Below are positions 1 through 64,000 of a DNA stretch of 64,000 nt, piece by piece. Location of the stretch: the NCBI GenBank assembly GCA_050084515.1, contig CM114271.1, forward strand, positions 31,496,001-31,560,000, in the 5' to 3' direction. The notes beneath the pieces were generated by a model. That model did not search any database. It was not told where the DNA came from and saw only the letters and a list, made by a program, of their open reading frames with translations. This stretch comes from Blasia pusilla. Its lineage: Eukaryota. Every line of letters begins with the position of its first letter. Positions within the stretch are counted from its first letter, which is position 1. The position numbers and the translations under genes are program-made.

Positions 1-199
1 GAACCACACTCGATGTTGTGGCTATCATCTCCTGGCGTACCTGCAAAACATCCCAAGAAGTCGAAGGATGTCTCTCCCGATCACCCTTGGTGTGTCGATC
101 TCCTCAAGTATCGCCCCCAACCACTGCCTCATTCGTCTTGGTAGGCATGGGGCTCACCAACGCAACTTTTGTGAACTGTCACATCCTCAAACGACGTTG

Positions 200-1165
200 C
201 TCAGCTACTCCTAAGCTAAAAAATCCATGACAAGCAGTTTAAGTCCATCGTCTGACCCAAGACATGACGCCGTGATGCCTCTCATAATGACGATACGACC
301 GGCACTCCTGTGGAGAATCCCATCGCTCGCTCTCACTCATCGGCATTGGGCTCCACCAACCTCTGTACTTGGTCATCCGAAACCAAGCCAGGTTCGGCCT
401 CCTTGAATGCATAGGCAGCGGGAAAACTCACCAATGTGGGAAAGGCTGCCCGTAGCCTGCCAGTCCTGTTGACCATAATCAATGGCAGTCAATCATGTAG
501 CCTCACTGCCTAGGATCGACGGCCCGGATCTAATATAGAATCCACCAACAAATCGGAGGGGTGCTCCACTCTCGCATATGCCCTCCGCAACACCTCGTGT
601 GGTTCCAAGTTGGTCCACCAAAGACGCGGGCGATGTGATTGTGAACCCACACTGGCCGCATCCAACAAAAATGTCGGGCCGATCCATGCGCGCACTTGAT
701 GTGCACTTGTCACCACACAGGACCTCGAATCGCCCAAAATCAGTATATTCTCCGAATGTATGCTCAAGGATGAGATTGATGCTCTTGCAAGTGTCGCAAG
801 ATCCGCATCATCTTCCAAAATAACCTAGACCAAGAATCAGCTAATCCGTTACCTTGTCCAGCACATGATTGGCCTTGACATAGCCAACCAGCAATGACCA
901 AGTCTATGGTCCCTACCCGCTCCAAGTCCTGCACCCCCAACAATGAAATGTCCCTCGGTAGGGAACTTTGGTAGCCTTGAATGGCGGACGCATACGACGC
1001 GTCGGGAAAACGGAGGCGTAACTCCGCCACATGGTGAAGTGAAGCGCGCCTCGCAACATCATCAATCTCCACATATAGGTACTGCTACACGCACACTCCA
1101 GCCTACAAAAGAGCAGCTAACCCAATGTTGATCCCTCCAAAGAGATCCAACACCCGAATACCCTT
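200..1165 (-). pseudogene. DNMT3-like C5 cytosine methyltransferase domain in copy A pol (stops and frameshifts)
   Basis: Minus-strand pieces: IRVLDLFGG (motif I), DLVIAGWLCQG (motif IV, PC changed to LC), ENI (motif VI), SHRPRLWWTNL (motif VIII, compare DNMT3 AHRARYFWGNL), and a C-terminal ERAMGF...LGQTMD-type block. Confidence 0.85.
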
Positions 1166-1665
1166 CTCTAGGATGCATCACACAATCCGAGTGGTGTCCA
1201 AAGGGGTCATAGCAGCACTCATGCCTACTTGGGGTGCCTCTAACCCGTCACACTCTGGTGCAAACGTCTCGCTCCACTCGGTCTGCACATGTTCAGTGGC
1301 TAAGCGTCGAAGCTCCTTAGTCGAGCCCCAAAGCGGTACCTCTCTTCCACGGACTGATGCAGCTACCATGACACTCCTCTACATAGAAATGTCAAGAACG
1401 TGAGTATCCTCTGCATGGACATGTCCCTCAATCAAATCACTAGGCCAAGTGATGGCACTGCTAAGTGCTGCTAAGGTCGCCATCTCTCCTGGCCGTCGCT
1501 CGATCACTGCACCTGTGAATCGAACGGGTAATGAGCTAAGGCGCCCATCACCTGACTCCCATCCTGCTCTATAGGATGCTGACTCATCCCAGTAACCTAG
1601 GGAAAATCCCATCGGTTATAACACTGCTCCACCAACCAAGACGTCGTAGGACTCTACATCAGTCA

Positions 1666-2995
1666 CTATCGCCTTGGCTCGCACCACAGACTTATCCATA
1701 GGATCCTCACCATGACCTCTTGTTGGGTGATACTCGCTCCACCCAAGGATATCTGTATCCAAAATGGACAACGCTCCACATCGGCTCTCGTCAAGCCCAA
1801 TCCTCTGAATGACGCTTTTCCCAACATCAAGGATTGCCCTCCTGAATCCAACAAGACGCGTTGCGGACTAAAAGCTCTATCTCCGGGACTCATGAACTGC
1901 AAGATCTCTCCCTGGTTATCCAACAACACAATACCACGAGAAGCCATGGCACTCTCTATCACGGGTCTAGTGGATATCTCCGCCATCCTAGCAGCCGCAG
2001 CCTGCCATGAATCTGACGTGGACGGCCCGAGCATCAGCTCCAAGGGCAGGTCCATCACCACCTCTGCAATCGATTACCTCTAAATGTGATGCAAGAACTC
2101 CAACTCCACGCTCACATAGCGTAGTGGCCAACCTCAACACCTCGGCGGGCGTACAACCCAATGTCATAACATCGGAAGCAAAAAATAGCGGAGCACGTTA
2201 CACCATCGTGGCCGCCCCCAACATCGTACTCGACACATGCTCCTCTTGAGCATCAACAATAGGAGTTGTTGCACTCATTTCTCCCATTGCCCTCCGTGCT
2301 TGCATACCAATAACATCACCAATGCTCCAAGAACTCTGATCAAGACCCATCGATGGGGTCCTCATCACCTCAAACAACGTGAAATACTGAGGAAGCATGG
2401 TCTGTTTCTTGGCTTCCCCTCGTTGTGGATCCAACTCTACGACTGCTCCACGCGTCACAAGTGCGGCGGCCTCCATCTAAGCAACCCTACACATCCAACC
2501 AATATCCTCCATATCTCTGGTTGCTCCATATGATATCAATGCCACGGATGTGGCATCAGGTAACCTCAATGCCATAGCGGCAATATGCTTATGTAGCTGC
2601 TATATCTGAGCAGCCATCCCCGCCTCACGCCTCGCATCTCCCTCGACGCGTCTAGGTGGTGGGAATCTACCTCCTCCATGGGCAACTCCACCACCATGTC
2701 GGGCAACTCCAACTCCTCGTCCCCCAACAAGACCATCAGGTGCACTATCTCTAGGCCCACCCAAATCGGCTACTCGCTCTGGTAACCTCTCTAGCTCTCG
2801 GTCCGGACGTAACTCAGGGTGTAAATTGAAACATCTAGCGCGTGTGCGACCATACCTCTCACAATAGTCACACTGATAACCTCCTGGTCCAGCATCATCT
2901 CCTCCTCCATGCTGAGGCACACGTCCATGACCCTGACGAGTGCAATCACGTTGATGATGGGCTTTTTCACATGACCAACAAGTAATCGTAGGCGG
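1666..2995 (-). pseudogene. Gag zinc-knuckle region and aspartic protease of copy A (degraded; gag N-terminus deleted)
   Basis: CWSCEKAHHQRDC and CDYCERYGRTRARC knuckle-like motifs (ORF 2600..3085); VLLDSGGQ retropepsin motif (ORF 1666..2061). Homology jumps from B ~54628 to B ~56090 at about position 2996. Confidence 0.75.
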
Positions 2996-3074
2996 TAAAA
3001 GACCATAATGGGTAACGTGATAAAAAATGTCGATGTCGATGTCGCTCCTCGGCAACTGCAAATCTCCAAGAGGC

Positions 3075-4806
3075 ATTTGGGACAAATAAGGGCGCCTTGG
3101 AAAGCTTATCTTGAGACGCTTTCAATGCACCAAAGATCTTAACAAACGCATAAGTACAGAGTGAGATATTGGCCAAAAATGACGGTGAGAGCAATCGGGT
3201 TGAGGGCCAATTTTTCGCGACCCTCATAACCAAACAACACCAAATAGGCGCCAAGCGGGACATCATAACTCAAGTGAACTCACGCTACGATGTTTGCGCT
3301 TTAGAGAGGCGTTTGGAAATGTCTCTTGGAAAAGTCCAAGAGACGAAACGCGGAATAGAGTTGTGCATTTTGTGCTTTAGTGGTCGCGACCAGGAAACCT
3401 AGACCAAACGCAAGCCAAGACTTGAGATTAGTTGAGTCTTGGAAGGTTGGTTGCCAAGAAAATGAGAACCAATTTTGAAACATGACTAGCGTTTGGGAAA
3501 TTTGACAGTGTTTTGGACCATAACATTTAGCCCCAAGATGCGTTTGGGAAAATTAAGGGCATATAAAGCTAATCTTGAGACGCTTCTAATGCTTGAAAGA
3601 TCTTAGCAAATGTATAAGTATAGACTGAGATATTGGCCAAAAATGACTATGAGAACAATCAGATTGAGGGCCCATTGGAGAGGCCGGGTGTCTTTCCCTA
3701 AAGGTTGGGGGACCTCGGAGATCCCCAAAAGTACTCGGAAGGGAGGAGTCTCTCCAAGATGTATTGGAACACAAATCCCCACTTTGAGCGCCAAACGGCG
3801 TTTCAGAGGCACGGGATGGAATGGGAGTTTGGCGTTGGAACTCGAAACCCAAACCTGATCCAAGGGAGTGGACTTTTTACACCGCACTTGGATTCCAACC
3901 CGAGATTCACTTCGTGAAAGTCTTGGTTAGGGACTCATTGGATGTCCATCAGACACTTGGAATCGCTAGGCGCGAAACGACGTTTGAGGTTCTTGAACCG
4001 ACCAGAAAGTTTGTCCCAAGTCTTTCGAGACTTGCCCGTGTTGTTAACCGCGAAACTAGGAAGGTTCAGCTTGATGAGAGACCGAGATGAGAACTTAGAA
4101 ATTTAGCCCACAGATTGATCCAAGACCCGACTAACCAGATTGCGTGTTTGGATGCAGATCAGCGTTGAGAACGTGACCTACTGAACGCACGCTTCCGCAA
4201 CAACAAGATTAATGTTCAAGGAGAGTAGGCACACGATACAATTGGAGAGGCCCGGGTGTCTTTCCTTAAATGTAGGGAAACCCGGAGATCCCTATAAGTA
4301 CTAGGAAGGGAGGAGTCCTTCCAAGATGTCTTGGAACACCAATCTCCACTTTGAGCACCAAACGGCATCTCAGAGGTACGAGATGGAAAGGGAGTTTGGC
4401 GTTGGAACTCGAAACCCAAACCTGATCCAAAGGAGTGGACTTTGTTCGCCACACCTGGATTCCGACCCGAGATTCACTTTGTGCGAGTCTCGATTAGGGA
4501 GTCATTGGATGTCCATTGGACAATTGGAACCGCCATGCGTGAAATGCCATTTGAGGTTCGTGAACCCACCAGAAAGTCTGTCCCAAGTCTTTTGAGACTT
4601 GCCCGTGTTGTAAACCGCAAAACAAGGAAGGTTGAGCTTGGTGAGAGACCGAGACGAGAACTCAGAAAGTTATCCTGTTGATTGATCCAAGACCCGACTA
4701 ACCAAACTGCATGTTTGGATGTAGATTAGCGTTGAGAGCGTGACCTACTAAATGCACACTTCCGCAAAAAAAACATAAACGTTCAAGGAGAGTAGGCGCA
4801 TGATAG
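3075..4806. repeat. Tandem/segmental duplications in the 5' leader of copy A
   Basis: 3674-4240 is repeated directly at 4241-4806 (~567-bp unit). A ~135-bp block at ~3075-3208 recurs at ~3542-3673. This expansion is absent from copy B. Confidence 0.85.
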
Positions 4807-5919
4807 AGAGGGTGCAATGCGGCCACAAGCGGCACGATACTCGATCGTCGCTGAGCGGCTACCAATCACAACATAGCAACATGAAATGAAAACTCAAACA
4901 CCATAACCCGATGTCACTTGCCATCACTGGATGATGACAAAATTGCAACGACAGTGGCGGCCAAACCAAAGTACGTGGTGGCGACGCAAGTCAAAGGATC
5001 AACGGTGGTCGTGGAAGACCCTCCACTCTGGAATGGCAACAATGGCAACCATAGGGTGGACAACGGCCGAAAGCGGCTCTAAGCATCGCTAGGCGGCGGC
5101 AACCGTCGATGATGGACTGTGGACCGTTGACGATGACCATTGACGTTGACTATTATGGCGACGGCTACCGCCGACGCGGCGGCTGGTTTAGGGTTTGAAT
5201 AATTTAACCCTACAAATCGCCTAGCAATGGCAATTTTGCAAGATTGACCATAACTCTTTGCTCGCAACTCCAGATTGTGACCGTTTGTTGCACAACTTCA
5301 CGATCTACAATGACTTCAGAAAATATTTTGAAGCCGGCTGGTTACTGGGTTATCAGTAAAAACTGACAGGACTATTGTAAAGACCAATGTCTCTTTCTCC
5401 TACACAAAATTTGGCAACGCTTCCGCGCTGATTTTCTCACAATAAAAATGTAAAACCCATGAGAACACAAATCAGAAAGCTACATGGTGCTCCTGAGAGC
5501 ATCGGCCTAGAGCAATCCGCCCCCATACTCAATTCCTATCGAAAATTGGGCAGCGCTTTCGCGTGCCACTCTCCCGTACAAAAATTCAGCAAAGCAAAAC
5601 AACAAACTCGCACGGCTCTTGCTCCGGTGATTATTCTCATGAGCCATAAAGTGGGGAACACGGTCCCCCAACCCGCACCAAACATCGAGCAACCAGCAAG
5701 CTCCTTCATGAAGCTCTTTCACTCACTCATTCTCTCTTTGTAAATTAAGATCCAATCTCTCTCACAACACCATAGTTCTCACATGTGTGCACTCTCACAT
5801 GTCTCTCTCAATGTCAAACCAAACCCACTCTCCTAATGAGAGGCTTGGGTTACACTCACAAGGCAAGGGACCATAGCTCCGCCGCCTCGTGCCAAGAGGT
5901 TCAACAAATAGAGAATAAG

Positions 5920-5951
<32 letters not shown>

Positions 5952-6649
5952 CTTTGAGGTATACCACTCCCCTCTCCCAAGCTCTCTCTCCATGATAACC
6001 TATGCTCCCAAGTCAACTCCTTGGCTCTTGACCTGATGTAGGAGGTCAAGGGCCACTTACCAAAAAAATAAAGTCGATCATATACTCAAAATGGTACTTA
6101 CATAAATTAGTAAGTTCCTTAATATGGTTCCAAATAAGCCGAAACGAAGGGGAAACCTGCTCTCTCAGGTTTCTTGGGGCCTCAACAGGTCATCCTCGAC
6201 CTATTGAGCCTGTCCTCCACTACTCGTAAAGGCACTCTACTAGATCTCACCGATATATCCTAAAAGACGTGACAATACCATCCATTTAGTGATTGCGAGA
6301 TGATTGTGTCAAGGTTAGTCAAGTGTTAGACTATGGTGGCTTGGGAGATCCCAAATTTAGGTTAGTTTCACTATGAGGAATACATATTTAGAAACTAGCT
6401 TTTACAACTAATTTTGGTTGTAAATCATAGATTAAGACTAATGACTAGCTTTACAACTAACAATATCTTAATGTCTAAGGACTCGTCGTATTGGATTCCT
6501 AGTTGCATGTAGATACATCATCAATCCTATATGGCATTATGGCCATCCATGACATGGATATTTTAATACTACATAAAGTTGAGTCATCAATTATTATAGG
6601 ACAAGACGGCAATAGTGAGATGATGAGCTGGAGTGTAATAATGTGTAAC

Positions 6650-6900
6650 ACATGCAAGTATTAATCCGTCCATATCATAGAACTCCCAAGTGCATGCTTT
6701 AGTTGTGCCTGTGCTGACATGCCATCTAGATTTGGAAAAGGAAAATCTACATCACCTTCATGAACAACCATGACATCAATATTGACAAGCCCGAGTGGGA
6801 TCTATTTACCATGGCACTTGTTATGACTAGAAATGCCACTCACCTTTCCAATACCTATAGGCTTCCATCCTTCTCGGCTTTTGGAAAAGAAAACTTGATC
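6650..6900 (-). pseudogene. Possible transposon-associated (Tnp1/En-Spm-like) domain remnant
   Basis: Minus-strand translation GIGKVSGISSHNKCHGK*IPLGLVNIDVMVVHEGDVDFPFPNLDGMSAQAQLKHALGSSMI* resembles the HG-x-x-IP...LP-x-P...L-x-x-A-x-G pattern of this domain; has in-frame stops. Confidence 0.35.
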
Positions 6901-7499
6901 TCTGATTACTAAGTGCAAGGAGAAAAGAAGACTTGTGTTAAATACCCTTTAAGGTTTCCCCATACGTAGGCATCCACATAACATGAGATTGGAGTATATG
7001 ATCTTACCCTCTTGGGACTCCATCCATTGGTGGGAATATTCGATGAAAATTTCAACATCGTAAGACCATCCGGGCACTTATACAATGAAAATATACATAT
7101 TATCAATTCTCAATATGTCCAACCTGTATTTATTCTAAATTCTTTCATTGCCACAATAGTGTCGAACCTCAAAATCATTTGTTCATTGAGCAAGGCCAAG
7201 TTAGAATGATTACCTCATGTTTTTTCTTTTTGGTCGTGGATAGTTGAAAACTTCCTCTTCGACTTTAGTTTTGTCACTTCCTCGATTCAAAAGCTCTCCT
7301 TCTCCTTGGTAGCAACTTGTTGACTATCAAGGATAGTGGTGGATGGAGGCATGTGAAGATTTTTTTCGGAAAACAATCTACAGATGTTCCATTGGAAGAT
7401 GAGAGGGGCAAAAATGTAGTCGGAATGTTGAGGGGGCCAGATGATGAGTTCATTGAGGTTTTTGAACCACCCTAGTGTCCAAAAGTCCGAGACCGCATG

Positions 7500-9092
7500 A
7501 TTGTATGAAGGTTGAGAGTAATAGTACTTGAATACTTTGAGTGGTTAAGTATGTAGCTTTTTTTCTAGGTGTCCGTGGTCACTTTAATTGTTTCAATTTG
7601 AATGCAAGGAACGAGGCCATCAAGGAATTTAGAAAAATAGGTCCTTCGGATAGTGACGAAGAGAAAGCTATCCGACAAGGGCTTAACTTGTTGGCACATC
7701 CCTTGATCAGGACAATAATCAACAGACCGCATTGCCCCACATGCGGTGCGTTTTCCATTGATATTGCAATCGAAGGGCCGCCTCCTCCTTGGAAGGCTAT
7801 GTAATGTGCAAGGGAGCAAGTTGCGAAAGGAGCACCAACTAATGGCAGAAAGGGGGAAATGGAGGCAATGCAGTAGACCAAGGGCATGGACGAAGGGCGT
7901 TAGGAATATTTCCAAGGTGTTGACAAAATAACATTGAGGGATTGCACCACTTTCTTTGGTGTATATAAGGATCAAGACTGGATGGAGTGGTGAGAGAAGA
8001 TATTTTTGTATGAGGGTGAACGACATTCAACTTTTCTTAGGGAGTGTCTAAAAGATAATACAATACAAATGCAAGCATTACATGACGTTCTATATCCACC
8101 AAAAAAGAAGGGGTGCATTGCAAGATTTCCCTTGATCACTTCAGATCTCAATGAGGTGCATAGGCTGAAGTCAAAAACCACGACCAATGTGGATAGATGG
8201 ACATCGTTGGATAAAGTACTCCTATAGAGCTATGAGATGCAGAAAAAACCAGCTAGATGCATCCGCAAATTAGGTGAGTGCAAGAAATCTCTAGAGTTGT
8301 TGACGGAAAAGAAACCCAACCTTACAAAAATGCTTTCCAAGGAGCGCAATTTGCGGTTAGAGGTAGTGAACAATATGGAGTAGACAAAAAGCATCCTTAG
8401 CATGGTTCAAGGGAGTTTTTGTTGTTGATAACTCCATGCTCATGAGCGCAAAGTTTATATTTTGAATGCATTATCCACAAGTAAAGAAGATGGGATTTTG
8501 AGAAATGGATGGATGGATGTGAATGGAGGCGTGTTTGTCAATGGAGGCGCCACTCTAACTGGAGGCGCGGCTCTGAAGGGAGGCGCAGGTGCAAGTATTC
8601 CATCGGAACATGAAAAATTCCAAGTGCCCCAATGTCTGGCAACATCCATTGGTGGAAGATTAAAAAAGGCATCCCTACCACGTGAGGCATCCAAGCTATT
8701 ATTGTCCAAAATTGGAATGGCAGACCGACAGAAGGGCGGTCTACAAGGAGCAAGGGTCAACACTGCCACAAGGTCTTAAGGAGCAAGCTACCACAGGGGC
8801 AGCAGAGTTCAAAAAACATAACTTAATATCCCCCGTTGCTATTTAATGCCCAGTTGAAATGATTGAGAAAGAGACAGAGACTAGCACGCAAGAGTCCCGC
8901 TTGCAAGGCGAGATCATTGCAGAAATCCTAGAAGGAGGGGAAGTAGCGGGGTTTGAGACTATGGATGTTGGCCTGCATGGTTCACATGTTTCTAACATGG
9001 AGGACCCTGCACGTGTAATGGACGCTACGGACTCTACCCACCATGGAAATAACACTTGTACTAAGAATACATGCCCAACAAATAGCGAATAG
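7500..9092 (+). pseudogene. Degraded coding sequence convergent with the MULE transposase (possible accessory gene)
   Basis: Chain of broken + strand frames (7541-7804, 8006-8430 coiled-coil-like, 8462-8779, 8859-9092) tail-to-tail with the transposase; no recognisable domain. Confidence 0.25.
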
Positions 9093-9356
9093 CATTCTGT
9101 AGGTGTACGTTTGCATATGTGGAGTTCATATGGTGCCTTAAAGTCCAATGTGCAATCTTTTTATTTGGATATTGCGGAATACCTCAATAAAATTTGTCTT
9201 ACACATACGCAATAGATACCAAAGGAGTTGGGTTGGAGTTTTGGTAGATGTGTCGTACTTGTATTGCCCATGCTCCTTTGTATCGCTCCCGGAAGTGTCG
9301 CACATCCACCCTCTCCGCAAGTGGCCTAATATGAGTATCCCTACGCTCTCACTATA

Positions 9357-9441
9357 TGGTACCGAGTCTATTGGAGTTAAACTTTCTCCCACATCCTTCA
9401 AGTTCGTGGGAGAAAGTTTAACTCCAATAGACTCGGTACCA
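9357..9441. repeat. Perfect inverted repeat, 36-bp arms, 13-nt loop
   Basis: 9357-9392 TGGTACCGAGTCTATTGGAGTTAAACTTTCTCCCAC is the exact reverse complement of 9406-9441. Confidence 0.95.
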
Positions 9442-9802
9442 CGTTGGCTTGCGGGGATAGACACGAGATTTTGCTTGTAAACTTGAAACGCAAAATTCAT
9501 GATTTTAGCATTCAAAATAATGTGGACCAATGCTCTATACTATTATCTTCATCTTCCTTTGTGTGGGTGGAAGTACATCCCAATTCCTCTAAACTTACAT
9601 TCAGATCAAGAGTACATCTTCGAGATGTCGTGATGAAGTCTTCAGACTCCCTTGTGTTCCTCTCTATATATGATTCTTGTGGTTCGACGTCATCATCTTC
9701 TCCAAAATTGATCCACCTCCCCATGTGGAGCATGTAGATCTTAACCTCTCCCAATTTGAAACTTTTGCAATCCCACAATGGAGGTTGTGTGGGCCGCTAA
9801 AT

Positions 9803-12625
9803 TTAACCACCAGCAAGGGCCACCATCTCGTGCACCTTCTTGAGATTACAACCTCTAGCATTATGGTTTGGAAGGTAAAAATATCCACAATGTTGGGGCC
9901 TAACAATAGAAAGGTTTTCTCTCAACCCGTTGTCTACAACGTATTCTTCACCAATTGTTGTTGTACCTGCCTGTCGCTCTAAAGGTTTAGTTTGGATCCA
10001 ATCGAACTCCAGCCAAATGTCATTGCTAGATGCACTCACACGGAATTGGTGTTCCGCCCAACTATTTTGATACCCGATTTTTGGGATTTTTACAACTAGT
10101 AATCTCCCAAACCTCCTACAAGATGGAGGTGTGCACACATCTGGATATGGGTCAATAGCAGTAGTATCAAAGCAAGGTATGGGTTTTTTTGTAAAGTTCA
10201 TATTTCTGATGTCCAAACTTTACCAACATGTTGCATAGGCTCCCTTTGGACAAAAATGTCCCAAGCTATGATATAAGTACAAGGCCACATACAGTCTTGA
10301 AGTTCACTGCAAGAGCATGTGCTATCATACATGGTTGGTGGTATGCTTTGGTTAATTTTGATATCAAATTGTTGCTCTATGTGAATTGTGTGCACAAGTG
10401 CATGGTTCTCAGAGGATTGGGATGTACGATATTGTCCCATCTTCTCTCGATTCTGCCATATCTTCTTAGTGTTGTACTTTGTTAGAACATCTATGTGGGA
10501 TTCACAAGAAATTCTACGCACGTTATGGTTCTTCATAATATATAACCACATACCATCAACTATCATGCATGGAGCCAAGAAACAAAAAGGCTTGATAGCT
10601 CCATTCACACACTCCACTAGCTAGGTCAAAGGAGACATGGCCAAATCATGGATGCATGAGTGATTGCCCATCGAGAGTATATTTTCGGATCAATCTTTCA
10701 AAAATACTTCTCTGCCTCTGGGTTGGCCATCTTCAGTGACATTAGAATCGGCTCATACTTGCATGGGAATAAGTACTTCAATTATTATAAGCATCCACTA
10801 GTCACTTCAAAGCCATAACGTAGGGAGTGCAAAAGAGGACAAATCATGAAAATAGAGTAAACCTGCTCTCAAAAATTACTTGTGGATATGCAACATGATG
10901 GGGTCCTTGGGAAAGACTCACCCGTGCTCTGTTTGTGCATATATGCACAAAATGAAAGTGTTTTCTGCATTCGATTTTTTCCCAAAAGTCTTCACAATAT
11001 TCATCCTAATATGTTGCACATAGTGTGCATGGAGTTTTCCGGGGAACATGTCTCTCACAACATTTTTTTTTTGTTCATCAGATACAAAGAAAACATCTAG
11101 ATGATGTATGTCGTGGATACATGCTTCCAAGTTTAGAAGGAACCACGTCCATCGCTCTTGACTTTTCGAAGGGGAAATTGTGTACGCAAGGATGACCACC
11201 TCATTGTTGCCATCAAGGCAACTAGCAATATATAACTGCGTTGGGGACTTCTTGTGCTTTACATGAAAAGCATCAATGCCGATCATGGGACGACAATATT
11301 TTAAAGCATCTTGCACAACACCCGGTGTCGCATATATCCTCTCAAAGGCAATAGTATGGGGGAAAGTGTGGATATCGATTTTTGCCAAGGGGTCCACTTG
11401 TTGTGCCATCTCTACCCACCCATCCATGCGATTGAAGGAAAACACATCACCGCCATTTAATCGGTCTAGGGCATGATGTCTTGTTCATAGCACGGTGTGG
11501 TAGTTGGATTACTGATGGTAATCGTTCTTCCATTCATTCAATAGAGTGAATGGTTTCACTTCCGTATTGTTGACCACTTAATTTTTAAAGTCTCCACCAT
11601 CCACCGAGAATTGTGTGCAGGGGCTTTCCACATATGCAGGTGCAATGGGCATGTATGTAGAAAATTGCGAACGGTTATTTTTATCTTTGCGGATCTCATC
11701 AAATGTGTTGCTCTTAATCTCCAGCAACATGGCTTTAATCCATCAAATGTGTTGCATACATCCTCCCTACACCACCCTTTTGGCCCTCTAACGTTGGGTT
11801 TTTTCACCAACTTTGAGCTCCACCCAAGAGAAGCTTTCCCCTTGTTCTCTCCGATGTTTGGATCCAACTTCTCGAAGTCATAATCACTATCAAAGTTTTC
11901 GTCTAATATATCACTCCCTTTGCGTTTACGTTGAGTTTTCTTCCTGGCATGAAACCGATACAATGTGAGCCTAAAATCGACTATGACTTCATCCTATAAG
12001 GGACCCTCCCAGACTTCACACACCATGCGTTCAAACAATACCAGAACTCGTCCCAGTCTCGGAATGTGGCGGAAAGTTTAATCAACTTAGCTACTTCATC
12101 CACTGCAAGGTTGTAATTATTAGCATGAAAATAAAAACACCACATCGAAAGCTGAAAGACCATATGACCACAATTGACAACCTTGAAGAGTAGTGCTACC
12201 CCATTTTTTCTCCGCAATACGACATTGTAAGTTTTGATGAAGGAATTTGGAATTGGGATACCATGGTGGCAATACAACATTATAAGTGATCATGAAGGAA
12301 TGCGGACTTAGAATTCAGTGCATTCCTTTTGGAGATTGCATGTAAACATCCACATTACTATATTCACCCTAAACGCAACTTTGTGTGGAGATCTTCCAAC
12401 TAGTTACTTGTGCTCAGAGTCACCGTTTGCTAGCAGTTGGCACCACAGTATCATGTGGTATAGGTGTGGGCTTGTGACAATTTCTTCAATGGCTGAATTT
12501 CGTGTCCTACCAACACCTTTTTGGAAGTGCACGGATCCTTGATTCAGTGGGAAGTTCAAAACCTCCAAATCATGTAAGCTCTCGGATTCATCCGCCATGA
12601 CCGGAGCATAAGTCTGGGTTCCCAA
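9803..12625 (-). pseudogene. MuDR/Mutator-like transposase (fragmented)
   Basis: CCWRLRA...HTC N-terminal zinc domain (11556..11963); CRPMIGIDAFHVKHK...DGNNEVVILAY MULE core (10918..11445); CSCSELQDCMWPCT SWIM-like (10198..10617); C-terminal knuckle HCGYFYLPNHNARGC (9803..10216). Confidence 0.85.
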
Positions 12626-13262
12626 AATGTGACTTGGTGATAGTGGAGGTGGTGAAGAGACCCTAAACTTGCGCGAGTACTTCGCGCAATGGCGGAGATG
12701 GAAGGTAAGACATGCATTCCGGAAAATGTTTATAAGCTAAACGAAATTGCGCTAAAAACTTCTCCGAGGACCATTTGAACACGTTGGTGGGTATTTTTGT
12801 GTGTTAGATAGGATTTGCGCGGGCTTGCGTTTAACACGACCTACCAACCCCCTCGGCTGGATTTACGCGGGATTGCGAACTACGAAAGTTGAGGATCCCC
12901 TAACGGAGTCCGTGTATCGTAGCATCCCCATTTCAGAGATGGACCAGGGCTCCGTGGAACGGTAGAACGGTGGAGATTATGGCGACTGGAAGTTGGGAAA
13001 TCACAGTTCGGTGTGGAGATTACGGCGACTGAGTCGGGGAAACCATAGTTCAGTGAAGGAGAAGACGACGATATGGGGCGGGAGGAGCGTACAGTAGAGT
13101 GAGTACCAGTACGTGTGAGAACCGAGTATCATTGGGCTGCTCGAGGCTGGAGCGCCCTAAATCTTCGTCACTCAGTCGCTGGTGCCTTGCCTTCGAAGTG
13201 TGGTGGAATCGAGCAGCACTCAGGAGGTTTGTGAACCAGGAGGGCGATCAGGGTAGAGCACC

Positions 13263-16200
13263 ATGAGTAGAGGAACGGGAGCCGGTTATGATCGGCACAT
13301 CACCATATTTTCACCTGAAGGTCGTCTTTACCAAGTTGGTGAGTCGATCATGCACCTGTCTCTCCTGATGCCGGTGTGGTCTTGGCAATGAAATGGATGT
13401 ATTTGATAAGTCTCAGACCGCTTCCACCGTTTTCAAGATCTTTCGGGTCCATGAAGAGGATTTCACAGGTTCCTGGGAATTAGAAGATTTGGGAAGTAGA
13501 CCTAGCGGGAGTTAATACTTAGCGTCTTTTCGGGGATTAATTTCTGAAATGTACTTCACGTCGCAGAGTATGCGTTCAAGGCAGTCAAAGCCGCTGGCAT
13601 CACATCCATCGGAGTTCGTGGGAAAGATTCAGTGTGCGTGGTGACTCAGAAGAAAGTACCGGTATGTGTGTAAATGTAGTGTTGAAGTACGTTCCTAATT
13701 ATTATTTTGCGCTGTTAGCAGTTTTGGAAGAAGTGCGATTCTGTATCTTTGCTGCATCTTGAAGTAGTCTGATCGGGCGATGTGATTATCTGATTCCTGG
13801 CCGCATAGCAGACCTGGATAATTTGTTAGTTTCTACTTGTTTTAGATGGTGTTTCCTATCTTTGAGAGGGTTATGGCAAGAAAAAACTTTCGTCTGGTTC
13901 AATCTGAAAATATTTTCGCAGAAGTGAATTAAAATGTGGCGGAAAATTGCCATCTAAGCGTTGGGATTCTAGGTCTGAATCTCTTGTGTTCTCAAATAAT
14001 TGGTGGTGTACCATTGACAGGACAAACTGCTGGATCGTACCAGTGTGTCACACCTGTTCCAGATCACCAAGTATATTGGGCTTCTCGCTACGGGCATGAC
14101 AGGTAAGCTGTTTTTGCAACCGTGACGGGGAAATAGTTTGGATTTAGTTTTTAAGGTTGTGAATAGATTGAACATCTTGCTCTGTTGGGAACTTTGAAGC
14201 CTTCTCTGGAGATTTGATGAAGATTTTTCCAGAAAGCACCCTTTTGGGCAGATTGTTGTAGTGGAAAAGGATATCGGAAACAGTAGAAAAAAATTGTTGT
14301 AGAGAGTTGTGTATCAAGAACCCCTGTCTCCTATGTTGTTTAGGCTTTACATGGGTGAACGGGAGGAACTTTTTTGATAGTATTCTTAAAATCTATAGCA
14401 TTTTGTATGTAAATATTCTGATGACCTTAATCGTTTTATGTATGGTAAGTACAATTGCCTCAATAAAATTGCGACTAATAAAATTCGACTAGAAGCCAAA
14501 AACAAGAATAAGAAGTCTGAGTTGAATGGTGACCCAGATGAACCTGCACGCGTCATACCATTGCTGACACATGGGGATGACATCACTTCGATGCTTAAAC
14601 ATCACACGGTCTCAAACTGTCTCACACTTTGGGAATTATGCAATAGGTCAGGAATGGAAGTCTATCTGCTAAAAAAGATGTCTTTGGCCCTCAACTCTTC
14701 AACTTTGGCAGTACATCACATTGGTCACATAACTTCACATTTAGGTAAAGGTTATGTAAAGAGATTGTATGAGAATACACCTATTCACGGGTGAGACACA
14801 AACCTACAAACCTTTTGAAAACTGATGGCAATTGCAGCAAAGTTAATGTAGTTTTGAGATGTTTTCACCTGCTGGAACCAATTGCAGAAGAATAGAAATG
14901 TTGCACACACCGTAGAAATTCCATTCCAACTTTACAAAGCCGTGGGGATTTAATTCACACTTTACTTCTGAATCGGGGCCTAGCTCCAATTAAGTGGCCC
15001 AAGGGGCTGGATGTTCCGCAGAAGCTCATTTGTGGGGGACAATGTCTATCCAGGGAGAGCAACTCCTCCTGAACTGCTGTTAGCAGAGTTCGGATAGGTA
15101 CCATGGCGAATTAATGCTAGTAAAATTTGAACACATCCTCGTGGTACCTTGTCAGTGATGATGATCCTCATCTTTCTGCAAGAACTTTTGAAGCTTCTGA
15201 GGACAGTACTATTTCCGGGGCGAAAACTGGTAGAGAGAGAATGGATTTGCAACTGGGGCATATCAATCCATGATTTCCTGAAAGCACTAATAAGGATCTT
15301 TGTGAGGTGTCGCACAACAATTTTGTTTCGATCTCTTGGGACAAGCATCATAAACTCCGGGACGGGAGTTGTAATGAGTCTGGGGAAATTGGGGACATGG
15401 GGGTAAATTTACCACATCTTCATGAAAAATTGGAGATCTGTGATGCATGCCTCTCACATCTTCCTCCCTATGTCTATTAACTAACATGTATTGGCTAGAC
15501 TCTATTAACTAACATGTATTGGCTAGACTCAGATGTTGTTCACCTGGCTTGGGTGAGAACTCTTTTACAAAGGAAATGGAGTATATGGTGTGCAGACTCT
15601 TTAGTTCAGGGATGATTAAGGATGAAGAGCATTACATTTCAAGTGTAGCCTACCTGGTTTTGCTCGTCTGGATTTCGCTGTTCTCTTCCAGCCCTGCTGT
15701 CAGTGTCACTGATTTCAGTGAGAACTAAGTTCAGGTTGCTAAATGGTCACATTTGTGATCATTTATAAATCAAAGTCCAATGGTCCTGTTTGGTCCTGAT
15801 AGGCAATAAAGTACTCTGCCATTTCATTCGTTCTTAAAGTTGGCTGGTTTCTATGCCTTCTGATGTTCAATAGCTTGCTATTTTCTGGATGATTTATGAG
15901 TCCCTTTTTTATCAAATCAAATGAGCTTTAGAAAGCTGTGGGATGCTTGGTTGTGCTGATTTGGTAGTTCTGCTTCAGGAAGGTAGTTTATGAACTAGTT
16001 TCCCCCAGAGAGTTTCACAGGAACTGAACCTGCTCTGGATGTAGAGTTCTAAAAGAGATGGTTCAATTGCAGCGGATGCAAGATCCTTAGTGCAACATGC
16101 GAGGAATGAAGCTGCAGAGTTCAAATTTAAGATGGGCTATGAGGTTCCTGTGGACTACCTAGCGAAGAGGTGCTTTCTCTGCTGTAGTATGACTTTTGAT

Positions 16201-17786
16201 TCTTTGACTGTAGTCAATTTGAAGACAGCAACTTTGTAAGTAGGTCAATGCATGCTCTCACATAATTGGCAACAATTATGTGAGAGCCCACTTTGAATCA
16301 CTATCTTGTCTAATCTAATCTATTAAAGAGACAGGTGTGTCTACAACTGTTGTACCTGCATGTTTTAATTTTTGGTTTGATGACTCCAGGTTAGCAGATA
16401 AATCACAAGTATATACCCAACATGCTTACATGAGACCCCTTGGAGTTGGTATGTTCTTTACACTGTGGACAATATCTCTGATTGTAAGGTGGTGCCAGAA
16501 GAACTTGAGGCACTTGATCACTTTACGCCCAAGCAGAGTTGGCTCAGCCTTCCTTATGGAGATTTTGTTCTCGGCTTGGTTTTTGGGCTTTGGACAGATG
16601 AGAGTGAACTAGCAAATGGATCTCTTAGTTTTGAGTTTCTTTGGTGGCCGGTCAGATCTAGGCTTCCAGAGTTTTTTATCAGTGGATGTTTCTGATGTTC
16701 TGACCAAGGTTTGGTTGGTGGAGTTTCATCAAGTATTGCTGACTTGCATCCTTTTAAGTGGAATATGTTAATTGGTTCATATGTGTTGGTCATGTACAGC
16801 TGCCATGCTCCTTGGAATTGATGATGAGTTGGGACCTCAGCTGTACAAGTGTGATCCCGCTGGTCACTTTGTTGGATACAAGGTTCTGATAATATCCTTC
16901 CTCATGAATCATTTCTCCTTCTCCCAAACCACAAAACTTCTCGATCAAGCATTAGAGTCAACTAAAGCCTTAATGGTATGGGCATGAATTGGTGATTGCA
17001 GGCAACAAGTTCAGGGCTGAAAGAACAGGAAGCAGTGAACTTTTTAGAGAAGAAGATGAAAAACGACCCCAAGTTGACGTATGACGAGACTGTTCAGGTA
17101 TGAAGGATGTTTCAGTCTTCACTTTCAGGAACTTTCCATCAGATGAGTTTTTTCAAAGGGTTGAATGCATGTATTCACTTCCTGAAGTGAAAAACTTCAA
17201 TTTGTATCGCACGTCTTTCATCTTCTGTTTATCTCTGTCAAATGTGTGTGTACACTGTTGAGGGTCCAATGTGCCCTTCCCACTGTGGAATCAGGGATAT
17301 GGCACTAGAGAGAATGGTTGTGATCATAACTGTTGTGTTTTTTATTTGCTGTTTTGGCAGACTGCTGTCACAGCTCTACAATCCATACTCCTGGAGGATT
17401 TCAAACCAACTGAAATTGAGGTATGGGCTACCACCTATATTGTTTGCTCCAAAATGGATGGTGGTCATTAACATTCAAACTGTATGATAAGTTTAAATGA
17501 AGTATGATTGTTCCGGTAGTCTGTTGCTGTATGACCCTGTTAGGGGACTTATTTTGCAGAGTTGGATCAGGTGCTGCTTGACTGAAAGTATCAACTTTTT
17601 TGTGATCGATGTGAAGTGGAGGGTGAAGCACTCCCTCTTTGTGATGACTTTGTGCCTTTATGACCCTAGAATCATTGGATGTCTGATGAGCAGGTTGGTG
17701 TTGTCAGTGCTGATGATACAAAGTTTCGGGTATTGTCAACCACAGAGATTGACCACCACTTGACTGCAATAAGTGAACGTGATTGA
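13263..17786 (+). CDS. PAA1: 20S proteasome subunit alpha type-6 (alpha1), 9 exons, 246 aa
   Basis: Exons 13263-13338, 13567-13661, 14021-14102, 16073-16169, 16390-16448, 16800-16882, 17002-17097, 17361-17420, 17694-17786, all GT-AG, total 741 nt. Translation [33 protein letters not shown]...[12 protein letters not shown]...[13 protein letters not shown]...[13 protein letters not shown]. Confidence 0.97.
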
Positions 17787-20700
17787 GAAATGGACTAGTT
17801 TCTTAGAAAGGTAATTGCAACGTTTTTGCATCTGTACCTCTAGATGCCTGCAATGAACTCACCCACTGTTGTCAAAGTCCAGGATCAGTGAATGGTGTTG
17901 AAAGATATCACCTCAGTGCCCTTACTACTCTCATCATGTACAGCAACCTTCATATCCTACCATTAGGCTAGACAATGTGGGGATGTGTTTAGTTCATCCT
18001 TACTCAAACGTGATTTCGAGAAATGTGAACACTTAAAAGAGGGAAGTCAGCTGCAGTGTTTTCTAGTGGAATGTGAAGATTATCCAGTCTGAGAATCACG
18101 AATCAATTTCTGGGAATATTGTCAGACCAATTGCAGGCCATCTTAAATTCCTCTCCATGTGTTTGGAACTTCGGATTTTCTTGCATGGGAACCTGTTTGT
18201 ACCCTTTCTTGCTATCCCACTTGGTCAGTAGATCTCATTCGTACTTTTTCTTTTCGTGGATTGGGTTTGGTGGAGAACGATGCTGTAAGTTGCTCAAGAG
18301 ATTCATGATAACTGGACAAAGTCTGAATGTGGAAGGGAGGTTTTAAGTCACAGAAATGTGGGAAAACTTATTGGTTGACTCTTTTCATCTGGGAATCGGT
18401 TCTTTCGGTCCTCACTATTTCATTGCGAGCTGAGATTTGTGTGGCATCGCTATCATGCCATGTATCGCTAGACTGGGAAGCACGCTGGGATCTCGTGTGA
18501 TGGTATCATTCAACAGATTTAGCTATCATTAGTAGCTGGGTAAGATATATTAAATCTGACAAGACCACTTGTATTGCTGAGATAGCGTCTTTAAATAGAG
18601 AGCCTTACACCTTTTAAACCAAACTAGCCTTAGAATGCAAAGATCTCACCAATGATAGCTAAATCTGTTGAGTGTGACGGTCTGCACCCTAATACTGGCA
18701 AAGATTTTTACTTTGCAAGGTGAGTCATATTTCGAGCATGTTGGAGGTCAGTGAATGAGTCTAACTGTTTGATAGCGCCTCTGGGTTTAGAGTTAAGCAG
18801 ATCAAGGAAACAACCAGGTTGGACTCTAGAAGAAAAAGTCATGGGCCAAAGTCAGGACAGTCACGAGTTGTCACTCACATCATGGGATGATGAAAGAAGG
18901 CACGATGCCAAATCAAACACTACAAGACGGATTGGTGTGGGACTCTCTTGAATGTTATGTAGTCATGAGCTGTTACTCACGTGCTGGGATGATTCAAGTG
19001 GACAAGATGGCAGATTCCAATGTCACAAGATGAATCACCATGGGTACGAATGTGAGGGTGCAAATGTAACCCCCCTACTGTGTGAGGAGTTGACTAATGC
19101 AGTGGGATTTACTTCTTTTTGTCATATTTTTTTCAAAAGATATGAAATTTCTCCAGAAGTAGTCATTGGTGCTATCCTCATCGGAGAAGAAGTCGAAAAA
19201 GTATCGGAGTACAAGGGTAACTCCTTGCATGCCTTTATTCTAATTCAATTCGATTTTAGTAGCTGGGTAAGATATATTAAATCTCTGAAGCGTCTAGCGT
19301 TAGGAGGACACCTGTAACCAAACTAGCCTTAGAATGCAAAGAACTCATCTGGGTTCTCAAATTTGGAAGGCATCTGTAATCAAACTAGCATTAGAATGCA
19401 CAGAAATCGTGTGGGGTTTCTAGTTTGGAAGGTGTCCTAATTTGGAAGTGAAGAGGTGGTGAAGAAAGTGGAGGAGTGTAAGATTGAAGGTGGTTAAAGA
19501 AGTGGAGGATTAGGTGGAGAAGTGGAGAAAACGTGTTATCCCCTGAAGATGTGGCGTTTACCATAATACATGTGTTTCCGCACAAGTCAAGACAACTCTG
19601 GCTGGTAGGTAAATACTCAAGTGGAGTTGCAAATTTTAGACGTAAAGCAACCATTTGGAAGCCTCGTGCCTATTCACCCTCGAGTTATCTTAGCCCCAGG
19701 TTGAGTTTGTTATCCCTGATCCCTCTCCGAATAAATATAAACGTGTTATGTTCACATTGCCAGTGTCCAGGAGAGGGTAGCTCAATGGGTAACCTTCACC
19801 ACTATGTAATGGCAGGTTGTTTTTTAAATCCGCATAGTGTGGTTAGTTTTGTCCAAATGTCACTCCACTTTAACTTGAACTTCACCTGTCGCGAGGTAAA
19901 AGTGGGAGGCGCATGCGAAATCAACTCTAGGTTGCTCTGAACCACTTGGAGGCTATTGTACAGTCGCAGACTATCTCAGATGCGATTTGTAAGTGCTTCT
20001 TTCTCCAGCTGGAGGTGCATGTGATATCAACTGGAGGTTGTTGTAACCGTTGGAAGAAACATTTGGAGGATCTCGAACGCGATTTCTAATTGCTTCTTTC
20101 TCAACCAAGGAAACTATGTGTTTCATGTGTGTTAAACCCGTATCGTCTCATATCAATTTTCCTCCCCCGTTTTTTATAAAACTTGTTAGGACTCATAAGG
20201 GACAGTGCGATGTGATAGTGGATCCCTGTTTAAATATTCCCTCTCCTTACCAATTTCTCTTTACATGAACCCCCTCTTAACGACCAAAAGTATTTTTGAA
20301 ACAAAACTAATTTCCAACCTCCAATTAGTATATAGATTGAGCCTTCGTATGGGTCAATTCCAATCTCCATATTTGGGGGAGTGAAATATATGCATATATG
20401 CACCAATGAAAGGGGAACCGGATTACGTGTTGACCTAGCCGAATGAGTTTCACAACTTAAAACTCTAAACAGACATGACTTCCTTTGTGTTAGAATCAAA
20501 ATAACCGGCTAAACATACGTGATTTCCTTTGTGTTAGAATCAAAATAACGGGCTGGAATTAGGAAAAGTTCGTGCTTTCTCGCTTCGAGAGAAGCGGAAA
20601 CGAGCCGCTTCTAGTTTTGAATGTGACGGTAGTCATCACAAGACGAATTGTCGCGGGACTCTTTTGAATGTCACAAGCTGTTACTTACGTCCTGGGATGA

Positions 20701-21239
20701 TTCTAGTAGACACGATGGCAGATCGGACGCCACAAGAGGAACCATCATGGGACGGTTTTGAATGTCACGGTAGTCATGAGCTTATTACTAACGACACGGA
20801 GAGACTATTGCGAAGTTGCGAACCAAAGAGGGAGCTAGCGGAACTGTTACGTGAACTTGACTTTGACATGTAGGAGCCAGTAAGACGGTAGGACCGGGCC
20901 CGTATTTAATACTACTTCACTTTACATAAATGCGCGCATGTGAATGTTCTTGAGTCATGTTCTAGCGGAATCTAGCCTTTTGGAGTCGATGTCAACCCTG
21001 ATTCTTGTGTCGGATCTTATTAAAAGCCAGGGTTTGAATAGTTAGGGTGACGTCCACTATTTTGGAGAAGTCTCGTCCAGGGACTCCAGAGTCCACTGTA
21101 TTACTGTACCCATTGGGGCACCTTCGGGCGGGCAGGGTGAAAATTCACAAAACCGGGTTATGCTGGTATCGTTCAACTGTATTGAGGGCTTTGATATTCC
21201 GGAGATTTGGACCGGGCATATAATTTATATTATTAAAAG

Positions 21240-22834
21240 AGAACGGTTTGACACGTAGGAGTTTTGAGCTTTGACACGTGAGGAGAGAGGGGTATTAAGT
21301 AGAGAGGTTTTAGGGGTAGGGAGGGGCATTCAAGTAGTGAACCTGGTTGAATTTTATTATTTAAACCACACTATAAATATTCCAAGCAGAACAAATCATA
21401 AAGATTTGAATAAAATAGAAAAATATTTTATTAAATATTAATATTTATTAAGTATTATAATGGAGGATTATAAATATTAATAAAACGGAATAATTTGGAT
21501 TAAAGTTTTTACGAATTTGTGTCTTAATTCACCTAAATTTTAATGGATAAGGAGTAGATCAAATTTTATGAAAGATTAAAATTATTTAGAAGATTAGGAT
21601 ATCATTTAAATTTGAAGGAATAGATAAAATTTTATGGAAGGTTAAAATTATTTAGAAGATTAGGATATCATTTAAATTTGAATGGAGTATAATTACTTAA
21701 AAGAGTGAAATTTTCTTATTCTTCTAAGATTTTAGAAAATAATAACGATATTTAAAATTTAAAATTAATGATGTGATTATTTTAAAATTAATCTTATTAA
21801 TTCACATGTGATATTTTGGGAAAGGAAAATAAAATTTAATGGAAAATTAAAATCATGTAATTAATTAAAATCATGTAATTAATTAAAATCATGTAATTAA
21901 TTAAAATCATGTAATTAATTAAAATCATTTAATTAATTAAAATTAATTAAGAAAATTTTTTAGTGAATGTGATTTTGGTACAAGGGGAAGAATAATTTTT
22001 GTTGGAACTTTTAGGGAGGAATGTAATTATTTAGGGGAGATGGATATTATCTTAAGATAATTTTCTTACTCTTTTAAGATTTATAAGAGTGGAGATTACA
22101 CCTAAAATTTGAAATTAAATATATTTAAAAATTAAAAAAATCATCAACACATGTTTATAAGCCATTCTATTGAGGAAATTGTATTAGCTGTGCATGGCAC
22201 GGACAACATCTACATTATTATGGGAGAGTGCCTTCTTGATTTGCAAACACCACACCTCTCTATTTGAAACGTGGCAACTAGGAAGCAAGAAAATGTGTCT
22301 CCTTGTGCAAACAGCGATAAAAAAGATTTGAATTTGTGTGTTGCATCATTAATCCCTTCCCTTCACAAATTATACACCAACAAAAATTTTCAAACGCTTT
22401 TTATTCTGGTGCATTGCACGAACACCTTACTAGTAGTGTAATATAAGAATTTTGGTTCTTGCGCTCAAGGCTCGCGCAAGAACTAGAATTCTTTGTTGTA
22501 TTCGGTTGCTTACCGTTTCAAATGTAATTGCCGACGTGAAAATTGGGTTTCCTTTGTTAGATTTTAAAAAATCGGCGAGAACGGTTAAATTTTTGCCTAT
22601 TATGAAAGTTCTCGGGGGGAAAAAAAACTGGTGTGCCTAGAAAACCTGTCCGAGCACTGGACGGACTGTTTTGACTTAGGAAGATGTCCCTTTAAGTTGG
22701 CCAATATTCTCGAGGAGAGTGCCTTAACTGGGGAGTAATAAAATGTTTCCTCCTCTACGGGCAGCAGAAAAATGATTTTGTGTGCAACATGATTAGCCCC
22801 TTCACTCTCGTGCATGGCACGGGCTGCCCACTAG
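21240..22834 (+). mobile_element. AT-rich non-autonomous Helitron-like sequence with three stacked 3' ends
   Basis: GTGC-N3-GCAC hairpins followed by CTAC/CTAG at 22190-22213, 22409-22433 and 22809-22834. Internal 18-bp tandem AATTAAAATCATGTAATT (~21845-21935) and a ~55-bp direct repeat (21561/21627). The left boundary is approximate. Confidence 0.6.
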
Positions 22835-23429
22835 TAAATATATATTCCCGCCCGCCTTTGTGTTCCATCTACAAATTAGTATCCTTGGCTAACATCAAAT
22901 TTGAGACATGTGCCATTCCTATGAGGCGAGCTTCTGATGCACAGTAACTTGTTCGTGTCTTCGAAGCGATTGGAGATGGTAATTATGAAAGTTTTGGATA
23001 TTCTCTAGTGGGGCAGTTTACACCAATGTTTGGGGAGATGAGTGTTTAAAGTTAACCTAGCTGGTTAACTTGGAAATGTAGAGGGTTCCACGAAAACATC
23101 CATGAACCTTGGTTCACATTCCAACCCATCGAACCGCACACCGAAAAATTAAAGTTGTGAACATCTAAAAACCTTAGCCATCATGTACTCTAATATTTTC
23201 ATTCTAAAGTTGGCAAGTTCTCTTCTTCTTTATATGGTTTCACTAAGCAAAGTCAACATATATTATAGGACATGAATTTATAATTTCTATGAAACTAGGC
23301 CTTAGCAACTTCTATCTCCACAAGGGTCCCAAATATGGCCCTCTTGTTATAATTATTTTTCCTAAAAATATAACAAGAAAAATTATTTCCAAAGGCATAC
23401 AAAGAGAAACATAAATTCTTAATTTCAAT

Positions 23430-25325
23430 GGGCCATGTCAATCAATAAATTCGGTTCTCCTTGGACTCCCCTTTACGAACCCCTCCTTAAGAAAGAAAAA
23501 GGAATAATTTCATCCCAAAATCCAATCCTAAGATTCCCATTCCGATGGTGTTCAAAATTTATCCGTCTTTGTTGTTATCTTTTTGTAGTACGCAATCTTA
23601 GGATAGAGTGCTCAATAGCTAAAGATGGTGCTTTCTCTCTCTTATGTGCATTTGACATGGGGGTAACATGTCGTCCCATTTGGGGCAAGGGCGGTTTGAT
23701 CATCCTTATCAGTGGAGTGTTCCTTAATTTACCTCATGCGATCTTTTTCTTACTTGCTTCAGTGTGTACCTTCCTTCTATGGTAAAATGAGTGGAGCAGA
23801 TACACCTCTACTGTATTATTCGGTAGACTAGTGCAAGTTAAGTGAAAGCTAACTCCCAATTTTTTCTACGATGTCCTTCCTACCTTCTTCGCACTTGTCC
23901 TCTCACTTCGAGGTTCTTACATTGGTCGGCTTCTTTCGATGCTTCTATCTTGGCAAATTTTGGTCAACTTATTGGCCCGAATACATTTGAGGGAGAGGAT
24001 GGTCCGATGGTGTCTTGGCTTCACAAAAAGCTATCTTGCCTATTTCTTTTGGAGGGGTGGGACTTTCCTCCATAGTCGTATCAGCTCCCGCAACCTTTTT
24101 GAGGAGTTGGGCATTGGTAGCATCGATTATGGCTTCAAGGTTTCTCCAAGAAGATACACATATCTTGATGGATCATGTCGCCCATGTAGGGAGGGGGACT
24201 TGTTATTTCAACAACAAGTGAGATCTGCCAGAGCTTTTCTTCCTCTTGCTACACAAGAAATTCTACCTCCTTTCAGTCAATTGATTACGGAAGGGCTTGA
24301 TCGACTTCAAGAGCATGTCTTCGAGAATGTGTAGCAAATCAACTTTTCGTGCATTCTCATTGAGGCATCCTCTAACACTCTTCGAGCTTGTCTGCGTTCA
24401 TGTGCGGGTACTGGAGCAATGGTGTAGCTTACTGCAAATCCTCTTATTCTTCCATTTCGTCTTCCTCAAAGCATATTCTCAACAACTTTGCGGTTATGCC
24501 TTGGACTTTCCCATCCTTCTCTGTTAGGTGTGCCGAATTATGTATGCGGGGATCCCATTGATGCCAAGGGTATCCATATTATCCGTGTGCACATGGTGGA
24601 GATCGAACGAACGACCACACATGATGTCATTAGAGAGTTGGTAACATCGATGGCTCTTATTGGAGGATATACGGTTGGGCAAGAGTAGCTCCATGTTCTA
24701 CCTTCAACCATACAAGCAACCTCTCGTGAGAGAGTTGATCTTGTTATGTCTCGAGGTGGATTCCGAAAACTAGGTAATATGGTGGTTGATGATCCAACAC
24801 TTGGTGTGTTGAGCTGCACATACCAAAGGTTCGGCGGCCAAAGTTGCGACAAGAATCAAGGAGTTAAGTTATGTTGTGAGACATGGGACTGATGGATTTA
24901 CTCCTTTTGCAATGGAAGTATTCGCTCATTTACTTGTGTCTTTTGATACTTTCCTGCAATTGTGTGCTCACCACTCCCTCGAGAATCATCACCTTGCACT
25001 TTCCCGTAGTCCTTCTCTCTGTGTAATTACTACCTATTTTCGACAATGCATCTCAGTGGCCTTACAACGTGCATAAGCCTTGGCATTGATATGTCGTGCG
25101 GTGGTGGTGGAGGGTTGCTCGCCTCGTCGTCCGTTCATGTCTGACTAACCACTCGTGTTCTTGTAAGATTTGTTTCATGCTATCAATCGTGTAGCTCATT
25201 GAATCAGTGTTTGTGTTGGCTAGTTGCCATTTTCTTTTTGCATTCCATTATGCATTTTTTGACTCCTCTTTTGAGATGTTATTACCTTTCTTTGTCCTCT
25301 TTTGAGATTTATTTTATAATAAAGT
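23430..25325 (+). mobile_element. Degraded non-LTR retrotransposon with restriction-like endonuclease (CRE-like)
   Basis: Fragments LPISFGGVGLSS, RLCLGLSHP...CGDPIDAKGIHI, RTTTHDVIRELV, RVDL, FTPFAMEVFAHL, FRQCISVALQRA match the C-terminal layout of RLE-type elements; many lesions. Confidence 0.65.
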
Positions 25326-25500
25326 GGATATGGAGTTATGGGAATAGTCGTATCGCTTTGAGTTATACTATTATTCCAATTATCTACGAAGCCCTAATGT
25401 GGATAATTTTATTATTCCTACAACCTTTGTTTGATGGAATAATAGGGTAGATATTTTACAGAAAAAAAACACCCCCAATTTGTAGAGTTTGAAGGAGATA

Positions 25501-27500
25501 TCTTTATAATAAAGTAGTAAGTTTTTGCCCATGCAATGCACTCAACCAAATGGGTGGAAATGAAAATATTTTACTAATGGAGACTATAATGAAATCATTA
25601 CATTAGACACATATGTTGAAATTATAAAGTTGAAAAATAAATTTTAAAGATAAGATTTTTCTTGAATATACGAAGAATCATAAGACTCTAGTTTTCATTT
25701 TAAAAAAATACTTAATTTCCCCTTATTAATGTAGAAAGAAATCAATTATCCTTATTTTTCTAACCCTCATCTCTCAATTAGTTAAAAAATTCACTTATTT
25801 TGATCCAAAGTTTTAAAAAAATTTTAATTTTGAGGGATTTTTTATGATATTCTTAAAAAATCCCTCACAATTAAAATTTGAAAAATAGATTAAATGGCAC
25901 ATTTCGAAAGTTATATGTAATTTTCCTTCCAATGTGGGAACTTTTGTGTCGGGCCTGCATTGACATGGTTATCCTAGGGACAGACATAAGTCCACGGGTA
26001 CGGAATTTATCCGTGTCCAATCTTGATCCCCTCCTTCTTAAGTTAACTAGAACAAGTATTTGTGAGATATTTTAAACTATTTTCCCCCATTTCATCCTCT
26101 TCTTTATTATTTCTCTAATGTTATGATCTTTTCTTTTTTACTTACAAATTTTAATGTGCTTTTTTTAAAGTAGAAAAATGAAATTGTCATTGGATTAGAG
26201 AAGTGTTAGTAAGGTATTATTGGAAGGTCATTATAACTTGTTAGATCAACGGAATCATATTTCCTTGTTTTCCAACATGAACTAACCCATTTTCCACACA
26301 TCTAATTCTTGCTAGTATATAATTTAAATAAGGTATTGCTTTGGATGTTGCATCATCAAGGTTTATGACTTTATTAGTGGAGGTTGGTAGCATGATTCAC
26401 TCAAGTATTAAAATTTTCCTTTGAATGTCAACGAAAAATCTACATATCAGATTATTGTCATCAGTGATGAGGCGTGCATTATCCAAAAGGCCACTATCAT
26501 AGGTTGGGATGAGACACCAATGGCTTATCATAATATATTTTACATTGTTAATTGAATGCTTCAAGATATTAGAGGGGACACTTCTAAGATGTGCCCTTGA
26601 AGGGAAAAAAATTATCTTTGGCGTTGATTTTCACCATGTGAACAACAACCACAAATTTTCCAATCCACAATAAAGAGGTCATCCTTATGGTCTCATGTGA
26701 AGGTTTAGAAAATGGCTACCAACATGAAGGTTCAGAATTTGGAAGGTAATGTGCTCTTGGATCAAACAAGTTTTTGTCATTGGCTCTTGGAGATGGGAGA
26801 AGTTGGCATTTCTCATCATGTTCATTTAGGAGAATCGTGCTAAATAGTTTGATTGATTTGATATATGGGAACCAACTGCAAAGTTTCCATGACATTACTT
26901 TGACCTTAGAGATAGATGCAATCAATACTAAGTCATGTCTTGATGTGCTAGAGAGGTTCTATATATTCTCGCATTTATAATTCTTGCTTCCATTTGTAAT
27001 TATATAATCATTACGTCTCATGATATCATCTCACTTCTTATGTACGTTATGCAATGAGGAACACACATAATTAAGTCATGACTATGTCCTTGATATATGG
27101 ACGAGTTGTATCCATAATTTTAAGTTCTTATACACTTTTCTTCCTAATACACTATGTTATGCCCGTGCGATGGACGAAGCCGAATGGATGGAAATCAAAA
27201 TACTTTATAAATGGAAAATATAATGAAATTATACTTCCATTTATATTTTAGATTGAAATTACAGATAAATAGTGAAGATAAGTTTTTGCTTGAATATATG
27301 AATAGTCAAGAGATTCTAATTTTGATTTTAAAAAATGCTTGTCTTTTCCCTTATTAGTTTAGAAAGAAATCAATTATCCTTATTTTTTAGACCCCCTTCT
27401 TTTGATTAGTAAAAAGAAAACCACTCATTTTGATCCAAAGTTTGTATCAAAATAATCTTTAGAAATCCTCACAATTAAAGCTTGAAAATAAACAAATAAA
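25501..27500 (+). mobile_element. Helitron remnant with duplicated 5' block
   Basis: A|TCTTTATAATAAAG start at 25501; ~330-bp block 25525-25890 repeated at ~27160-27490; encloses a helicase fragment. Confidence 0.55.
26340..26720 (+). pseudogene. PIF1-like Helitron helicase fragment
   Basis: Broken translation ASSxFMTLLVEVGSMIHSSIKI...ATIIGWDETPMAY...MLQDIRG...GKKIIFGVDFH corresponds to the ASSGIAA...HSRFKIP / IIWDEAPM / FGGK...GDF motifs. Confidence 0.75.
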
Positions 27501-30439
27501 TGAAATTAAATTTCATAAAATTGAAGAATAATAAAATTTCCACTATTATACTTTTATGTTAAAAATAAAATAACTTGAAATTAAAATTTTATGGTGTAGT
27601 ATAAGAAAATTAAAAAATCGAAAAGTTTCACATATGGGTTTCATGGGGAGCATATGAGTCCGGGCTAATAGCTTAGTATAAGAAAAAATTAAACAAAAAT
27701 TTAAAATCGAAAGGCTTCACTCTTGGATTTCATTGGAGCTCTAGCCAATAGTGTGATTTCCTCCATACTTTTTGACCTTAAAAATTTGGTTCTCATGTCA
27801 TGCTTTTGCAAAATATGAGTGGGTCCAAAGCATAGGAGATTTGCATAGAACAACACTCTATTGGTTGTTCATGGTTTTGAAGTAGAAATTACGGTGGATA
27901 AGAACATGGAGGATCAAATTTTTATTCTCCCTAAACTATGTTTTAATGTGATTTTACCATTTGGCTTGATAAGATTTAAATTCCTTATTTAACTGGTTTT
28001 TTCTACTGCGGTCCAAATTTGGATTATATTTTTACATCATTAATTATATAGAGCCTTAACTAAATTCGGCATGAGAAATTCCATCCATTATTTGGGAAAG
28101 GAACGCTTCTCCACATAAACACGACAGATGAAATGCTATTTGAAAAAATTCTTGGTAAGGATTTGATGTATGTGCACATGAGATACTTTACAGTTCGGCC
28201 CGAGTTGAAGTGGTGGATAAAACGAGCATGGAAAACATGAGGAGGCAGACTGTGGAACGAGGTTGTGACATGTGTTCTTCCAACCAAGACCTCAATCCGT
28301 TGTCATGAATGCAATAGGACACTGCGTAGACTAAGAGTACTGATAGGAATAAAACATCGCTCTGACCAGATTGATTGCAGTGTTTGAGGGCGGCCGTGAA
28401 TCCGTGATTCGGTGCGGAGGTGGGAGGGTGGGGATCCTCTACCTAGCACTAACGGGTTCGTTCAGGGTTCCCGGAGCCCAGCGGATCGTTTTCCTTCACT
28501 CCAAGTTGTCGACTCCAGTTTTTAGTTGTACTAATTGCGCCGTAAACCTAATAGCCCGGTTCTATCCTTTGTATGGATTCAAGGGTCGGCTGCAGCAGTG
28601 CAGCCTGTTCTCCCCCCTCTTTTGTACTTCCGATGGGTTTTCCATCACTCGTTTTTATCGAAGTGCATCTTTCATTCTCTCCTTTCTTCCTGATACAACT
28701 CTAATGCGAGGTCTGGAGTCTGGAGTCTGGTGACTTTGGTTACTTTCGTACCCTTGAAGGTTGATGCTCTTTGCGTGTAGTGCGTGCACCTTTACCCTCC
28801 TGACCGCCTAAAATCCAAACTAAACTAAATCAGGCGGGTACAAGTTCGAACTTGTAGCCAACCACATCATGCGGTCAGTGTCGGAGACTCCGAGCAGCCC
28901 CACGCCTTAGTCCTAGGGCCCCGCCGCACAGGCGCGCCTGTCCTGTGAGTGTGGATCAGTTAATACGGCATGGACACTGGTGGACATTCAAGAGTCTTAC
29001 GGGCCGCTGAAATGAAACGTCAGACCCTGCACCTGGACACGATTCACAAACTTCGAGGTAAAAGTACTGACTTGTAAGTGACAGGTGCATGCTCTTGAAG
29101 TCCCTGAGCAGGCTTCAGATAAGAACAAAACCACCACGAACATCCGAAAGACAAGTTACGTTATGAGTGCGCCAAAAATCCATGCCTCGATCCTCCTTTG
29201 AAACTCTTCTGGTTCAGCTCCCCACACATCCATAATCCTATCTCGTTCCTCGTATGATTCCTCAGAGGAGTACTTTTGATCGATTTTCCCACGTTGAGTA
29301 CCTCGACCAACGGTCTCGGGTACGAAATGGATTCGGTACTTTCGCCATCTATTCAAAGTTGCAAACTCGTTTTTCTTGGACAGCATACCTAGTCTAACTA
29401 ATAATATTTTTCACCAAAATTTATCTTTTTCGATCCGGCCCATCGTAAAAGTTGTGTCATAAATCTTTCATCATCCTAGGTTGCGCATAGAAGGTTTCAC
29501 AATCTATATTATTTTTGGAAAGTGTTCCATAATTTTCCAAAGTCTTTCTTATTTTTAAATATTTTTTCAATCGATAGAATTTTTCAATCTATCAACCGAC
29601 GAGATCCTTCAAAATTCGGGAGTTCATTAAAAATTAGTTATTTTAATTCCTGCATCGCACGTTTATTGCCGAACACGCTTTCTACGAGGGATGAAGATTG
29701 AGAGGTTGACGATTGATTTTTGAATGTTATCTTTCCTTCTATTCAAATACGTTGTTACCGTGTTCTTATAATGTGTTCATCATATTTGCATTACTTTGCA
29801 ACATGCCCAACCTAATGGGCTTTTTGCTTTGCAACCTCATGAGAATGGAAACGATATGTGTGTTGCATTGGGCCAAATAATTCCAAAAACTATTTTCCCC
29901 CTTCCCTTGTTACGACAACATTTTCTAATAAACCAAAAAGCCTAGATTCCAATCGTACTTAAATTTCCACTTATTAGAAAAAGTGAAAGGAATAAATTAG
30001 TCACATTCCATCCATATTGTTGCAGGTATTTGCTTAAGTGGCCCCCTGCCCTACTTATGTTGCTTAAGTGGCCCCCCTACGAAATCTTTTGCTTGAGTGG
30101 GGCTCTTACCTACAACACCTGTTCACGGGAGATGAGCTACCGGGAAGTCCGGTAATTGTTCTAGCACCATTTCCATAGTCGTAGACTTTTGCACTGAACT
30201 GCAGAAGTTCTGAAGTTTCAGCCAACGGGGAGAGGAGGGACCGTTTTAGCCGCACGTTTAGGGTGGAAGTGTGTCATGGCATTGCAGTGAGCTGAAGAAG
30301 TTTCAGCCAACGGGGAGAGGAAGGACCGTTTTAGCCATAGGTTTTAGGGTTTGGGGTGGAACTGCACAAATTCCAGCACTTGACATACGTTATACAACAT
30401 GGATATGATCACCGTTTCACCATAAAACAAAAAGGAACT

Positions 30440-33400
30440 TTACGAAGATTTATTACATGCTTGGACCTGTAGAATCCAACCGTTGTAAGTCAACAATAGC
30501 CACTAAAGCCCTGGAGAAACATGATGCCTCGTCCAAGCCGCCTGAAGACACACCTAGCCTACTCAAGAGATCACGAATAAACTTTGAATTCCTTGCTGCT
30601 GAATCTTGCAAGGCTGTCACTCTACGCAAGGCCTTTTCCCACCCACCTTTGTTGTCATAGCCGGTCACTCCTAACTTGGTAATGAGATCTCCTCTGTCAG
30701 CGAGAAGAGCTATGTGCCTTAGCTCCAAAACTTCAACATACTTGTCTACTCTAGCTGTGGTTTGTTTGGTGAGATGAATTTTATCCTCCCAACACTACAA
30801 ATGCACCACATCTTCCGCCGGCATCCCCAAATGGTTAATCCATAATTGTATGATTCTCTCATCAATTAGAAACCCTCCTTGCGGCACACCCGGGTCCTCC
30901 TCTGGTACTTCTTCCGTTGGTCCCTACATCCAAAGACAAACCGAATGTGTACATCAAATAACCTACAACAAAAAATAGCCGTCGGATGTGATTAGCCCCA
31001 CTTTGTGCTTAGCACAAAGCCTGTGATTGTCATTAGCCGCCAACTGTGAATAGGCGCCGGTGTGAATAGCCGCCCACTATGAATAGGCACCGTCTATGTT
31101 TACCCGCCGGTTGTGATCACTAAGGCTGCGTGAATAGGGTTTAGGGACAACCCAACAAGTATACAGTAAACCCTCACCTATATGTTGACTCCTCCACTAA
31201 GAAGGCAAAACAATCCATAAGAACTTACTGCAATTTGTGAACAACGATTGGAGAATAGAGGCCATGTTAAAGAAGATGGGCAATTGAAGAGTGGTATAAT
31301 ACCTTATGTGATTTGAGCCCATCTTCTTTTCCCTCCAAACCTTCAGCTCCAACAACATTAGGGATTACACCATCTTCACTTGATGGTTTGGGTTGTGGAG
31401 CATCGCGTGTTGGTTCCATTGCTAGCGCTTTGGACCGCATGTGATTCAACCACCATGTGGAGTCCTCAGTTTGCACATAGTTGTTCACATGGTACACGCT
31501 CTCTGTCTAGCATAAGTGGCTAACCATATGCACTCAGGGATACTATCTGTTTGCAATTGTTGATCCACCGTGAACATATGCTCAGTTTGATTCATTTTAT
31601 TCACAAGAAACTTGTCCATAGTTTGAGAGCCTCAGATAATCACCATAGGCTCCGCTAAAAGATGGGCCCAGGTCGTTGTTATAGGGTGAGCACATGGTGT
31701 GTCGCTTGCCATGTTCCCATGAGGTCCCCATGTAGTGTTCTTGATAGGTGTCTTTTCCGTGCCTTTCCTTGTTGTGCCTAGAGACTCCCTACCGCATTGT
31801 GAAGGCCGGAACTGAGAAACATTGGGAACTTCCCAACCTCCTACCTTCTGAGTGTTCCATTCAGGCAGGCTCCCAAATTCTTGCCAATCCAACCATCGAT
31901 ACCATCTTGCTGTTGCTCATTCCCTTTGCTTTCTCCATTCTTCACTCCATGTACATGTGAAGGTGAATCATGCCTGTTGGTGTCAGTGTCATTCGGATCG
32001 GAGTGAGGACTAGCCGCATCCTTCTTGTCATACGTACTCCTTTGCTTCACTATCCTCCAAATGAACGACATGATATTTTGACTCCTCCGCTGCCTTGTTC
32101 TCAGCAATATTCAGTTCTTCTGTGATGCCTTTCATCACCTCATCTATCACCTTTTGAGTATCAATGACACCCACCTCACAGACGGGTTCACCCTGCTCCT
32201 CCTCGACATGGGGTTCCTTTAGACCTTCACTTTCCCCTGAAGCCCTAGGGAGGCCTGAATTAGGCTCCTCCACAATCACATTGCTCTCATGTGCAGGCTC
32301 TGCTACTGCAATACCCAACCTTGATATCGCCAACTTTGCACAGCGAGGTCGACTAGTCGTAGTAGTATTCTCTAGCACCCAAAAAAATAAATTTAAAAGA
32401 GTACAAACTTCACAATTGACATCCTCAGAGCAAAAGGAAAGGATAGCAAGTCTTCATACACAAGCTTTGGAGTCTATGGAAGGAGGAGACCTGATTTGGA
32501 ATCTGCTTCTCGAGAAAGCGATTCTTTCCTCTTTTGGAGAATCTCGCGGAGAGCTTTTGAATCTTGTAAATGAAAAATGAAGGAGTCAAAAAATATGAAT
32601 CTTGTTATACATGTCTAGATGAAAGAATGCCAAGATGTGATGAAATCTTACTATACTTACACTTGGATTCGAATTTGTAGCAACCGGCAGAGTTGCAGAA
32701 TCATCTTCTTGCTTGACTTTTGCTGGAAGTGTAGACGTCCCCTAGTACACACCAATGAACCCCAAAAGCTATATTTACATATGAACAAAACAAATAAAGT
32801 GTAGGCAGCCTTGTGTAAGCTAGTAACCTTGTCCAAACGCTGTGGATAGCCGCCGGCCTTGTAGAATGGCTGTGAATAGCCCCCTCCGGCTGCTATTAGT
32901 CGCAGTCCGAAGAGAGTGCATAACCACCGGCCTCTGCTAGAATAGACGCCGGTTCATTCTGGTAGCCTTGTCCAAAGGTTGTGAATAGTCACCGACGGCT
33001 GCTATTAGTCGCAATCCAGAGAATGACAATAGCCGCCGGCTCCTGCTGTAATAGACGCCGGTTCATTCTGGTAGCCTTGTCCAAAGGCTGTGAATAGCCG
33101 CCGCCGGCTGCTATTAGTCTACTTACCCTTTGGCTGAGAATAGGATTTGCCCTTTGCTATTAGTTTCCTTGCCCTTTGGCAAAGAATAGACACCGGTTCA
33201 TGTTCATCTTTGTTATTAATTTCTATGGTTGTGAGTAGCAGCCGGTGCATGTTAGTGCGCGAACTTCACAACCTCTCTGTGAATAGCCGCCATTGGAAAT
33301 TTAATGCTTCCAAGTGCCCCCGGCTTAAAAAAAAATGAATACAAATGGTAAGAACCCTCACCTTCTTCTTTCCTTGGGTTTTTGGCCGAGACTTGGGATT

Positions 33401-34215
33401 CTTCATCTTCGATTGTGGAAGCTCCTTCTCGGCTCCATGTGAGGAACTCTTCTTTCTCGGTATCTTTTTTTGAGCAATGAAATCATCGCTATCATCTAAA
33501 GTTGGTGCCTTCCATGTAGTAGTGTCATTGGTAGGTATCTTTAGTTTTATACACAATCGCTGTGATTTGTCTTTGGGCTCACTCTCCTTTCCTCCAATTT
33601 TCCTTTTTCGAGCATTCTTGGACTCGGTCGGTGGAGTCCCACTCAGATTTTCCTTCCCTTTCAATTTCAGATCTGATACTAGGTGGGCCTCTGCTACAAT
33701 CACCTCATGTGAGGTCGGATCATCGCCATGGTTGAAGAGAATGGTCAAAATAACTCCAACTCCGCTTTCTCTCTCTTTCTCTTTCTTGGCGCTTGGTTGG
33801 AGGACTTGCTTGATATCAAGCATGAGTTTCCTGTAGACATATGTTGCCCGATCCACTAGAATCCTTTCCCAAGCTTGGCATGCCATTTATAACATGCTTG
33901 CAAGGACACTGTTGGGGTTTGTATTCATATGAAAGCAACGATTCAACTGAAATAGTAGTGCCTGAAAGTTCTCTGGCACAACACATCCTAGCTTGTATCC
34001 GTGGCTATTCTTCTCCAGCTTGGTGAGGTACTTGGAATAAATTCTTGGCTCCTCTTGATCAGTGTGTTGGCGCTCCACAGATAAAAAAGAGCCAAGGTGC
34101 TTGAATTGGAAAGCAGTTGCTATGAGTTCTAGAGAGATACTTAACGCATACTCTGACATTGTATGCCCGTAGCTTTGTCGAAGCATCCCCTCTGAAGTTT
34201 CAAGGTTGAACCTGC
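30440..34215 (-). pseudogene. Multi-exon accessory gene of the MULE, function unassigned
   Basis: Co-oriented minus-strand frames 33887-34186, 33266-33886 (Lys-rich, NLS-like), 32028-32378 (acidic), 31267-31497 and 30453-30728, separated by motif-rich intron-like spacers. Confidence 0.5.
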
Positions 34216-35529
34216 ATGGACATCTTTTAACGGGAACCTTGCTTCCATAGTTTGACTTGGATGTCGCCCCTGCAAGAAATTAGTTTGAGTGTTAGTATAG
34301 TAAAGGCACCAAACCCAACTAAGAAGTAGTCATCAAGCACATCAGTGACAACTCTTGAGGTAGCAAGAGTAAAAAACAAAAAAGATAATCCATGCTCTAA
34401 AACTACCAAAACCATTTGCATTATGAGGAGAACTTATGTTTAGAGAAATAGTTGCAGGATTCCAAACTCCGGGCTTGTAGTTTAGCTGAAAGAGCTTCAG
34501 ATGCCTCCCCAAACAAAGGCTTTTTGCAGGAAATTATATATTTTGTTCGGATGAGAAAGCATAGAAAATATCAAAGCAAAAATAGGGTCGAGAGAAAAAT
34601 CCTACCGATCCGGTGTTCCTCTGTGCAATACAACAGCCGTAGGAGACTAAAAAATAGCCGCCGCAAGCGCCAATACTAGAATACCGCAATAAGCAGAAAG
34701 AGCTTGAAGCCTCCGCCAGCTTGACATTAGCCGTAGCCAGGTCATTATTTGTTAGGGCCCGGTTATAGATAACATTCATACAACAAAAGTGGTAGATAAA
34801 ATGGAATAGAGTCGAGGAAGGAATGTAAAGTGGCCATTTGGTATATGGGATATGGCAGAATTTGGTCATGGAGGAGGGTTTCATCTTTGCAAAATGGAAG
34901 CGGATATTTCCCATTGGAAAGTTCCGTCCCCACCGTGCCATTAGCCACTTAAGCTAATAATTACTTATCCGCCGTTGGAAGTCCCTCCCCCACCCTTGCA
35001 TTAGCCGCCGTTGCAAGTGCCTCCTCCACTGCGGCATTAGCCGTAAGCTAATTAGCCACCGTTGGAAACTTCCTCCCCCACCTTGGCATCATCCGCGGGC
35101 TGCTAATTATTATTTAGCCGCCATTGGAAGTCCCTCCCCCTCACTGGCATTAGCCGATGTTGGAAAGTGTCTCCCCATCGTGGCATTAGCCGCAGGCTAA
35201 TTAGCACTTAGCTGAAGTACTTAAGAAGAGGCAGTAAGGAGAGGGTGTTCTGCTCTGTACATGGAGTTCTAATCCTATGATGCCCCATTGTGCGGTTTGT
35301 AACTTTGATGGCAATGAGATTGTATTAAGCAAGTATCCTCTTTACCTTCATGACTTCTAGTCTCCTAACCTAGAACTTGGAGTGGGAATGGTAGAATATG
35401 ATGAAAAAATCATTCAAACTCATTCATTTCTTGGCCTTGCTTCTTACTTAGCTGATCTTTTATGAGTAAGTTTGATTCAAAGTACTTGTGGCACTCTTTA
35501 ATTTCTAGAACACCTCAGTTGTGTTTGTA

Positions 35530-36433
35530 GGACTTTCTCTCAGTGGGAGGGTATATGCTCGATCGATACGCTAGATGGAGAGTCATGTGGGCTTGTAAAG
35601 AACATGGCTCTCACAGGGATTGTGAGTCACAATACTTCAGAAGCACCTATGCTTCAAGGTCTAGGAATTGTTGATATTGTGTATCTTCAAGAAGTCTCTC
35701 CATCCACCTTGCTTACTGTCACAAAAGTATTTGTGAAGGGAAATGGATTGGGACACTATGAGCAGACATAGTGTCCACTCTCCAAACCAAGTTAAATACA
35801 AGATGAGTTGGTCTTTTTAAAGTCATGTGGGTGAAGGACCTGTACTTTGGAGCAAGCTGGACACAACATAGCTCAATTGAGGGTGGGTTGAATAAAGTGT
35901 ACTATCTTTCATCAATCTAGTGTTATTCATTGATGTGAGAGCTTGTCTGTTATCATTCTAGTCGAGGTAGTCATGGATTTGAAGAAGCAAGAGCTGCATA
36001 TAAGTATAGATGGTGGGAAACTTTTGAGGCCTCTGTTGATTTTCAAAAACCAGTCCTTGGTTCTCAACGAAGGGTATATTTCAGAAAGTAATGTCCGACT
36101 CTCTCCAATGGAACGCCTTGCATGGTTGTAGAGCAAGGGTGTAATAGAGTTCTTGGGCACATAGGAAGAAGAGAAAGCCATGATTTCCCTTCATGGAGAA
36201 GACATTTTGAGGGCCAGGGAGAGGAGTGCGGTGGCCCTTGTATATATCCATGCAGAGATCCATCCATCTCTGATTCTGGGTTTGAGCACTTCAGTTATTC
36301 CCTTCCCGAAGAGAAACCAAAGCACAAGGAATCTCTTTCAATCTCTTGAGCACTGTAAACAAGCCATTGGCCTTATGTGAGAAACATTGCAAGTCGTGTA
36401 GACACCTCAGGGAAACATCTTTTCTATCCACAG
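35530..36433 (+). pseudogene. NRPD2: Captured fragment of RNA polymerase second-largest subunit, Pol IV/V (NRPD2/NRPE2)-like
   Basis: QWEGICSIDTLDGESCGLVKNMALTGIVS, KVFVKGNWIG, ELHISIDGGKLLRPLLI, HAEIHPSLILGLSTSVIPFP...QSLEHCKQAIG, DTSGKHLFYPQ. DGE, KNM and QSxxHCxQAIG fit NRPD2 better than RPB2. An intron-like gap (~35800-35960) is retained; stops and frameshifts are present. Confidence 0.75.
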
Positions 36434-36914
36434 GTTGATTGTTTTGAGTTTTGACTCATCTCTTCATGATCCAGAGTAGATCTTCAGCTTCCCTGATTGC
36501 TCAAGCTATGGTGGATTATGAACAACCTTTTCTATGCAATCTGCTAAAGATCTTCAGCTTCTCCGATCCCCTATTGATCTTGGATGCTACTTTGCCATCC
36601 GAGTCTATAAACCCTAGCACAGGGTGAGGAGAAGGAAATCAGGTAGGCACCCTAAACACACAAGCATGAAGCAGGAGATGTGACAAACCCAATAACAGGA
36701 GAAGACGACGACGAAGTAGAAAAAGAAGAGGAAGCAGAAGAAGCATAGGAAAAAGAAGAGGGAGTAGAAGGAGCAGAAAAGAAAGAGAGGGAGGGAGGGA
36801 GGAGCAGGAGAGGACAAGCCATTTCCAGCCTTTAAGCCACTCACCACCCACGCAAGTGGAGCTTCTTGCAGTAGACAGATCGACCTCCTTTGACACCGAC
36901 ACACCCGGCTGCAA

Positions 36915-37790
36915 AATAGCCGCCGGGTGGCTCTGCAAATTAGCCGGTTGTGGCCAAAACCTGAAAAAATAATAAAAAATGGGGCATCTAAATTACCCTC
37001 CAGATGCATCAAAATACCCCAACTCCAAGCCCGGCCCGCAACTTGCAAGTAAAGTTGTAAATCTAGGCACATCCTTCTCAGAAAACATTTGAAAGTACAT
37101 TGCAAATTAGGTTCCAGCTGCGGATGAGGCCTAGCATTCATGAATTTACCTTGAGAGTGAGCCAAAGGGAGTCAAATCCGCACCTCCAACCCCGGTCCGC
37201 AACTCCTGATAACGATAATTTTCCTGGAAATTAGCCGCCGACTGCACTGAAGACCCTAGCGTTGGTGCTGACCCAAAATCTCGAAAGCATGGGCTGCGGG
37301 CTGCGGCTGAAACCTGAAAAAAAATCAAAAACATGGGGCATCTAAATTAACCGCCGTCTGTGTCAAAATTCCCCAACTCCAAGCCCGGCCCGCAACTTGC
37401 AGGGAAAGTTGTAAATCTACCCACATCCGTCTTAGCAAACATTTGAAAGTAGATTGCTAATTATTCGCCCGCTACGGACGAGCCCTAGCGTCCATGAATT
37501 TACCATGAGAGTGAGCCAAAGGGAGTCAAATCCGCACCTCCAACCCCGGTCCGCAATTCCTGATAACAAAAAATTACCTAGAAATTAGCCGTCGGCTGCA
37601 ATGGAGACCCTAGCATTGCTGCTGACCCTAAATCACAAAAGCATGGGCTCTGGGATGCGGTTGCAAATTAGCCGCTGGCTACGGCTGAAACTTGGAAAAA
37701 TAAAAAACATGGGCATCCAAATTAACCGCCGCCTGCATCAAAACTCCCCAACTCCAAGAAATTTTCGTAGAAATTAGCCGCCGGTTGCGG
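36915..37790. repeat. ~360-bp tandem duplication inside the MULE (two copies plus a partial third)
   Basis: AAACCTGAAAAAA...GGGGCATCTAAATT...CCCCAACTCCAAGCCCGGCCCGCAACTTGCA block at ~36957, ~37311 and partially ~37688. Confidence 0.8.
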
Positions 37791-38459
37791 CATGATCCTA
37801 CAATCTTGAAATTTGACAGCTAAATCTGCCCACCTACATCAAAATCCGCAACTCCAAGCAAAATCTGCAACAAAATTTTACTTGAAATTGACCTAAAATG
37901 TGCCGCCGACTGCGGTTGAGACCCTACAAATTTCCTATTCCATCGAATTAGCCCACATCCGTCAAAATCCAAAACCCCAATCCCGGCATTTCACTTCAAA
38001 TTGCATCAATGTGACCTCAAATCTGCCTCGGGCTGCACTTGAGACCCTAGCGTCCCAAATCCACACATTAGCCGCCAAAGCTCCACAATCGCAATCTGCC
38101 CAAGAGCTCGTCCCCAATCCGCACAATAGCCGGCCAAAGCTCTGCAATCGCAATCCGCCCAAGAGCACATTCGACCTTCATCACCCTCACCCAGAAATCG
38201 AGCTCATTTGGCCTCAACCTCAAATGTGAAAATTGAAATCTGAAAAAATCACCCTCGGCCTAGCCGTGCTTGCCCCTGGCCCACTCGCGTGCATGCATCG
38301 AAGGTTTCTCTTCAATATCCAAGGTCGAGCTTCAAGAAACTACCGTCGGGTGCAGACCATAGATTGGCAACGCATCATAGCCGCAGGCCAGTCCGTCCCC
38401 TAGTATGCACCGTAGCCGCAGGCCGACCTGACTCCCTTACGCGCACTTTAGGAGCGGCT

Positions 38460-40040
38460 AAATTTTGAAAGGAAGGAAAAATGAGGAAGGGGAGGGAGGA
38501 GAAATTTGAGGAAGGAGGGGAAAGAAAAAGGAAGGAGAGGGAGGAAAAACTAGGATGGAGAGGGAGGAGAAAATTGAGGAAGGAGAGGGAGGGATAAAAA
38601 GGAGGGGGGCGGAGAGGAAATGAGGAGGAAGGAGAGGAAAAAAATGAAGGAAGAAGAGGAAAAAGAAAAGGAAGGAGAAGGAGGAAAAAATAAGGGAGGG
38701 AATGGAGGAAGCAAAAGGAAGGAGAGGGAGGAAAAAAAAAGTGAGGGGGAGGGGGTGAGGAGGGTTTAGATTAGTGAGGGAATGGAGGAAAAATGAAGGG
38801 AGGAGAGGAAAAAATAGAAAAAGGAGAGAACAAAAAGAAAAAGGAGAGAACAAAAAGAAAAAGGAAGGAGAAGGGGGAAAAAATAAGGGAGGGGGGGAGG
38901 GAAAAAATAAGGGAGGGAATGGAGGAAAAAAAGGAAGGAGAGGGCTGAAAAAAAAAGGGAGGGGGAGGGTTTAGATTAGCGAGGGAATGGAGGAAAAATG
39001 AAGGGAGGAGAGGGAGGAAGTAGAGGGGAAAAAGGAAGGAGAGGGAGGAAAGAAAAGGTAGGGGGGGAATAAGGGAGGGAAGGGAGGAAAAAAAGGTATT
39101 GGAGGGAGGAGAATTGAAGGGAGGAGAGGGAGAAAAAAAAAGATTCAACACATGAAAATTAAGATAGGAAAGAGAGGGAAAAAACAGAAGAGAGGGAACG
39201 GCGGAAAAATAAAAGGAAGGAGAGGGAGGAAAAGAAAAGGGAGGGGGGGGGAGGGAAAAAAGAAGGGAGGGGGGGGAGGGAAAAAAGAAGGGAGGGAATG
39301 GAGGAAAAATGAAGGGAGGAGAGGGAGGAAGGAGAGGGAAAAAAGAGGGAGGGGGGGAGGGAAAAAAAGAAGCGAGGGAATGGAGGAAAAATGAAGGGAG
39401 GGAACGGAGGAAAAAGAAAAGGAAGGGGAGGGAGGAAAACGGAGGAAAAAAAAAGGAAGAAGAGGGAGGAATCACAGTCAAGCGGCTATCCAGAGGATTG
39501 CCGCGGGCGTGTGATTAGCCGTCGTCTAGCCAATAGTCGCCAATCCTGAGATTAGAAGCCGTCCGGAGAAGAAAGGAGAGGAAGGAAAAAAATAAGGGAG
39601 GGAAGGGAGGTAAAAAAAGAAGGGAAGGAGAGGATAGGGGAGGGAAAAATAAAGGGAGGAGAGGGAGGAAAGGTTGGCGGCAGTTTAGCAGTTGTGCAGA
39701 GTTAGCCGCCGGGCCTGAAATTAGCAGCCATCTAGAGAATAGCCGTTGGGCGTATGATTAGCAACCGTCCACAGAATAGCTGCCGGGCTTGTGATTAGCA
39801 GCCGTCTAGAGAATAGCCACCGGGCCTGTGATTAGCATCCATCCAGAGAATAGCCGTGGGCTTGTGATTAGCAGCCGTCCACAGATTAGCCGTCGAGCCT
39901 GAGATTAGAAGGCGTTCGGAGAAGGGAGGAGAGGTGGGGAAAAAATAAGGGAGGGAAGGGAGGTAAAGAAAAAGGGAAAGAGTGGAGGGCGGGAGGGGGC
40001 TGGGAGGAAAAAAGATAAGGGGGAGAGGGAGGAAAGGCGT
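38460..40040 (+). repeat. Polypurine (G/A) low-complexity tract
   Basis: Nearly pure G/A on the + strand with recurring GGAAGGAGAGGGAGGAAAA and GAGGGAATGGAGGAAAAATGAAGGGAG units. Confidence 0.9.
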
Positions 40041-40259
40041 ATGGTAGTTTAGCTGCCGACCTGTGATTAGCAGCCATCCAGAATAGGCGCCACTCCAAGC
40101 CTCATTGGCATGTTGATTGTTCATTTTGGCTTGTGAATATTTACAACTTTTTGAGATAAATACGTCATTGAGAACATAATTTGCGTTCCAACATGAAAAA
40201 ATATCATAATTTTGCATACCAGGAAATAAATGGGCCACAAAAGACAATTCCATCCGACT

Positions 40260-43200
40260 TTATAAATTATGAGATGCGATATGACATTCTTTCAAAGCTT
40301 CCTCTGCCAAACTAATATAAAATTCTTCTTCCTCTGGGTTCCACTGGGTATCAGTCACAAGTCGTGCCAAGGATATGCCACTATTTGGCTCCTCAAAGTC
40401 TTCAGACTCTTCATTAGATTCAGACTTCCCATGAACAAGAGAAACACTCGGAAATACTGGACTATTTGGTATGGAATTAGAGGCGGTATTACCAAGATCC
40501 ATGGGAGTGGAAACATTCTCCATTATAGACTGCACCAAATTTCCCCCTGATACAACACTACCCTATACATTAAGTTCTTCAGTCGTATCTCTAGTCTCTT
40601 GGGAATATAAACTTTCAACTCCTGAGTAAAGCCTACTATGATTTCCATACTCAGAAAGAAACCGACTTGCATCGGGACATAAGGTATAGGTCTCCCTACA
40701 AGTTGGTCCGCTTGCAGCACTTGGCAAGTTTTCCAATTATGCCCTTGAAGTGCACAATGGCTACAATGTCTTTCAGAAGTGCGATCAATCCTTTACCCAT
40801 TTCAAATCGTTGGTGCCCTACACCCGTTAGGAATACCTAAAGGACCTCGCGGTGGGATATACGCATGTTGGCCACTCCCAACATCATCTTCATTCACTAA
40901 CTCTTCATGTACAGGATAAGAACTCTCTTCACCACCTCCTTGTCCTCTTCGCATCTTGCCACCTCTCCCACCAGGAATGCGCACATAACGATGTCTACCA
41001 TGCCAAACTGCAAGAATGGGAGGTCGAAAATCCCAAGATGGTATTAGTTCGTCACTCTTCACGACCGGTATACTGCTTTTGTAGATCTGCCTTATGAAGT
41101 CATTGGTCCAGATAACATCAAGAAGTTTCTGTGAGTCCATTCCAGTAATGACATCCCAAGCCATTACATGCGTACATGGCCAACAAGTATCTTGGAACTC
41201 TAGGCATGAACAACTGCACTTAGGATGCAAGCGGACATGAAATTGGTGCCTACTAGTTGTGGAAGTGACAAGTGCATTTGTTGCATCTGAGGCTAGTACA
41301 TCAAAACTTTGACAATTGGCTTCATTCTCTCGATAACGAAAAGTGCATAAGTAGTCAGTTTGTTGGAGAACTTCTCCGGGTGACATGCCTCTACTTTTCT
41401 TTCTGCGTAAGTTTTCATCATGTAATTCCATAACTCATGAGCAATGACAAGTGGAGATCCCTCCCTAATAGGTTTGATGGCGGAATTTATGACCTCTACA
41501 AGATTTGAACTCAGTTTGCCATAGCGTGGCAAAGGGAATGCACACCTCGCAAACTTCTCTGGTCCTATCTCTTGTATGTACGAAGCCGCATCAGCTATTT
41601 GTTGAATATGATGCCTTTCCAATTCGTTAATCCACATGTCATACATGGAAAACAAGACCCTCAATTGTCGTTAGCCGCCGCATAACTCTAAATAGCGCAA
41701 CTGAAAAATAATCCGTCATTAGCCACCGTCCTAAAATGATTGGAATTTAGATGCCGATTTAATCCTAAATAGCCTCGGTCCTAACAAGGTATCAAATTAG
41801 CAATCGTCCTAACTGTGAATAGCCTGTAGGGAATAGCAGCCGTCCTAAGTGTGAATAGCCGCCGCCCAATAAGGAATAGCAGCCGTCCTAACTTTGACTA
41901 GCCGCTGTCCTATAGGGAATAGCAGCCGTCCTTACTGTGAATAGCCGCCGTCTTATAGAGAATAGCAGTAAAAAATAGCCGCATCCTATGCAAAATACTA
42001 CCATTGAATATTCAAGACTCACATATGCAAACTGTAAGGAATAATGAAATGGATTGATTGCTTACTTCTCCTTGGTCCCGACATAAAGGCAGGCAGTGAA
42101 AAATTCTTCGGCAACTTTTCCATACCGTGTTGTCTCAAATGTTGGGCACACATGCTATGTATATTCTGGGGGAATATTGTATGCACAACGTGTAAAAGGC
42201 CCTTTAGTCTATCAAAAAAAAAAAACAATTTTGGGATCATTTAAGGCTAGGATGGCTTTCTTCAGATGTGCACAAAACCATTCCCATTCCTCATTGTTCT
42301 CGCAAGGAGATATGCCAAATGCCACAATGATCAAATTGGCATTTCCATCAAATATGGACGCAATGAAAATCTGCATGGGATACTTCCTATTCTTTGTATG
42401 GCATGCATCCAAGCCAACTACCTTTTGCACATAAGGAATGATGTTCTTCACGGCGGATGGACAAATAAATAGCCTCTTGAAGGTGGCAGATTCTAAATCC
42501 CAAACATCCCAAGCGGCGGTGGCAAAGGAGTAGGCTTCCTTTACTTCTTGTTTGAAAGAAGGAATCAAATGGAAACCTGCCCGTTCACCCTCATTCATCC
42601 AATCTCGACATATTTCTTTGCATCTCCACGCAAGAAAGTAAGTTGTTCGCTTCTTGTACGTCTGCAGAAGGACTTCTACAAGGCTACCTACAGGGATGCT
42701 AGGTTGATTTACAACCCTATCTGCTAATACCATTGTTAACCACTTTGCCTTGTGGGTAGGACCCCTCCATGTATGAATGTGCCCCGTACAAGTGTGTTTC
42801 AAATTACACACCGTTATCTCACATAGGCCTGTACTTGTATGCCGTTGGCAACGGACCCTCCACTCGCAAACTTCATCTTTACATGATATGCCATTCCCCT
42901 TCACTGAAAGTATGTACCTAGAAAATTGACCACATGCCCCATTCTTGGCGGTGGGGACTCTCGCTTCGCCGCTCTTTCTCCTTTTCTCCGCGGGAACGTC
43001 TAAGCTTACTCTAGTTTCTGAGAAAGAATTCTTGAAAATTGGCTGGTTAGGCCTCTTACTATGTTGAGGTCACCACTGGACCCCCATTCCGCATGCAAGC
43101 CTCGATATACGTGGGTCTTGAAATTCTTCACTATGTCCCCCATTATCTCCAACCGAGGGTCCACACACATTAACCGCAACTCGGTTGACATTAGCCGCCC

Positions 43201-43430
43201 TGCTATTTTTCGCTGTCCTCCCCCTAACATCGTCTGATTTTTTTCCGCTATGATTAGCAGCCGTTGAATATTCCTGAATATTTTCCTCCAATCCTCCGGT
43301 GCCGGACGTGTTGTTAATACCATGTACGCTTGTGGTTATGTCTTGCAAAGGTGAATGGCATACAAAACTACATTTCTTCACAAGAGTATCCTCCTTCTGA
43401 GGATACTGTCTATTTTTTGAAGTCTTCAAA
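40260..43430 (-). pseudogene. MuDR/Mutator-like transposase with SWIM domain (frameshifted)
   Basis: CEWRVRC...HTC, VVGLDACHTKNRK...DGNANLIIVAFG (42212..42904), HSMCAQHL, RYGKLSSNLVEVINS (41293..41664), CSCSCLEFQDTCWPCTH (40802..41431), C-terminal CSHC...H...C knuckle near 40720-40770. Confidence 0.9.
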
Positions 43431-43764
43431 GTGCTACAGGGTTTGTCCTCATTGAAAATAGGGAGACCTTTGGCTCTGATCTTTGCGCCAAATCTACATA
43501 TTCTAAGTCAATACCATTTCTTGCTGCGTGCGCAATGCTTTGCTTTATAATTCAGCGAGCACCAACAATCTAGTGAAAACTCAAACTCGTTGAAGCTGCG
43601 GAACACTTGCTTCAATTGTATCTGCTCGACATGCCTCCTTACTGCACATGATGACCCAAAGGTTGTTAATCAATCTAACTTTTACTACGGCTAATGACTG
43701 CGCCATGCCGATAAAAATCATAAATGCAAACTTACATTGTATCCACCAAATATCCACTACGGTG

Positions 43765-44545
43765 GCTATTGTGAGTAGGCTCACCTCTCAAAAGTACAAA
43801 ACAACTGCAATGACGGCTATTCAGAGTAGGCTCACCTTTCAGGGGTACAAAACAACTGCAACGGCTGCTATTTAGGCGGCTATTCTGAGTAGTATCACCT
43901 CTTAGGAGTACAAAACAACCGCAACGGTAACTATTTTGAGTAAGCTCACCTCTCAGGAGTACAAAACAACTGCAACGGAGGCTACTCTGAGTAGCCTCAC
44001 CTTTCAAGAGTAAAAAATTACTACAACGGCGGCTATTTCGGAGGCTAGTCTAGGTAGGCCAACCTCTCTAAAAAAAAATCTACAACGGCGGCTAATTCGG
44101 CGGCTATTCTGAGTTGGCTCACCTCTCAAAAGAACAAAACAACTACAACGGCGGCTAATTTGGTGGCTATTCTGAGTTGGCTCACCTCTCATGAAAACAA
44201 AACAACTACAACGGCGGCTAATTTGGCGGTTATTCTGAGTAGGCTAAGCTCTAAAGAAAACAAAAAAATTTCAAATGCGGCTAAGTCGACCACTCTTATG
44301 ACTAGGCTCAACTCTCAAGACAACAAAACAACTACAAGGGCAGTTAATTTGGAGGCTATTATGAGTAGGCAACCCTCTCAGGAAAACTACAAAAACTACA
44401 AAGGTAGCTAATTCGGAGGCTATATTGTGAGGAGGCTCAGCTCTCACGAAATCAAAAATACTGCAACGGCGGATATTTTTCCGGCTATTCTGAGAAGGAT
44501 CACCTCTCACGAAACGAAAAATCTACAACGGCGGCTATTTCGATT
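43765..44545. repeat. Subterminal tandem array, ~52-70-bp unit, about 11 copies
   Basis: Recurrent GGCTATTCTGAGTAGGCTCACCTCTCA...AAAACAACT(G/A)CAACGGCG; units are mutually similar with no unique spacers. Confidence 0.9.
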
Positions 44546-45386
44546 ATGGTGGCGGCTATTGCGACAATACTCATCGTTTCTGGATCAAATATCCATCTCG
44601 ACGGCTATTTTGACGACCAGTAAACCCTTAGCTTTAGAATCCGGCGACATGTTTACCTTCTTCTAGGCTGAACCCTCCGAGACAGGGATCATTCTAGGAC
44701 GTGGATGCTCGCCATAACTCGAAAGCAGCCGAAGACTCTCTTGATGGTGGCCTTCGTTCATAAGATCCGCAGTTTTGGTCTTTGCGACTTGAACCAAACA
44801 ATCCATTGTCATCCACAAGAAAATGTTGTCTGCTCAAGTCTGGAAAATCGTCATCAGTACACGAGAGGTCAGGATGTTTGGGTAGCTCGACACCATCCAT
44901 TCTCTTATCAAGATGATGAACAATAAACACTGATTAGTAAACAAATTAACATGTGCTAGAGAGTGTAAGCACGAGTGTTGATCACGATTTGCATGATCAA
45001 CAGTCCTAACTTGAGAGTGACAAACCCTAACTCGGGATTGTTCCTATATCCAAAACTTGTTTGCTATAGTAACTACGTAGAAGAACATTTGTACCAAGTG
45101 GTTCGAACTGACGTGGCAGTTGAAAGGGGCCGTTCAGGCAAGAGATTTTGTATGGGGACCGGTAAAGCAAAAAGAATCCGCATGGGGGCCACTTAAGTAA
45201 ATACCTGATATTGTTGCAGTTTAACTAGATTTCGAACCAGGCAGCCACCCATACTAGAGTAGGTAGCTCATCTACTCACACTCATGTCCATATGTAGGTA
45301 GCACCCTCAGGTAAGCAAGATACCGTCGGAAAACCCACAACCAAGTACCGATAAGATTAAAAGAGCAGCATTTAGGAACCTTTCAA

Positions 45387-45444
45387 CACATTTTGAGATT
45401 AGGAATTACCGACACTTGTCGGTAATTCCTAATCTCAAGATGTG
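45387..45444. repeat. Near-perfect palindrome (22-bp perfect arms, 2-nt centre)
   Basis: TTGAGATTAGGAATTACCGACA (45393-45414) CT TGTCGGTAATTCCTAATCTCAA (45417-45438), extendable by CACAT/ATGTG past one mismatch. Confidence 0.92.
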
Positions 45445-47765
45445 AACTAGTTTGGTCTCACGATTTACACCCAAAACGAAAATGGGGTCAACACAAAGAA
45501 AGAAAATGTGAAGTGGAGATACATTCCAATTGTATTCAATTTAAAATTCGGAACAGTTGTGACGCCGACCAAAACTGCAAAAATTCACAGGTATAATAGG
45601 TTCCTACGGTCATTCTGTCTGGTGATGCAGATACAGCCTCGGGCGTGGTAATCGGTTCCCAGTAGACCACGTCCGTAGGGATCACATAGGAAACTCAGAA
45701 ATTAAATAATCCGAGCTTGCAACCCAAAGATAGGTGACGACAGTAGTAGAGGCCTTCGATGTAAGTGCGGAAGAAAAGACCTTTCACAAGGGAAGAATAT
45801 TGTGAGTGAAGTCCACGTGGATAGGTTGTATGAGGTGTTTGTATTATTGTAGGAACTAATATAAAGTGGGGAAATGCGAAGGGACCAGAAGACCTTGGGA
45901 CTCTCACTGTGGAATCGAGGAAGCTGAGGAGGGTGGGGAGGGGTGGAGACTTCCACTGACTCAATCCAGAGCGCGATCAAAATAAGGCAAAGCCATGATC
46001 TGTTCGGCAAGGGGAGAACCCGTGTCTGGCATTGGAGCTTATGAGTATCGTGATAGATAAGGTTCAACGCAATAAATAAAATGTATGATGTATAGCCATT
46101 CGAGTTTCACCAGCCTTCCTAAGGACCTAGACTCTTGGAGCCAAAATTTGGCAACCCGCTCGGTTTCTGGTACCTCGAAAAGATAGCGAAGTTTAGCGGA
46201 GTAAAATCCATGTGAGGAATATGAAATAATCCACTGCATGTAATGATGTGCCCGTACAATCAATAACGGGATATTTCGCAACCCCCGGCCCCCTCACGAT
46301 AATCCGAGTACATCAACGCAAATGCAACTAACTATATTAATTTTATGTGACCTGGTTTTGGAATAATTAAAAAAAGATGGGGGTTTGAGGAAGGGTTTCT
46401 AAATTTGTTCCACATGTATTTTTTTCTTCTTCTGGTGTTAATACGTGTTATATTTAACATAAATATATAATAAAATAATTAAATTTATAGGCCATAGACT
46501 TAACAATTATTTTTTCCACGCTAGTTTTTCCACACTAGCTTCAGCTGTCTGCCACGCACTTTGGGTGGCAAATTGTCTGATTCCTTCTTTCCCTACCCGA
46601 TAAGAGACCCGAAAGAATCCAAATCAGGAAGACACTCACAATCTGCCTTAGCTTGCCACGGCAATGCATAGCAACAAGCATGTCATTAGAGAATCAGAGA
46701 AGGCCTACAGGCCACAGACGAAACGCACACACAGGTGTAGCGTTCCGTGGAAATGTTAGCTGTCCCGAACTTCCATGCTGCTTTCAGCCAATACTTATCT
46801 ATGAAACGTGTCTTCGACTCCTGAGACCACGGTGGCCTCATTTCTGCCTCCCTTTGCCTGCGCAATGAGAGGAGGGTTGACCTCCACCTCCGTGCTGCTA
46901 CCAGGTGTCCAATGATTCACTCTGGTGCGTCTTGTACCCCGCATCACTAGCAGTTCCACTTATTGGCCCAGACCGGACCGGATTACATTACGCCATAGAG
47001 CTGCTACGCCTGTTACTTTCTGCCATTCGCCCTCGAATTCCAAGGTACAACGGCTGTCAGTTCAGCAATCAATGACCAGCTATGTAGCGATCCCCACCCA
47101 CTAAATGGCAACGTGACACTGACGCCAGGATTATAGGCTAGACTACACTCCATCACCACGTTCTCAATTATGCTTTCACTCTATTTATCGAAAATCCGTC
47201 CTCTGGTTCCTCACCCCCATTATGACCTCAAATATCGTCATGGAAACGTCACTCCGATTGGTCCCCGGAATGGTCCGCAACCGTTCGGTCGTGACGGCAC
47301 AATCGGCTCAGATGATTCAGATTTCTACTCAGTCGCCCCCCTTATGCAAAAGTAGAACTAGTTTGGTCCCTTCCTTCGGAGAATCAAATGAAATTGATTT
47401 TGAATAGAAAAAAAAATAAAAATGAAAAGGAGCCAGGAGGGGGGTGATGCATTACAAAATCTACTATCCAAAGTTAAGAAGCAAAATACGCAGCATGTTA
47501 AGAGATAGAGCAACAAGAATGTGGCCCCATGCAGTCAAAGATAGTACGTTGTGGTGCATAAAGTTAATAAGAGGGAAAAATTTTCACCTGAAAAGATTTA
47601 TTAAATGCTCAATGATATATCTATGGAGGTAAAGACAAGGGTGTCAAGAGTGGATTTATACTATCTGGTATTATCTTTTAAAACACTCTTACTTATGGTG
47701 GTTGACCATGTGTCATGTGTGGGAGTCTATTCCGAAATGTCTTGATTTAAACCCAATTGATAACA

Positions 47766-47972
47766 TCTATACTATAATTGTAGAACCTTGTGCTTGCCTA
47801 AGACACCCACACCTTTTGATTTTGACTAATGCAAGCTGCCAATCTTGCAACATGTCCCACATCTCTTAGGGTCACTCATGAATCGGTCAAGTTATTGGGT
47901 CACATTTTAGCATAAGGATGGGTAATTTGAATCACACCTCATTATCCGTGCATCGCACATGGCATCCAATAG
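47766..47972 (+). mobile_element. Miniature non-autonomous Helitron
   Basis: A|TCTATACTATAAT 5' end; GTGCATCGCAC hairpin at ~47947 then ATAG|T (degenerate CTAG); sits between A and T. Confidence 0.55.
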
Positions 47973-48088
47973 TGATGTCAAATGTCTAACAAGATTTGGG
48001 GAACAATTTTTAAGGATTATAAAGTGTTTAAGTTGTGAAAAAAATGTTGAAACATTAATAGCCTCATATTTTCCTGTGTTTAGACGTG

Positions 48089-48418
48089 TGTGACGTCTTT
48101 CAGGATAGATCGGCGAGATCTACTAGAGCGCCTTTGGAGATACTAGAAGATAGCCTCAGGAGGTCAAGGATGACATGTTGAGGCCGCAGGTAACTTGCGA
48201 GAGCAGTTTCCCCTTCGTTTTGGCTCATTTGGAGCCATATTGAGGAACTTACTATTTTGGGTAAGTTATTATTTTTGGTATAGTTGAATTTCTACTTTGG
48301 GAAGTGGCCCTTGACCCGCTACAACACGTCAAGAGCCAAGGAGGTGATCTGCGAGCACATGTTACCGAGGAGAGAGCTTGGGAGAGGGAAGGGGATATAC
48401 CTCCAAGAGAGAGAGAGT
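48089..48418 (+). mobile_element. Copy D, 5' terminal 330 bp (interrupted by copy B)
   Basis: TGTGACGTCTTTCAGGATAGATCGG... is the reverse complement of the copy A terminus (~5945-6274); homology resumes at 63267. Confidence 0.85.
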
Positions 48419-48726
48419 TGTCATGCACATACACATCGCTACACAACATACATCACTGTCACTGAACACACACACAAACACTCACGATCCCATGCTCACT
48501 TATGGCATACAAACAACGAAACAAGAAGTTACAAAATATCTCCAATCGCCCCTCTAGCTAGTGGTTAGGTCTCTCTAACTCCAGATAGCCATCTATCCCT
48601 ACCTACCATGACATACATCTCTCGAACGCTAAGAGCAAGAAGGCCGGGTGCTCGTGTGGCCCCATCGTTAGTCGCCTTCTTGTCATCCATGTCAGAGACA
48701 CAAGTCGGAATGTAGAAGTACCTACT

Positions 48727-51480
48727 CTATGTACATCTAGGACACATCCATCGTCCCTGAGGAACCCTAGTGAGAGGTGGCATCAAACATGCCATATACC
48801 ATCCTCTCGAACATCCATCACAGACTAGCATAGTGGCTGCATCACGGGCTGAACCACACAACATACATCATAAGCATGCAGGAACTATTGCTAAGCTTGG
48901 ATCAACTATCTCGTCAATGTTCGGAAGGTGATACGACGTACAGCTCAATGTATCCCGATGGTGCGCAATTGCCAAGTTCTCAAACGCCATGGGCATCACT
49001 CTCCGAAAAAATTCAGCCCTCTGAGAATATGCTCGTATCCATACATCACGGTCATCAAGGTTCAACACCTCACCAACATCTCGACGAATGGCCGCACGTA
49101 AATCTAGCTCTCGGCCATACAAAAGCAAGTACGGTGAGAAAGACGCTAAGGATGCCCGCCTGATGAATCTATATCCCATCACCAACCATAGATATTGTAG
49201 GTCCCAATCTCCTAGGTGATCTCTCTGCAAGCCATATTTGCGTAGTCCTCTCTTCATCGTCTGCACAACCCGCTCCGCTTGTCCATCTGCCTTAGGATGA
49301 TCCCGCGAAGTAGTGCGATGGTCGATCAGTGCCTGACCACACAAGGCTTGAAACTCCCCATGGAACTATGTACCCTGGTCTGTCAACACCTCAGCTGGTG
49401 CGCCGTAATGACTCAGCACTCGATCTAGGAAGGCATACACTATTCCCTCACTTGCTTTTTCAGGCAATGCAACCAACTCTATCCACTTCGAGAAGTGCTC
49501 GACCATCACCAACACATAACAACTATGGCGCTCCGTCAAAGGCAAAGGTCCTGCAAAATCCAAACTTCATCTATAACCTAAACCCATGATCAGGAGTGGA
49601 TGCAAATGTGGAGTCGGAAAATTGAACAATGCTCAGACTTGATCACACACCATGCTTATGAAAACTAACAACTAAACGTTAGTCTGCATGCCTCGCCACC
49701 AATACTGAATCTGAAGCAAGCTGTACATCCGCTTCACTCCAAAATGAACCAACTCCTCGTGAACATGATGCACCAAACGTGCTCTCTGCGAAGGATGAGG
49801 CACTACATGCACTCTACCATTCTCCCACACTCGCAACACATGTGTCCCCTCCCACCAAAACCGTCTGGCTCGCTGTAGGATCCGATCCCGGTCTCTAGCA
49901 CCCACCGTGCTTGCGACGCTGCCAGTACGCAGGTACTCCAAGATCACTCCATCGTCGTGAATGTCTCGGCCACCTGTGGTCTCCTCACCCGCCTCTAGAT
50001 CTAAGGACTCTCCATCAGACCTCGCCATCAAAGTCTCAGAAATTTGGCTCCCCATAGCCAACAAGCCTAAATAGGCTCACTCTTGGCACCAACTCCTCAT
50101 CACTCTCACCATGCCAACGAGCTCCTGTCGCATCTCGCTGAATCGAGCATGGATTACGGCTCAAACCATCTGCATCCTGGTTTAGCGTCCCAGGTCCATG
50201 CACCACCTGGAAGTCATACTCCTGCAACAAAAGAGCCCACCTTGCAAGCTTCCTTGTAAGCTTGTCGGACTCCATCAATCACTTAAGTGGCTGATGATCA
50301 ATAATGATGGTAAAGGGATTCTTGAATACATAACACATGAAATGTGCGACAGCCCACACTACAGCCAAGCACTCACTCTCATACGAGCTATACTTTGCCT
50401 CTACAACGTTGTTTGAGCGACTAGCATAAGCCACCATGAACTCTCTACCATCATCGTCATGCTGGGTGAGCACGACTCCAAGCCCCAACATGCTCCAATT
50501 GGTATGCAACTGGAAAGAACGCCCCCTGATCGATCTTCTCAATATGGGCGTGGACGTCAATTTTTCCTTGAGCATCTGAAATGCTCTCCTTGTTTCAGTT
50601 CGATTGCGAAGACACTTCTGATCCACCTTGGTCATCAAGGTGAGCGGCTTCGCAATCGAACTGAAACCTTTGACGTACCGTCAATAGAAGTTCGCCAATC
50701 CCATGAATGCACAAACTCGACTCATATCTATAGGGCGTGGAATGCATGAAATAGCCTCTACTTTTGTTTGTTGCACACCAAGGCCTTGAGGGTATATTGT
50801 ATGACCCAAGGACTCAATCTTGTCGTAGAAGAACTTGCACTTTCCTGGATGTAGCTTCAGCCTATGTAACTGCAATCGTCGAAACACCTCCTCTAGATGT
50901 CGCTCATGCTCCTCAACCGTGGTGCTAAAGACTACAATGTCATCAATATAACACCTAGAAAAATCCAGACCTGCCAAGATACTATCCATGATCCTCTCGA
51001 ACTCAGCCGGGGCATTCTTTAACCCGAATGGTAAGAACCGCCACTAGTACAAACAATCCTTCCCGTGAGGATCGATGCCCCAAAATGCCATCTTCTGCGT
51101 GTCCTCTAATATGATATGTAGCTGATGGTATCCGGCTCGCAAATCCAATGAAGTGAAGAAATTTGCATGCCCAATCGCATCAAAGATCTCTTCAAGGGTG
51201 GGCATGGCATACCTATCGGACTTTGTCCGCCGATTGATAGGTCGGTAATCTCCATACATTCTTCTATCCGTCTAGTTGTCATGCACATCCTTCTTGGCGG
51301 GCATGACAGTGGCAGATGCATACTCTCCATGCGACATCTCCACTACTCTTGCGCCAACCAAGTCTTGGCTCCTACTCTAAATCAGAGCTTTCTCCATGTC
51401 ACTATACCTGTAGGGTCGTCGAAAGATCGGCGTGTCACTCGATAACTCAATGCGGATCCATGGACCCTTCAGCGTACCTA
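48727..51480 (-). pseudogene. RT-RNase H-integrase-PHD of copy B (degraded)
   Basis: DYRPIN, LDLRAGYHQ, YIDDIVV (RT); LHTNWS, YASRS (RNase H); DFAGPLP, VLTDQGT, ADGQAERVVQT (IN); CMLC...CDGC...WYMAC...WMCPRC (PHD, 48730-48867, His changed to Tyr). Confidence 0.92.
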
Positions 51481-51884
51481 AATCATGCATACTAAATGCA
51501 AAAAACTCCTATAACTCCTAAGGAATTGGTGTATCCGGCGCAACTCTCCTTCGTCAACTTAGGGTTCATATCTGGCTCCCAAGTCTCCATCGTGACTACG
51601 GTAGGACTCTCCGGCGCGGGTGTGAGTGGTTGCTATGGTGCAACCCCGTCTCGGACAACAAAACTCTCATCTCCACGTGCAGTACCCGGAACCACACTCA
51701 ATGCTATGGCTATCATCTCCTGTCATACCTGCAAAACATCCCAAGAAGTCTAAGGATGTCTCTCCCGATCACCCTTGGTGTGTCGATCTCCTTGGATCTC
51801 ACCCCCAGCCATTGTCTCAACCGTCTCAGTAGGCATGGGGCTAACCAATGCAACATCTATGATCTGTTGCATCCTCAAACGACG

Positions 51885-52835
51885 TTACTCATCTGCGCCT
51901 AAGCTTAAAATCCATGTCAAGCAGTTCAGGTCCATTGCCTGACCCAAGCAATGACGTCGCGATGCTTCTGATAGTGATGGTACTGCCGTTACTCCTGTGG
52001 AAAATCCCATCGCTTGCTCTCGCTCATCGACATTGGGCTCCACCAACCTCTTTATCTGGTCATCCCAAACCAAGCGAGGTCCGCCCTCCTTGAATGCATA
52101 GGAAGCGGGAAAACTTATGAATGTGGGAAAGGCTGCCCGTGGCATGCCAATCCTGTTGACCATAGTCAACGGCTGTCGATCATAATGCCTCACTGCCTGT
52201 GATCGACGACATGGATCTAGAATAGAATCCACCAACAAATCAGAGGGGCACTCCACTCTAGCATACGCCCTCTGCAAGACCTCATGTAGGACCAAGTTAG
52301 TCCACCACATGCAAATGCGCGCGGTGTGCTCTAGAATCTACACTTGACGCATCCAAAAACACTGCCGGGCCGATCCATGCGTGCACCTGATGTGCACTTG
52401 TCACCACGTGGGACCTCAAATCGTCCAAAATTGGCACATTCTCCAGAATGTATGTTGGAGAACGAGATTGAAGCTCCTGCAAGTGTCGCAAAATCCGCAT
52501 CATCTCCCAAAACAACTTCGACCGAGAGTCAGCTAATCCGCTACCCGGTCCAGCACTCGACTGGCCCTGACATGGCCAACCAGCAATGACCAAGTCTATG
52601 GTCCCTACCCGCTCCAAGTCCTTTGCCCCCACCAATGAAATGCCCCTCGGTAGGGAACTCTGGTAATCCTGAATGGCGGACGCAGACAACAAGTCGGGAA
52701 AACGAAGGCGTAACTGTGCCACATGGTGAAGTGAAGGGCATCTTGCAACATCATCAATCTCCACATACAAGTACTGCTGCACGCGCACTCCAGCCTGCAA
52801 AATAGCAGCTAACCCTTGGATGCACCACGCAATCG
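51885..52835 (-). pseudogene. DNMT3-like methyltransferase domain of copy B
   Basis: YVEIDD (motif II), DLVIAGWPCQG (catalytic PC), ILENV (motif VI), SRAHRA, WWTNL, EREQAMGF...RRHCLGQAMDL. Motif I is lost by a short deletion relative to A and C. Confidence 0.9.
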
Positions 52836-53379
52836 GGGTGGTGTCCAAAGGGGTCATAGCAACACTCCTGGCTACCTGGGGTTCTTTTGACCCATCACAC
52901 TCTAGTGCAAACGTCTCACTCCACGCGGTCTGCACATGCTCAATGGCTGAGCGTCAAAGCTCCTCAGTCGAGCCCAAAAGTGGCCTCTCTCTTCCATGGA
53001 CTGATGCGGCTACCATGACACTCCTCTCCATGGAAATGTCACAAACGGGAGTATCCTCTGCATGGACATGTCCCTCAATCAAATCACTAGCCCAAGTGAT
53101 GGCACTGCTAAATGCTGCTAAGGTCGCCATCTCTCCTCGTCGTCGCTCGATCACTGCACCTGTGAATCAAACGGGTAATAAGCTAAGGTGCCCATCACCT
53201 GGTCTGTATGATGCTGAATCCTCCCAGTAATCCAGGAAAAACCCCATCGGGTATAACACTGCTCCACCAACCAAGACGTTGTACGACTCTACATCAGTCA
53301 CTATCGCCTAGGGGACTCATCTGTAGGATGTCCCGAGCGAATCCTCACCACGACCTCCTCTCGTGTGATATACTGTGTG

Positions 53380-55797
53380 GTACTCACTACACCCAAGGAT
53401 GTCTGTATCCACAATGGACAACGCTCCACATCGGCTCTCGTCAAGCTCAATCCTCTGAATGACGCTTTCCCCAACATCAAGGGTCCAACAAGACGCGCTG
53501 CGAACTAAAAGCTCTACCTTCTAGACTCACCAACTGGAAAACCTATCCCCAGTTATCCAGTAACACAACACGAGGAGAAGCCATGGTACGCTCTATCGTG
53601 GGTCTAGCAGACATCTCCACCATCCTAACAGCCGCAGCCTGCCATGAATCTGACGTGGACGGCCTGAGCATCCGCTCCAAGGGCAGGTCCATCACCTCCT
53701 CTGCAATCACCTATGAACGTGATGCAAGAACTCCAACTTCACGCTCACATAGCATAGCGTCCAGCCGAAACACCTTAGCGGGCGTACCTCCCAATGTCAT
53801 AACATCAGAAGCAAAAAATAGCGGAGCACGGTACACCATTGTGGCCGCCCCCAACATCATATTCGACACATGCTCCTCCTGAGCATCAACAATAGGAGTC
53901 ATCGCACTCATTTATTCCATTCTCCTCCGTGCCTGCACACCAATAACATCATAAACTCTTCGGGAACTCTGATCAAGACCCGTCGATGGGGTCCTCATCG
54001 CCTCGGACAATGTCAAAGACTGAGGAAGCCTAGACTATTTCTTAGCTTCCCCTCGTTGTGGATCCAACTATGCCACTGCTCCATGCGTCACAACAGCGGG
54101 GGCCTCCATCTGGACAACCCCGCACATCCAACTAAGATCCTCCATATCTCTGGCTGCTCCATATGATGTCGATGCCACGGATCCGGCATCGGGTAATCTC
54201 AATGCCATAGTTGCAATCTGATCTTGTAGCTGCTGTATTTGAGCAGCCATCCCAGCCTCACGCCCGGAATCTCCCTCGATGCGTCTAGGGATTGGAACTC
54301 TACCTCCTCCACGGGCAGCTCCACCACCCTGTCGGGCAGCTCTAGCTCCTTGCCCCCCAATAGAACCACTTGGTGCACGATCTCTAGGCCCACCCCAACC
54401 GGCTAGTCGCTCTGGTGCCCTCTCTGGCCCTCGGTCCGGAGTAACTCAGGGTGTAAGCTGAAACACCTCGCGCATGTATGACCATACCTTTGATAATAGT
54501 CACATTGATAACCTCTTGGTGCAGCACCATCTCCTCCTCCATGCTGAGGCACACGTCCATGACCCTGACGAGTGCAATCACATAGATTATGGGTTCCATC
54601 ACATGACCAACAAGTAATCATAGGCGGCTGCTGCTGAGCTGCATATGAAGACACAAGTCTTTGTGGCACGGCCTCTTGGTATCCTCCCTGAGCTCGTGGT
54701 GCCACATTCAACCTATCTCGGAGTCCACGTTGCTACACTCGTGGTGCAGACACGATTGTCTGCACCACCAGTGCAGCAACCCGATAGTGATCCACCGTAC
54801 ATATTGATTGGTCCTATCACTTGGGCGTACGAGATGGACGACCGGGCTAGAGGACTGCGTAGGTTTTTGGGTGCTCTAGGCACTATAGAGCTACATGACT
54901 TCATTTCCGAGTTTAGGAGTTGGTGTGACTCACAGCGGGCTAGGAAATGTAGAGAGTTCAACCCGTTTACAACATGGAACGGTATGTTCCAGCATGTAGA
55001 GGGGGCGCCCATGGACGATTACCATAAGTTCTCCCACAGATATGCCCAAGAGATTGAGGCATGGCGACTCTACTATGACCCACACTATATGTCATGGACG
55101 GAGCCGTTCCTTGATGAGGAGGTGGAGTCAGGAGAGGCTACTTCCTCTTCCACTAGTGATGTTTTAGGAGGGGTCACTCGCACTGGAGCAATTGCACCAT
55201 CTGGTCGGGTTTGTCCCAGGTTCAACCCCGTGGTTGATTTCTTCTTCCAGGAGAGGAAGTAGCCTCTCCTGACTCCTCCTCCTCATCAAGGAACGGCTCC
55301 GTCCATGACATATAGTGTGGGTCATAGTAGAGTCGCCATGCCTCAATCTCTTGGGCATATCTGTGGGAGAACTTATGGTAATCGTCCATGGGCGCCCCCT
55401 CTACATGCTGGAACATACCGTTCCATGTTGTAAACGGGTTGAACTCTCTACATTTCCTAGCCCGCTGTGAGTCACACCAACTCCTAAACTCGGAAATGAA
55501 GTCATGTAGCTCTATAGTGCCTAGAGCACCCAAAAACCTACGCAGTCCTCTAGCCCGGTCGTCCATCTCGTACGCCCAAGTGATAGGACCACTCAATATG
55601 TACGGTGGATCACTACCACACTCCTCTACACGCTCCCCCTGGTCTAAAGACGACATAGAAGGAGATGAAGGTGGTCTCTCACGTGGATACCTTCGAAACC
55701 TCGTACCACTCCTGGTAAACCCTCCAAAGCTACTCTCAGGTCCACTATCTCGCCTCTCAAAATCCCGAAAGGACGCCGTGATGGGCCTCGTGCCCAT
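53380..55797 (-). pseudogene. Gag and protease region of copy B (rearranged)
   Basis: ORF 55222..55797 is gag N-terminus-like; knuckles CWSCDGTHNLCDC and CDYYQRYGHTCARC (54403..54711); protease region has a small deletion at the active-site motif. Confidence 0.7.
54785..55615. repeat. 364-bp inverted duplication within gag of copy B (103-bp spacer)
   Basis: 54785-55148 is the reverse complement of 55252-55615. ORFs 54645..55262(+) and 55222..55797(-) share a ~120-aa stretch with 2 differences. Confidence 0.95.
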
Positions 55798-57499
55798 CTC
55801 ACATGATCACTCTCAATCTCGAAAGTAATCCCTCAATCACTAAAACTAAATTTGCGGCACTCAATTTACACTCTCTTACCGAGACATGTGCTGTGCGGCA
55901 ACAAGCGGCGTGGTGTGGCAATCGGCTATCATCCTATCATCTCATGAAAAAGACATACCCTCAACTCTGGACATCCCACACAAATCTATGTCCCCTTAAT
56001 CCATACATCAATGATGCTCTAAGCATCTGCACGAAACCCAATATCCTCAAATAACTGCCAAATACCCGTAATTCCCTCACACTTGCAGGGTAAGAGACCA
56101 GAATGGGTAACCTGACAATAATGTGGATGTCGCTCCTCAAAAACTACAATCTCTACCCCAACTCGGTCGCGAAAACAACTCCTCCAATCAGCAAGTCGTA
56201 CTTCTCTCGTACTGAGACTCCTCAAACCTCCTCGATGCGCGGTGCAGGTCTAGCGGTCCGGTGCGGCACTGGCGGCACGGAATGGCTATAAACGGCACGG
56301 CACTCGGGAATGGGGTGCGGAACTCGGCAACATGCCCTCCTCAATCAGAAATTCACACGCCCTGCTCCTAAGTGAAGGAACGGCTCCGCGATCGAGATGG
56401 TGCGGTGCGGCAATCAGCGGCACATTGCGGCTACGGATGTCACGACAGAGTACTCGATCGTCGTCGAGCGGCTACCAATCACAACATATTAGCATGAAAT
56501 GAAAACTCAAACACCATAACCCGAGGTCACCTATCATCAGTGGTTGATGACGAAAATTTGATGACGGTGGCGGCCAAAAAATATGAGGTGGTGGTGCAAG
56601 TCAGAGAATTAACAGTTGTCGTGGAAGATCCTCCACTCTGTAATGGCGGCAATGGCAACCAAGGGTGGACAACGGCCGAACCTGGCTTTGAGTAGTGTTA
56701 GGCACCGGCGGTAGCCGATAGTGGACGGTGGACGGTGGACCGTTGATGTTTACTATGAAGGCGATGGCCGGCGGCGGCTTGGCGGGTGGTTTAGGGTTTG
56801 AACAATTTAACCCTAAAAATCGCTTAGCAATGGCAGTTTTTCAAGATTGACTATAAATTTTTGCTCGCAACTCCAAATTGTGCAGCGTCTATTGCACAAG
56901 GTGCAAAATTTGACGATCTACGACAATATCAAAAAATATTTTAAATTGGACATTCCAATAAAAACTGACAGGGATTGTCGTAAAGCCCAACGTCTCTTTC
57001 TCATACATAAAATCGTTGGAAGAAATTAGCGCGGAAGCGCTGATTTCTCCCAAAAAAAGTCTAAAACCTATGGGAGCAAATCAGCAAGCTACATGGTGCT
57101 CCCGAAAGCATCGGCATAGAGCAATCCGCCCCCATACTCAATTCCTATAAAAAATTGGGCAGCGCTTCCGCGTGCCACTCTCATGTACAAAAAATCAGCA
57201 AAACAAAACAACAAACTGGCTCGGTTCTTGCTCTGGTGAGCACTCCCATGAACCATGAAGCGGTAAACACGGTCCCCCAACCTGCACCAAACATCGAGCA
57301 ACCAGCGAGCTCCCCCATGAAGCTCTCTCACTCACTCATTCTCTCTTTGTAAAATAGATCCAATCTCTCTCATGTCACATCTGAGTAGCCGATAGGCCGA
57401 GATCTATCGTGGATAGGGCGTAGGAGCCAGCGGACTATCTTGAGTGTAACTTTGTCCCACAGTGTCGGATGAGGTTGAGGATAGGTCCATTGTGTCAAG

Positions 57500-57871
57500 A
57501 ACGTCGTTTCAGACGACTTTCATATTGAGGTCTTTTACAGCCGGGTGACTTGTTGACCAAGTCACCTGCCCTTGGTAACCTATGCGCGCAGTTACCAAGG
57601 GAAGGGCTATTCTTAGGGTAAGAGCCTTTTGGCTCTTCCCAACCTATATAAGAGAGGAAGATGGCTTTCCTAAGCCATCTTTCTCATGTTGGGCCGTTGG
57701 AGCACCTCCCTTGTATGTGTGTGAGCTAGGATTAGGGTGCTAGCGTCTGGATTCCTTGATAGCACAGGGTGGACGAGGCTCGATATGCTGATGTAGATTG
57801 AGGAGTGGAGTTTTAGGCCGGGTGTGCCGTTTTTACTATTCTTTATTTCTAGGTCAGGTGACGGTCGGATG
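57500..57871 (+). promoter_or_regulatory. Structured leader of copy C: four hairpins, TATA box, candidate leader intron and ATG
   Basis: Hairpins 57544-57566, 57569-57601, 57620-57637, 57658-57681; TATATAA 57645-57651; polypyrimidine tract plus AG at 57851-57852; in-frame ATG at 57869. Confidence 0.5.
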
Positions 57872-58249
57872 AGTCAGTTATCCGTGCAGTTTGCGGGACG
57901 AGGTGGTCGATCACGAGGCGAGTCTGTGACCACGTTGGCGGCTTTCACAGGTAGTGTTAGCTGGCCAGGAGAGTTGTTGGAGGGGAACGCACATGCGGAG
58001 GATGTCCCAGTAGCGGATAGTCCCACGGAGAGACAGGCCATGGCGGGTGTCTCTTCCCATGTTAGCGATGCCTCTTCACCATTATGGGGTACGACTCGAG
58101 AGCTACAGAGAAGTGCCGACGACCTCGTGAGGCAGGCGTGGAGTCATGTTTTTATCCCAGAGCAGCGAGAGTCACGTGGCGATCGGGCTCTTGGAATGGA
58201 GACGATGACTCCACTAGATATCACACCTGTTGTGTGGCAGTTCCCAGAG

Positions 58250-59200
58250 GAGGGTGTTAGATCTCTTCGGAGGGATTAGCACCGGATTGGCGGCCATATT
58301 GCAGGCGGGCATACGGGTGCATCAGTACCTTTATGTGGAGAGAGATGAGACCCAAGCAGTATCATTACGTCACGTGGCGAGATTGGTCCGAGGTATCCTG
58401 AGTTGTTGTTGGTATCTGCGAAGACGGGATACCAAAGATACACTACCCGCCGACATATCTTTGGTGGGGCGCAGGATCTGGATAGAGTTGGCACCATTCA
58501 TTTGGTGATTGCTTTGGATGGCCATGTCGGGTCATTCATCGGTGGCCGAGGATTTGGATTGCAGGATCCGAGGTCGGGATGTTTTGGGAGATCTTTGCGA
58601 GTAGTACGACACTTGCAGGAGAGTCGATATATTCTCCAAAGATACATTTTGGAGAACGTGCCGTTGTTGGGCGATACTCGTGCACGTGTGATGACGAGTG
58701 TACATCGGTGAGTCTGGTTGGGGGACCATTTGTGTTGTTAGATGCAGCGAGAGTTGGGTCACGTGCCCATCGCCCACGCATCGTGGTGGACAAACCTGAT
58801 GCCATCAGAAGTACCGAGTCGAGCCTATAGTGGAGTTCAGAGAGCACCACATCTCACAGTGGATGCTATTTTGGACTCAGGGCGTCGATCTCAGGTGGTG
58901 ACACGCGATGATAGACCACCGTTGGCCACGGCCAATAGGGTGGGGAGTTGAGGGAAGCCTTACCACGTTGGTGAGCTTCCCAAAGATCCCATGCCTTTCG
59001 CCGGGAGGGCAGGCATGATTTGGGATGAGGTGACCGGAGTATTGGAGGAGCCTACAGTAGATGAGCGCGAGCGCGCCATGGGGTTCACTACCGGTACTAC
59101 GGCGGTGCCAGGGATAATTGAGGCATCACAGAGATAGGTGTTGGGGCAGGCGATGGACCTCAACTGTCTCACATGGATAGTCAGCCTAGGTATGGCTGAG
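58250..59200 (+). pseudogene. DNMT3-like methyltransferase domain of copy C
   Basis: Motif I RVLDLFGG (ORF 58230..58508), GGATGGCCATGT (GWPC) at ~58516, ILENV (ORF 58403..58711), AHRPR/WWTNL, ERERAMGF...LGQAMDL. Confidence 0.88.
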
Positions 59201-62200
59201 CAGAGACGGATGCGAGTGTCATCCATGCCGTCACGTCCACGAGTTGGACCACCGCCTCTGTGGTCAGATAGGCATTGGCTAGGGGCGAGACGAGGAGAGA
59301 TAGGCACCCATGGACTTCCTGGGACGTCGTTCGAGCAGAGAGTGCGAAGGCGGCTAGAGTAGCACATGTTCATTTTTCGGATGTGGAGCATGGTGTAGGA
59401 GGTCGAGTGGAGTGGTGTTATGAGGTGGCTAGGGTTGCTACATAGCAACCAAAGCCGGAGGTTGCGTCCTCTCCGAGTGAGGTCACGATGGAGACTTGGG
59501 AGCCTGTGATAGGTCTCAAGTTGATAGGAGGAGAGCGACGGCGAGTTCATAGGTTTCTGAGAGGGCATGTTAGTTGTTTTGCCTTCAAGATGAGAGACTT
59601 GGACGCACGCTGAAGGGTCTCGGATACTAATTGAGTTGGCTAGTGATACGCCGATCTTTTCGTCGACCCTACTGGTATTCTCATATGGAGCGAGCCTTGA
59701 TTCGGAGCAGGAGTCAAGACTTGTTGGAGGCAGGACTTGTGGAGTTATCACATGGGGAGTATGCATCTGCCACAGTCATGCCGGCAAAGAAGGATATGTA
59801 TGGCAATTGGATGGATAGGCGGATGTGTGGAGATTACCGTCCTATCAACCGATAGACGAGGTCGATCGGTATGCCATGCCTACTCTCGAGGAGATCTTTG
59901 ATGCGGTAGGGCATGCAAAGATCTTGAGACTTTAGATCTCCCGTCTTTGGCTATCATCGCCTTCCTATCAGGTTGGAGGATGGGAGAAGACAACATTCGG
60001 GGATAGATCGGTTCTCGAGAGATTGCTTGTATCGATGGCGGTTCTTACCATTTGGGTTGAAGAACGCTGCATGGAGTTTCGTAGAGATCGATGGATAGGA
60101 TTCAGGTGGCTTGGATTTTGTACGATGTTATATAGATGATATTCTTATCTTGATTCCACGGTTGAGGAGCATGAGCGACACTTGAGGAGGTGTTTCGGCG
60201 ATTGCAGTTACATGGACTGAAGTTACATCCAGCAAGTGCAGATTCTTTCAGAGCAGATTGAGTACTTGGGACACACCATATACCCGAGTGGGTTAGGCGT
60301 TCAGACGAAGGTAGAGGCTATTTGCAGATTCCACGCCCTCTGGATGTGAGTCGAGTCCGAGCATTTCTTGGATCGTAACTTCTATCGACGGTATGTCAAG
60401 GGTTTTAGTGCGATCGCAAAGTCTTTGACCTTGTTGACGAGACTTGATCAGGTGTGGTTGTGGGGAGATGATCAGGAGCGAGCATTTCAGGAGCTCAAGG
60501 ACATGTTGACGTCCTCACCCATTTTACAGAGACCGGTTAGGGGTCGCCCATTCCAGTTACATACGGATTGGAGCATGTTGGGTCTAGGAGCAGTGCTTAC
60601 TCAGAGGGATGACGAGGAGAGGGAGTTCGTTGTGGCTTACGCGAGTCGATCGAACAACATTGCAGAGGCAAAGTACAGCTCCTACGAGGGAGAGTGCTTG
60701 GCTGCAGTGTGGGCCGTGGCACATTTTAGGTGCTATTTATTTGGCAACCCTTTCACACTTATCACTGATCATCAGCCGTTGAAGTGGTTGATGGAGTCCG
60801 ACAAGCTTACGGGAAAGCTTGCCAAGTGGGCTCTATTACTACAGGAGTATGAGTTTGAGGTGGTTCATAGGCCAGGTTGGCTGAACCAAGATGCGGATGG
60901 GTTGAGTCGTAACCCATGTCCGAGTCAGAGAGACGTCACGGGAGCTCGATGGCACGGAGAGAGTGATGAGGAGATGGTGCCCGGTTGGCATGCATCTGCC
61001 TATCTTTGTTGGTTGACTATGGCAGGTCAGCCACAGATGATGACTCCAGTGGTGGGATTGGATGATGAGTCTTTGGATCCGGAGGTTAGTGAGGAGGCGA
61101 CAGGTGGTCGTGATATCCATGACGACGTGGAGGTTGTGGACTTCTTGCGCACTGGCGTCATTGCGAGTACAGTGAGTGCTAGGGAGCGGGATCGGATCCT
61201 ACAGAGAGCCAAGAGGTTCAGGTGGGAGGGGACTCACATTTTGCGGGTATGGGGAGATGGTAGGATACGAGTGGTACCTCATCCTTCCCAGCGAGCACGT
61301 GTAGTGCGACATGCCCATGAGGAGTTGGGACATTTCGAGTAAAGCGCATTTACGAGCCTTACTCTAGGTTCAGTATTGGTGGCGCGGCATGCATACTGGG
61401 GTACAGCAGTTTGTGGCCAGATGTATGGTATGTGACAGAGTGCGAGCATCCTTCAATGCTCCCACTCCGCAGTTACATCCTTTGCCGATTATGGGTTTAG
61501 GTTATCGGTGGAGTTTAGACTTTGCGGGACCTTTGCCATTGACAGGGCGTCATCATAGGTACGTGTTGGTCATGGTGGAGCATTTCTCCAAGTGGATAGA
61601 GTTGGTGGCACTACCAGACAAGGCGAGCGAGGGAACAACTTATGCGTTTCTAGATCGTGTGCTTAGTCACTTTGGTGCACCGGCGGAGGTGTTGACCACT
61701 GTGGTACCGAGTTCAGGGGAGAGTTTCAGGCTTTGTGTGATCAGGCGTTGATAGATCACCGCACCACGTCCAGGGATCATCCTGAGGCGGATGGATTGGC
61801 GGAGAGAGTGGTACAGACGGTGAAGAGAGGATTGCGCAAGTATGGCTTGCAGCGGGGACAGTTGAGGGAGTGGGACCTACAGTTGCCATGGTTGGCTATG
61901 GATTATCGCTTTAGTCGGAAGGCATCCTTGGCGTCATTTTCACCGTACTTTTTGCTCTTTGGGAGAGAGCCAGATTTACCTGCAGCGATTCGACATGACA
62001 TGGCGGAGGTGTTAGATCTTGATGATCCAGATGTGTGGGTGCAAGCATGTTCTCAGAGGGCAGAAGTTTTTTGTAGAGTTATGCCTATGGCCTTTGAGAA
62101 CTTAGCTATTGCCCAGCATAGAGATACATTGAGGTACGCGACCATAAGTGGAGGAGGTTATCGTCCAGGGATTAAGAGGTTTCATCCTGGAGATTACGTG

Positions 62201-62413
62201 TATTTACAGCAAGCGGCACCCACGACGCTAGATGTCACTGCAGGGCGCACTATCCTACGTGTGCGCGAGGTATTATGGACCGGAGTCCTCATGTTGGAGG
62301 GACGAGATGGTATGGTTTGGAAGGATCATGTGCGCAATTGTGCACCATGTCATCTTCCGAACGTAGATGGGACGGTGGATCCAAGCTTGGCAGTGGTACC
62401 TGCAGGCTTGAGG

Positions 62414-62551
62414 TGTATGTTGTGCGGATCTGCGAGGGGTGCAGCCACCATGTTGGTATGTGATGGTTGTTCTCGAGGGTGGCATATGTCATGTCTGACC
62501 CCCCCTCTTGATGTGGTTCCCACGGGACGATGGATGTGTCCGAGATGTGTA
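62414..62551 (+). other. PHD finger (C4HC3) fused to the integrase C-terminus
   Basis: CMLCGSARGAATMLVCDGCSRGWHMSCLTPPLDVVPTGRWMCPRC; all eight ligands present and in frame with the integrase core (ORF 61733..62554). Confidence 0.95.
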
Positions 62552-63266
62552 TAGGGTAGTAGGTCATGTCAGAGAGATGTGATATTTTCTATCTGGAGTT
62601 AGGGGGATCCACCTGCCAGCTAGGGGGGCGGTTGTGTGATCTCCATGTATATGTATGAGTTCATTTTTGTACATGTGTGGATCGACCTGTGTGTGGGGAA
62701 GATCAGTGTTGTGTGGTGTAGATGTGACGAGCGATGTATGTTGTGTAGCGATATGTATGCGCACGACACTCACAACACCATAGTTCTCACATGTGTGCAC
62801 TCTCACATGTCTCTCTCAATGTCAAACCAAACCCACTCTCCTAATGAGAGGCTTGGGTTACACACACAAGGCAAGCAAGACCATAGCTCCGCCGCCTCAT
62901 GCCAAGAGGTTCAACAAAGAGAGAATGAGCTCTCAAGCTCTCTCTCCTTGAGGTATACCCCTCCCCTCTCTCAAGCTCTCTCCATCGTAACCTATGCTCC
63001 CAAGTCACCTCCTTGGCTCTTGACATGATGTAGGAGGTCAAGGGACACTTACCAAAATTAGAAAGTTGATCATACACTTAAAATGATATTTATCTTAAAT
63101 AGTAAGTTCCTCTATATGGCTCCAAATGAGTCGAAACGAAGGGAAAACGTGCTCTCTCAAGTTTCCCGGGGCCTCAGTAGGTCATCCTCAACCTCCCGAG
63201 TCTGTCCTCCACTACTCACAAAGACGCTCTACAAGATCTCACCGATCTATCTTAAAAGACGTAACG

Positions 63267-64000
63267 GCTCATTCTCTCTTTGTTGAACCTCTTAGCATAA
63301 GGAGGCGGAGCTATGGTCCTCCTTGCCTTATGTGTGGAATCCAAGCCTCTCATTAAGAGAGTGGGTTTGGTTTGACACGAGAGAGAGTGCACACCATGGA
63401 GAGCTTGGTATGAGAGCTTGTTGGTGTTGATGAGAGATTCCACTGAGAAAATGAGTGAGTGAGAGAGCTTCAATGGAGGAGCTCGCTAGTCACTCGCTAT
63501 TGGTGCACGTTGGGGACCATGTTCCCCACTCAGCGGCTCAAGGGAGTGCTCATTGGAGCAAGAGCCGCTCGATCTTGCTGTTTTCATCGCCAATTTTTCG
63601 TGTGAGAGAGTGGCACGCGGAAGCGTTGCAAAAATTTGGTTGGCAATTGAGTATGGGGGCGGTTTTCCCCACGCTCTTGGGAGCACCTTGTAGCTTGGTG
63701 GTTGTTGTGTTTATAGGTTTGCAATTTCTGTTGGGAGAAATCAGGGCGGAAGCGCTGCCAAATTTCTTGTAGGATAGCAGATATATTAAAGGGCTCTACC
63801 ATACTCCTTGTCAATTTTTATTGGAAGGTCCGATTGAAAAGAAATTTTGGATGTTTTCGTAGATCGTAAAGCTGTGCAGTGCACGCTGTGCAATTTGGAG
63901 CTATGAGCAAAAAGTTATGACCAATTTTGCAAACTGCCAATTTTTAGGGTAAAAATTGTCAAACGCTATACCAGCTGTTGCCGTCACTGTCATCGCCGTC
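63267..64000 (+). mobile_element. Copy D continued (5' leader; runs off the right edge)
   Basis: Reverse complement of copy A ~5920 back to ~5150; resumes where 48418 stopped. Confidence 0.85.

What the first reader, a model, noticed from the sequence alone, without database searches (positions are those of the whole stretch)
48089..64000. Russian-doll nesting: each copy inserted antisense into the 5' terminal ~500 bp of a relative
Seen: D (+) is split 330 bp from its 5' end by B (-); B is split ~495 bp from its 5' end by C (+). Both target sites are CT/GA dinucleotide-rich, and orientation alternates each time. Inference: two successive hits in a ~170-bp zone of a ~9-kb element suggest self-targeting, possibly through the PHD finger or self-deposited methylation, which would also disable the resident promoter.
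Basis: partly seen in the sequence, partly recalled or inferred. Interest (0 to 1): 0.8.

Follow-up and report, generated by a model that had tools for sequence, protein, structure and literature searches.

The report
Nested split-LTR methyltransferase retrotransposons
Three dead copies of an abundant plant retrotransposon sit one inside another at their promoter ends; the family does favour that spot somewhat, but not the antisense direction, and its oddly cut terminal repeats suggest it inserts from a DNA circle.

Summary
The nest is real: C (clean 4-bp duplication) sits 497 bp into B, and B 330 bp into D. All are Gypsy elements with a DNMT3-like methyltransferase and a PHD-tipped integrase. 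Full copies read A-internal-B-A-B, like KnitGypsy-Dnmt3 of Klebsormidium.

Tested in the own genome, antisense preference fails (3 antisense, 5 sense in A repeats; 11 vs 17 in all family hosts). CT/GA-tract targeting also fails (4 of 187 flanks vs 1.8%). A modest excess in the promoter repeat A holds: 7-8 of 158 insertions against a 0.7-1.5% baseline (3-7x), with a cluster between TATA and start; coding regions are hit at baseline.

The stronger result is the anatomy. A self-primer pairs with a site just after A1, a polypurine tract precedes B1, and both repeats are homogenised. So reverse transcription should make B-A LTRs, yet integrated ends lie inside them at a palindrome. Best reading: integration from a circular cDNA, which is inferred. 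One product a symmetric circle predicts is missing (0 of 52).

This scan noted the permuted LTR and the methyltransferase before in other genomes; my reading was formed first.

The parts
48089..48418 (+). Element D, first 330 bp of repeat A1 (promoter part; starts TGTGAC; TATA-like at 48396-48401)
   Evidence: 80% to window element A; TATA position from the sequence
48419..63266 (-). Element B (family P), form A-internal-B without the second A-B; interrupted by C; target duplication degenerate
48419..48546 (-). Repeat B of element B (128 bp, ends GCATGACA)
48547..48561 (-). Polypurine-tract-like motif directly before repeat B
   Evidence: same motif in families P and Q
48730..49900 (-). Integrase and C-terminal PHD finger of B, broken by stops and frameshifts
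   Evidence: six-frame translation; 74% DNA identity to C's region
50093..51502 (-). Reverse transcriptase and RNase H of B, broken
   Evidence: tblastn with Marchantia protein P0005, 63% identity; Pfam on P0005
51909..52950 (-). C5 cytosine methyltransferase domain of B (PCQ and ENV motifs), DNMT3-like, broken
   Evidence: Pfam PF00145 E 7e-12; weak PDB hits led by DNMT3A (E 5e-4, level with HaeIII); liverwort relatives 47-58%
53313..54630 (-). gag (two zinc-knuckle-like motifs) and protease region of B, broken
   Evidence: translation; tblastn with P0005 residues 35-213
56451..57349 (-). 5' untranslated region of B
   Evidence: 80% to element A
57335..57350 (-). Self-primer binding site of B, complementary to 62914-62929
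57351..57372 (-). Last 22 bp of B's repeat A1, including one copy of the target duplication (57369-57372)
57373..62768 (+). Element C (family Q), form A-internal-B, internally deleted, youngest of the three
57373..57851 (+). Repeat A1 of C (starts TGTCAC; TATA 57645-57650; self-primer 57676-57689); primer site, gag and most of protease missing after it
57852..62554 (+). Methyltransferase, RT, RNase H, integrase and PHD (62414-62551) of C, broken
   Evidence: Pfam RT_RNaseH and PHD; rve; tblastn
62616..62630 (+). Polypurine-tract-like motif of C
62631..62768 (+). Repeat B of C (138 bp, ends GCACGACA)
62769..63266 (-). First 498 bp of B's repeat A1 (TATA-like 62954-62957; self-primer 62914-62929; target duplication 62769-62772)
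   Evidence: 86% to element A
63267..64000 (+). Element D resumed, starting 1 base before its predicted transcription start and self-primer; rest of A1 and 5' UTR; traced about 1.2 kb past the window
   Evidence: 72% to element A; L072
1..6274 (-). Element A (family P), reference with an uninterrupted A1; its 3' end outside the window has the full B-A-B layout
   Evidence: L071

Best explanation
The nest is three old insertions of Gypsy-DNMT3-PHD retrotransposons with split LTRs. SHOWN: full copies are A1-internal-B1-xx-A2-B2 with TG...CA ends and 4-bp duplications. A primer site right after A1 is complementary to the sequence about 28-31 nt below the TATA box inside A. A polypurine tract precedes B1. 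A1/A2 and B1/B2 are homogenised within a copy. INFERRED: the RNA primes itself as Tf1 does, and reverse transcription yields ordinary LTRs of the form B-xx-A. The cDNA ends are joined, and integrase cuts the palindrome GACA-xx-TGTC inside the upstream LTR, so the integrated copy is circularly permuted. One-LTR circles, or later B1/B2 recombination, give the A-internal-B form seen in B and C. Targeting has no strand rule and only a weak site preference, but is biased about 3-7-fold towards A repeats of related copies, mostly the TATA-start-primer-site stretch. The likely cause is accessible promoter DNA rather than sequence self-recognition. The antisense alternation in this window is chance.
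For: Layout and duplications. TSD of 4 bp perfect in 14 of 29 two-ended copies and within one mismatch in 24; lengths 3, 5 and 6 perfect in 1, 0 and 0. Self-primer match of at least 10 nt in 13 of 20 P copies (one locus counted twice) and 9 of 11 Q copies, against 0 in controls; the two families use different sequences, each complementary to its own start. The helix is in both MFE and centroid (whole-region z -2.1). The same PPT occurs in both families. The spacer is 2 bp in 50 of 51 junctions. B1/B2 share minor alleles: 49 vs 17.6 expected in P, 14 vs 4.9 in Q. A1-A2 identity is 0.975-0.985 within and 0.95-0.97 between copies, 5 of 5. A-repeat hosts: 8 of 158 (7 without doubtful L008); internal 20 of 158 vs 13% baseline; unrelated LTR 3 of 158 vs 1.7%. 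Genome-wide TATA-start zone: 6-10 family hits vs 1.5-2.9 expected; control zone in A 0 family hits; integrase zone 1 sure plus 2 undecidable vs about 1 expected by hand estimate.
Against: A symmetric two-LTR circle should also be cut at the downstream site to give A-B-A-internal-B. That form was not seen: B-xx-A was followed by B in 52 and by the primer site in 0 (6 unclassified), and 0 of 40 A1 copies were preceded by B. An extra rule is needed, for example that the upstream junction is double-stranded first. No circle was observed. The A2/B2 joint varies only by about 1 base in a T run, which is weak support for end joining. The enrichment rests on few events and a rough baseline (3 A copies in 200 kb; 1.5% from terminus counts). 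At a 3% baseline it is not significant (p 0.1-0.2), and the strictest TATA-zone count against the highest expectation gives p 0.07. Sampled copies were the best matches to window queries, not a random draw. Survival bias is not excluded.
Confidence: 0.6

Rival explanations
1. Chance nesting in a repeat-rich genome. The family covers about 15% of the genome and A repeats 1-2%, so a few nests like this arise at random and this one was picked for looking orderly. Any excess in A is survival bias.
For: 126 of 158 sampled insertions are in no recognised family sequence, and internal hits equal baseline. No strand bias. The baseline for A is rough.
Against: 7-8 hits in A against 1.2-2.4 expected (p 0.01 to 2.5e-5). 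A's share of family-host hits is 0.26-0.29 against 0.10 (p 0.006-0.017). Hits cluster in the TATA-start zone but not in the two control zones.
Confidence: 0.3
2. One reading: specific antisense self-targeting to CT/GA tracts in the family's 5' end, guided by the PHD finger or by methylation the element deposits itself.
For: Both window events fit. Four further antisense family hits lie in the GA-rich TATA-start zone (L199, L244-L246) and three just after the primer site (L257-L259). Mean CT/GA dinucleotide share next to junctions is slightly raised (0.28 vs 0.25, p 0.008).
Against: Sense hits are as common (5 of 8 in A, 17 of 28 overall; in the TATA-start zone 2-3 sure and up to 6). CT/GA-rich flanks are 4 of 187 vs 1.8%. 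C and B belong to families with unrelated A repeats. An unrelated tRNA-primed LTR family also hits the zone (L247, L251). The Klebsormidium enzyme showed no activity in yeast, which the authors call inconclusive (PMC5890265).
Confidence: 0.07
3. The split-repeat layout is made without a circle. The RNA runs into B2 and an extra template switch, as proposed for PAT-like elements, builds a linear A-internal-B-A-B cDNA whose ends are processed normally.
For: It explains the missing A-B-A-internal-B form at once (0 of 52). Retroviral integrases are established to use linear DNA (PMC11054761 passages).
Against: The only PPT lies before B1 and the only primer site after A1, which fixes primed ends at B start and A end, not at the TG...CA termini. 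B2 carries B1's variants from its fifth base onward (7 of 7 at one Q site). The internal junction keeps both integrase ends with a 2-bp spacer.
Confidence: 0.3

Closest known systems
KnitGypsy-Dnmt3 of Klebsormidium nitens (de Mendoza et al. 2018, PMC5890265; passages and one results part read)
   Same: Gypsy pol with a DNMT3-like domain; terminal repeats arranged as in DIRS elements (A-coding-B-A-B) although the domains are Gypsy.
   Different: Here about 10,000 repeat copies in a 390-Mb genome (estimate), with nearest protein relatives in liverworts. PHD was not found in that paper's main text (0 occurrences). In the passages I read it gives no primer site, PPT, TSD, mechanism or target analysis; its supplements were not seen and may bear on this.
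PAT/TOC/Kangaroo/Ngaro split-direct-repeat retrotransposons (PMC4157794, PMC8969392; passages)
   Same: A1-internal-B1-A2-B2 layout.
   Different: Those encode a tyrosine recombinase and leave no target duplication. These encode a DDE integrase (rve) and leave 4-bp duplications with TG...CA ends.
Tf1/Sushi and plant Tcn1 self-priming Gypsy elements (PMC4600332, PMC6317226; passages)
   Same: Primer site complementary to the 5' end of the element's own RNA; Tf1 also favours Pol II promoter regions.
   Different: They have ordinary LTRs at both ends, and Tcn1 elements are chromoviruses. These have permuted LTRs, a PHD finger and a methyltransferase.
DIRS-1 of Dictyostelium (PMC7192593, passage) and plant LTR autoinsertion (PMC6911290, abstract)
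   Same: [quoted passage not shown]
   Different: In 12 plant genomes nesting favoured 3' UTRs and LTRs were not commonly hit. Here the excess is in the promoter repeat, and coding regions are at baseline.
Two-LTR circle-junction model of retroviral integration (Panganiban and Temin 1984, as told in PMC11054761; passages)
   Same: Integrase acting on a symmetric junction in a circular cDNA.
   Different: That model was rejected for retroviruses. Here the palindrome is a template-encoded site inside the LTR with a 2-bp spacer, not the end-to-end joint.

Membership tests
Ty3/Gypsy LTR retrotransposon | Domain order PR-RT-RH-INT with DDE integrase | tested here: met
   (Ty3 Gag-Pol hit)
Ty3/Gypsy LTR retrotransposon | TG...CA termini and 4-6 bp target duplication | tested here: met
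   4-bp TSD perfect in 14 of 29, within one mismatch in 24
Ty3/Gypsy LTR retrotransposon | One complete direct LTR at each end | tested here: not met
   A1 alone at the 5' end, B1-A2-B2 at the 3' end
Ty3/Gypsy LTR retrotransposon | Primer site and PPT abut the integrated LTR ends | tested here: not met
   Both exist but abut A1's 3' end and B1's 5' start; the TG...CA ends lie at the B/A junction
KnitGypsy-Dnmt3 kind (streptophyte Gypsy-DNMT3) | C5 methyltransferase inside Gypsy pol | tested here: met
   PF00145 between protease and RT
KnitGypsy-Dnmt3 kind (streptophyte Gypsy-DNMT3) | A-coding-B-A-B repeats | tested here: met
KnitGypsy-Dnmt3 kind (streptophyte Gypsy-DNMT3) | Methyltransferase of the DNMT3 clade, common descent with the Klebsormidium element | tested here: inconclusive
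   PDB hits led by DNMT3A but weak and level with HaeIII; a Closterium relative exists; no tree built and no Klebsormidium sequence compared
KnitGypsy-Dnmt3 kind (streptophyte Gypsy-DNMT3) | Enzyme methylates the element's own cDNA | not testable with these tools
   PCQ and ENV motifs recur in sampled copies; no activity data
PAT/Ngaro tyrosine-recombinase retrotransposons | Tyrosine recombinase and no target duplication | tested here: not met
   rve integrase and 4-bp TSD
Tf1/Tcn1 self-priming group | Primer site complementary to the RNA 5' end | tested here: met
   the start is predicted from TATA spacing, not mapped
Tf1/Tcn1 self-priming group | Chromodomain at the integrase C-terminus | tested here: not met
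   PHD finger instead; no chromodomain hit in Pfam
Tf1/Tcn1 self-priming group | RT phylogeny within the clade | not tested
   no tree built

The most novel reading that the evidence does not exclude
This is an LTR retrotransposon lineage whose DDE integrase must use a circular cDNA, cutting a palindrome inside its own LTR (the circle route abandoned for retroviruses). It is also steered to the promoter and self-priming region of related copies, so that new insertions tend to knock out older ones and the family limits itself.
Probability: 0.25. Interest if true: 0.82.

Novelty: new variant of a known kind. Interest (0 to 1): 0.52.

Why it matters
The nest alone is ordinary and its antisense pattern is chance. 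What matters is the element. If the permuted ends come from integrase cutting a circle, this is a natural, abundant case of a route rejected for retroviruses, and it would explain a repeat layout that was noted in Klebsormidium without a mechanism in the parts I read. It also shows methyltransferase-bearing Gypsy elements covering about 15% of this genome, with relatives in liverworts, whereas a 2019 review (PMC6338049, passage) says such elements are absent from land plants 'such as tracheophytes'. A bias for LTR promoters would run against the pattern reported for other plant LTR elements (PMC6911290, abstract). Tools that require two matching LTRs would probably miss or mis-date these copies (inference).

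Tried and rejected
LTR-less element: my first reading of B and C; rejected, since most copies carry B-A-B at the 3' end and only 5 of 27 non-window PPT-preceded B ends lack A2.

Tyrosine-recombinase element: rejected (integrase, TSD).

Antisense rule and CT/GA-tract targeting: rejected.

H3K4me3-guided promoter targeting by the PHD: unlikely. 44 of 47 sampled fingers have Gly, and none Trp, two places before the His ligand, where methyl-K4 readers have a cage Trp (recalled). The best PDB matches are PHF12, CHD4, KDM5 and PHF21A fingers.

Inverted copies L008 and L113 as proof of cDNA ends: withdrawn after reading the junctions; they fit inversion between self-primer and primer site.

Rows dropped or moved before counts: 4 window loci; duplicate loci; L221 (tail-to-tail, not inside A); the left end of L178; L082, L152 and L203 moved to the unrelated LTR class. 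Of the 22 hits: six copies of an unrelated repeat (2 read), five random-looking or unread hits, two unread hits that may be antisense at the primer site, and three antisense hits after the primer site were left out of the TATA-zone count. L247, L251 and L260 were removed from family counts because their terminus belongs to the unrelated LTR family. L249, L250 and L254 were kept as ambiguous (insertion or deletion).

The baseline is 20 stretches of 10 kb on the three largest contigs only. The missing A-B-A-internal form was counted in held loci, not genome-wide.

Troyka, recalled as having split repeats, has no such term in its paper. Literature searches found no paper giving a mechanism for split-repeat Gypsy elements; 'KnitGypsy' occurs in one paper only. 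Subscription papers and Repbase were not searched.
Full report
1. The observation. A self-comparison of the window and piecewise alignments to element A, whose A1 is uninterrupted, confirm the nest. D(+) starts at 48089, stops at 48418 and resumes at 63267. B(-) fills 48419-63266. B's first 498 bp (63266-62769) and its continuation (57372 downwards) are colinear with A and separated by C(+), 57373-62768. C has a perfect 4-bp duplication; B's is degenerate. C belongs to a second family (Q) with an unrelated A repeat and 74% pol identity to B. It has lost the primer site, gag and most of the protease through a deletion seen in 0 of 29 other loci. D is traced for only about 2.3 kb. Best relatives over the first 300 nt are 97.7% (C), 90.6% (B) and 89.3% (D), which fits the order but does not separate B from D.

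2. What the elements are. Translation, Pfam and tblastn with a Marchantia protein give gag, protease, C5 methyltransferase, RT, RNase H, integrase and PHD, all broken in these copies. The methyltransferase's closest named proteins come from Calypogeia and Marchantia (47-58%) and Closterium (38%); the search covered longer proteins only. PDB hits are weak and led by DNMT3A. In the own genome (390 Mb) full copies read A1-internal-B1-xx-A2-B2. Three full Q copies read at both ends have matching 4-bp duplications. Among 29 copies with both ends in one locus, 14 have a perfect 4-bp duplication and 24 are within one mismatch. An exact 17-base terminal motif occurs 4,385 times, which scales to about 9,600 P-type B ends. 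B and C lack the second A-B; that form is 5 of 27 among non-window ends. This layout with Gypsy domains and a Dnmt3 was reported for KnitGypsy-Dnmt3 (PMC5890265; passages and results part 3 read; supplements not seen). A 2026 preprint refers to 'streptophytes (Gypsy-DNMT3)' (passages).

3. Cis signals. Directly after A1 lies a 13-16-nt stretch complementary to the sequence 28-31 nt below a TATA motif inside A. The match is at least 10 nt in 13 of 20 P copies (one locus counted twice) and 9 of 11 Q copies, against 0 of 31 for control windows. The two families use different sequences, each matching its own start. A fold of one Q copy closes this helix in MFE and centroid (z -2.1). This is the self-priming arrangement described for Tf1 and Tj1 (PMC4600332, passages) and predicted for plant Tcn1 (PMC6317226, passages). 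A shared polypurine tract precedes B1 in both families. B1 and A2 are separated by 2 bases in 50 of 51 junctions, forming a GACA-xx-TGTC palindrome. B1 and B2 share minor alleles far above permutation (49 vs 17.6 in 33 P copies; 14 vs 4.9 in 18 Q copies). A1-A2 identity within a copy exceeds that between copies in 5 of 5. By standard LTR logic (established knowledge) the reverse-transcribed LTR therefore runs from B start to A end, and the integrated TG...CA ends lie inside it.

4. Mechanism (inferred). Joining the two cDNA ends and cutting the palindrome of the upstream LTR after CA on both strands gives A-internal-B-xx-A-B. A one-LTR circle gives A-internal-B, and cutting both sites or later recombination gives solos. 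Against this, a symmetric circle should also yield A-B-A-internal-B, and none was found: 52 B-xx-A junctions were followed by B, 0 by the primer site and 6 were unclassified; 0 of 40 A1 copies had B before them. A possible reason is timing, since the upstream junction becomes double-stranded long before the downstream one; this is untested. The circle-junction route was proposed and then rejected for retroviruses (PMC11054761, passages). A linear route with an extra template switch remains a serious rival.

5. Target test. From six searches (the 30 best loci of each) 162 distinct elements gave an outer terminus, 158 after removing four window loci. Hosts were: none recognised 126; family internal 20, or 21 with L221; A repeat 8, or 7 without doubtful L008; an unrelated LTR 3. 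The baseline from 20 evenly spaced 10-kb stretches is internal 13.0%, A 0.73% (3 copies) and unrelated LTR 1.7%; terminus counts put A at up to 1.5%. A is thus 3-7-fold over-hit (p 0.01 to 2.5e-5), but the excess is not significant if A were 3%. Orientation is 3 antisense to 5 sense in A and 11 to 17 in all family hosts. CT/GA-rich flanks are 4 of 187 against 1.8% in distal windows, although the mean share is slightly raised (0.28 vs 0.25, p 0.008). The site preference is a weak palindrome.

6. Genome-wide exact patterns. A 3' terminus within 30 nt of the TATA-start zone of P-type A gave 5 antisense hits and 22 raw hits for the sense anchor. After reading 17 of the loci, family hits in the zone are 4 antisense and 2-3 sure sense, up to 6 with ambiguous ones. 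That is 6-10 against 1.5-2.9 expected (p 0.07 at the strictest). Two further zone hits come from an unrelated ordinary LTR family with 5-bp duplications and a tRNA-Met-type primer site (motif recalled). Three family copies sit antisense just after the primer site. A control zone in A gave 0 family hits. An integrase-zone control gave 1 sure and 2 undecidable among 15 raw matches, against about 1 expected by hand estimate. B lands 1 base before D's predicted start and C 20 bases before B's primer site, so both probably disabled their hosts (inference).

7. PHD and methylation. The finger best matches PHF12, CHD4, KDM5 and PHF21A domains, and none of 47 sampled copies has Trp at the cage position. 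From recalled knowledge this suggests binding of unmethylated H3K4, which does not explain a promoter bias. Self-methylation could not be tested; the Klebsormidium domain was inactive in yeast, which its authors call inconclusive. Self-insertion is known for DIRS-1 (PMC7192593, passage) and plant Gypsy families, though there LTRs were not commonly hit (PMC6911290, abstract).

8. Novelty and verdict. Eight literature searches found no mechanism for split-repeat Gypsy elements and no report of their target bias. The scan holds no notes on this genome and nothing on nesting, but two notes from other genomes describe the permuted LTR and the methyltransferase. They agree with a reading recorded earlier and are not independent evidence. 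The element is a new variant of the Gypsy-DNMT3 kind whose anatomy points to integration from a circle (about 0.6 for the whole reading). Interest 0.52.

Noticed in passing
window 3066-4805: Fragments of an unrelated ordinary LTR (about 1025 bp unit, 3213-4238, plus a partial tandem copy) inserted antisense in element A's 5' region. Solo copies elsewhere have 5-bp duplications and one is followed by a tRNA-Met-type primer site, yet its termini closely resemble those of the split-LTR families.
   Followed up: partly
window 48419-63266 and 57373-62768: Both nested elements are of the less common A-internal-B form (5 of 27 elsewhere). Several other inserts in A repeats also end with a lone B (L246, L253, L258).
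   Followed up: partly
L249, L250, L254 (also L198): Copies reading B, then only the part of A from about the TATA-start zone onward, then B. These are either sense insertions in the TATA-start zone or deletions of the promoter part of A2.
   Followed up: partly
L008:1300-1630, L113:1800-2030, L129:1800-1860: Inversions or deletions bounded by the self-primer and its binding site, as if that short inverted repeat recombines.
   Followed up: partly
L246, L258: A further split-LTR-like family with a different B end and related integrase/PHD region inserts in family P's A repeat and just after its primer site.
   Followed up: no
window 54640-55800: Inside B's 5' region a stretch of about 190-450 bp occurs in both orientations, and open frames of about 200 aa lie on both strands; the plus-strand one had no Pfam hit.
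   Followed up: no
window 10918-11484 and 42212-43069: MULE transposase fragments; D is inserted in a region of old DNA-transposon remnants.
   Followed up: no
window 36900-44550: Long purine-rich (GA) arrays at 38470-40050 and 51/63-bp tandem arrays at 43760-44540, with GCCGCC-rich subrepeats, possibly subterminal repeats of a large DNA transposon.
   Followed up: no
window 5920-5953: Element A has an expanded (CT)n tract just upstream of its predicted start; other copies show expansions up to about 100 bp in repeat A (L013).
   Followed up: no
L215 and L217: Two places 16.8 Mb apart on contig C4 share the same element end and flank, suggesting a segmental duplication or an assembly duplicate.
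   Followed up: no

Follow-up and report, generated by a model that had tools for sequence, protein, structure and literature searches.

The retrotransposon copies in a 64,000-nucleotide stretch of the Blasia pusilla genome (the window) belong, as judged from their sequences, to a Ty3/Gypsy clade whose Pol includes a Dnmt3-like methyltransferase and whose integrase is followed by a PHD finger. Their oddity would lie in where the integrase cuts relative to the expected LTR, not in an absence of LTR-type replication, and on balance we favour a cycle in which the integrase inserts through an internal palindrome and not at the ends of an LTR built by reverse transcription.

Nested elements in the window

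Every element of the family places a segment A (TGTC...) first and a segment B (...GACA) last. The window contains copies designated elements A, B, C and D, arranged as follows.

57373..62768, plus strand: element C, 5396 bp, a single-unit copy (A-coding-B) with broken frames (window self-BLAST, ORFs and direct reading)
57369..57372, no strand: left CTCA of the 4-bp target duplication of C (right copy at 62769-62772)
57373..57849, plus strand: A segment of C, ~477 nt, its end set by the read joints 57848->62630 and 57833->62631
57645-57652, plus strand: TATA-like TATATAAG in the A segment of C
58284..59190, plus strand: degraded Dnmt3-like region of C, homologous to element B 51898-52815
59482..62554, plus strand: RT, RNase H, integrase (H2C2, rve) and PHD finger of C, stop at 62552-62554
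near 61667-61751, plus strand: frameshift in the integrase of C
62620..62630, plus strand: polypurine tract (PPT) of C, CTAGGGGGGCG, immediately 5' of its B segment; read joints land at 62630/62631
62631..62768, plus strand: B segment of C, 138 nt
48419..57372, minus strand: element B, 3' and central part, single-unit, with C nested inside (self-BLAST, ORFs, Pfam)
48419-48547, minus strand: B segment of element B
48548-48558, minus strand: PPT of element B, CTAGAGGGGCG
about 48722-51900, minus strand: PHD, integrase, RNase H and RT of element B
51885-52953, minus strand: DNMT of element B
about 54400-55806, minus strand: gag region of element B
62769..63266, minus strand: initial 498 nt of the A segment of element B
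about 62954-62958, minus strand: TATA-like TATAC of element B
62914-62929, minus strand: primer-like CTCATTCTCTCTTTGT of element B
57351-57372, minus strand: end of the A segment of element B
57335-57350, minus strand: putative 16-nt primer-binding site (PBS) of element B, ACAAAGAGAGAATGAG, complementary to 62914-62929
48089..48417, plus strand: first 329 nt of the A segment of element D, in which B is nested
63267..64000, plus strand: rest of element D after the nested B, running past the window end; inverted match to copy A 5182-5920
1..6274, minus strand: element A, a B-type copy with its 5' end TGTCAC at 6274 and its 3' part outside the window

Element C starts with TGTCACATCTGAG and ends with GCGCACGACA on direct reading. 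Alignment and direct reading bear out that it is bounded by the CTCA duplication, and its target site is uninterrupted in copy A at 5757-5764. In the window self-BLAST copy A 4838-5764 aligns to 56451-57372 and A 5761-6273 to 62769-63265, and copy A is the source of empty sites for both the C and the B insertions. The first-pass annotation had proposed TGTC...GACA ends with a 4-bp target duplication, which is correct for C but fails for element B, which begins CGTTAC, not TGTCAC, and is without a clean target duplication (GAGC versus ACTC at the flanks). Its other structural observations agree with ours: the last 36-45 nt of element B match the 3' end of C (92%) and its 5' part resembles copies A and D, the PPT-like tracts lie where it placed them in both elements, the pol stop is close to the terminus (214 bp in C, about 305 bp in B), and neither element has a direct repeat between its ends. 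The last point rests on a window self-BLAST (E<=1e-10, >=80 bp) that finds no direct repeat joining the two ends of either element, and on a direct-repeat search of C in which the longest of 13 families is 27 nt at 74%, which is chance level. Self-comparison likewise reveals neither a second pair of segments (A2-B2) nor the same LTR at both ends in window elements B and C. A 364-nt inverted duplication (99%) lies inside element B and may be an artefact.

It is scarcely credible that the assembly of the window produced the LTR-less ends by collapsing or misjoining repeats. The region does consist of nested repeats, the inverted duplication in B is possibly artefactual, and among the contig pieces listed none spans the four window junctions; however, the same single-unit architecture with matching duplications is present in independent metagenome contigs (L005, L016 and L019), the flanks of C are collinear with copy A, and the sequence is found in two DNA runs from different studies.

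Coding content and family assignment

ORFs of the window match the Pfam families RVT_1, RT_RNaseH, Integrase_H2C2, rve, PHD and DNA_methylase, the last (PF00145) being present in window element B and in the near-intact relative L021. C's own ORFs give no Pfam match for a methyltransferase, whereas the counterpart in B matches DNA_methylase, and no gag is detected in C. L021 is organized as PR-DNMT followed by RT-RH-H2C2-rve-PHD, so that the methyltransferase is placed between PR and RT in Pol, and it keeps RT, RNase H, PR and gag-like frames open. The order PR-RT-RNase H-integrase (H2C2 plus rve) is that of Ty3/Gypsy (Metaviridae). The best solved relatives of the L021 DNMT are DNMT3A/3B/3C chains, and a DNMT is also found in a subfamily that is only 42-45% identical (L058). 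The best named protein matches are from liverworts, at 60-73% identity.

Split direct repeats in relatives and in reads

A more complex organization is seen among 44 longer related metagenome loci, 19 of which have the arrangement A-coding-B-xy-A-B ("split direct repeats"). An LTR-coding-LTR arrangement is seen in 0/44; most copies being flanked by conventional direct LTRs was the outcome that the first-pass annotation had named beforehand as counting against it. Some insertions were sighted repeatedly across samples (L049=L050=L055, L032=L033, L039=L040 and L019=L067), and independent counts are lower than these row counts. The fuller copies read A1-PBS-coding-PPT-B1-xy-A2-B2, as illustrated by L032 (A1 1676-2017, B1 10238-10350, A2 10350-10691 at 92%, B2 10693-10805 at 94%), and the pattern extends to the 42-45%-identical subfamily (L050, L058, L078). 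Segment A is 290-520 nt, 2-4 times the length of B; B1 and B2 are direct repeats of 115-180 nt, about 455 nt apart, and in some elements differ in their number of 15-nt units (L056, L058). In full copies A1/A2 are 85-94% and B1/B2 82-95% identical, and the last 30-39 nt of the B segment, ending GACA, are conserved between subfamilies.

The B1-xy-A2 joint is a palindrome, GACA-xy-TGTC, in which the spacer xy is GC in 10, AC in 3, GT in 2 and AT in 1 of 16 loci. At the A2|B2 joint the end of A is set against the start of B; close relatives show small indel differences there and in one copy about 150 nt of B2 are missing, a pattern expected of end-joining. The order of segments is strict: a flank-preceded A is always followed by the PBS (8/8 in one set, 6/6 in another), an evaluable B-preceded A is always followed by B (7/7 and 9/9), and no flank-preceded B start is seen among the loci tabulated.

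The same joints occur in the two DNA runs that contain the window sequence (X1 and X2) and in transcripts of the window's organism, which cross the B-xy-A junction. Joint 62768->57373, with GC or GT between, is found in 2 X1 and 5 X2 DNA contigs and in 9 and 5 RNA reads; a B end joined to an A/B/D-type start in 3 X2 contigs and in 27 and 64 RNA reads; and an A end joined to a B start (57848->62630, 57833->62631) in 6 contigs and 10 RNA reads, landing exactly behind the PPT. These read junctions are compatible with chromosomal A-coding-B-A-B copies and equally with tandem or circular DNA. From relatives and junction reads together, the family has the Gypsy-DNMT3 repeat order A-coding-B-A-B.

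Insertion ends and reverse-transcription signals

Insertions end in TGTC...GACA, with inverted termini of ~7 bp, and like Ty3/Gypsy elements they combine TG...CA ends with a short fixed duplication. Among 12 elements with both ends visible the 4-bp duplication is perfect in 8 and retains 3 of 4 bases in 2, and window element B and L063 have no matching duplication. Target sites vary among elements.

A G-run polypurine tract lies directly 5' of B1 in 16/16 loci examined. At the A end a complement of 10-16 nt adjoins in 7/11 loci, and in window element B (16 nt); it is perfect over 16 nt in L032, 12 in L078 and L051, 11 in L050 and 10 in L026 and L044. No complement of >=8 nt is present at the A end of L005 or L016, that of L058 is only 8 nt, and the complement of C to its own PBS region is likewise only 8 nt, a length at which ~0.4 matches are expected by chance. 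The complementary stretch starts 29-32 nt downstream of a TATA-like box, and L039 carries matching changes on both sides of the complementary pair. In Tf1 the mRNA begins with bases complementary to the PBS and primes synthesis with its own 5' end; the putative PBS here fits this self-priming type and is probably not of the tRNA type. The PBS next to U5 and the PPT next to U3 are placed as in Ty3/Gypsy. RNA read pile-ups are few (beginning at 63204, 63225 and 57484, ending at 57650) and disagree with the predicted start sites, and could reflect a different R region. To the extent that sequence can tell, the signals for reverse transcription are intact and conventional in logic. The proposal of a non-canonical replication mode applies to the life cycle, but the family has repeats and its reverse-transcription signals follow the usual scheme.

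In IS3/IS911 circle junctions two ends are abutted with a short spacer, and the abutted ends with a 2-nt spacer seen here recall them. One might suppose that the elements transpose as DNA, with their Gypsy-type integrase working on the TGTC...GACA ends in the manner of a Ginger transposase and with RT vestigial or serving another step. The window copies are without LTRs, and TGTNR-type ends with 4-bp duplications are those of Ginger (PMC2836005). We regard this as very unlikely, since in three subfamilies the PPT falls precisely on the B start and the self-priming site on the A end, with matching changes, L021 has open RT, RNase H, PR and gag-like frames, the spacer is inherited (mostly GC) and not flank-derived, the A|B joint corresponds to the predicted cDNA termini, and the TIRs are ~7 bp as against 40-270 bp in Ginger (PMC2836005). 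The encoded RT, RH and PR, the intact PPT and self-priming site, and the short inverted termini argue against the earlier suggestion of a Gypsy-Ginger intermediate or a Ginger-like DNA transposon.

A model for replication and insertion

With a PPT at the start of B and a self-priming site at the end of A, reverse transcription should give an LTR of the form [B-xy-A]. A plausible scenario is that transcription starts at a promoter in A1 and ends at a poly(A) site in A2, that the RNA then primes the minus strand with its own 5' end, as happens in Tf1, and plus-strand synthesis starts from the PPT, and that the resulting cDNA would be [B-xy-A]-coding-[B-xy-A], with an ordinary LTR. The integrase would then act within the upstream LTR, on the ends that abut in its internal palindrome, and the two cDNA termini would be joined together to form the A|B junction; these steps would be equivalent to a 2-LTR circle opened at the palindrome and would yield A-coding-B-xy-A-B. 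The insertion boundaries do fall inside the predicted LTR, its predicted outer ends are without TG/CA, and a predicted LTR at both ends is never found in the genomic copies examined. One could speculate that the plus strand has another origin at the conserved end of B, but the motif there is not purine-rich. The weak point of this scenario is that only the upstream palindrome would be used; cutting at an internal site is itself no more than somewhat probable.

It is improbable that a 2-LTR circle is instead opened randomly at either palindrome, giving an isomer A-B-xy-A-coding-B that is equally frequent but, having A repeats that exceed the B repeats in length, is reduced to A-coding-B more quickly. 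Although two identical palindromes would then not have to be told apart, many single-unit copies would be accounted for, and A is indeed 2-4 times the length of B, we find 0 isomers versus >=14 distinct full copies, and a 3-4-fold faster decay should leave several.

Under insertion through the upstream palindrome, single-unit A-coding-B copies could arise if the palindromes of both LTRs were used, if a 1-LTR circle were opened, or if A2-B2 were later lost through B1xB2 recombination. Without a 3' R region such a copy should not replicate again. There is not quite an even chance that A-coding-B-xy-A-B is the sole primary product, and that every single-unit copy, window elements B and C included, lost xy-A2-B2 afterwards by unequal recombination or slippage between the B1 and B2 direct repeats, much as solo LTRs form. 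The full copies are old by A1/A2 and B1/B2 divergence, which allows time for deletion, and a B1-B2 deletion would keep the target duplication, as seen for C. Summed contig depth over A segments, which is not copy number, is 10-100 times that of neighbouring internal sequence and fits frequent recombination products. However, single-unit copies are nearly half of all 3' ends (39 B starts follow a PPT and 17 an A end, four rows having been reclassified by eye), and 0 'A-B' solo copies are seen among 14 flank-preceded A copies; deleted and primary single-unit copies look alike in sequence. Such deletion alters the origin of the window copies only and leaves the family mechanism unchanged.

Comparison with known elements

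Retroviral 2-LTR circle junctions are dead ends made from outer LTR ends. The family resembles them, and IS3/IS911, in that a pair of integrase-type ends meets in a palindrome around a short spacer, but here the palindrome would lie inside the LTR and be copied from RNA, the outer ends forming the A|B joint. Canonical Ty3/Gypsy elements with Tf1/sushi self-priming share PR-RT-RH-IN, H2C2 plus rve, TG...CA ends, the 4-bp duplication, a PPT before a U3-like segment and a predicted RNA 5' end complementary to a site beside U5; they differ in the position of the boundaries, the outer ends and the presence of the LTR at both ends.

By published description, the closest counterpart is KnitGypsy-Dnmt3, an element of the alga Klebsormidium nitens (de Mendoza et al. 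2018, PMC5890265), and a streptophyte 'Gypsy-DNMT3' is named again in bioRxiv 10.64898/2026.05.21.726589. According to the Fig. 4c legend, its repeats are DIRS-like (A-coding-B-A-B) and its domains Gypsy-like (PMC5890265). Both features recur here: a Dnmt3-like C5 methyltransferase sits within a Gypsy-type Pol, and relatives and junction reads show the repeat order. The best named protein matches here, however, are from liverworts. The main text of that paper does not describe a PPT, primer site, palindromic junction, duplications or single-unit copies (PMC5890265). Ginger1 and Ginger2 have a Gypsy-like integrase, TGTNR termini and 4-bp duplications, all found here too, and a PHD finger occurs in some Ginger1 transposases (Bao et al. 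2010, PMC2836005). Ginger elements have long TIRs, lack RT, gag and PR, and in the case of Ginger1 target CCGG (PMC2836005), in contrast to the complete retrotransposon gene set and varied target sites here.

PAT, Ngaro, VIPER and TOC1-type elements have split direct repeats A1-B1-A2-B2 with the internal pair 3' of the coding region (PMC4157794). Given that shared order, and the likeness that de Mendoza et al. saw for KnitGypsy-Dnmt3 (PMC5890265), a DIRS/PAT/Ngaro-type cycle could be imagined in which an overlooked tyrosine recombinase inserts circular cDNA. This we think can almost be discounted: no tyrosine recombinase is found (0 Phage_integrase matches in 22 ORFs scanned), L021 has no spare coding room, and the elements have a DDE integrase of the H2C2-rve type and TG...CA ends with 4-bp duplications. 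To our knowledge tyrosine recombinase elements make no target-site duplications.

Insertion through a palindrome inside the LTR would leave genomic copies that carry a split or rearranged repeat, and standard annotation tools would miss such copies.

Copies of the element and their ends

Self-BLAST and direct reading identify four copies of one element family in the window, designated copies A to D:

1-6274, minus strand: copy A, extending beyond the window start
48419-63266, minus strand: copy B, with copy C nested in its 5' part
57373-62768, plus strand: copy C, starting TGTCAC and ending CACGACA
48089-48417 and 63267-64000, plus strand: copy D, with copy B nested inside

The 3' terminal 36-45 nt of copy B match the 3' end of copy C at 92%, and the 5' part of copy B corresponds to copies A and D. 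There is no direct repeat between the ends of C, or of B with C removed (self-BLAST, E<=1e-10), and no short LTRs or split repeats are present in copy C, where none of the 13 repeat families exceeds 27 nt (at 74%). The asymmetric ends lacking terminal repeats that the first-pass annotation reported for C and B are thus borne out by both approaches. Its TGTC...GACA termini and 4 bp target duplication hold for copy C, which has CTCA on either side and an uninterrupted site in copy A. In copy B the flanks do not form a clean duplication (GAGC on one side, ACTC on the other), and mutation has turned the first bases into CGTTAC.

Two copies carry internal rearrangements. The gag-like region of copy B contains a 364 nt inverted duplication (54785-55148 and 55252-55615, 99% complementary), both arms of which encode one and the same peptide; the structure is a genuine palindromic rearrangement or else was created in assembly. 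Tandem duplications that copy B lacks are present in the 5' leader/gag region of copy A, at 3674-4238/4241-4805 (86%) and 3066-3212/3533-3676 (82%).

Encoded proteins and relatives

ORFs in the window match the Pfam families RVT_1, RT_RNaseH, Integrase_H2C2 and rve together with a C-terminal PHD finger, and a C-5 DNA methylase domain lies upstream of RT; the gag-like ORFs match no Pfam family, and reading frames are broken in every window copy. The best named matches in the protein search are from liverworts (Calypogeia, Riccia and Marchantia, 60-73% identity), which makes a liverwort-like plant the probable host. These are elements of the 'Gypsy-DNMT3' kind, as described from Klebsormidium nitens in the report of a methyltransferase-bearing Gypsy lineage with DIRS-like repeats (PMC5890265); 'streptophytes (Gypsy-DNMT3)' are named again in bioRxiv 10.64898/2026.05.21.726589.

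An RNase H alignment was used to search metagenome contigs for relatives; this gave 599 candidate stretches, of which 517 were confirmed and 80 loci (designated L0nn) retained; some represent the same insertion in several samples (L049=L050=L055, L032=L033, L039=L040, L019=L067). L021 has two long frames, PR-DNMT followed by RT-RH-H2C2-rve-PHD, and its methyltransferase has DNMT3A/3B/3C chains as best matches. A distant subfamily (L050, L058, L078), only 42-45% identical in RNase H, also carries the methyltransferase.

Split direct repeats

The terminal 30-39 nt of copies B and C recur in conserved form in the metagenome relatives. A Hamming scan, which recovers copies missed by blastn-short and fuzzy-regex scans, locates 29 copies of this B-end motif, 9 followed by two bases and TGTC and 20 by unrelated flank. 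Denoting the element start (TGTC...) as segment A and its end (...GACA) as segment B, self-BLAST shows the pattern A1 ... B1-A2-B2 in 19 of 44 longer loci, the remaining 25 being without a repeat. The Gypsy-DNMT3 family is not repeat-free. The pattern recurs in the distant subfamily (L050, L058, L078), and the conventional LTR-coding-LTR arrangement, which the first-pass annotation had named as contrary to its reading were it the main form, is found by self-BLAST in none of the 44.

There are two forms, a full form (A-coding-B-xy-A-B, where xy is a 2 nt spacer) and a single-unit form (A-coding-B), represented by window copies B and C. Misassembly of the window copies is an unlikely source of the latter, as the independent contigs L005, L016 and L019 have the same form with matching duplications. 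Split direct repeats, as defined in PMC4157794, would suggest a DIRS-type cycle, but this is barely credible here: the defining tyrosine recombinase is absent (none among the 22 ORFs scanned) and the elements make target duplications.

Polypurine tract, spacer and primer site

In all 16 loci examined a G-run polypurine tract lies directly 5' of B1, and the T-rich end of A lies directly 5' of B2, with a 19 nt insertion at the A|B joint in L024. The spacer between GACA of B1 and TGTC of A2 is GC in 10 loci, AC in 3, GT in 2 and AT in 1; where it is GC the junction is a 10 bp palindrome.

A stretch directly after A1 is perfectly complementary to one within A that starts 29-32 nt past a TATA-like box. 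Complements abutting A1 measure 16 nt (L032), 12 nt (L078, L051), 11 nt (L050) and 10 nt (L026, L044). L019 has a 13 nt complement in a shifted position, L058 has one of 8 nt, and L005 and L016 have none of at least 8 nt next to A1. Copy B has a 16 nt pair, CTCATTCTCTCTTTGT (62914-62929) with ACAAAGAGAGAATGAG (57335-57350). The only self-complement in copy C is 8 nt (57561-57568 and 57855-57862), which is not significant, with ~0.4 expected by chance. The geometry is common to three subfamilies with unrelated sequences, and in L039 matching changes are present in both partners. Tf1-type self-priming provides a model for such a primer-binding site, and the complement adjoining A1 appears to have the same layout. 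This predicted self-priming layout would account for the failure to see a tRNA primer site.

These features bear on the suggestion in the first-pass annotation of an intermediate between Gypsy and Ginger-type elements, prompted by TGT ends and 4 bp duplications. Compared with Ginger features (PMC2836005), several points count against it: polypurine tract and primer signals are conserved and matching, L021 has open retroelement frames, the spacer is inherited and the termini are only 7 bp long. A Ginger-like DNA transposon is very improbable.

B ends of the distant subfamily are built from 15 nt units in tandem, 2-3 in number and each ending ACGACA (L056 12324/12793, L058 12324/12798, L059, L060, L063, L070, L076), which resemble repeated integrase-binding sites; unit number is unequal between B1 and B2 of one element in L056 and L058. 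The A start in this subfamily has an inverted self-copy ~50 nt downstream (L050 2721/2771, L051, L053, L056, L066, L078), a potential hairpin beside the insertion end.

Junctions in Blasia pusilla

The stretch 56500-63900 was compared with two DNA runs, in the form of Logan contigs and each from a separate study, and with two RNA runs bearing the same species label. The joint 62768->57373, which links the C-type B end to the A start through GC or GT, is present in 2 and 5 contigs and in 9 and 5 RNA reads. The B end is also found joined to an A/B/D-type start lying on the opposite strand, in 3 contigs and in 27 and 64 RNA reads, with the spacer AT from a loose-end consensus. The joints 57848->62630 and 57833->62631 (6 contigs, 10 RNA reads) connect the end of the A segment of copy C to the base immediately 3' of the polypurine tract. 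Such junction reads and contigs are compatible with chromosomal copies, tandem DNA or circular DNA alike, and they set the limits of the two segments:

57373-57849, plus strand: A segment of copy C
62631-62768, plus strand: B segment of copy C

Candidate RNA ends form a few weak read pile-ups of 5-13 molecules each, ambiguous in direction and off the predicted start sites. Minus-sense RNA over B-type A segments (62675-63168) is at 48-100x versus 2-12x on the adjoining 5' leader, and summed DNA contig depth, which is not a copy number, is 10-100 times higher over A segments. This excess hints at many extra A-containing units, perhaps solo A-B, in the genome.

Insertion boundaries and a proposed mechanism

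Genomic copies start at A and stop at B, which is at the internal palindrome of the predicted LTR (B-xy-A). Of the 12 elements with both ends visible, 8 have a perfect 4 bp duplication, 2 agree at 3 of the 4 bases and 2 show no match. At its outer ends the predicted LTR lacks TG/CA, and these ends are present only joined together as A2|B2. The B1-xy-A2 joint is inherited, whereas the A2|B2 joint has small indels that differ between close relatives, variation of the kind that would be expected from end-joining. In L051 (12631-12660) the A2 end runs directly into the final ~29 nt of B and ~150 nt of B2 are lacking, yet a perfect CCAC duplication is retained; this looks like a deletion during formation of the A|B joint.

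The arrangement is polar. An A segment preceded by flank is followed by the primer site in 8/8 and 6/6 cases in two sets, an evaluable A preceded by B is followed by B in 7/7 and 9/9, and flank precedes none of the B starts in the loci. Solo A-B units and an A-B-A-coding-B isomer were sought in the loci and neither was found. Random opening of a 2-LTR circle is accordingly improbable, as its predicted isomer is never seen.

The most likely scenario is instead integration at an internal palindrome. From their positions, with the polypurine tract before B and the primer site after A, we infer that the reverse-transcription primers define an ordinary LTR, B-xy-A. An RNA initiated at a promoter in A1 and polyadenylated in A2 would contain all that is needed to rebuild this LTR, giving a cDNA of the form (B-xy-A)-coding-(B-xy-A). 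Integrase would then engage the A start and B end where they abut in the upstream LTR's palindrome, inserting them 4 bp apart. The cDNA termini would be joined together, whether in a 2-LTR circle that precedes insertion or once insertion has taken place. The product would be A-coding-B-xy-A-B, transcribable again into complete genomic RNA. One speculative explanation for a preference for the upstream palindrome is a break in the plus strand at the conserved B end, where the motif is not purine-rich. Single-unit copies such as window copies B and C could arise by use of both LTR palindromes, by opening of a 1-LTR circle, or by later loss of xy-A2-B2 through B1xB2 recombination, and should be replicative dead ends because they lack a 3' R region. 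In its strongest form, the proposal is that Gypsy-DNMT3, an old streptophyte clade, obligatorily integrates via a palindromic, circle-junction-like att site inside its LTR, such that each new copy would be the cDNA in circularly permuted form, its termini joined; this we put forward tentatively, as possible but short of probable.

We also note that the insertions of B in D (48417/48419) and of C in B (57372/57373) are each inside the A segment of the host copy and in opposite orientation, the former between the TATA-like box and primer-like stretch of copy D and the latter 22 nt before the primer-binding site of copy B. These two cases may reflect targeting by the integrase PHD finger.

Other repeats in the window

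A purine-only, GGA/GAA-rich low-complexity array with periods of 24-82 nt occupies 38470-39443; its GC and AT skews are both extreme (0.48 and 0.53). Satellite-like arrays at 39685-39923, 41823-41968 and 43764-44542 have periods of 37/74, 43 and 63/114 nt, and share a common core, TAGCAGCCGTC...AATAGCCGCCG, in some cases on the opposite strand; they may all belong to a single, unclassified family of repeats.

Implications

Beyond a 2018 figure legend, the literature covered, which stops short of supplements, subscription journals and Repbase Reports, yielded no description for Gypsy-DNMT3 of the polypurine tract and self-priming positions, of a palindromic internal insertion site with a 2 nt spacer, of the 4 bp duplications or of single-unit copies, nor an account of the A|B joint as a product of joining the cDNA ends. 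Annotation tools that need matching terminal repeats will miss or mis-delimit this methyltransferase-carrying clade in bryophytes and charophytes.

The LTR set by reverse-transcription primers and the ends set by integrase normally coincide and are here separate, which offers a concrete, testable route to split direct repeats, so far tied to tyrosine recombinase elements. Abutted ends are used by IS3-family circles and were once proposed for retroviruses. If the proposal is correct, Gypsy-DNMT3 would be a DDE-integrase retroelement using abutted ends, and DIRS-like 'split direct repeats' would result simply from the position of the recombinase cut in an LTR-type cDNA. Use of an internal abutted-end site would be relevant to integrase substrate choice and to how IS3-like transposases, Ginger elements and retroviral integrases are related by evolution. 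Copies of the single-unit type seen in the window would be dead on arrival, a point to consider in estimates of element activity.

Follow-up and report, generated by a model that had tools for sequence, protein, structure and literature searches.

A Ty3/Gypsy-Like Retroelement Family with a DNMT3-Like Methyltransferase and an Integrase-Fused PHD Finger in a Bryophyte-Like Genome

Three Copies of One Family Lie in the Window

The window, the 64-kb stretch of DNA analyzed here, contains three copies (A, B, and C) of one Ty3/Gypsy-like family, each harboring a C5-methyltransferase (MTase) domain at the same position of the polyprotein. The tblastn queries were L073, an intact element from metagenome data, and P0007, a Marchantia protein spanning gag-PR-MTase. 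The features are listed below in window coordinates (PR, protease; RH, RNase H; INT, integrase).

1-2995, minus: copy A, truncated at the window start (self-alignment, tblastn)
2105-2980, minus: copy A gag (tblastn)
1702-2025, minus: copy A PR (tblastn)
about 222-1165, minus: copy A MTase (tblastn, frameshift-aware alignment)
about 48419-55600, minus: copy B, the fullest of the three, 5' end approximate
55297-55551, minus: copy B gag N terminus
54403-54732, minus: copy B CCHC region
53331-53483, minus: copy B PR
51900-52953, minus: copy B MTase
51633-51635, minus: copy B TAG
50084-51502, minus: copy B RT-RH
48946-50034, minus: copy B INT
48733-48867, minus: copy B PHD
48419-48616, minus: copy B B-type 3' repeat
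57373-62764, plus: copy C, whole insertion (5' repeat/leader, MTase, RT, RH, INT, PHD, 3' B-type repeat)
about 57373-57799, plus: copy C 5' terminal (A-type) repeat and leader (junction reads, arrangement in moss relatives)
58218-59206, plus: copy C DNMT3-like C5-MTase domain (tblastn, ORF map, frameshift-aware alignment)
59443-59445, plus: copy C in-frame TAG (TAG CAA CCA) at the MTase/RT boundary, homologous to the stop in L071-L073
59658-60349, plus: copy C RT, fragmented (tblastn with the L073 polyprotein)
60545-60850, plus: copy C RNase H (Pfam RT_RNaseH, E 3e-35, on ORF 60350-61342)
61368-62410, plus: copy C INT with H2C2 zinc finger, rve core, and C-terminal region (Pfam, tblastn)
62414-62551, plus: copy C PHD finger at the integrase end, stop codon at 62552-62554 (Pfam PHD, L073 alignment)
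62559-62764, plus: copy C 3' B-type terminal repeat, ending in CA, 69% identical to copy B 48616-48419
4838-6273, plus: repeat T, intact copy, high-copy and noncoding, with TGTCAC...GTGACA ends
56451-57372 and 62769-63265: repeat T split by copy C
48089-48417, minus: repeat T, partial, adjoining the copy B 3' end
63267-63975, minus: repeat T, partial

Pfam searches matched DNA_methylase in copy B (E 7e-12, ORF 52297-52953, minus strand), PHD in copy C (E 2e-11, ORF 61667-62554), and rve together with Integrase_H2C2 in the copy C ORF at 61368-61751; RVT_1 and RT_RNaseH are also present in the window. All four profiles that an earlier note on this DNA had proposed searching (DNA_methylase, RVT_1, rve, and PHD) found matches. 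By tblastn, the domain order is gag, PR, MTase in copies A and B and MTase, RT, RH, INT, PHD in copies B and C; copy C lacks gag and protease. Copies A and B share 83% identity across 3 kb, and B and C are 74% identical in RT-INT and 65% in the MTase. These findings bear out the earlier note's description of three copies with a C5-MTase at one shared position, 3' of protease in A and B and 5' of RT in B and C, and, by Pfam and alignment, with a PHD finger terminating pol in B and C. What required correction was the strand of copies A and B, which is minus, and the extent of copy C, which had been placed at 57869-62554; the copy is present, but its actual span is 57373-62764.

Copy C begins with TG and ends with CA, is flanked on both sides by CTCA (57369-57372 and 62765-62768), and sits inside repeat T, which is uninterrupted at 4838-6273. 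The region as a whole is a nest of repeats. The segment at 57373-57799 has no second match inside the 64-kb window. Reads and contigs from the same organism connect 57373 with the copy C 3' end (to 62768), as expected of a B1-to-A2 junction, and by eye the final 30-odd bases of the copy C B repeat look similar to the terminus of the 114-nt B repeat in the moss loci. Same-organism DNA contigs accumulate over the element and not over the sequence on either side of it. RNA reads map to the element in sense orientation, at low depth; most are just 95-99% alike to the window element and therefore derive from other family members.

The Window Copies Are Decayed

All three copies are dead. Scored by frameshift-aware alignment, the copy A MTase contains 7-8 stops and its PC motif reads LC, while copy B has lost motif I and keeps PCQ and ENV. 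The copy C MTase retains every motif wording, with one stop (at 59135) and 16 frame changes called between 58250 and 59011, a count that varies with the alignment penalty; the ORF map independently shows that three frames are used. The C4HC3 residues of the PHD finger are intact in copy C, and in copy B the His is replaced by Tyr and a stop lies just upstream. The dN/dS values for the window MTases are 0.41 (A-B), 0.16 (A-C), and 0.155 (B-C), and that for A-B gag-PR is 0.66. Since the copies are dead, no writer-plus-reader of the kind pictured in the earlier note works in the window today.

Intact Relatives Place the Methyltransferase Before an In-Frame Stop

The intact metagenome relatives encode gag-PR-DNMT, one in-frame TAG, and then RT-RH-INT-PHD. 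In L073, ORFs of 1369 and 1047 aa lie in the same frame with a single TAG between them, and L072, 76% identical to L073 at the DNA level, shows the same split. The MTase is thus in frame with pol in both elements, one stop apart. Its assignment "inside pol" in the earlier note holds insofar as it belongs to the polyprotein, but a simple pol placement does not: in the intact relatives it ends ORF1.

A stop occupies the homologous site in window copies B and C, in L071-L073, and in all 58 moss-group loci that cover it (44 TAG, 14 TAA). The codon after the stop is CAA in 54 of these 58 loci, followed by CCC in the moss group and by YYA in the window copies and L071-L073. In gammaretrovirus gag-pol and in the tobamovirus-type arrangement, a single in-frame leaky UAG likewise separates an upstream structural ORF from a downstream polymerase ORF, and the context is alike in that CAA or CAG comes directly after UAG, with YYA next in the window copies and L071-L073. 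Unlike in those viruses, no conserved stem or pseudoknot was found in the RNA 3' of the stop, and the moss group has CCC instead of YYA. We infer that ORF2 is probably made by read-through of a leaky TAG; the MTase would then be produced along with Gag and protease and would outnumber RT and integrase.

The terminal repeats are arranged A-coding-B-A-B in L032, L068, L058, L015, L049, and L006, and a lone B repeat is found in seven further loci. The two B repeats are 94% identical within L032 and within L058. Target duplications of 4 bp were observed as CATA (L032/L068), AAGG (L058), CACA (L045), and CTCA (window copy C).

Between L073 and L072, dN/dS is 0.114 for the MTase, 0.047 for the PHD finger, 0.027 for RT, and 0.029 for INT; by this sequence comparison, the MTase and PHD are under purifying selection in the relatives.

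The Methyltransferase Resembles DNMT3

Searched against the PDB, a 14-sequence profile of the MTase matched DNMT3A (5e-16), DRM (3e-8), and HaeIII (9e-6). A 39-sequence profile matched DNMT3A (2e-26), DNMT3C (4e-24), and DNMT3B (2e-23), followed by tobacco DRM (2e-16), DRM2 (6e-13), HhaI (1e-9), and DNMT2 (1e-7); DNMT1 and chromomethylase were absent at E 0.01 or better. An AlphaFold2 model of the domain has a pLDDT of 96.3, and the Foldseek matches listed, down to rank 50, were all DNMT3A, B, or C (TM 0.72/0.82). VIA-align Z scores were 29.2 for DNMT3B, 27.8 for DNMT3A, 26.2 for the bacterial CpG methylase M.MpeI, 23.2 for HhaI, 19.6 for DNMT1, and 18.3 for ZMET2, so that the fold gap between DNMT3 and M.MpeI is small. 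In a protein-language-model atlas, phage methylase clusters rank first. The catalytic residues, the PCQ Cys, ENV Glu, and RxR Arg, are invariant in all 39 aligned sequences and present in 5/5 open copies. Collectively, the profiles, model, and fold comparison support the DNMT3-like character that the earlier note had read from the motif wording; placement in the DNMT3 clade rests on the profile and fold ranking.

The catalytic domain of animal DNMT3A/3B, the best match by profile and fold, has the same unpermuted order of motifs I to X and agrees in how motifs IV, VI, VIII, IX, and X read. However, the element MTase lacks a PWWP or ADD domain on its N-terminal side; a retroviral-type protease comes before it, and the stop and RT come after. 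It is also ∼40 residues longer than the 285-residue DNMT3A domain, with which its identity is 21-26%.

The PHD Finger at the Integrase C Terminus

The solved PHD fingers nearest to that of copy C are those of CHD4, PHF12, DPF2/3, KDM5A/B, PHF21A, ATXR5, and AIRE, and we take it to belong with these structures as a reader type that binds the H3 tail in its unmodified form. No Pfam chromodomain match was found in copy C or L073. Chromoviruses, Ty3/Gypsy elements with an integrase-fused chromodomain, also carry a histone reader at the integrase C terminus, from which the chromodomain is known to direct integration. In contrast, the reader of the window family is a PHD finger and is paired with a DNA methyltransferase. 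The PHD could tether integrase to unmodified-H3 chromatin and so bias insertion away from active promoters, a role we propose tentatively. PHD-bearing retrotransposons are on record from green algae (Perez-Alegre 2005; Kapitonov and Jurka 2003, as cited in PMC6673714 and PMC8557442).

Family Range and Relation to Published Elements

The named homologues belong to Marchantia, Calypogeia, Sphagnum, and one Scenedesmus, the closest being from land plants (liverworts and mosses), in agreement with the extension to land plants anticipated earlier. Among 1.84 billion representatives, 407 clusters match the family at E 1e-30 or better. Many database proteins share its layouts, including a second one in which the MTase lies between RNase H and integrase (RH-MT-INT).

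The window copies belong to a high-copy Ty3/Gypsy-like family of the "Gypsy-DNMT3" kind, originally reported from the charophyte Klebsormidium; this precedent, which the earlier note mentions, is borne out by the literature (de Mendoza et al. 2018, Nat Commun 9:1341, PMC5890265). KnitGypsy-Dnmt3 of Klebsormidium nitens is described there as having an unpermuted DNMT3-type MTase in a polyprotein with Gypsy domains, numerous intronless copies, and, per the Fig. 4c legend, A-coding-B-A-B repeats rather than plain LTRs, all features that it has in common with the window family. Purifying selection on the MTase is common to both (Ka/Ks < 0.2 in KnitGypsy-Dnmt3, 0.11 in relatives of the window family). 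The hosts differ, a charophyte alga there and here a bryophyte-like genome with bryophyte or bryophyte-associated sequences, and neither the PHD finger nor the MTase/RT stop is mentioned for KnitGypsy-Dnmt3 in that paper's main text. SymbioDIRS-Dnmt3 of Symbiodinium, as presented in the same paper, likewise has A-coding-B-A-B repeats and a retrotransposon polyprotein that includes a DNMT3-like domain, and two domain orders coexist in it, as PR-MT-RT and RH-MT-INT do here. However, it integrates by a tyrosine recombinase, whereas the window family has a DDE integrase and 4-bp target duplications. No paper in the literature searched describes the range in bryophytes, the putatively leaky stop, or the pairing of PHD with MTase.

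Discussion

Taken as a whole, the locus is very likely best explained as decayed copies of one Gypsy-DNMT3 family whose layout is given by its intact relatives. The repeat-rich setting, with copy C inside another repeat, would also suit a nesting accident, in which a host DNMT3 pseudogene was interrupted by or lay beside ordinary Gypsy elements. This reading is refuted by the uninterrupted gag-PR-MTase ORFs of L073 and L072, each followed by in-frame RT-RH-INT-PHD; moreover, the MTase position is equal in the three diverged copies and most of 80 metagenome loci, and many database proteins have the same layouts. Capture of the MTase from a bacterium or phage, with mere resemblance to DNMT3, is improbable. 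The two nearest atlas clusters are mostly phage proteins and M.MpeI scores close to DNMT3A, but in the profiles DNMT3A/B/C outscores any bacterial enzyme by 17 orders of magnitude and DRM by 10, motifs VIII and IX, once aligned, read as in DNMT3A, and the K. nitens copies group with Dnmt3 in the published tree (PMC5890265).

For the Gypsy-DNMT3 family so defined, the MTase is predicted, with some confidence, to methylate DNA cytosines. That it is conserved yet catalytically silent or repurposed, for example as a DNA- or chromatin-binding module in the particle or preintegration complex, is unlikely given the invariant catalytic residues and the low dN/dS, although the only published Gypsy-DNMT3 assay, of the KnitGypsy-Dnmt3 domain in yeast, as reported in PMC5890265, gave no methylation; its authors drew no firm conclusion from this, because human DNMT3B failed there too. 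The putative target may be newly made cDNA of the element itself or its recent insertions, a suggestion we regard as plausible but short of an even chance. An active enzyme might, somewhat doubtfully, instead be selected for a target elsewhere, such as host DNA near insertions, competing transposons, or RNA, the benefit then being self-limitation or host tolerance rather than cDNA marking. Synthesis upstream of the stop, with Gag and protease and hence in excess, would fit such a target, and the authors of PMC5890265 assign no definite role; the RH-MT-INT layout, however, sets the MTase beside the cDNA-handling enzymes and suits action on cDNA at least equally well. Whichever the target, a kind of element previously described in a green alga is here a large family in mosses and liverworts.

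Three Decayed Copies of One Gypsy-Like Family in the Window

Stop-to-stop ORF maps of the window, combined with Pfam and tblastn, bear out the claim of an earlier note that three methyltransferase (MTase)-bearing copies, A, B, and C, of a Ty3/Gypsy-like retroelement are present. Domains were mapped by tblastn with two queries, the Marchantia protein P0007 (1278 aa: gag, protease, and methylase) and the polyprotein of L073, a metagenome locus of the same family.

Copies A, B, and C and their Pfam-supported ORFs (PR, protease; RH, RNase H; INT, integrase)
1-2995, minus: copy A, truncated by the window start; gag, PR, MTase (tblastn)
~48419-55600, minus: copy B; gag, PR, MTase, RT, RH, INT, PHD (tblastn)
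52297-52953, minus: ORF of copy B with C5 DNA_methylase (Pfam E 7e-12)
50681-51043, minus: ORF of copy B with RVT_1 (Pfam)
57373-62764, plus: copy C; MTase, RT, RH, INT, PHD, without gag and PR (tblastn)
60350-61342, plus: ORF of copy C with RT_RNaseH (Pfam E 3e-35)
61368-61751, plus: ORF of copy C with rve and Integrase_H2C2 (Pfam)
61667-62554, plus: ORF of copy C with a PHD finger at its end (Pfam E 2e-11)

Pfam on the window ORFs and L073 and the tblastn maps both show PR, RT, RNase H, and integrase in this order, the integrase being of the DDE (rve) type. A gag CCHC zinc knuckle is recognized by Pfam (zf-CCHC) on the relative P0018, and Cys/His knuckle wording is readable in the copy B ORF 54403-54732, a decayed ORF on which Pfam returns no zf-CCHC match. 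Copies A and B are 83% identical across 3 kb, and B and C are 74% identical in RT-INT and 65% in the MTase.

All three copies are dead relics, their decay being evident from a frameshift-aware alignment. The MTase of copy A contains 7-8 stops and has LC in place of the catalytic PC, that of copy B has lost motif I and retains PCQ and ENV, and that of copy C retains all motif wordings, although numerous frame changes interrupt its reading. The PHD finger of copy C is an intact C4HC3, while in copy B a Tyr replaces the His and a stop lies directly upstream. The CpG observed/expected ratio is 0.69-0.79 in the copies versus 0.60 in the remaining window, and no signal of copy-specific CpG depletion was found in the window. 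The gag region of copy B also harbors a 364-nt inverted duplication (54785-55148 versus 55252-55615), whose arms are 99% complementary; given the 17% difference between A and B, it arose long after the copy. Tandem duplications are found in the 5′ region of copy A (3674-4238/4241-4805, 566 nt, 86%; 3066-3212/3533-3676, 147 nt, 82%).

The Methyltransferase Is a DNMT3-Like Catalytic Domain

The MTase had been called DNMT3-type, and profile E-values and fold ranking agree in placing it nearer to DNMT3 than to DRM, DNMT1/MET1, CMT, DNMT2, or bacterial enzymes. Against the PDB, a single decayed ORF of copy B found DNMT3A hardly ahead of HaeIII and HhaI (E 5e-4, too weak to separate them), and a second B ORF gave no match. 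A profile of 14 homologues, by comparison, matched DNMT3A at 5e-16, DRM at 3e-8, and HaeIII at 9e-6. With 39 homologues the leading matches were DNMT3A (2e-26), DNMT3C (4e-24), and DNMT3B (2e-23), followed by tobacco DRM (2e-16), Arabidopsis DRM2 (6e-13), HhaI (1e-9), and DNMT2 (1e-7); DNMT1 and ZMET2 gave no match to this profile at E ≤ 0.01. In the family alignments and in the alignment to DNMT3A, motifs I, IV (PC), VI (ENV), VIII (RxR), IX, and X occur unpermuted, without the DRM-type permutation, and the wording of motifs VIII and IX is like that of DNMT3A. All 39 aligned sequences share, without exception, the catalytic Cys, the Glu of ENV, and the Arg of motif VIII.

An AlphaFold2 model of the L073 MTase domain, built on the 39-sequence alignment, has a pLDDT of 96.3 (an earlier model on 5 sequences, with a pLDDT of 58.7, was set aside). 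The best 50 rows of a Foldseek search with this model were all DNMT3A/B/C (E ~4e-20, TM 0.72/0.82). VIA-align against representatives ranked DNMT3B (Z 29.2) and DNMT3A (27.8) ahead of M.MpeI (26.2) and HhaI (23.2), with DNMT2 (~22), DNMT1 (19.6), DNMT5 (18.6), and ZMET2 (18.3) lower. Because the margin of DNMT3A/B over M.MpeI is small (Z 1.6-3) and the ESM Atlas, which returned C5 methylase only, with phage top clusters and a streptophyte cluster third, does not discriminate, the DNMT3 reading rests mainly on the sequence profiles. A published tree groups the Klebsormidium nitens copies with DNMT3 (PMC5890265). Upstream of the MTase, Pfam shows protease and gag only, with no PWWP or ADD N-terminal domain; we therefore restrict the term DNMT3-like to the catalytic domain and do not call the protein a DNMT3.

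A Conserved Stop Separates the Methyltransferase from RT

Metagenome contigs were scanned with the family alignment, yielding 80 loci, most of them decayed, as in the window. L073 has two long ORFs. ORF1 (976-5082, 1369 aa) contains an Asp protease and DNA_methylase by Pfam, with gag upstream, and ORF2 (5086-8226, 1047 aa) contains RVT_1, RT_RNaseH, Integrase_H2C2, rve, and PHD. The two ORFs share a frame and are separated by a single TAG (5083-5085). L072 shows the same split (stop 4661-4663) despite only 76% DNA identity to L073. Further naturally intact copies are L054, L016, L006, and Marchantia Mp_4g09160. The ORFs and Pfam matches of L073, L072, and database proteins thus establish a DNMT3-like domain in frame in a Gypsy polyprotein. 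The earlier placement of the MTase inside pol holds insofar as the domain is in frame with RT-INT; it lies, however, on the other side of a conserved stop.

This stop recurs throughout the family. Copies B and C read TAG CAA CCA at the site (51635-51633, minus strand, and 59443-59445, respectively), and L071-L073 read TAG CAG TTA or TAG CAA TCA. In the moss-type group, a stop is present in 58 of the 58 loci that cover the site (44 TAG, 14 TAA), with CAA as the next codon in 54. The codon that follows is YYA in window copies B and C and in L071-L073 and CCC in the moss group. UAG-CAR-YYA is the leaky stop context of tobamoviruses; copies B and C and L071-L073 match its sequence, and the moss group departs from it at the third codon. 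Many database proteins of 1330-1450 aa terminate directly past the MTase.

The simplest reading is that programmed read-through of a leaky UAG would yield ORF2. We infer this mechanism, given that the third codon in the moss group is CCC rather than YYA and that RNAalifold on 10 sequences found no conserved RNA structure 3′ of the stop (-0.99 kcal/mol, 3 pairs, no covariation). With such read-through, the MTase would be part of the Gag-PR product, the abundant one.

Purifying Selection and the Integrase-Linked PHD Finger

Neutral evolution, with dN/dS near 1, is not what the open loci display, the MTase ratio between L073 and L072 being 0.114. As dS between these loci is 0.7-2.6, the ratios are rough, yet they lie far under 1 in every domain. 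Those of the window copies fit changes accumulated mostly while the lineages were active, with neutral decay afterwards.

dN/dS by pair and region
L073 versus L072, protease: 0.15
L073 versus L072, MTase: 0.114
L073 versus L072, RT: 0.027
L073 versus L072, RNase H: 0.028
L073 versus L072, integrase: 0.029
L073 versus L072, PHD: 0.047
Window A versus B, MTase: 0.41
Window A versus B, gag-PR: 0.66
Window A versus C, MTase: 0.16
Window B versus C, MTase: 0.155

The PHD finger of L073 is matched by Pfam at E 3e-10 and, like that of copy C, has the C4HC3 pattern. The solved domains closest to it are CHD4 PHD2, PHF12, DPF2/DPF3, KDM5A/B PHD1, MLL3, PHF21A, ATXR5, KAT6A, and AIRE (E 4e-16 to 4e-10). 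The majority of these domains recognize the H3 tail in its unmodified state (H3K4me0). Chromoviruses carry a chromodomain at the integrase C terminus; in contrast, no chromodomain is matched there by Pfam in copy C or L073, and the PHD finger occupies that place. Given its C-terminal position on the integrase, the purifying selection on it, and the precedent of the chromoviruses, chromatin-tethered integration is the likeliest candidate role for this domain. PHD fingers in retrotransposons and chromodomain-steered Gypsy integration are both in print, as seen in the consulted parts of PMC6673714 and PMC8557442.

Element Ends and Target Sites

No plain LTR direct-repeat pair was found around A, B, or C at word sizes of 14, 11, or 7. 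Copy C starts with TG, ends with CA, and has CTCA on both flanks. It interrupts a separate host repeat, T, an uninterrupted copy of which is located near the left of the window.

Copies of repeat T in the window
4838-6273: intact, ~1.4 kb, non-coding, TGTCAC...GTGACA ends
56451-57372 + 62769-63265: split by copy C
48089-48417 and 63267-63975, minus: partial copies

Copy B ends at a 3′ end homologous to that of C and adjoins a partial T within a CT run. The organization of the ends is clearer in the moss-type loci, where an A repeat of ~340 nt (TG...) occurs twice, once 5′-terminally and once close to the 3′ end, and a 114-nt B repeat (...CA) stands on either side of the second A, giving the order A-coding-B-A-B. 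The two B repeats are 94% identical in L032 and L058. B-A-B is found in six metagenome loci, which represent five insertions because L032 and L068 have the same flanks, and a single B in seven; window copies B and C have the single-B form only. Target duplications are CATA (L032/L068), AAGG (L058), CACA (L045, single-B), and CTCA (window C), and the flanks of L040 show no matching duplication. The family thus has the TG...CA termini and the 4-6 bp target-site duplication of Ty3/Gypsy elements; in place of two identical flanking LTRs, the element closes with a further 114-nt B or with a single B.

These forms bear on how the window copies came to look as they do. Two other candidates, that the flanks are inverted terminal repeats or belong to an integrated one-LTR circle, were dropped, as the moss loci show A-coding-B-A-B and single-B forms with target duplications. 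We infer instead that the single-B copies, including window B and C, are collapsed forms generated by B-by-B recombination. Reads and contigs of the same organism link the B end to the A start (joint 62768 to 57373), like a B-A-B copy. Repeat T raises two further alternatives. Both insertions with a readable 3′ junction, B and C, adjoin T, another high-copy repeat, at CT-rich sites, and this adjacency could reflect target preference or plain abundance. T has four copies in 64 kb, and across the stretch examined contig depth peaks in the right part of T. The gag-to-T distance is, in addition, equal for A and B (~1.83 kb), so that A+T and B+T look like one old segmental duplication rather than two insertions.

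Other elements also populate the window. Decayed MULE-type DNA transposase genes are located at 10198-11993 (minus; Pfam MULE E 4e-7) and 40802-43069 (minus; 3e-6), and Cys/His wording in neighboring ORFs may be a SWIM-type zinc finger. A low-complexity block of degenerate tandem repeats at 38375-40260 (GC skew 0.48, AT skew 0.53) reads on the minus strand as a Pro/Ser/Phe/Leu-rich ORF, and 43745-44546 is a tandem array with a 63-nt period (~12 copies, 66-88% alike).

Abundance and Transcription

In DNA contigs from a run of the same organism, summed word depth is 1,657-221,881 in the element bins versus 1.8 and 30 in two flanking bins, values that mean very many similar pieces and are not a copy number. 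Three RNA runs labeled as the same species (~10-12 million records each) place 348, 436, and 385 reads on 16.5 kb, only 25, 26, and 33 of which are at least 99% alike. Over C the first mates map to the minus strand and over B to the plus strand, which, if the libraries are of the usual stranded kind, corresponds to sense transcripts, and loose read ends at about 58254-58285 (motif I) come from transcribed, more distant relatives. Collectively, these reads show low-level transcription of the family; most of them, only 95-99% alike, come from members other than the window's own copies. Air-metagenome runs contain 19-38% of the sampled words of the stretch, which is no evidence of habitat.

Family Range and a Second Layout

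Named homologues occur in Marchantia polymorpha (many gene models), Calypogeia fissa, Sphagnum, and the chlorophyte Scenedesmus sp. PABB004 (one "pol" protein); no K. nitens sequence was among these named matches. The window copies have at most 57% protein identity to these and ~70% DNA identity to the moss-type loci. A HMMER search of 1.84 billion representatives retrieved 9678 proteins at E ≤ 1e-3, of which 407 reached E ≤ 1e-30. Among the best 150 matches, the window layout (PR-MT or MT-RT) was found in 13 and the MTase alone in 60, while in 77 the MTase follows RT/RH or precedes INT, including 27 complete RT-RH-MT-INT-PHD proteins; a PHD finger was seen in 43. The complete order was confirmed by Pfam in the relative P0063. 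The MTase clade accordingly has a second, commoner layout, with the MTase between RNase H and integrase (P0052-P0063, P0074-P0149), and one named member of it is the Scenedesmus protein. On a FastTree phylogeny of 188 MTase domains, for which SH-like support only and no bootstrap was computed, one change of layout suffices for 86 RH-MT-INT and 51 PR-MT-RT rows, 51 rows of undefined layout being left out of the count.

Discussion

The feature is real and was correctly recognized; what the present analysis adds is its layout, its range, and test objects among its relatives. KnitGypsy-Dnmt3, the Gypsy element of K. nitens with a DNMT3 domain, is said to have been acquired "in the K. nitens lineage" by PMC5890265, the Fig. 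4c legend of which gives A-coding-B-A-B with Gypsy domains, the same arrangement as in the moss-type loci. Streptophyte retrotransposon DNMT3 receives one sentence in the consulted part of PMC12344493 and one in that of the preprint 10.64898/2026.05.21.726589, and the review PMC9033089 offered nothing on the subject. Our literature search found no account of bryophyte or chlorophyte Gypsy-DNMT3 members, nor a description of the MTase-RT stop or the PHD pairing, both of which the K. nitens element may already show, as its figures and supplements lay outside the comparison.

Taken jointly, the data could be read as one old green-plant Gypsy-DNMT3-PHD lineage, a tentative proposal that we consider somewhat more apt to fail than to hold in full. 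Such a lineage would span chlorophytes (the Scenedesmus "pol"), charophytes, mosses, and liverworts, leaving no place for a capture private to Klebsormidium. The MTase would have moved once within the polyprotein, with a single branch of the MTase tree separating PR-MT-stop-RT from RH-MT-INT. Elements of the bryophyte layout would make the writer at the Gag level, before the leaky UAG, and an H3K4me0-type PHD finger on the integrase would choose where the element lands. New insertions would in that case be pre-marked on arrival, lie in chromatin that is already silent, and be tolerated.

One practical consequence concerns annotation: bryophyte gene models named "DNA (cytosine-5)-methyltransferase," several Marchantia ones among them, are retrotransposon ORFs and not host methylation genes. 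More broadly, transposons that bear the enzyme normally used against them are a standing puzzle, and the sole Gypsy case that we found in print is one alga whose enzyme is not shown to work; its DNMT domain produced no methylation in yeast, a result that the authors call inconclusive (PMC5890265, in the part compared). The present family offers natural test objects in tractable plants (Marchantia, Sphagnum), with intact copies under purifying selection, and combines a reader on the integrase with an expression trick in which a conserved, predicted leaky stop would keep the MTase on the Gag side. It thereby makes testable whether such an element methylates its own cDNA, whether the PHD finger chooses the insertion site, and how both may affect the way in which host DNMT3/DRM pathways see the element.
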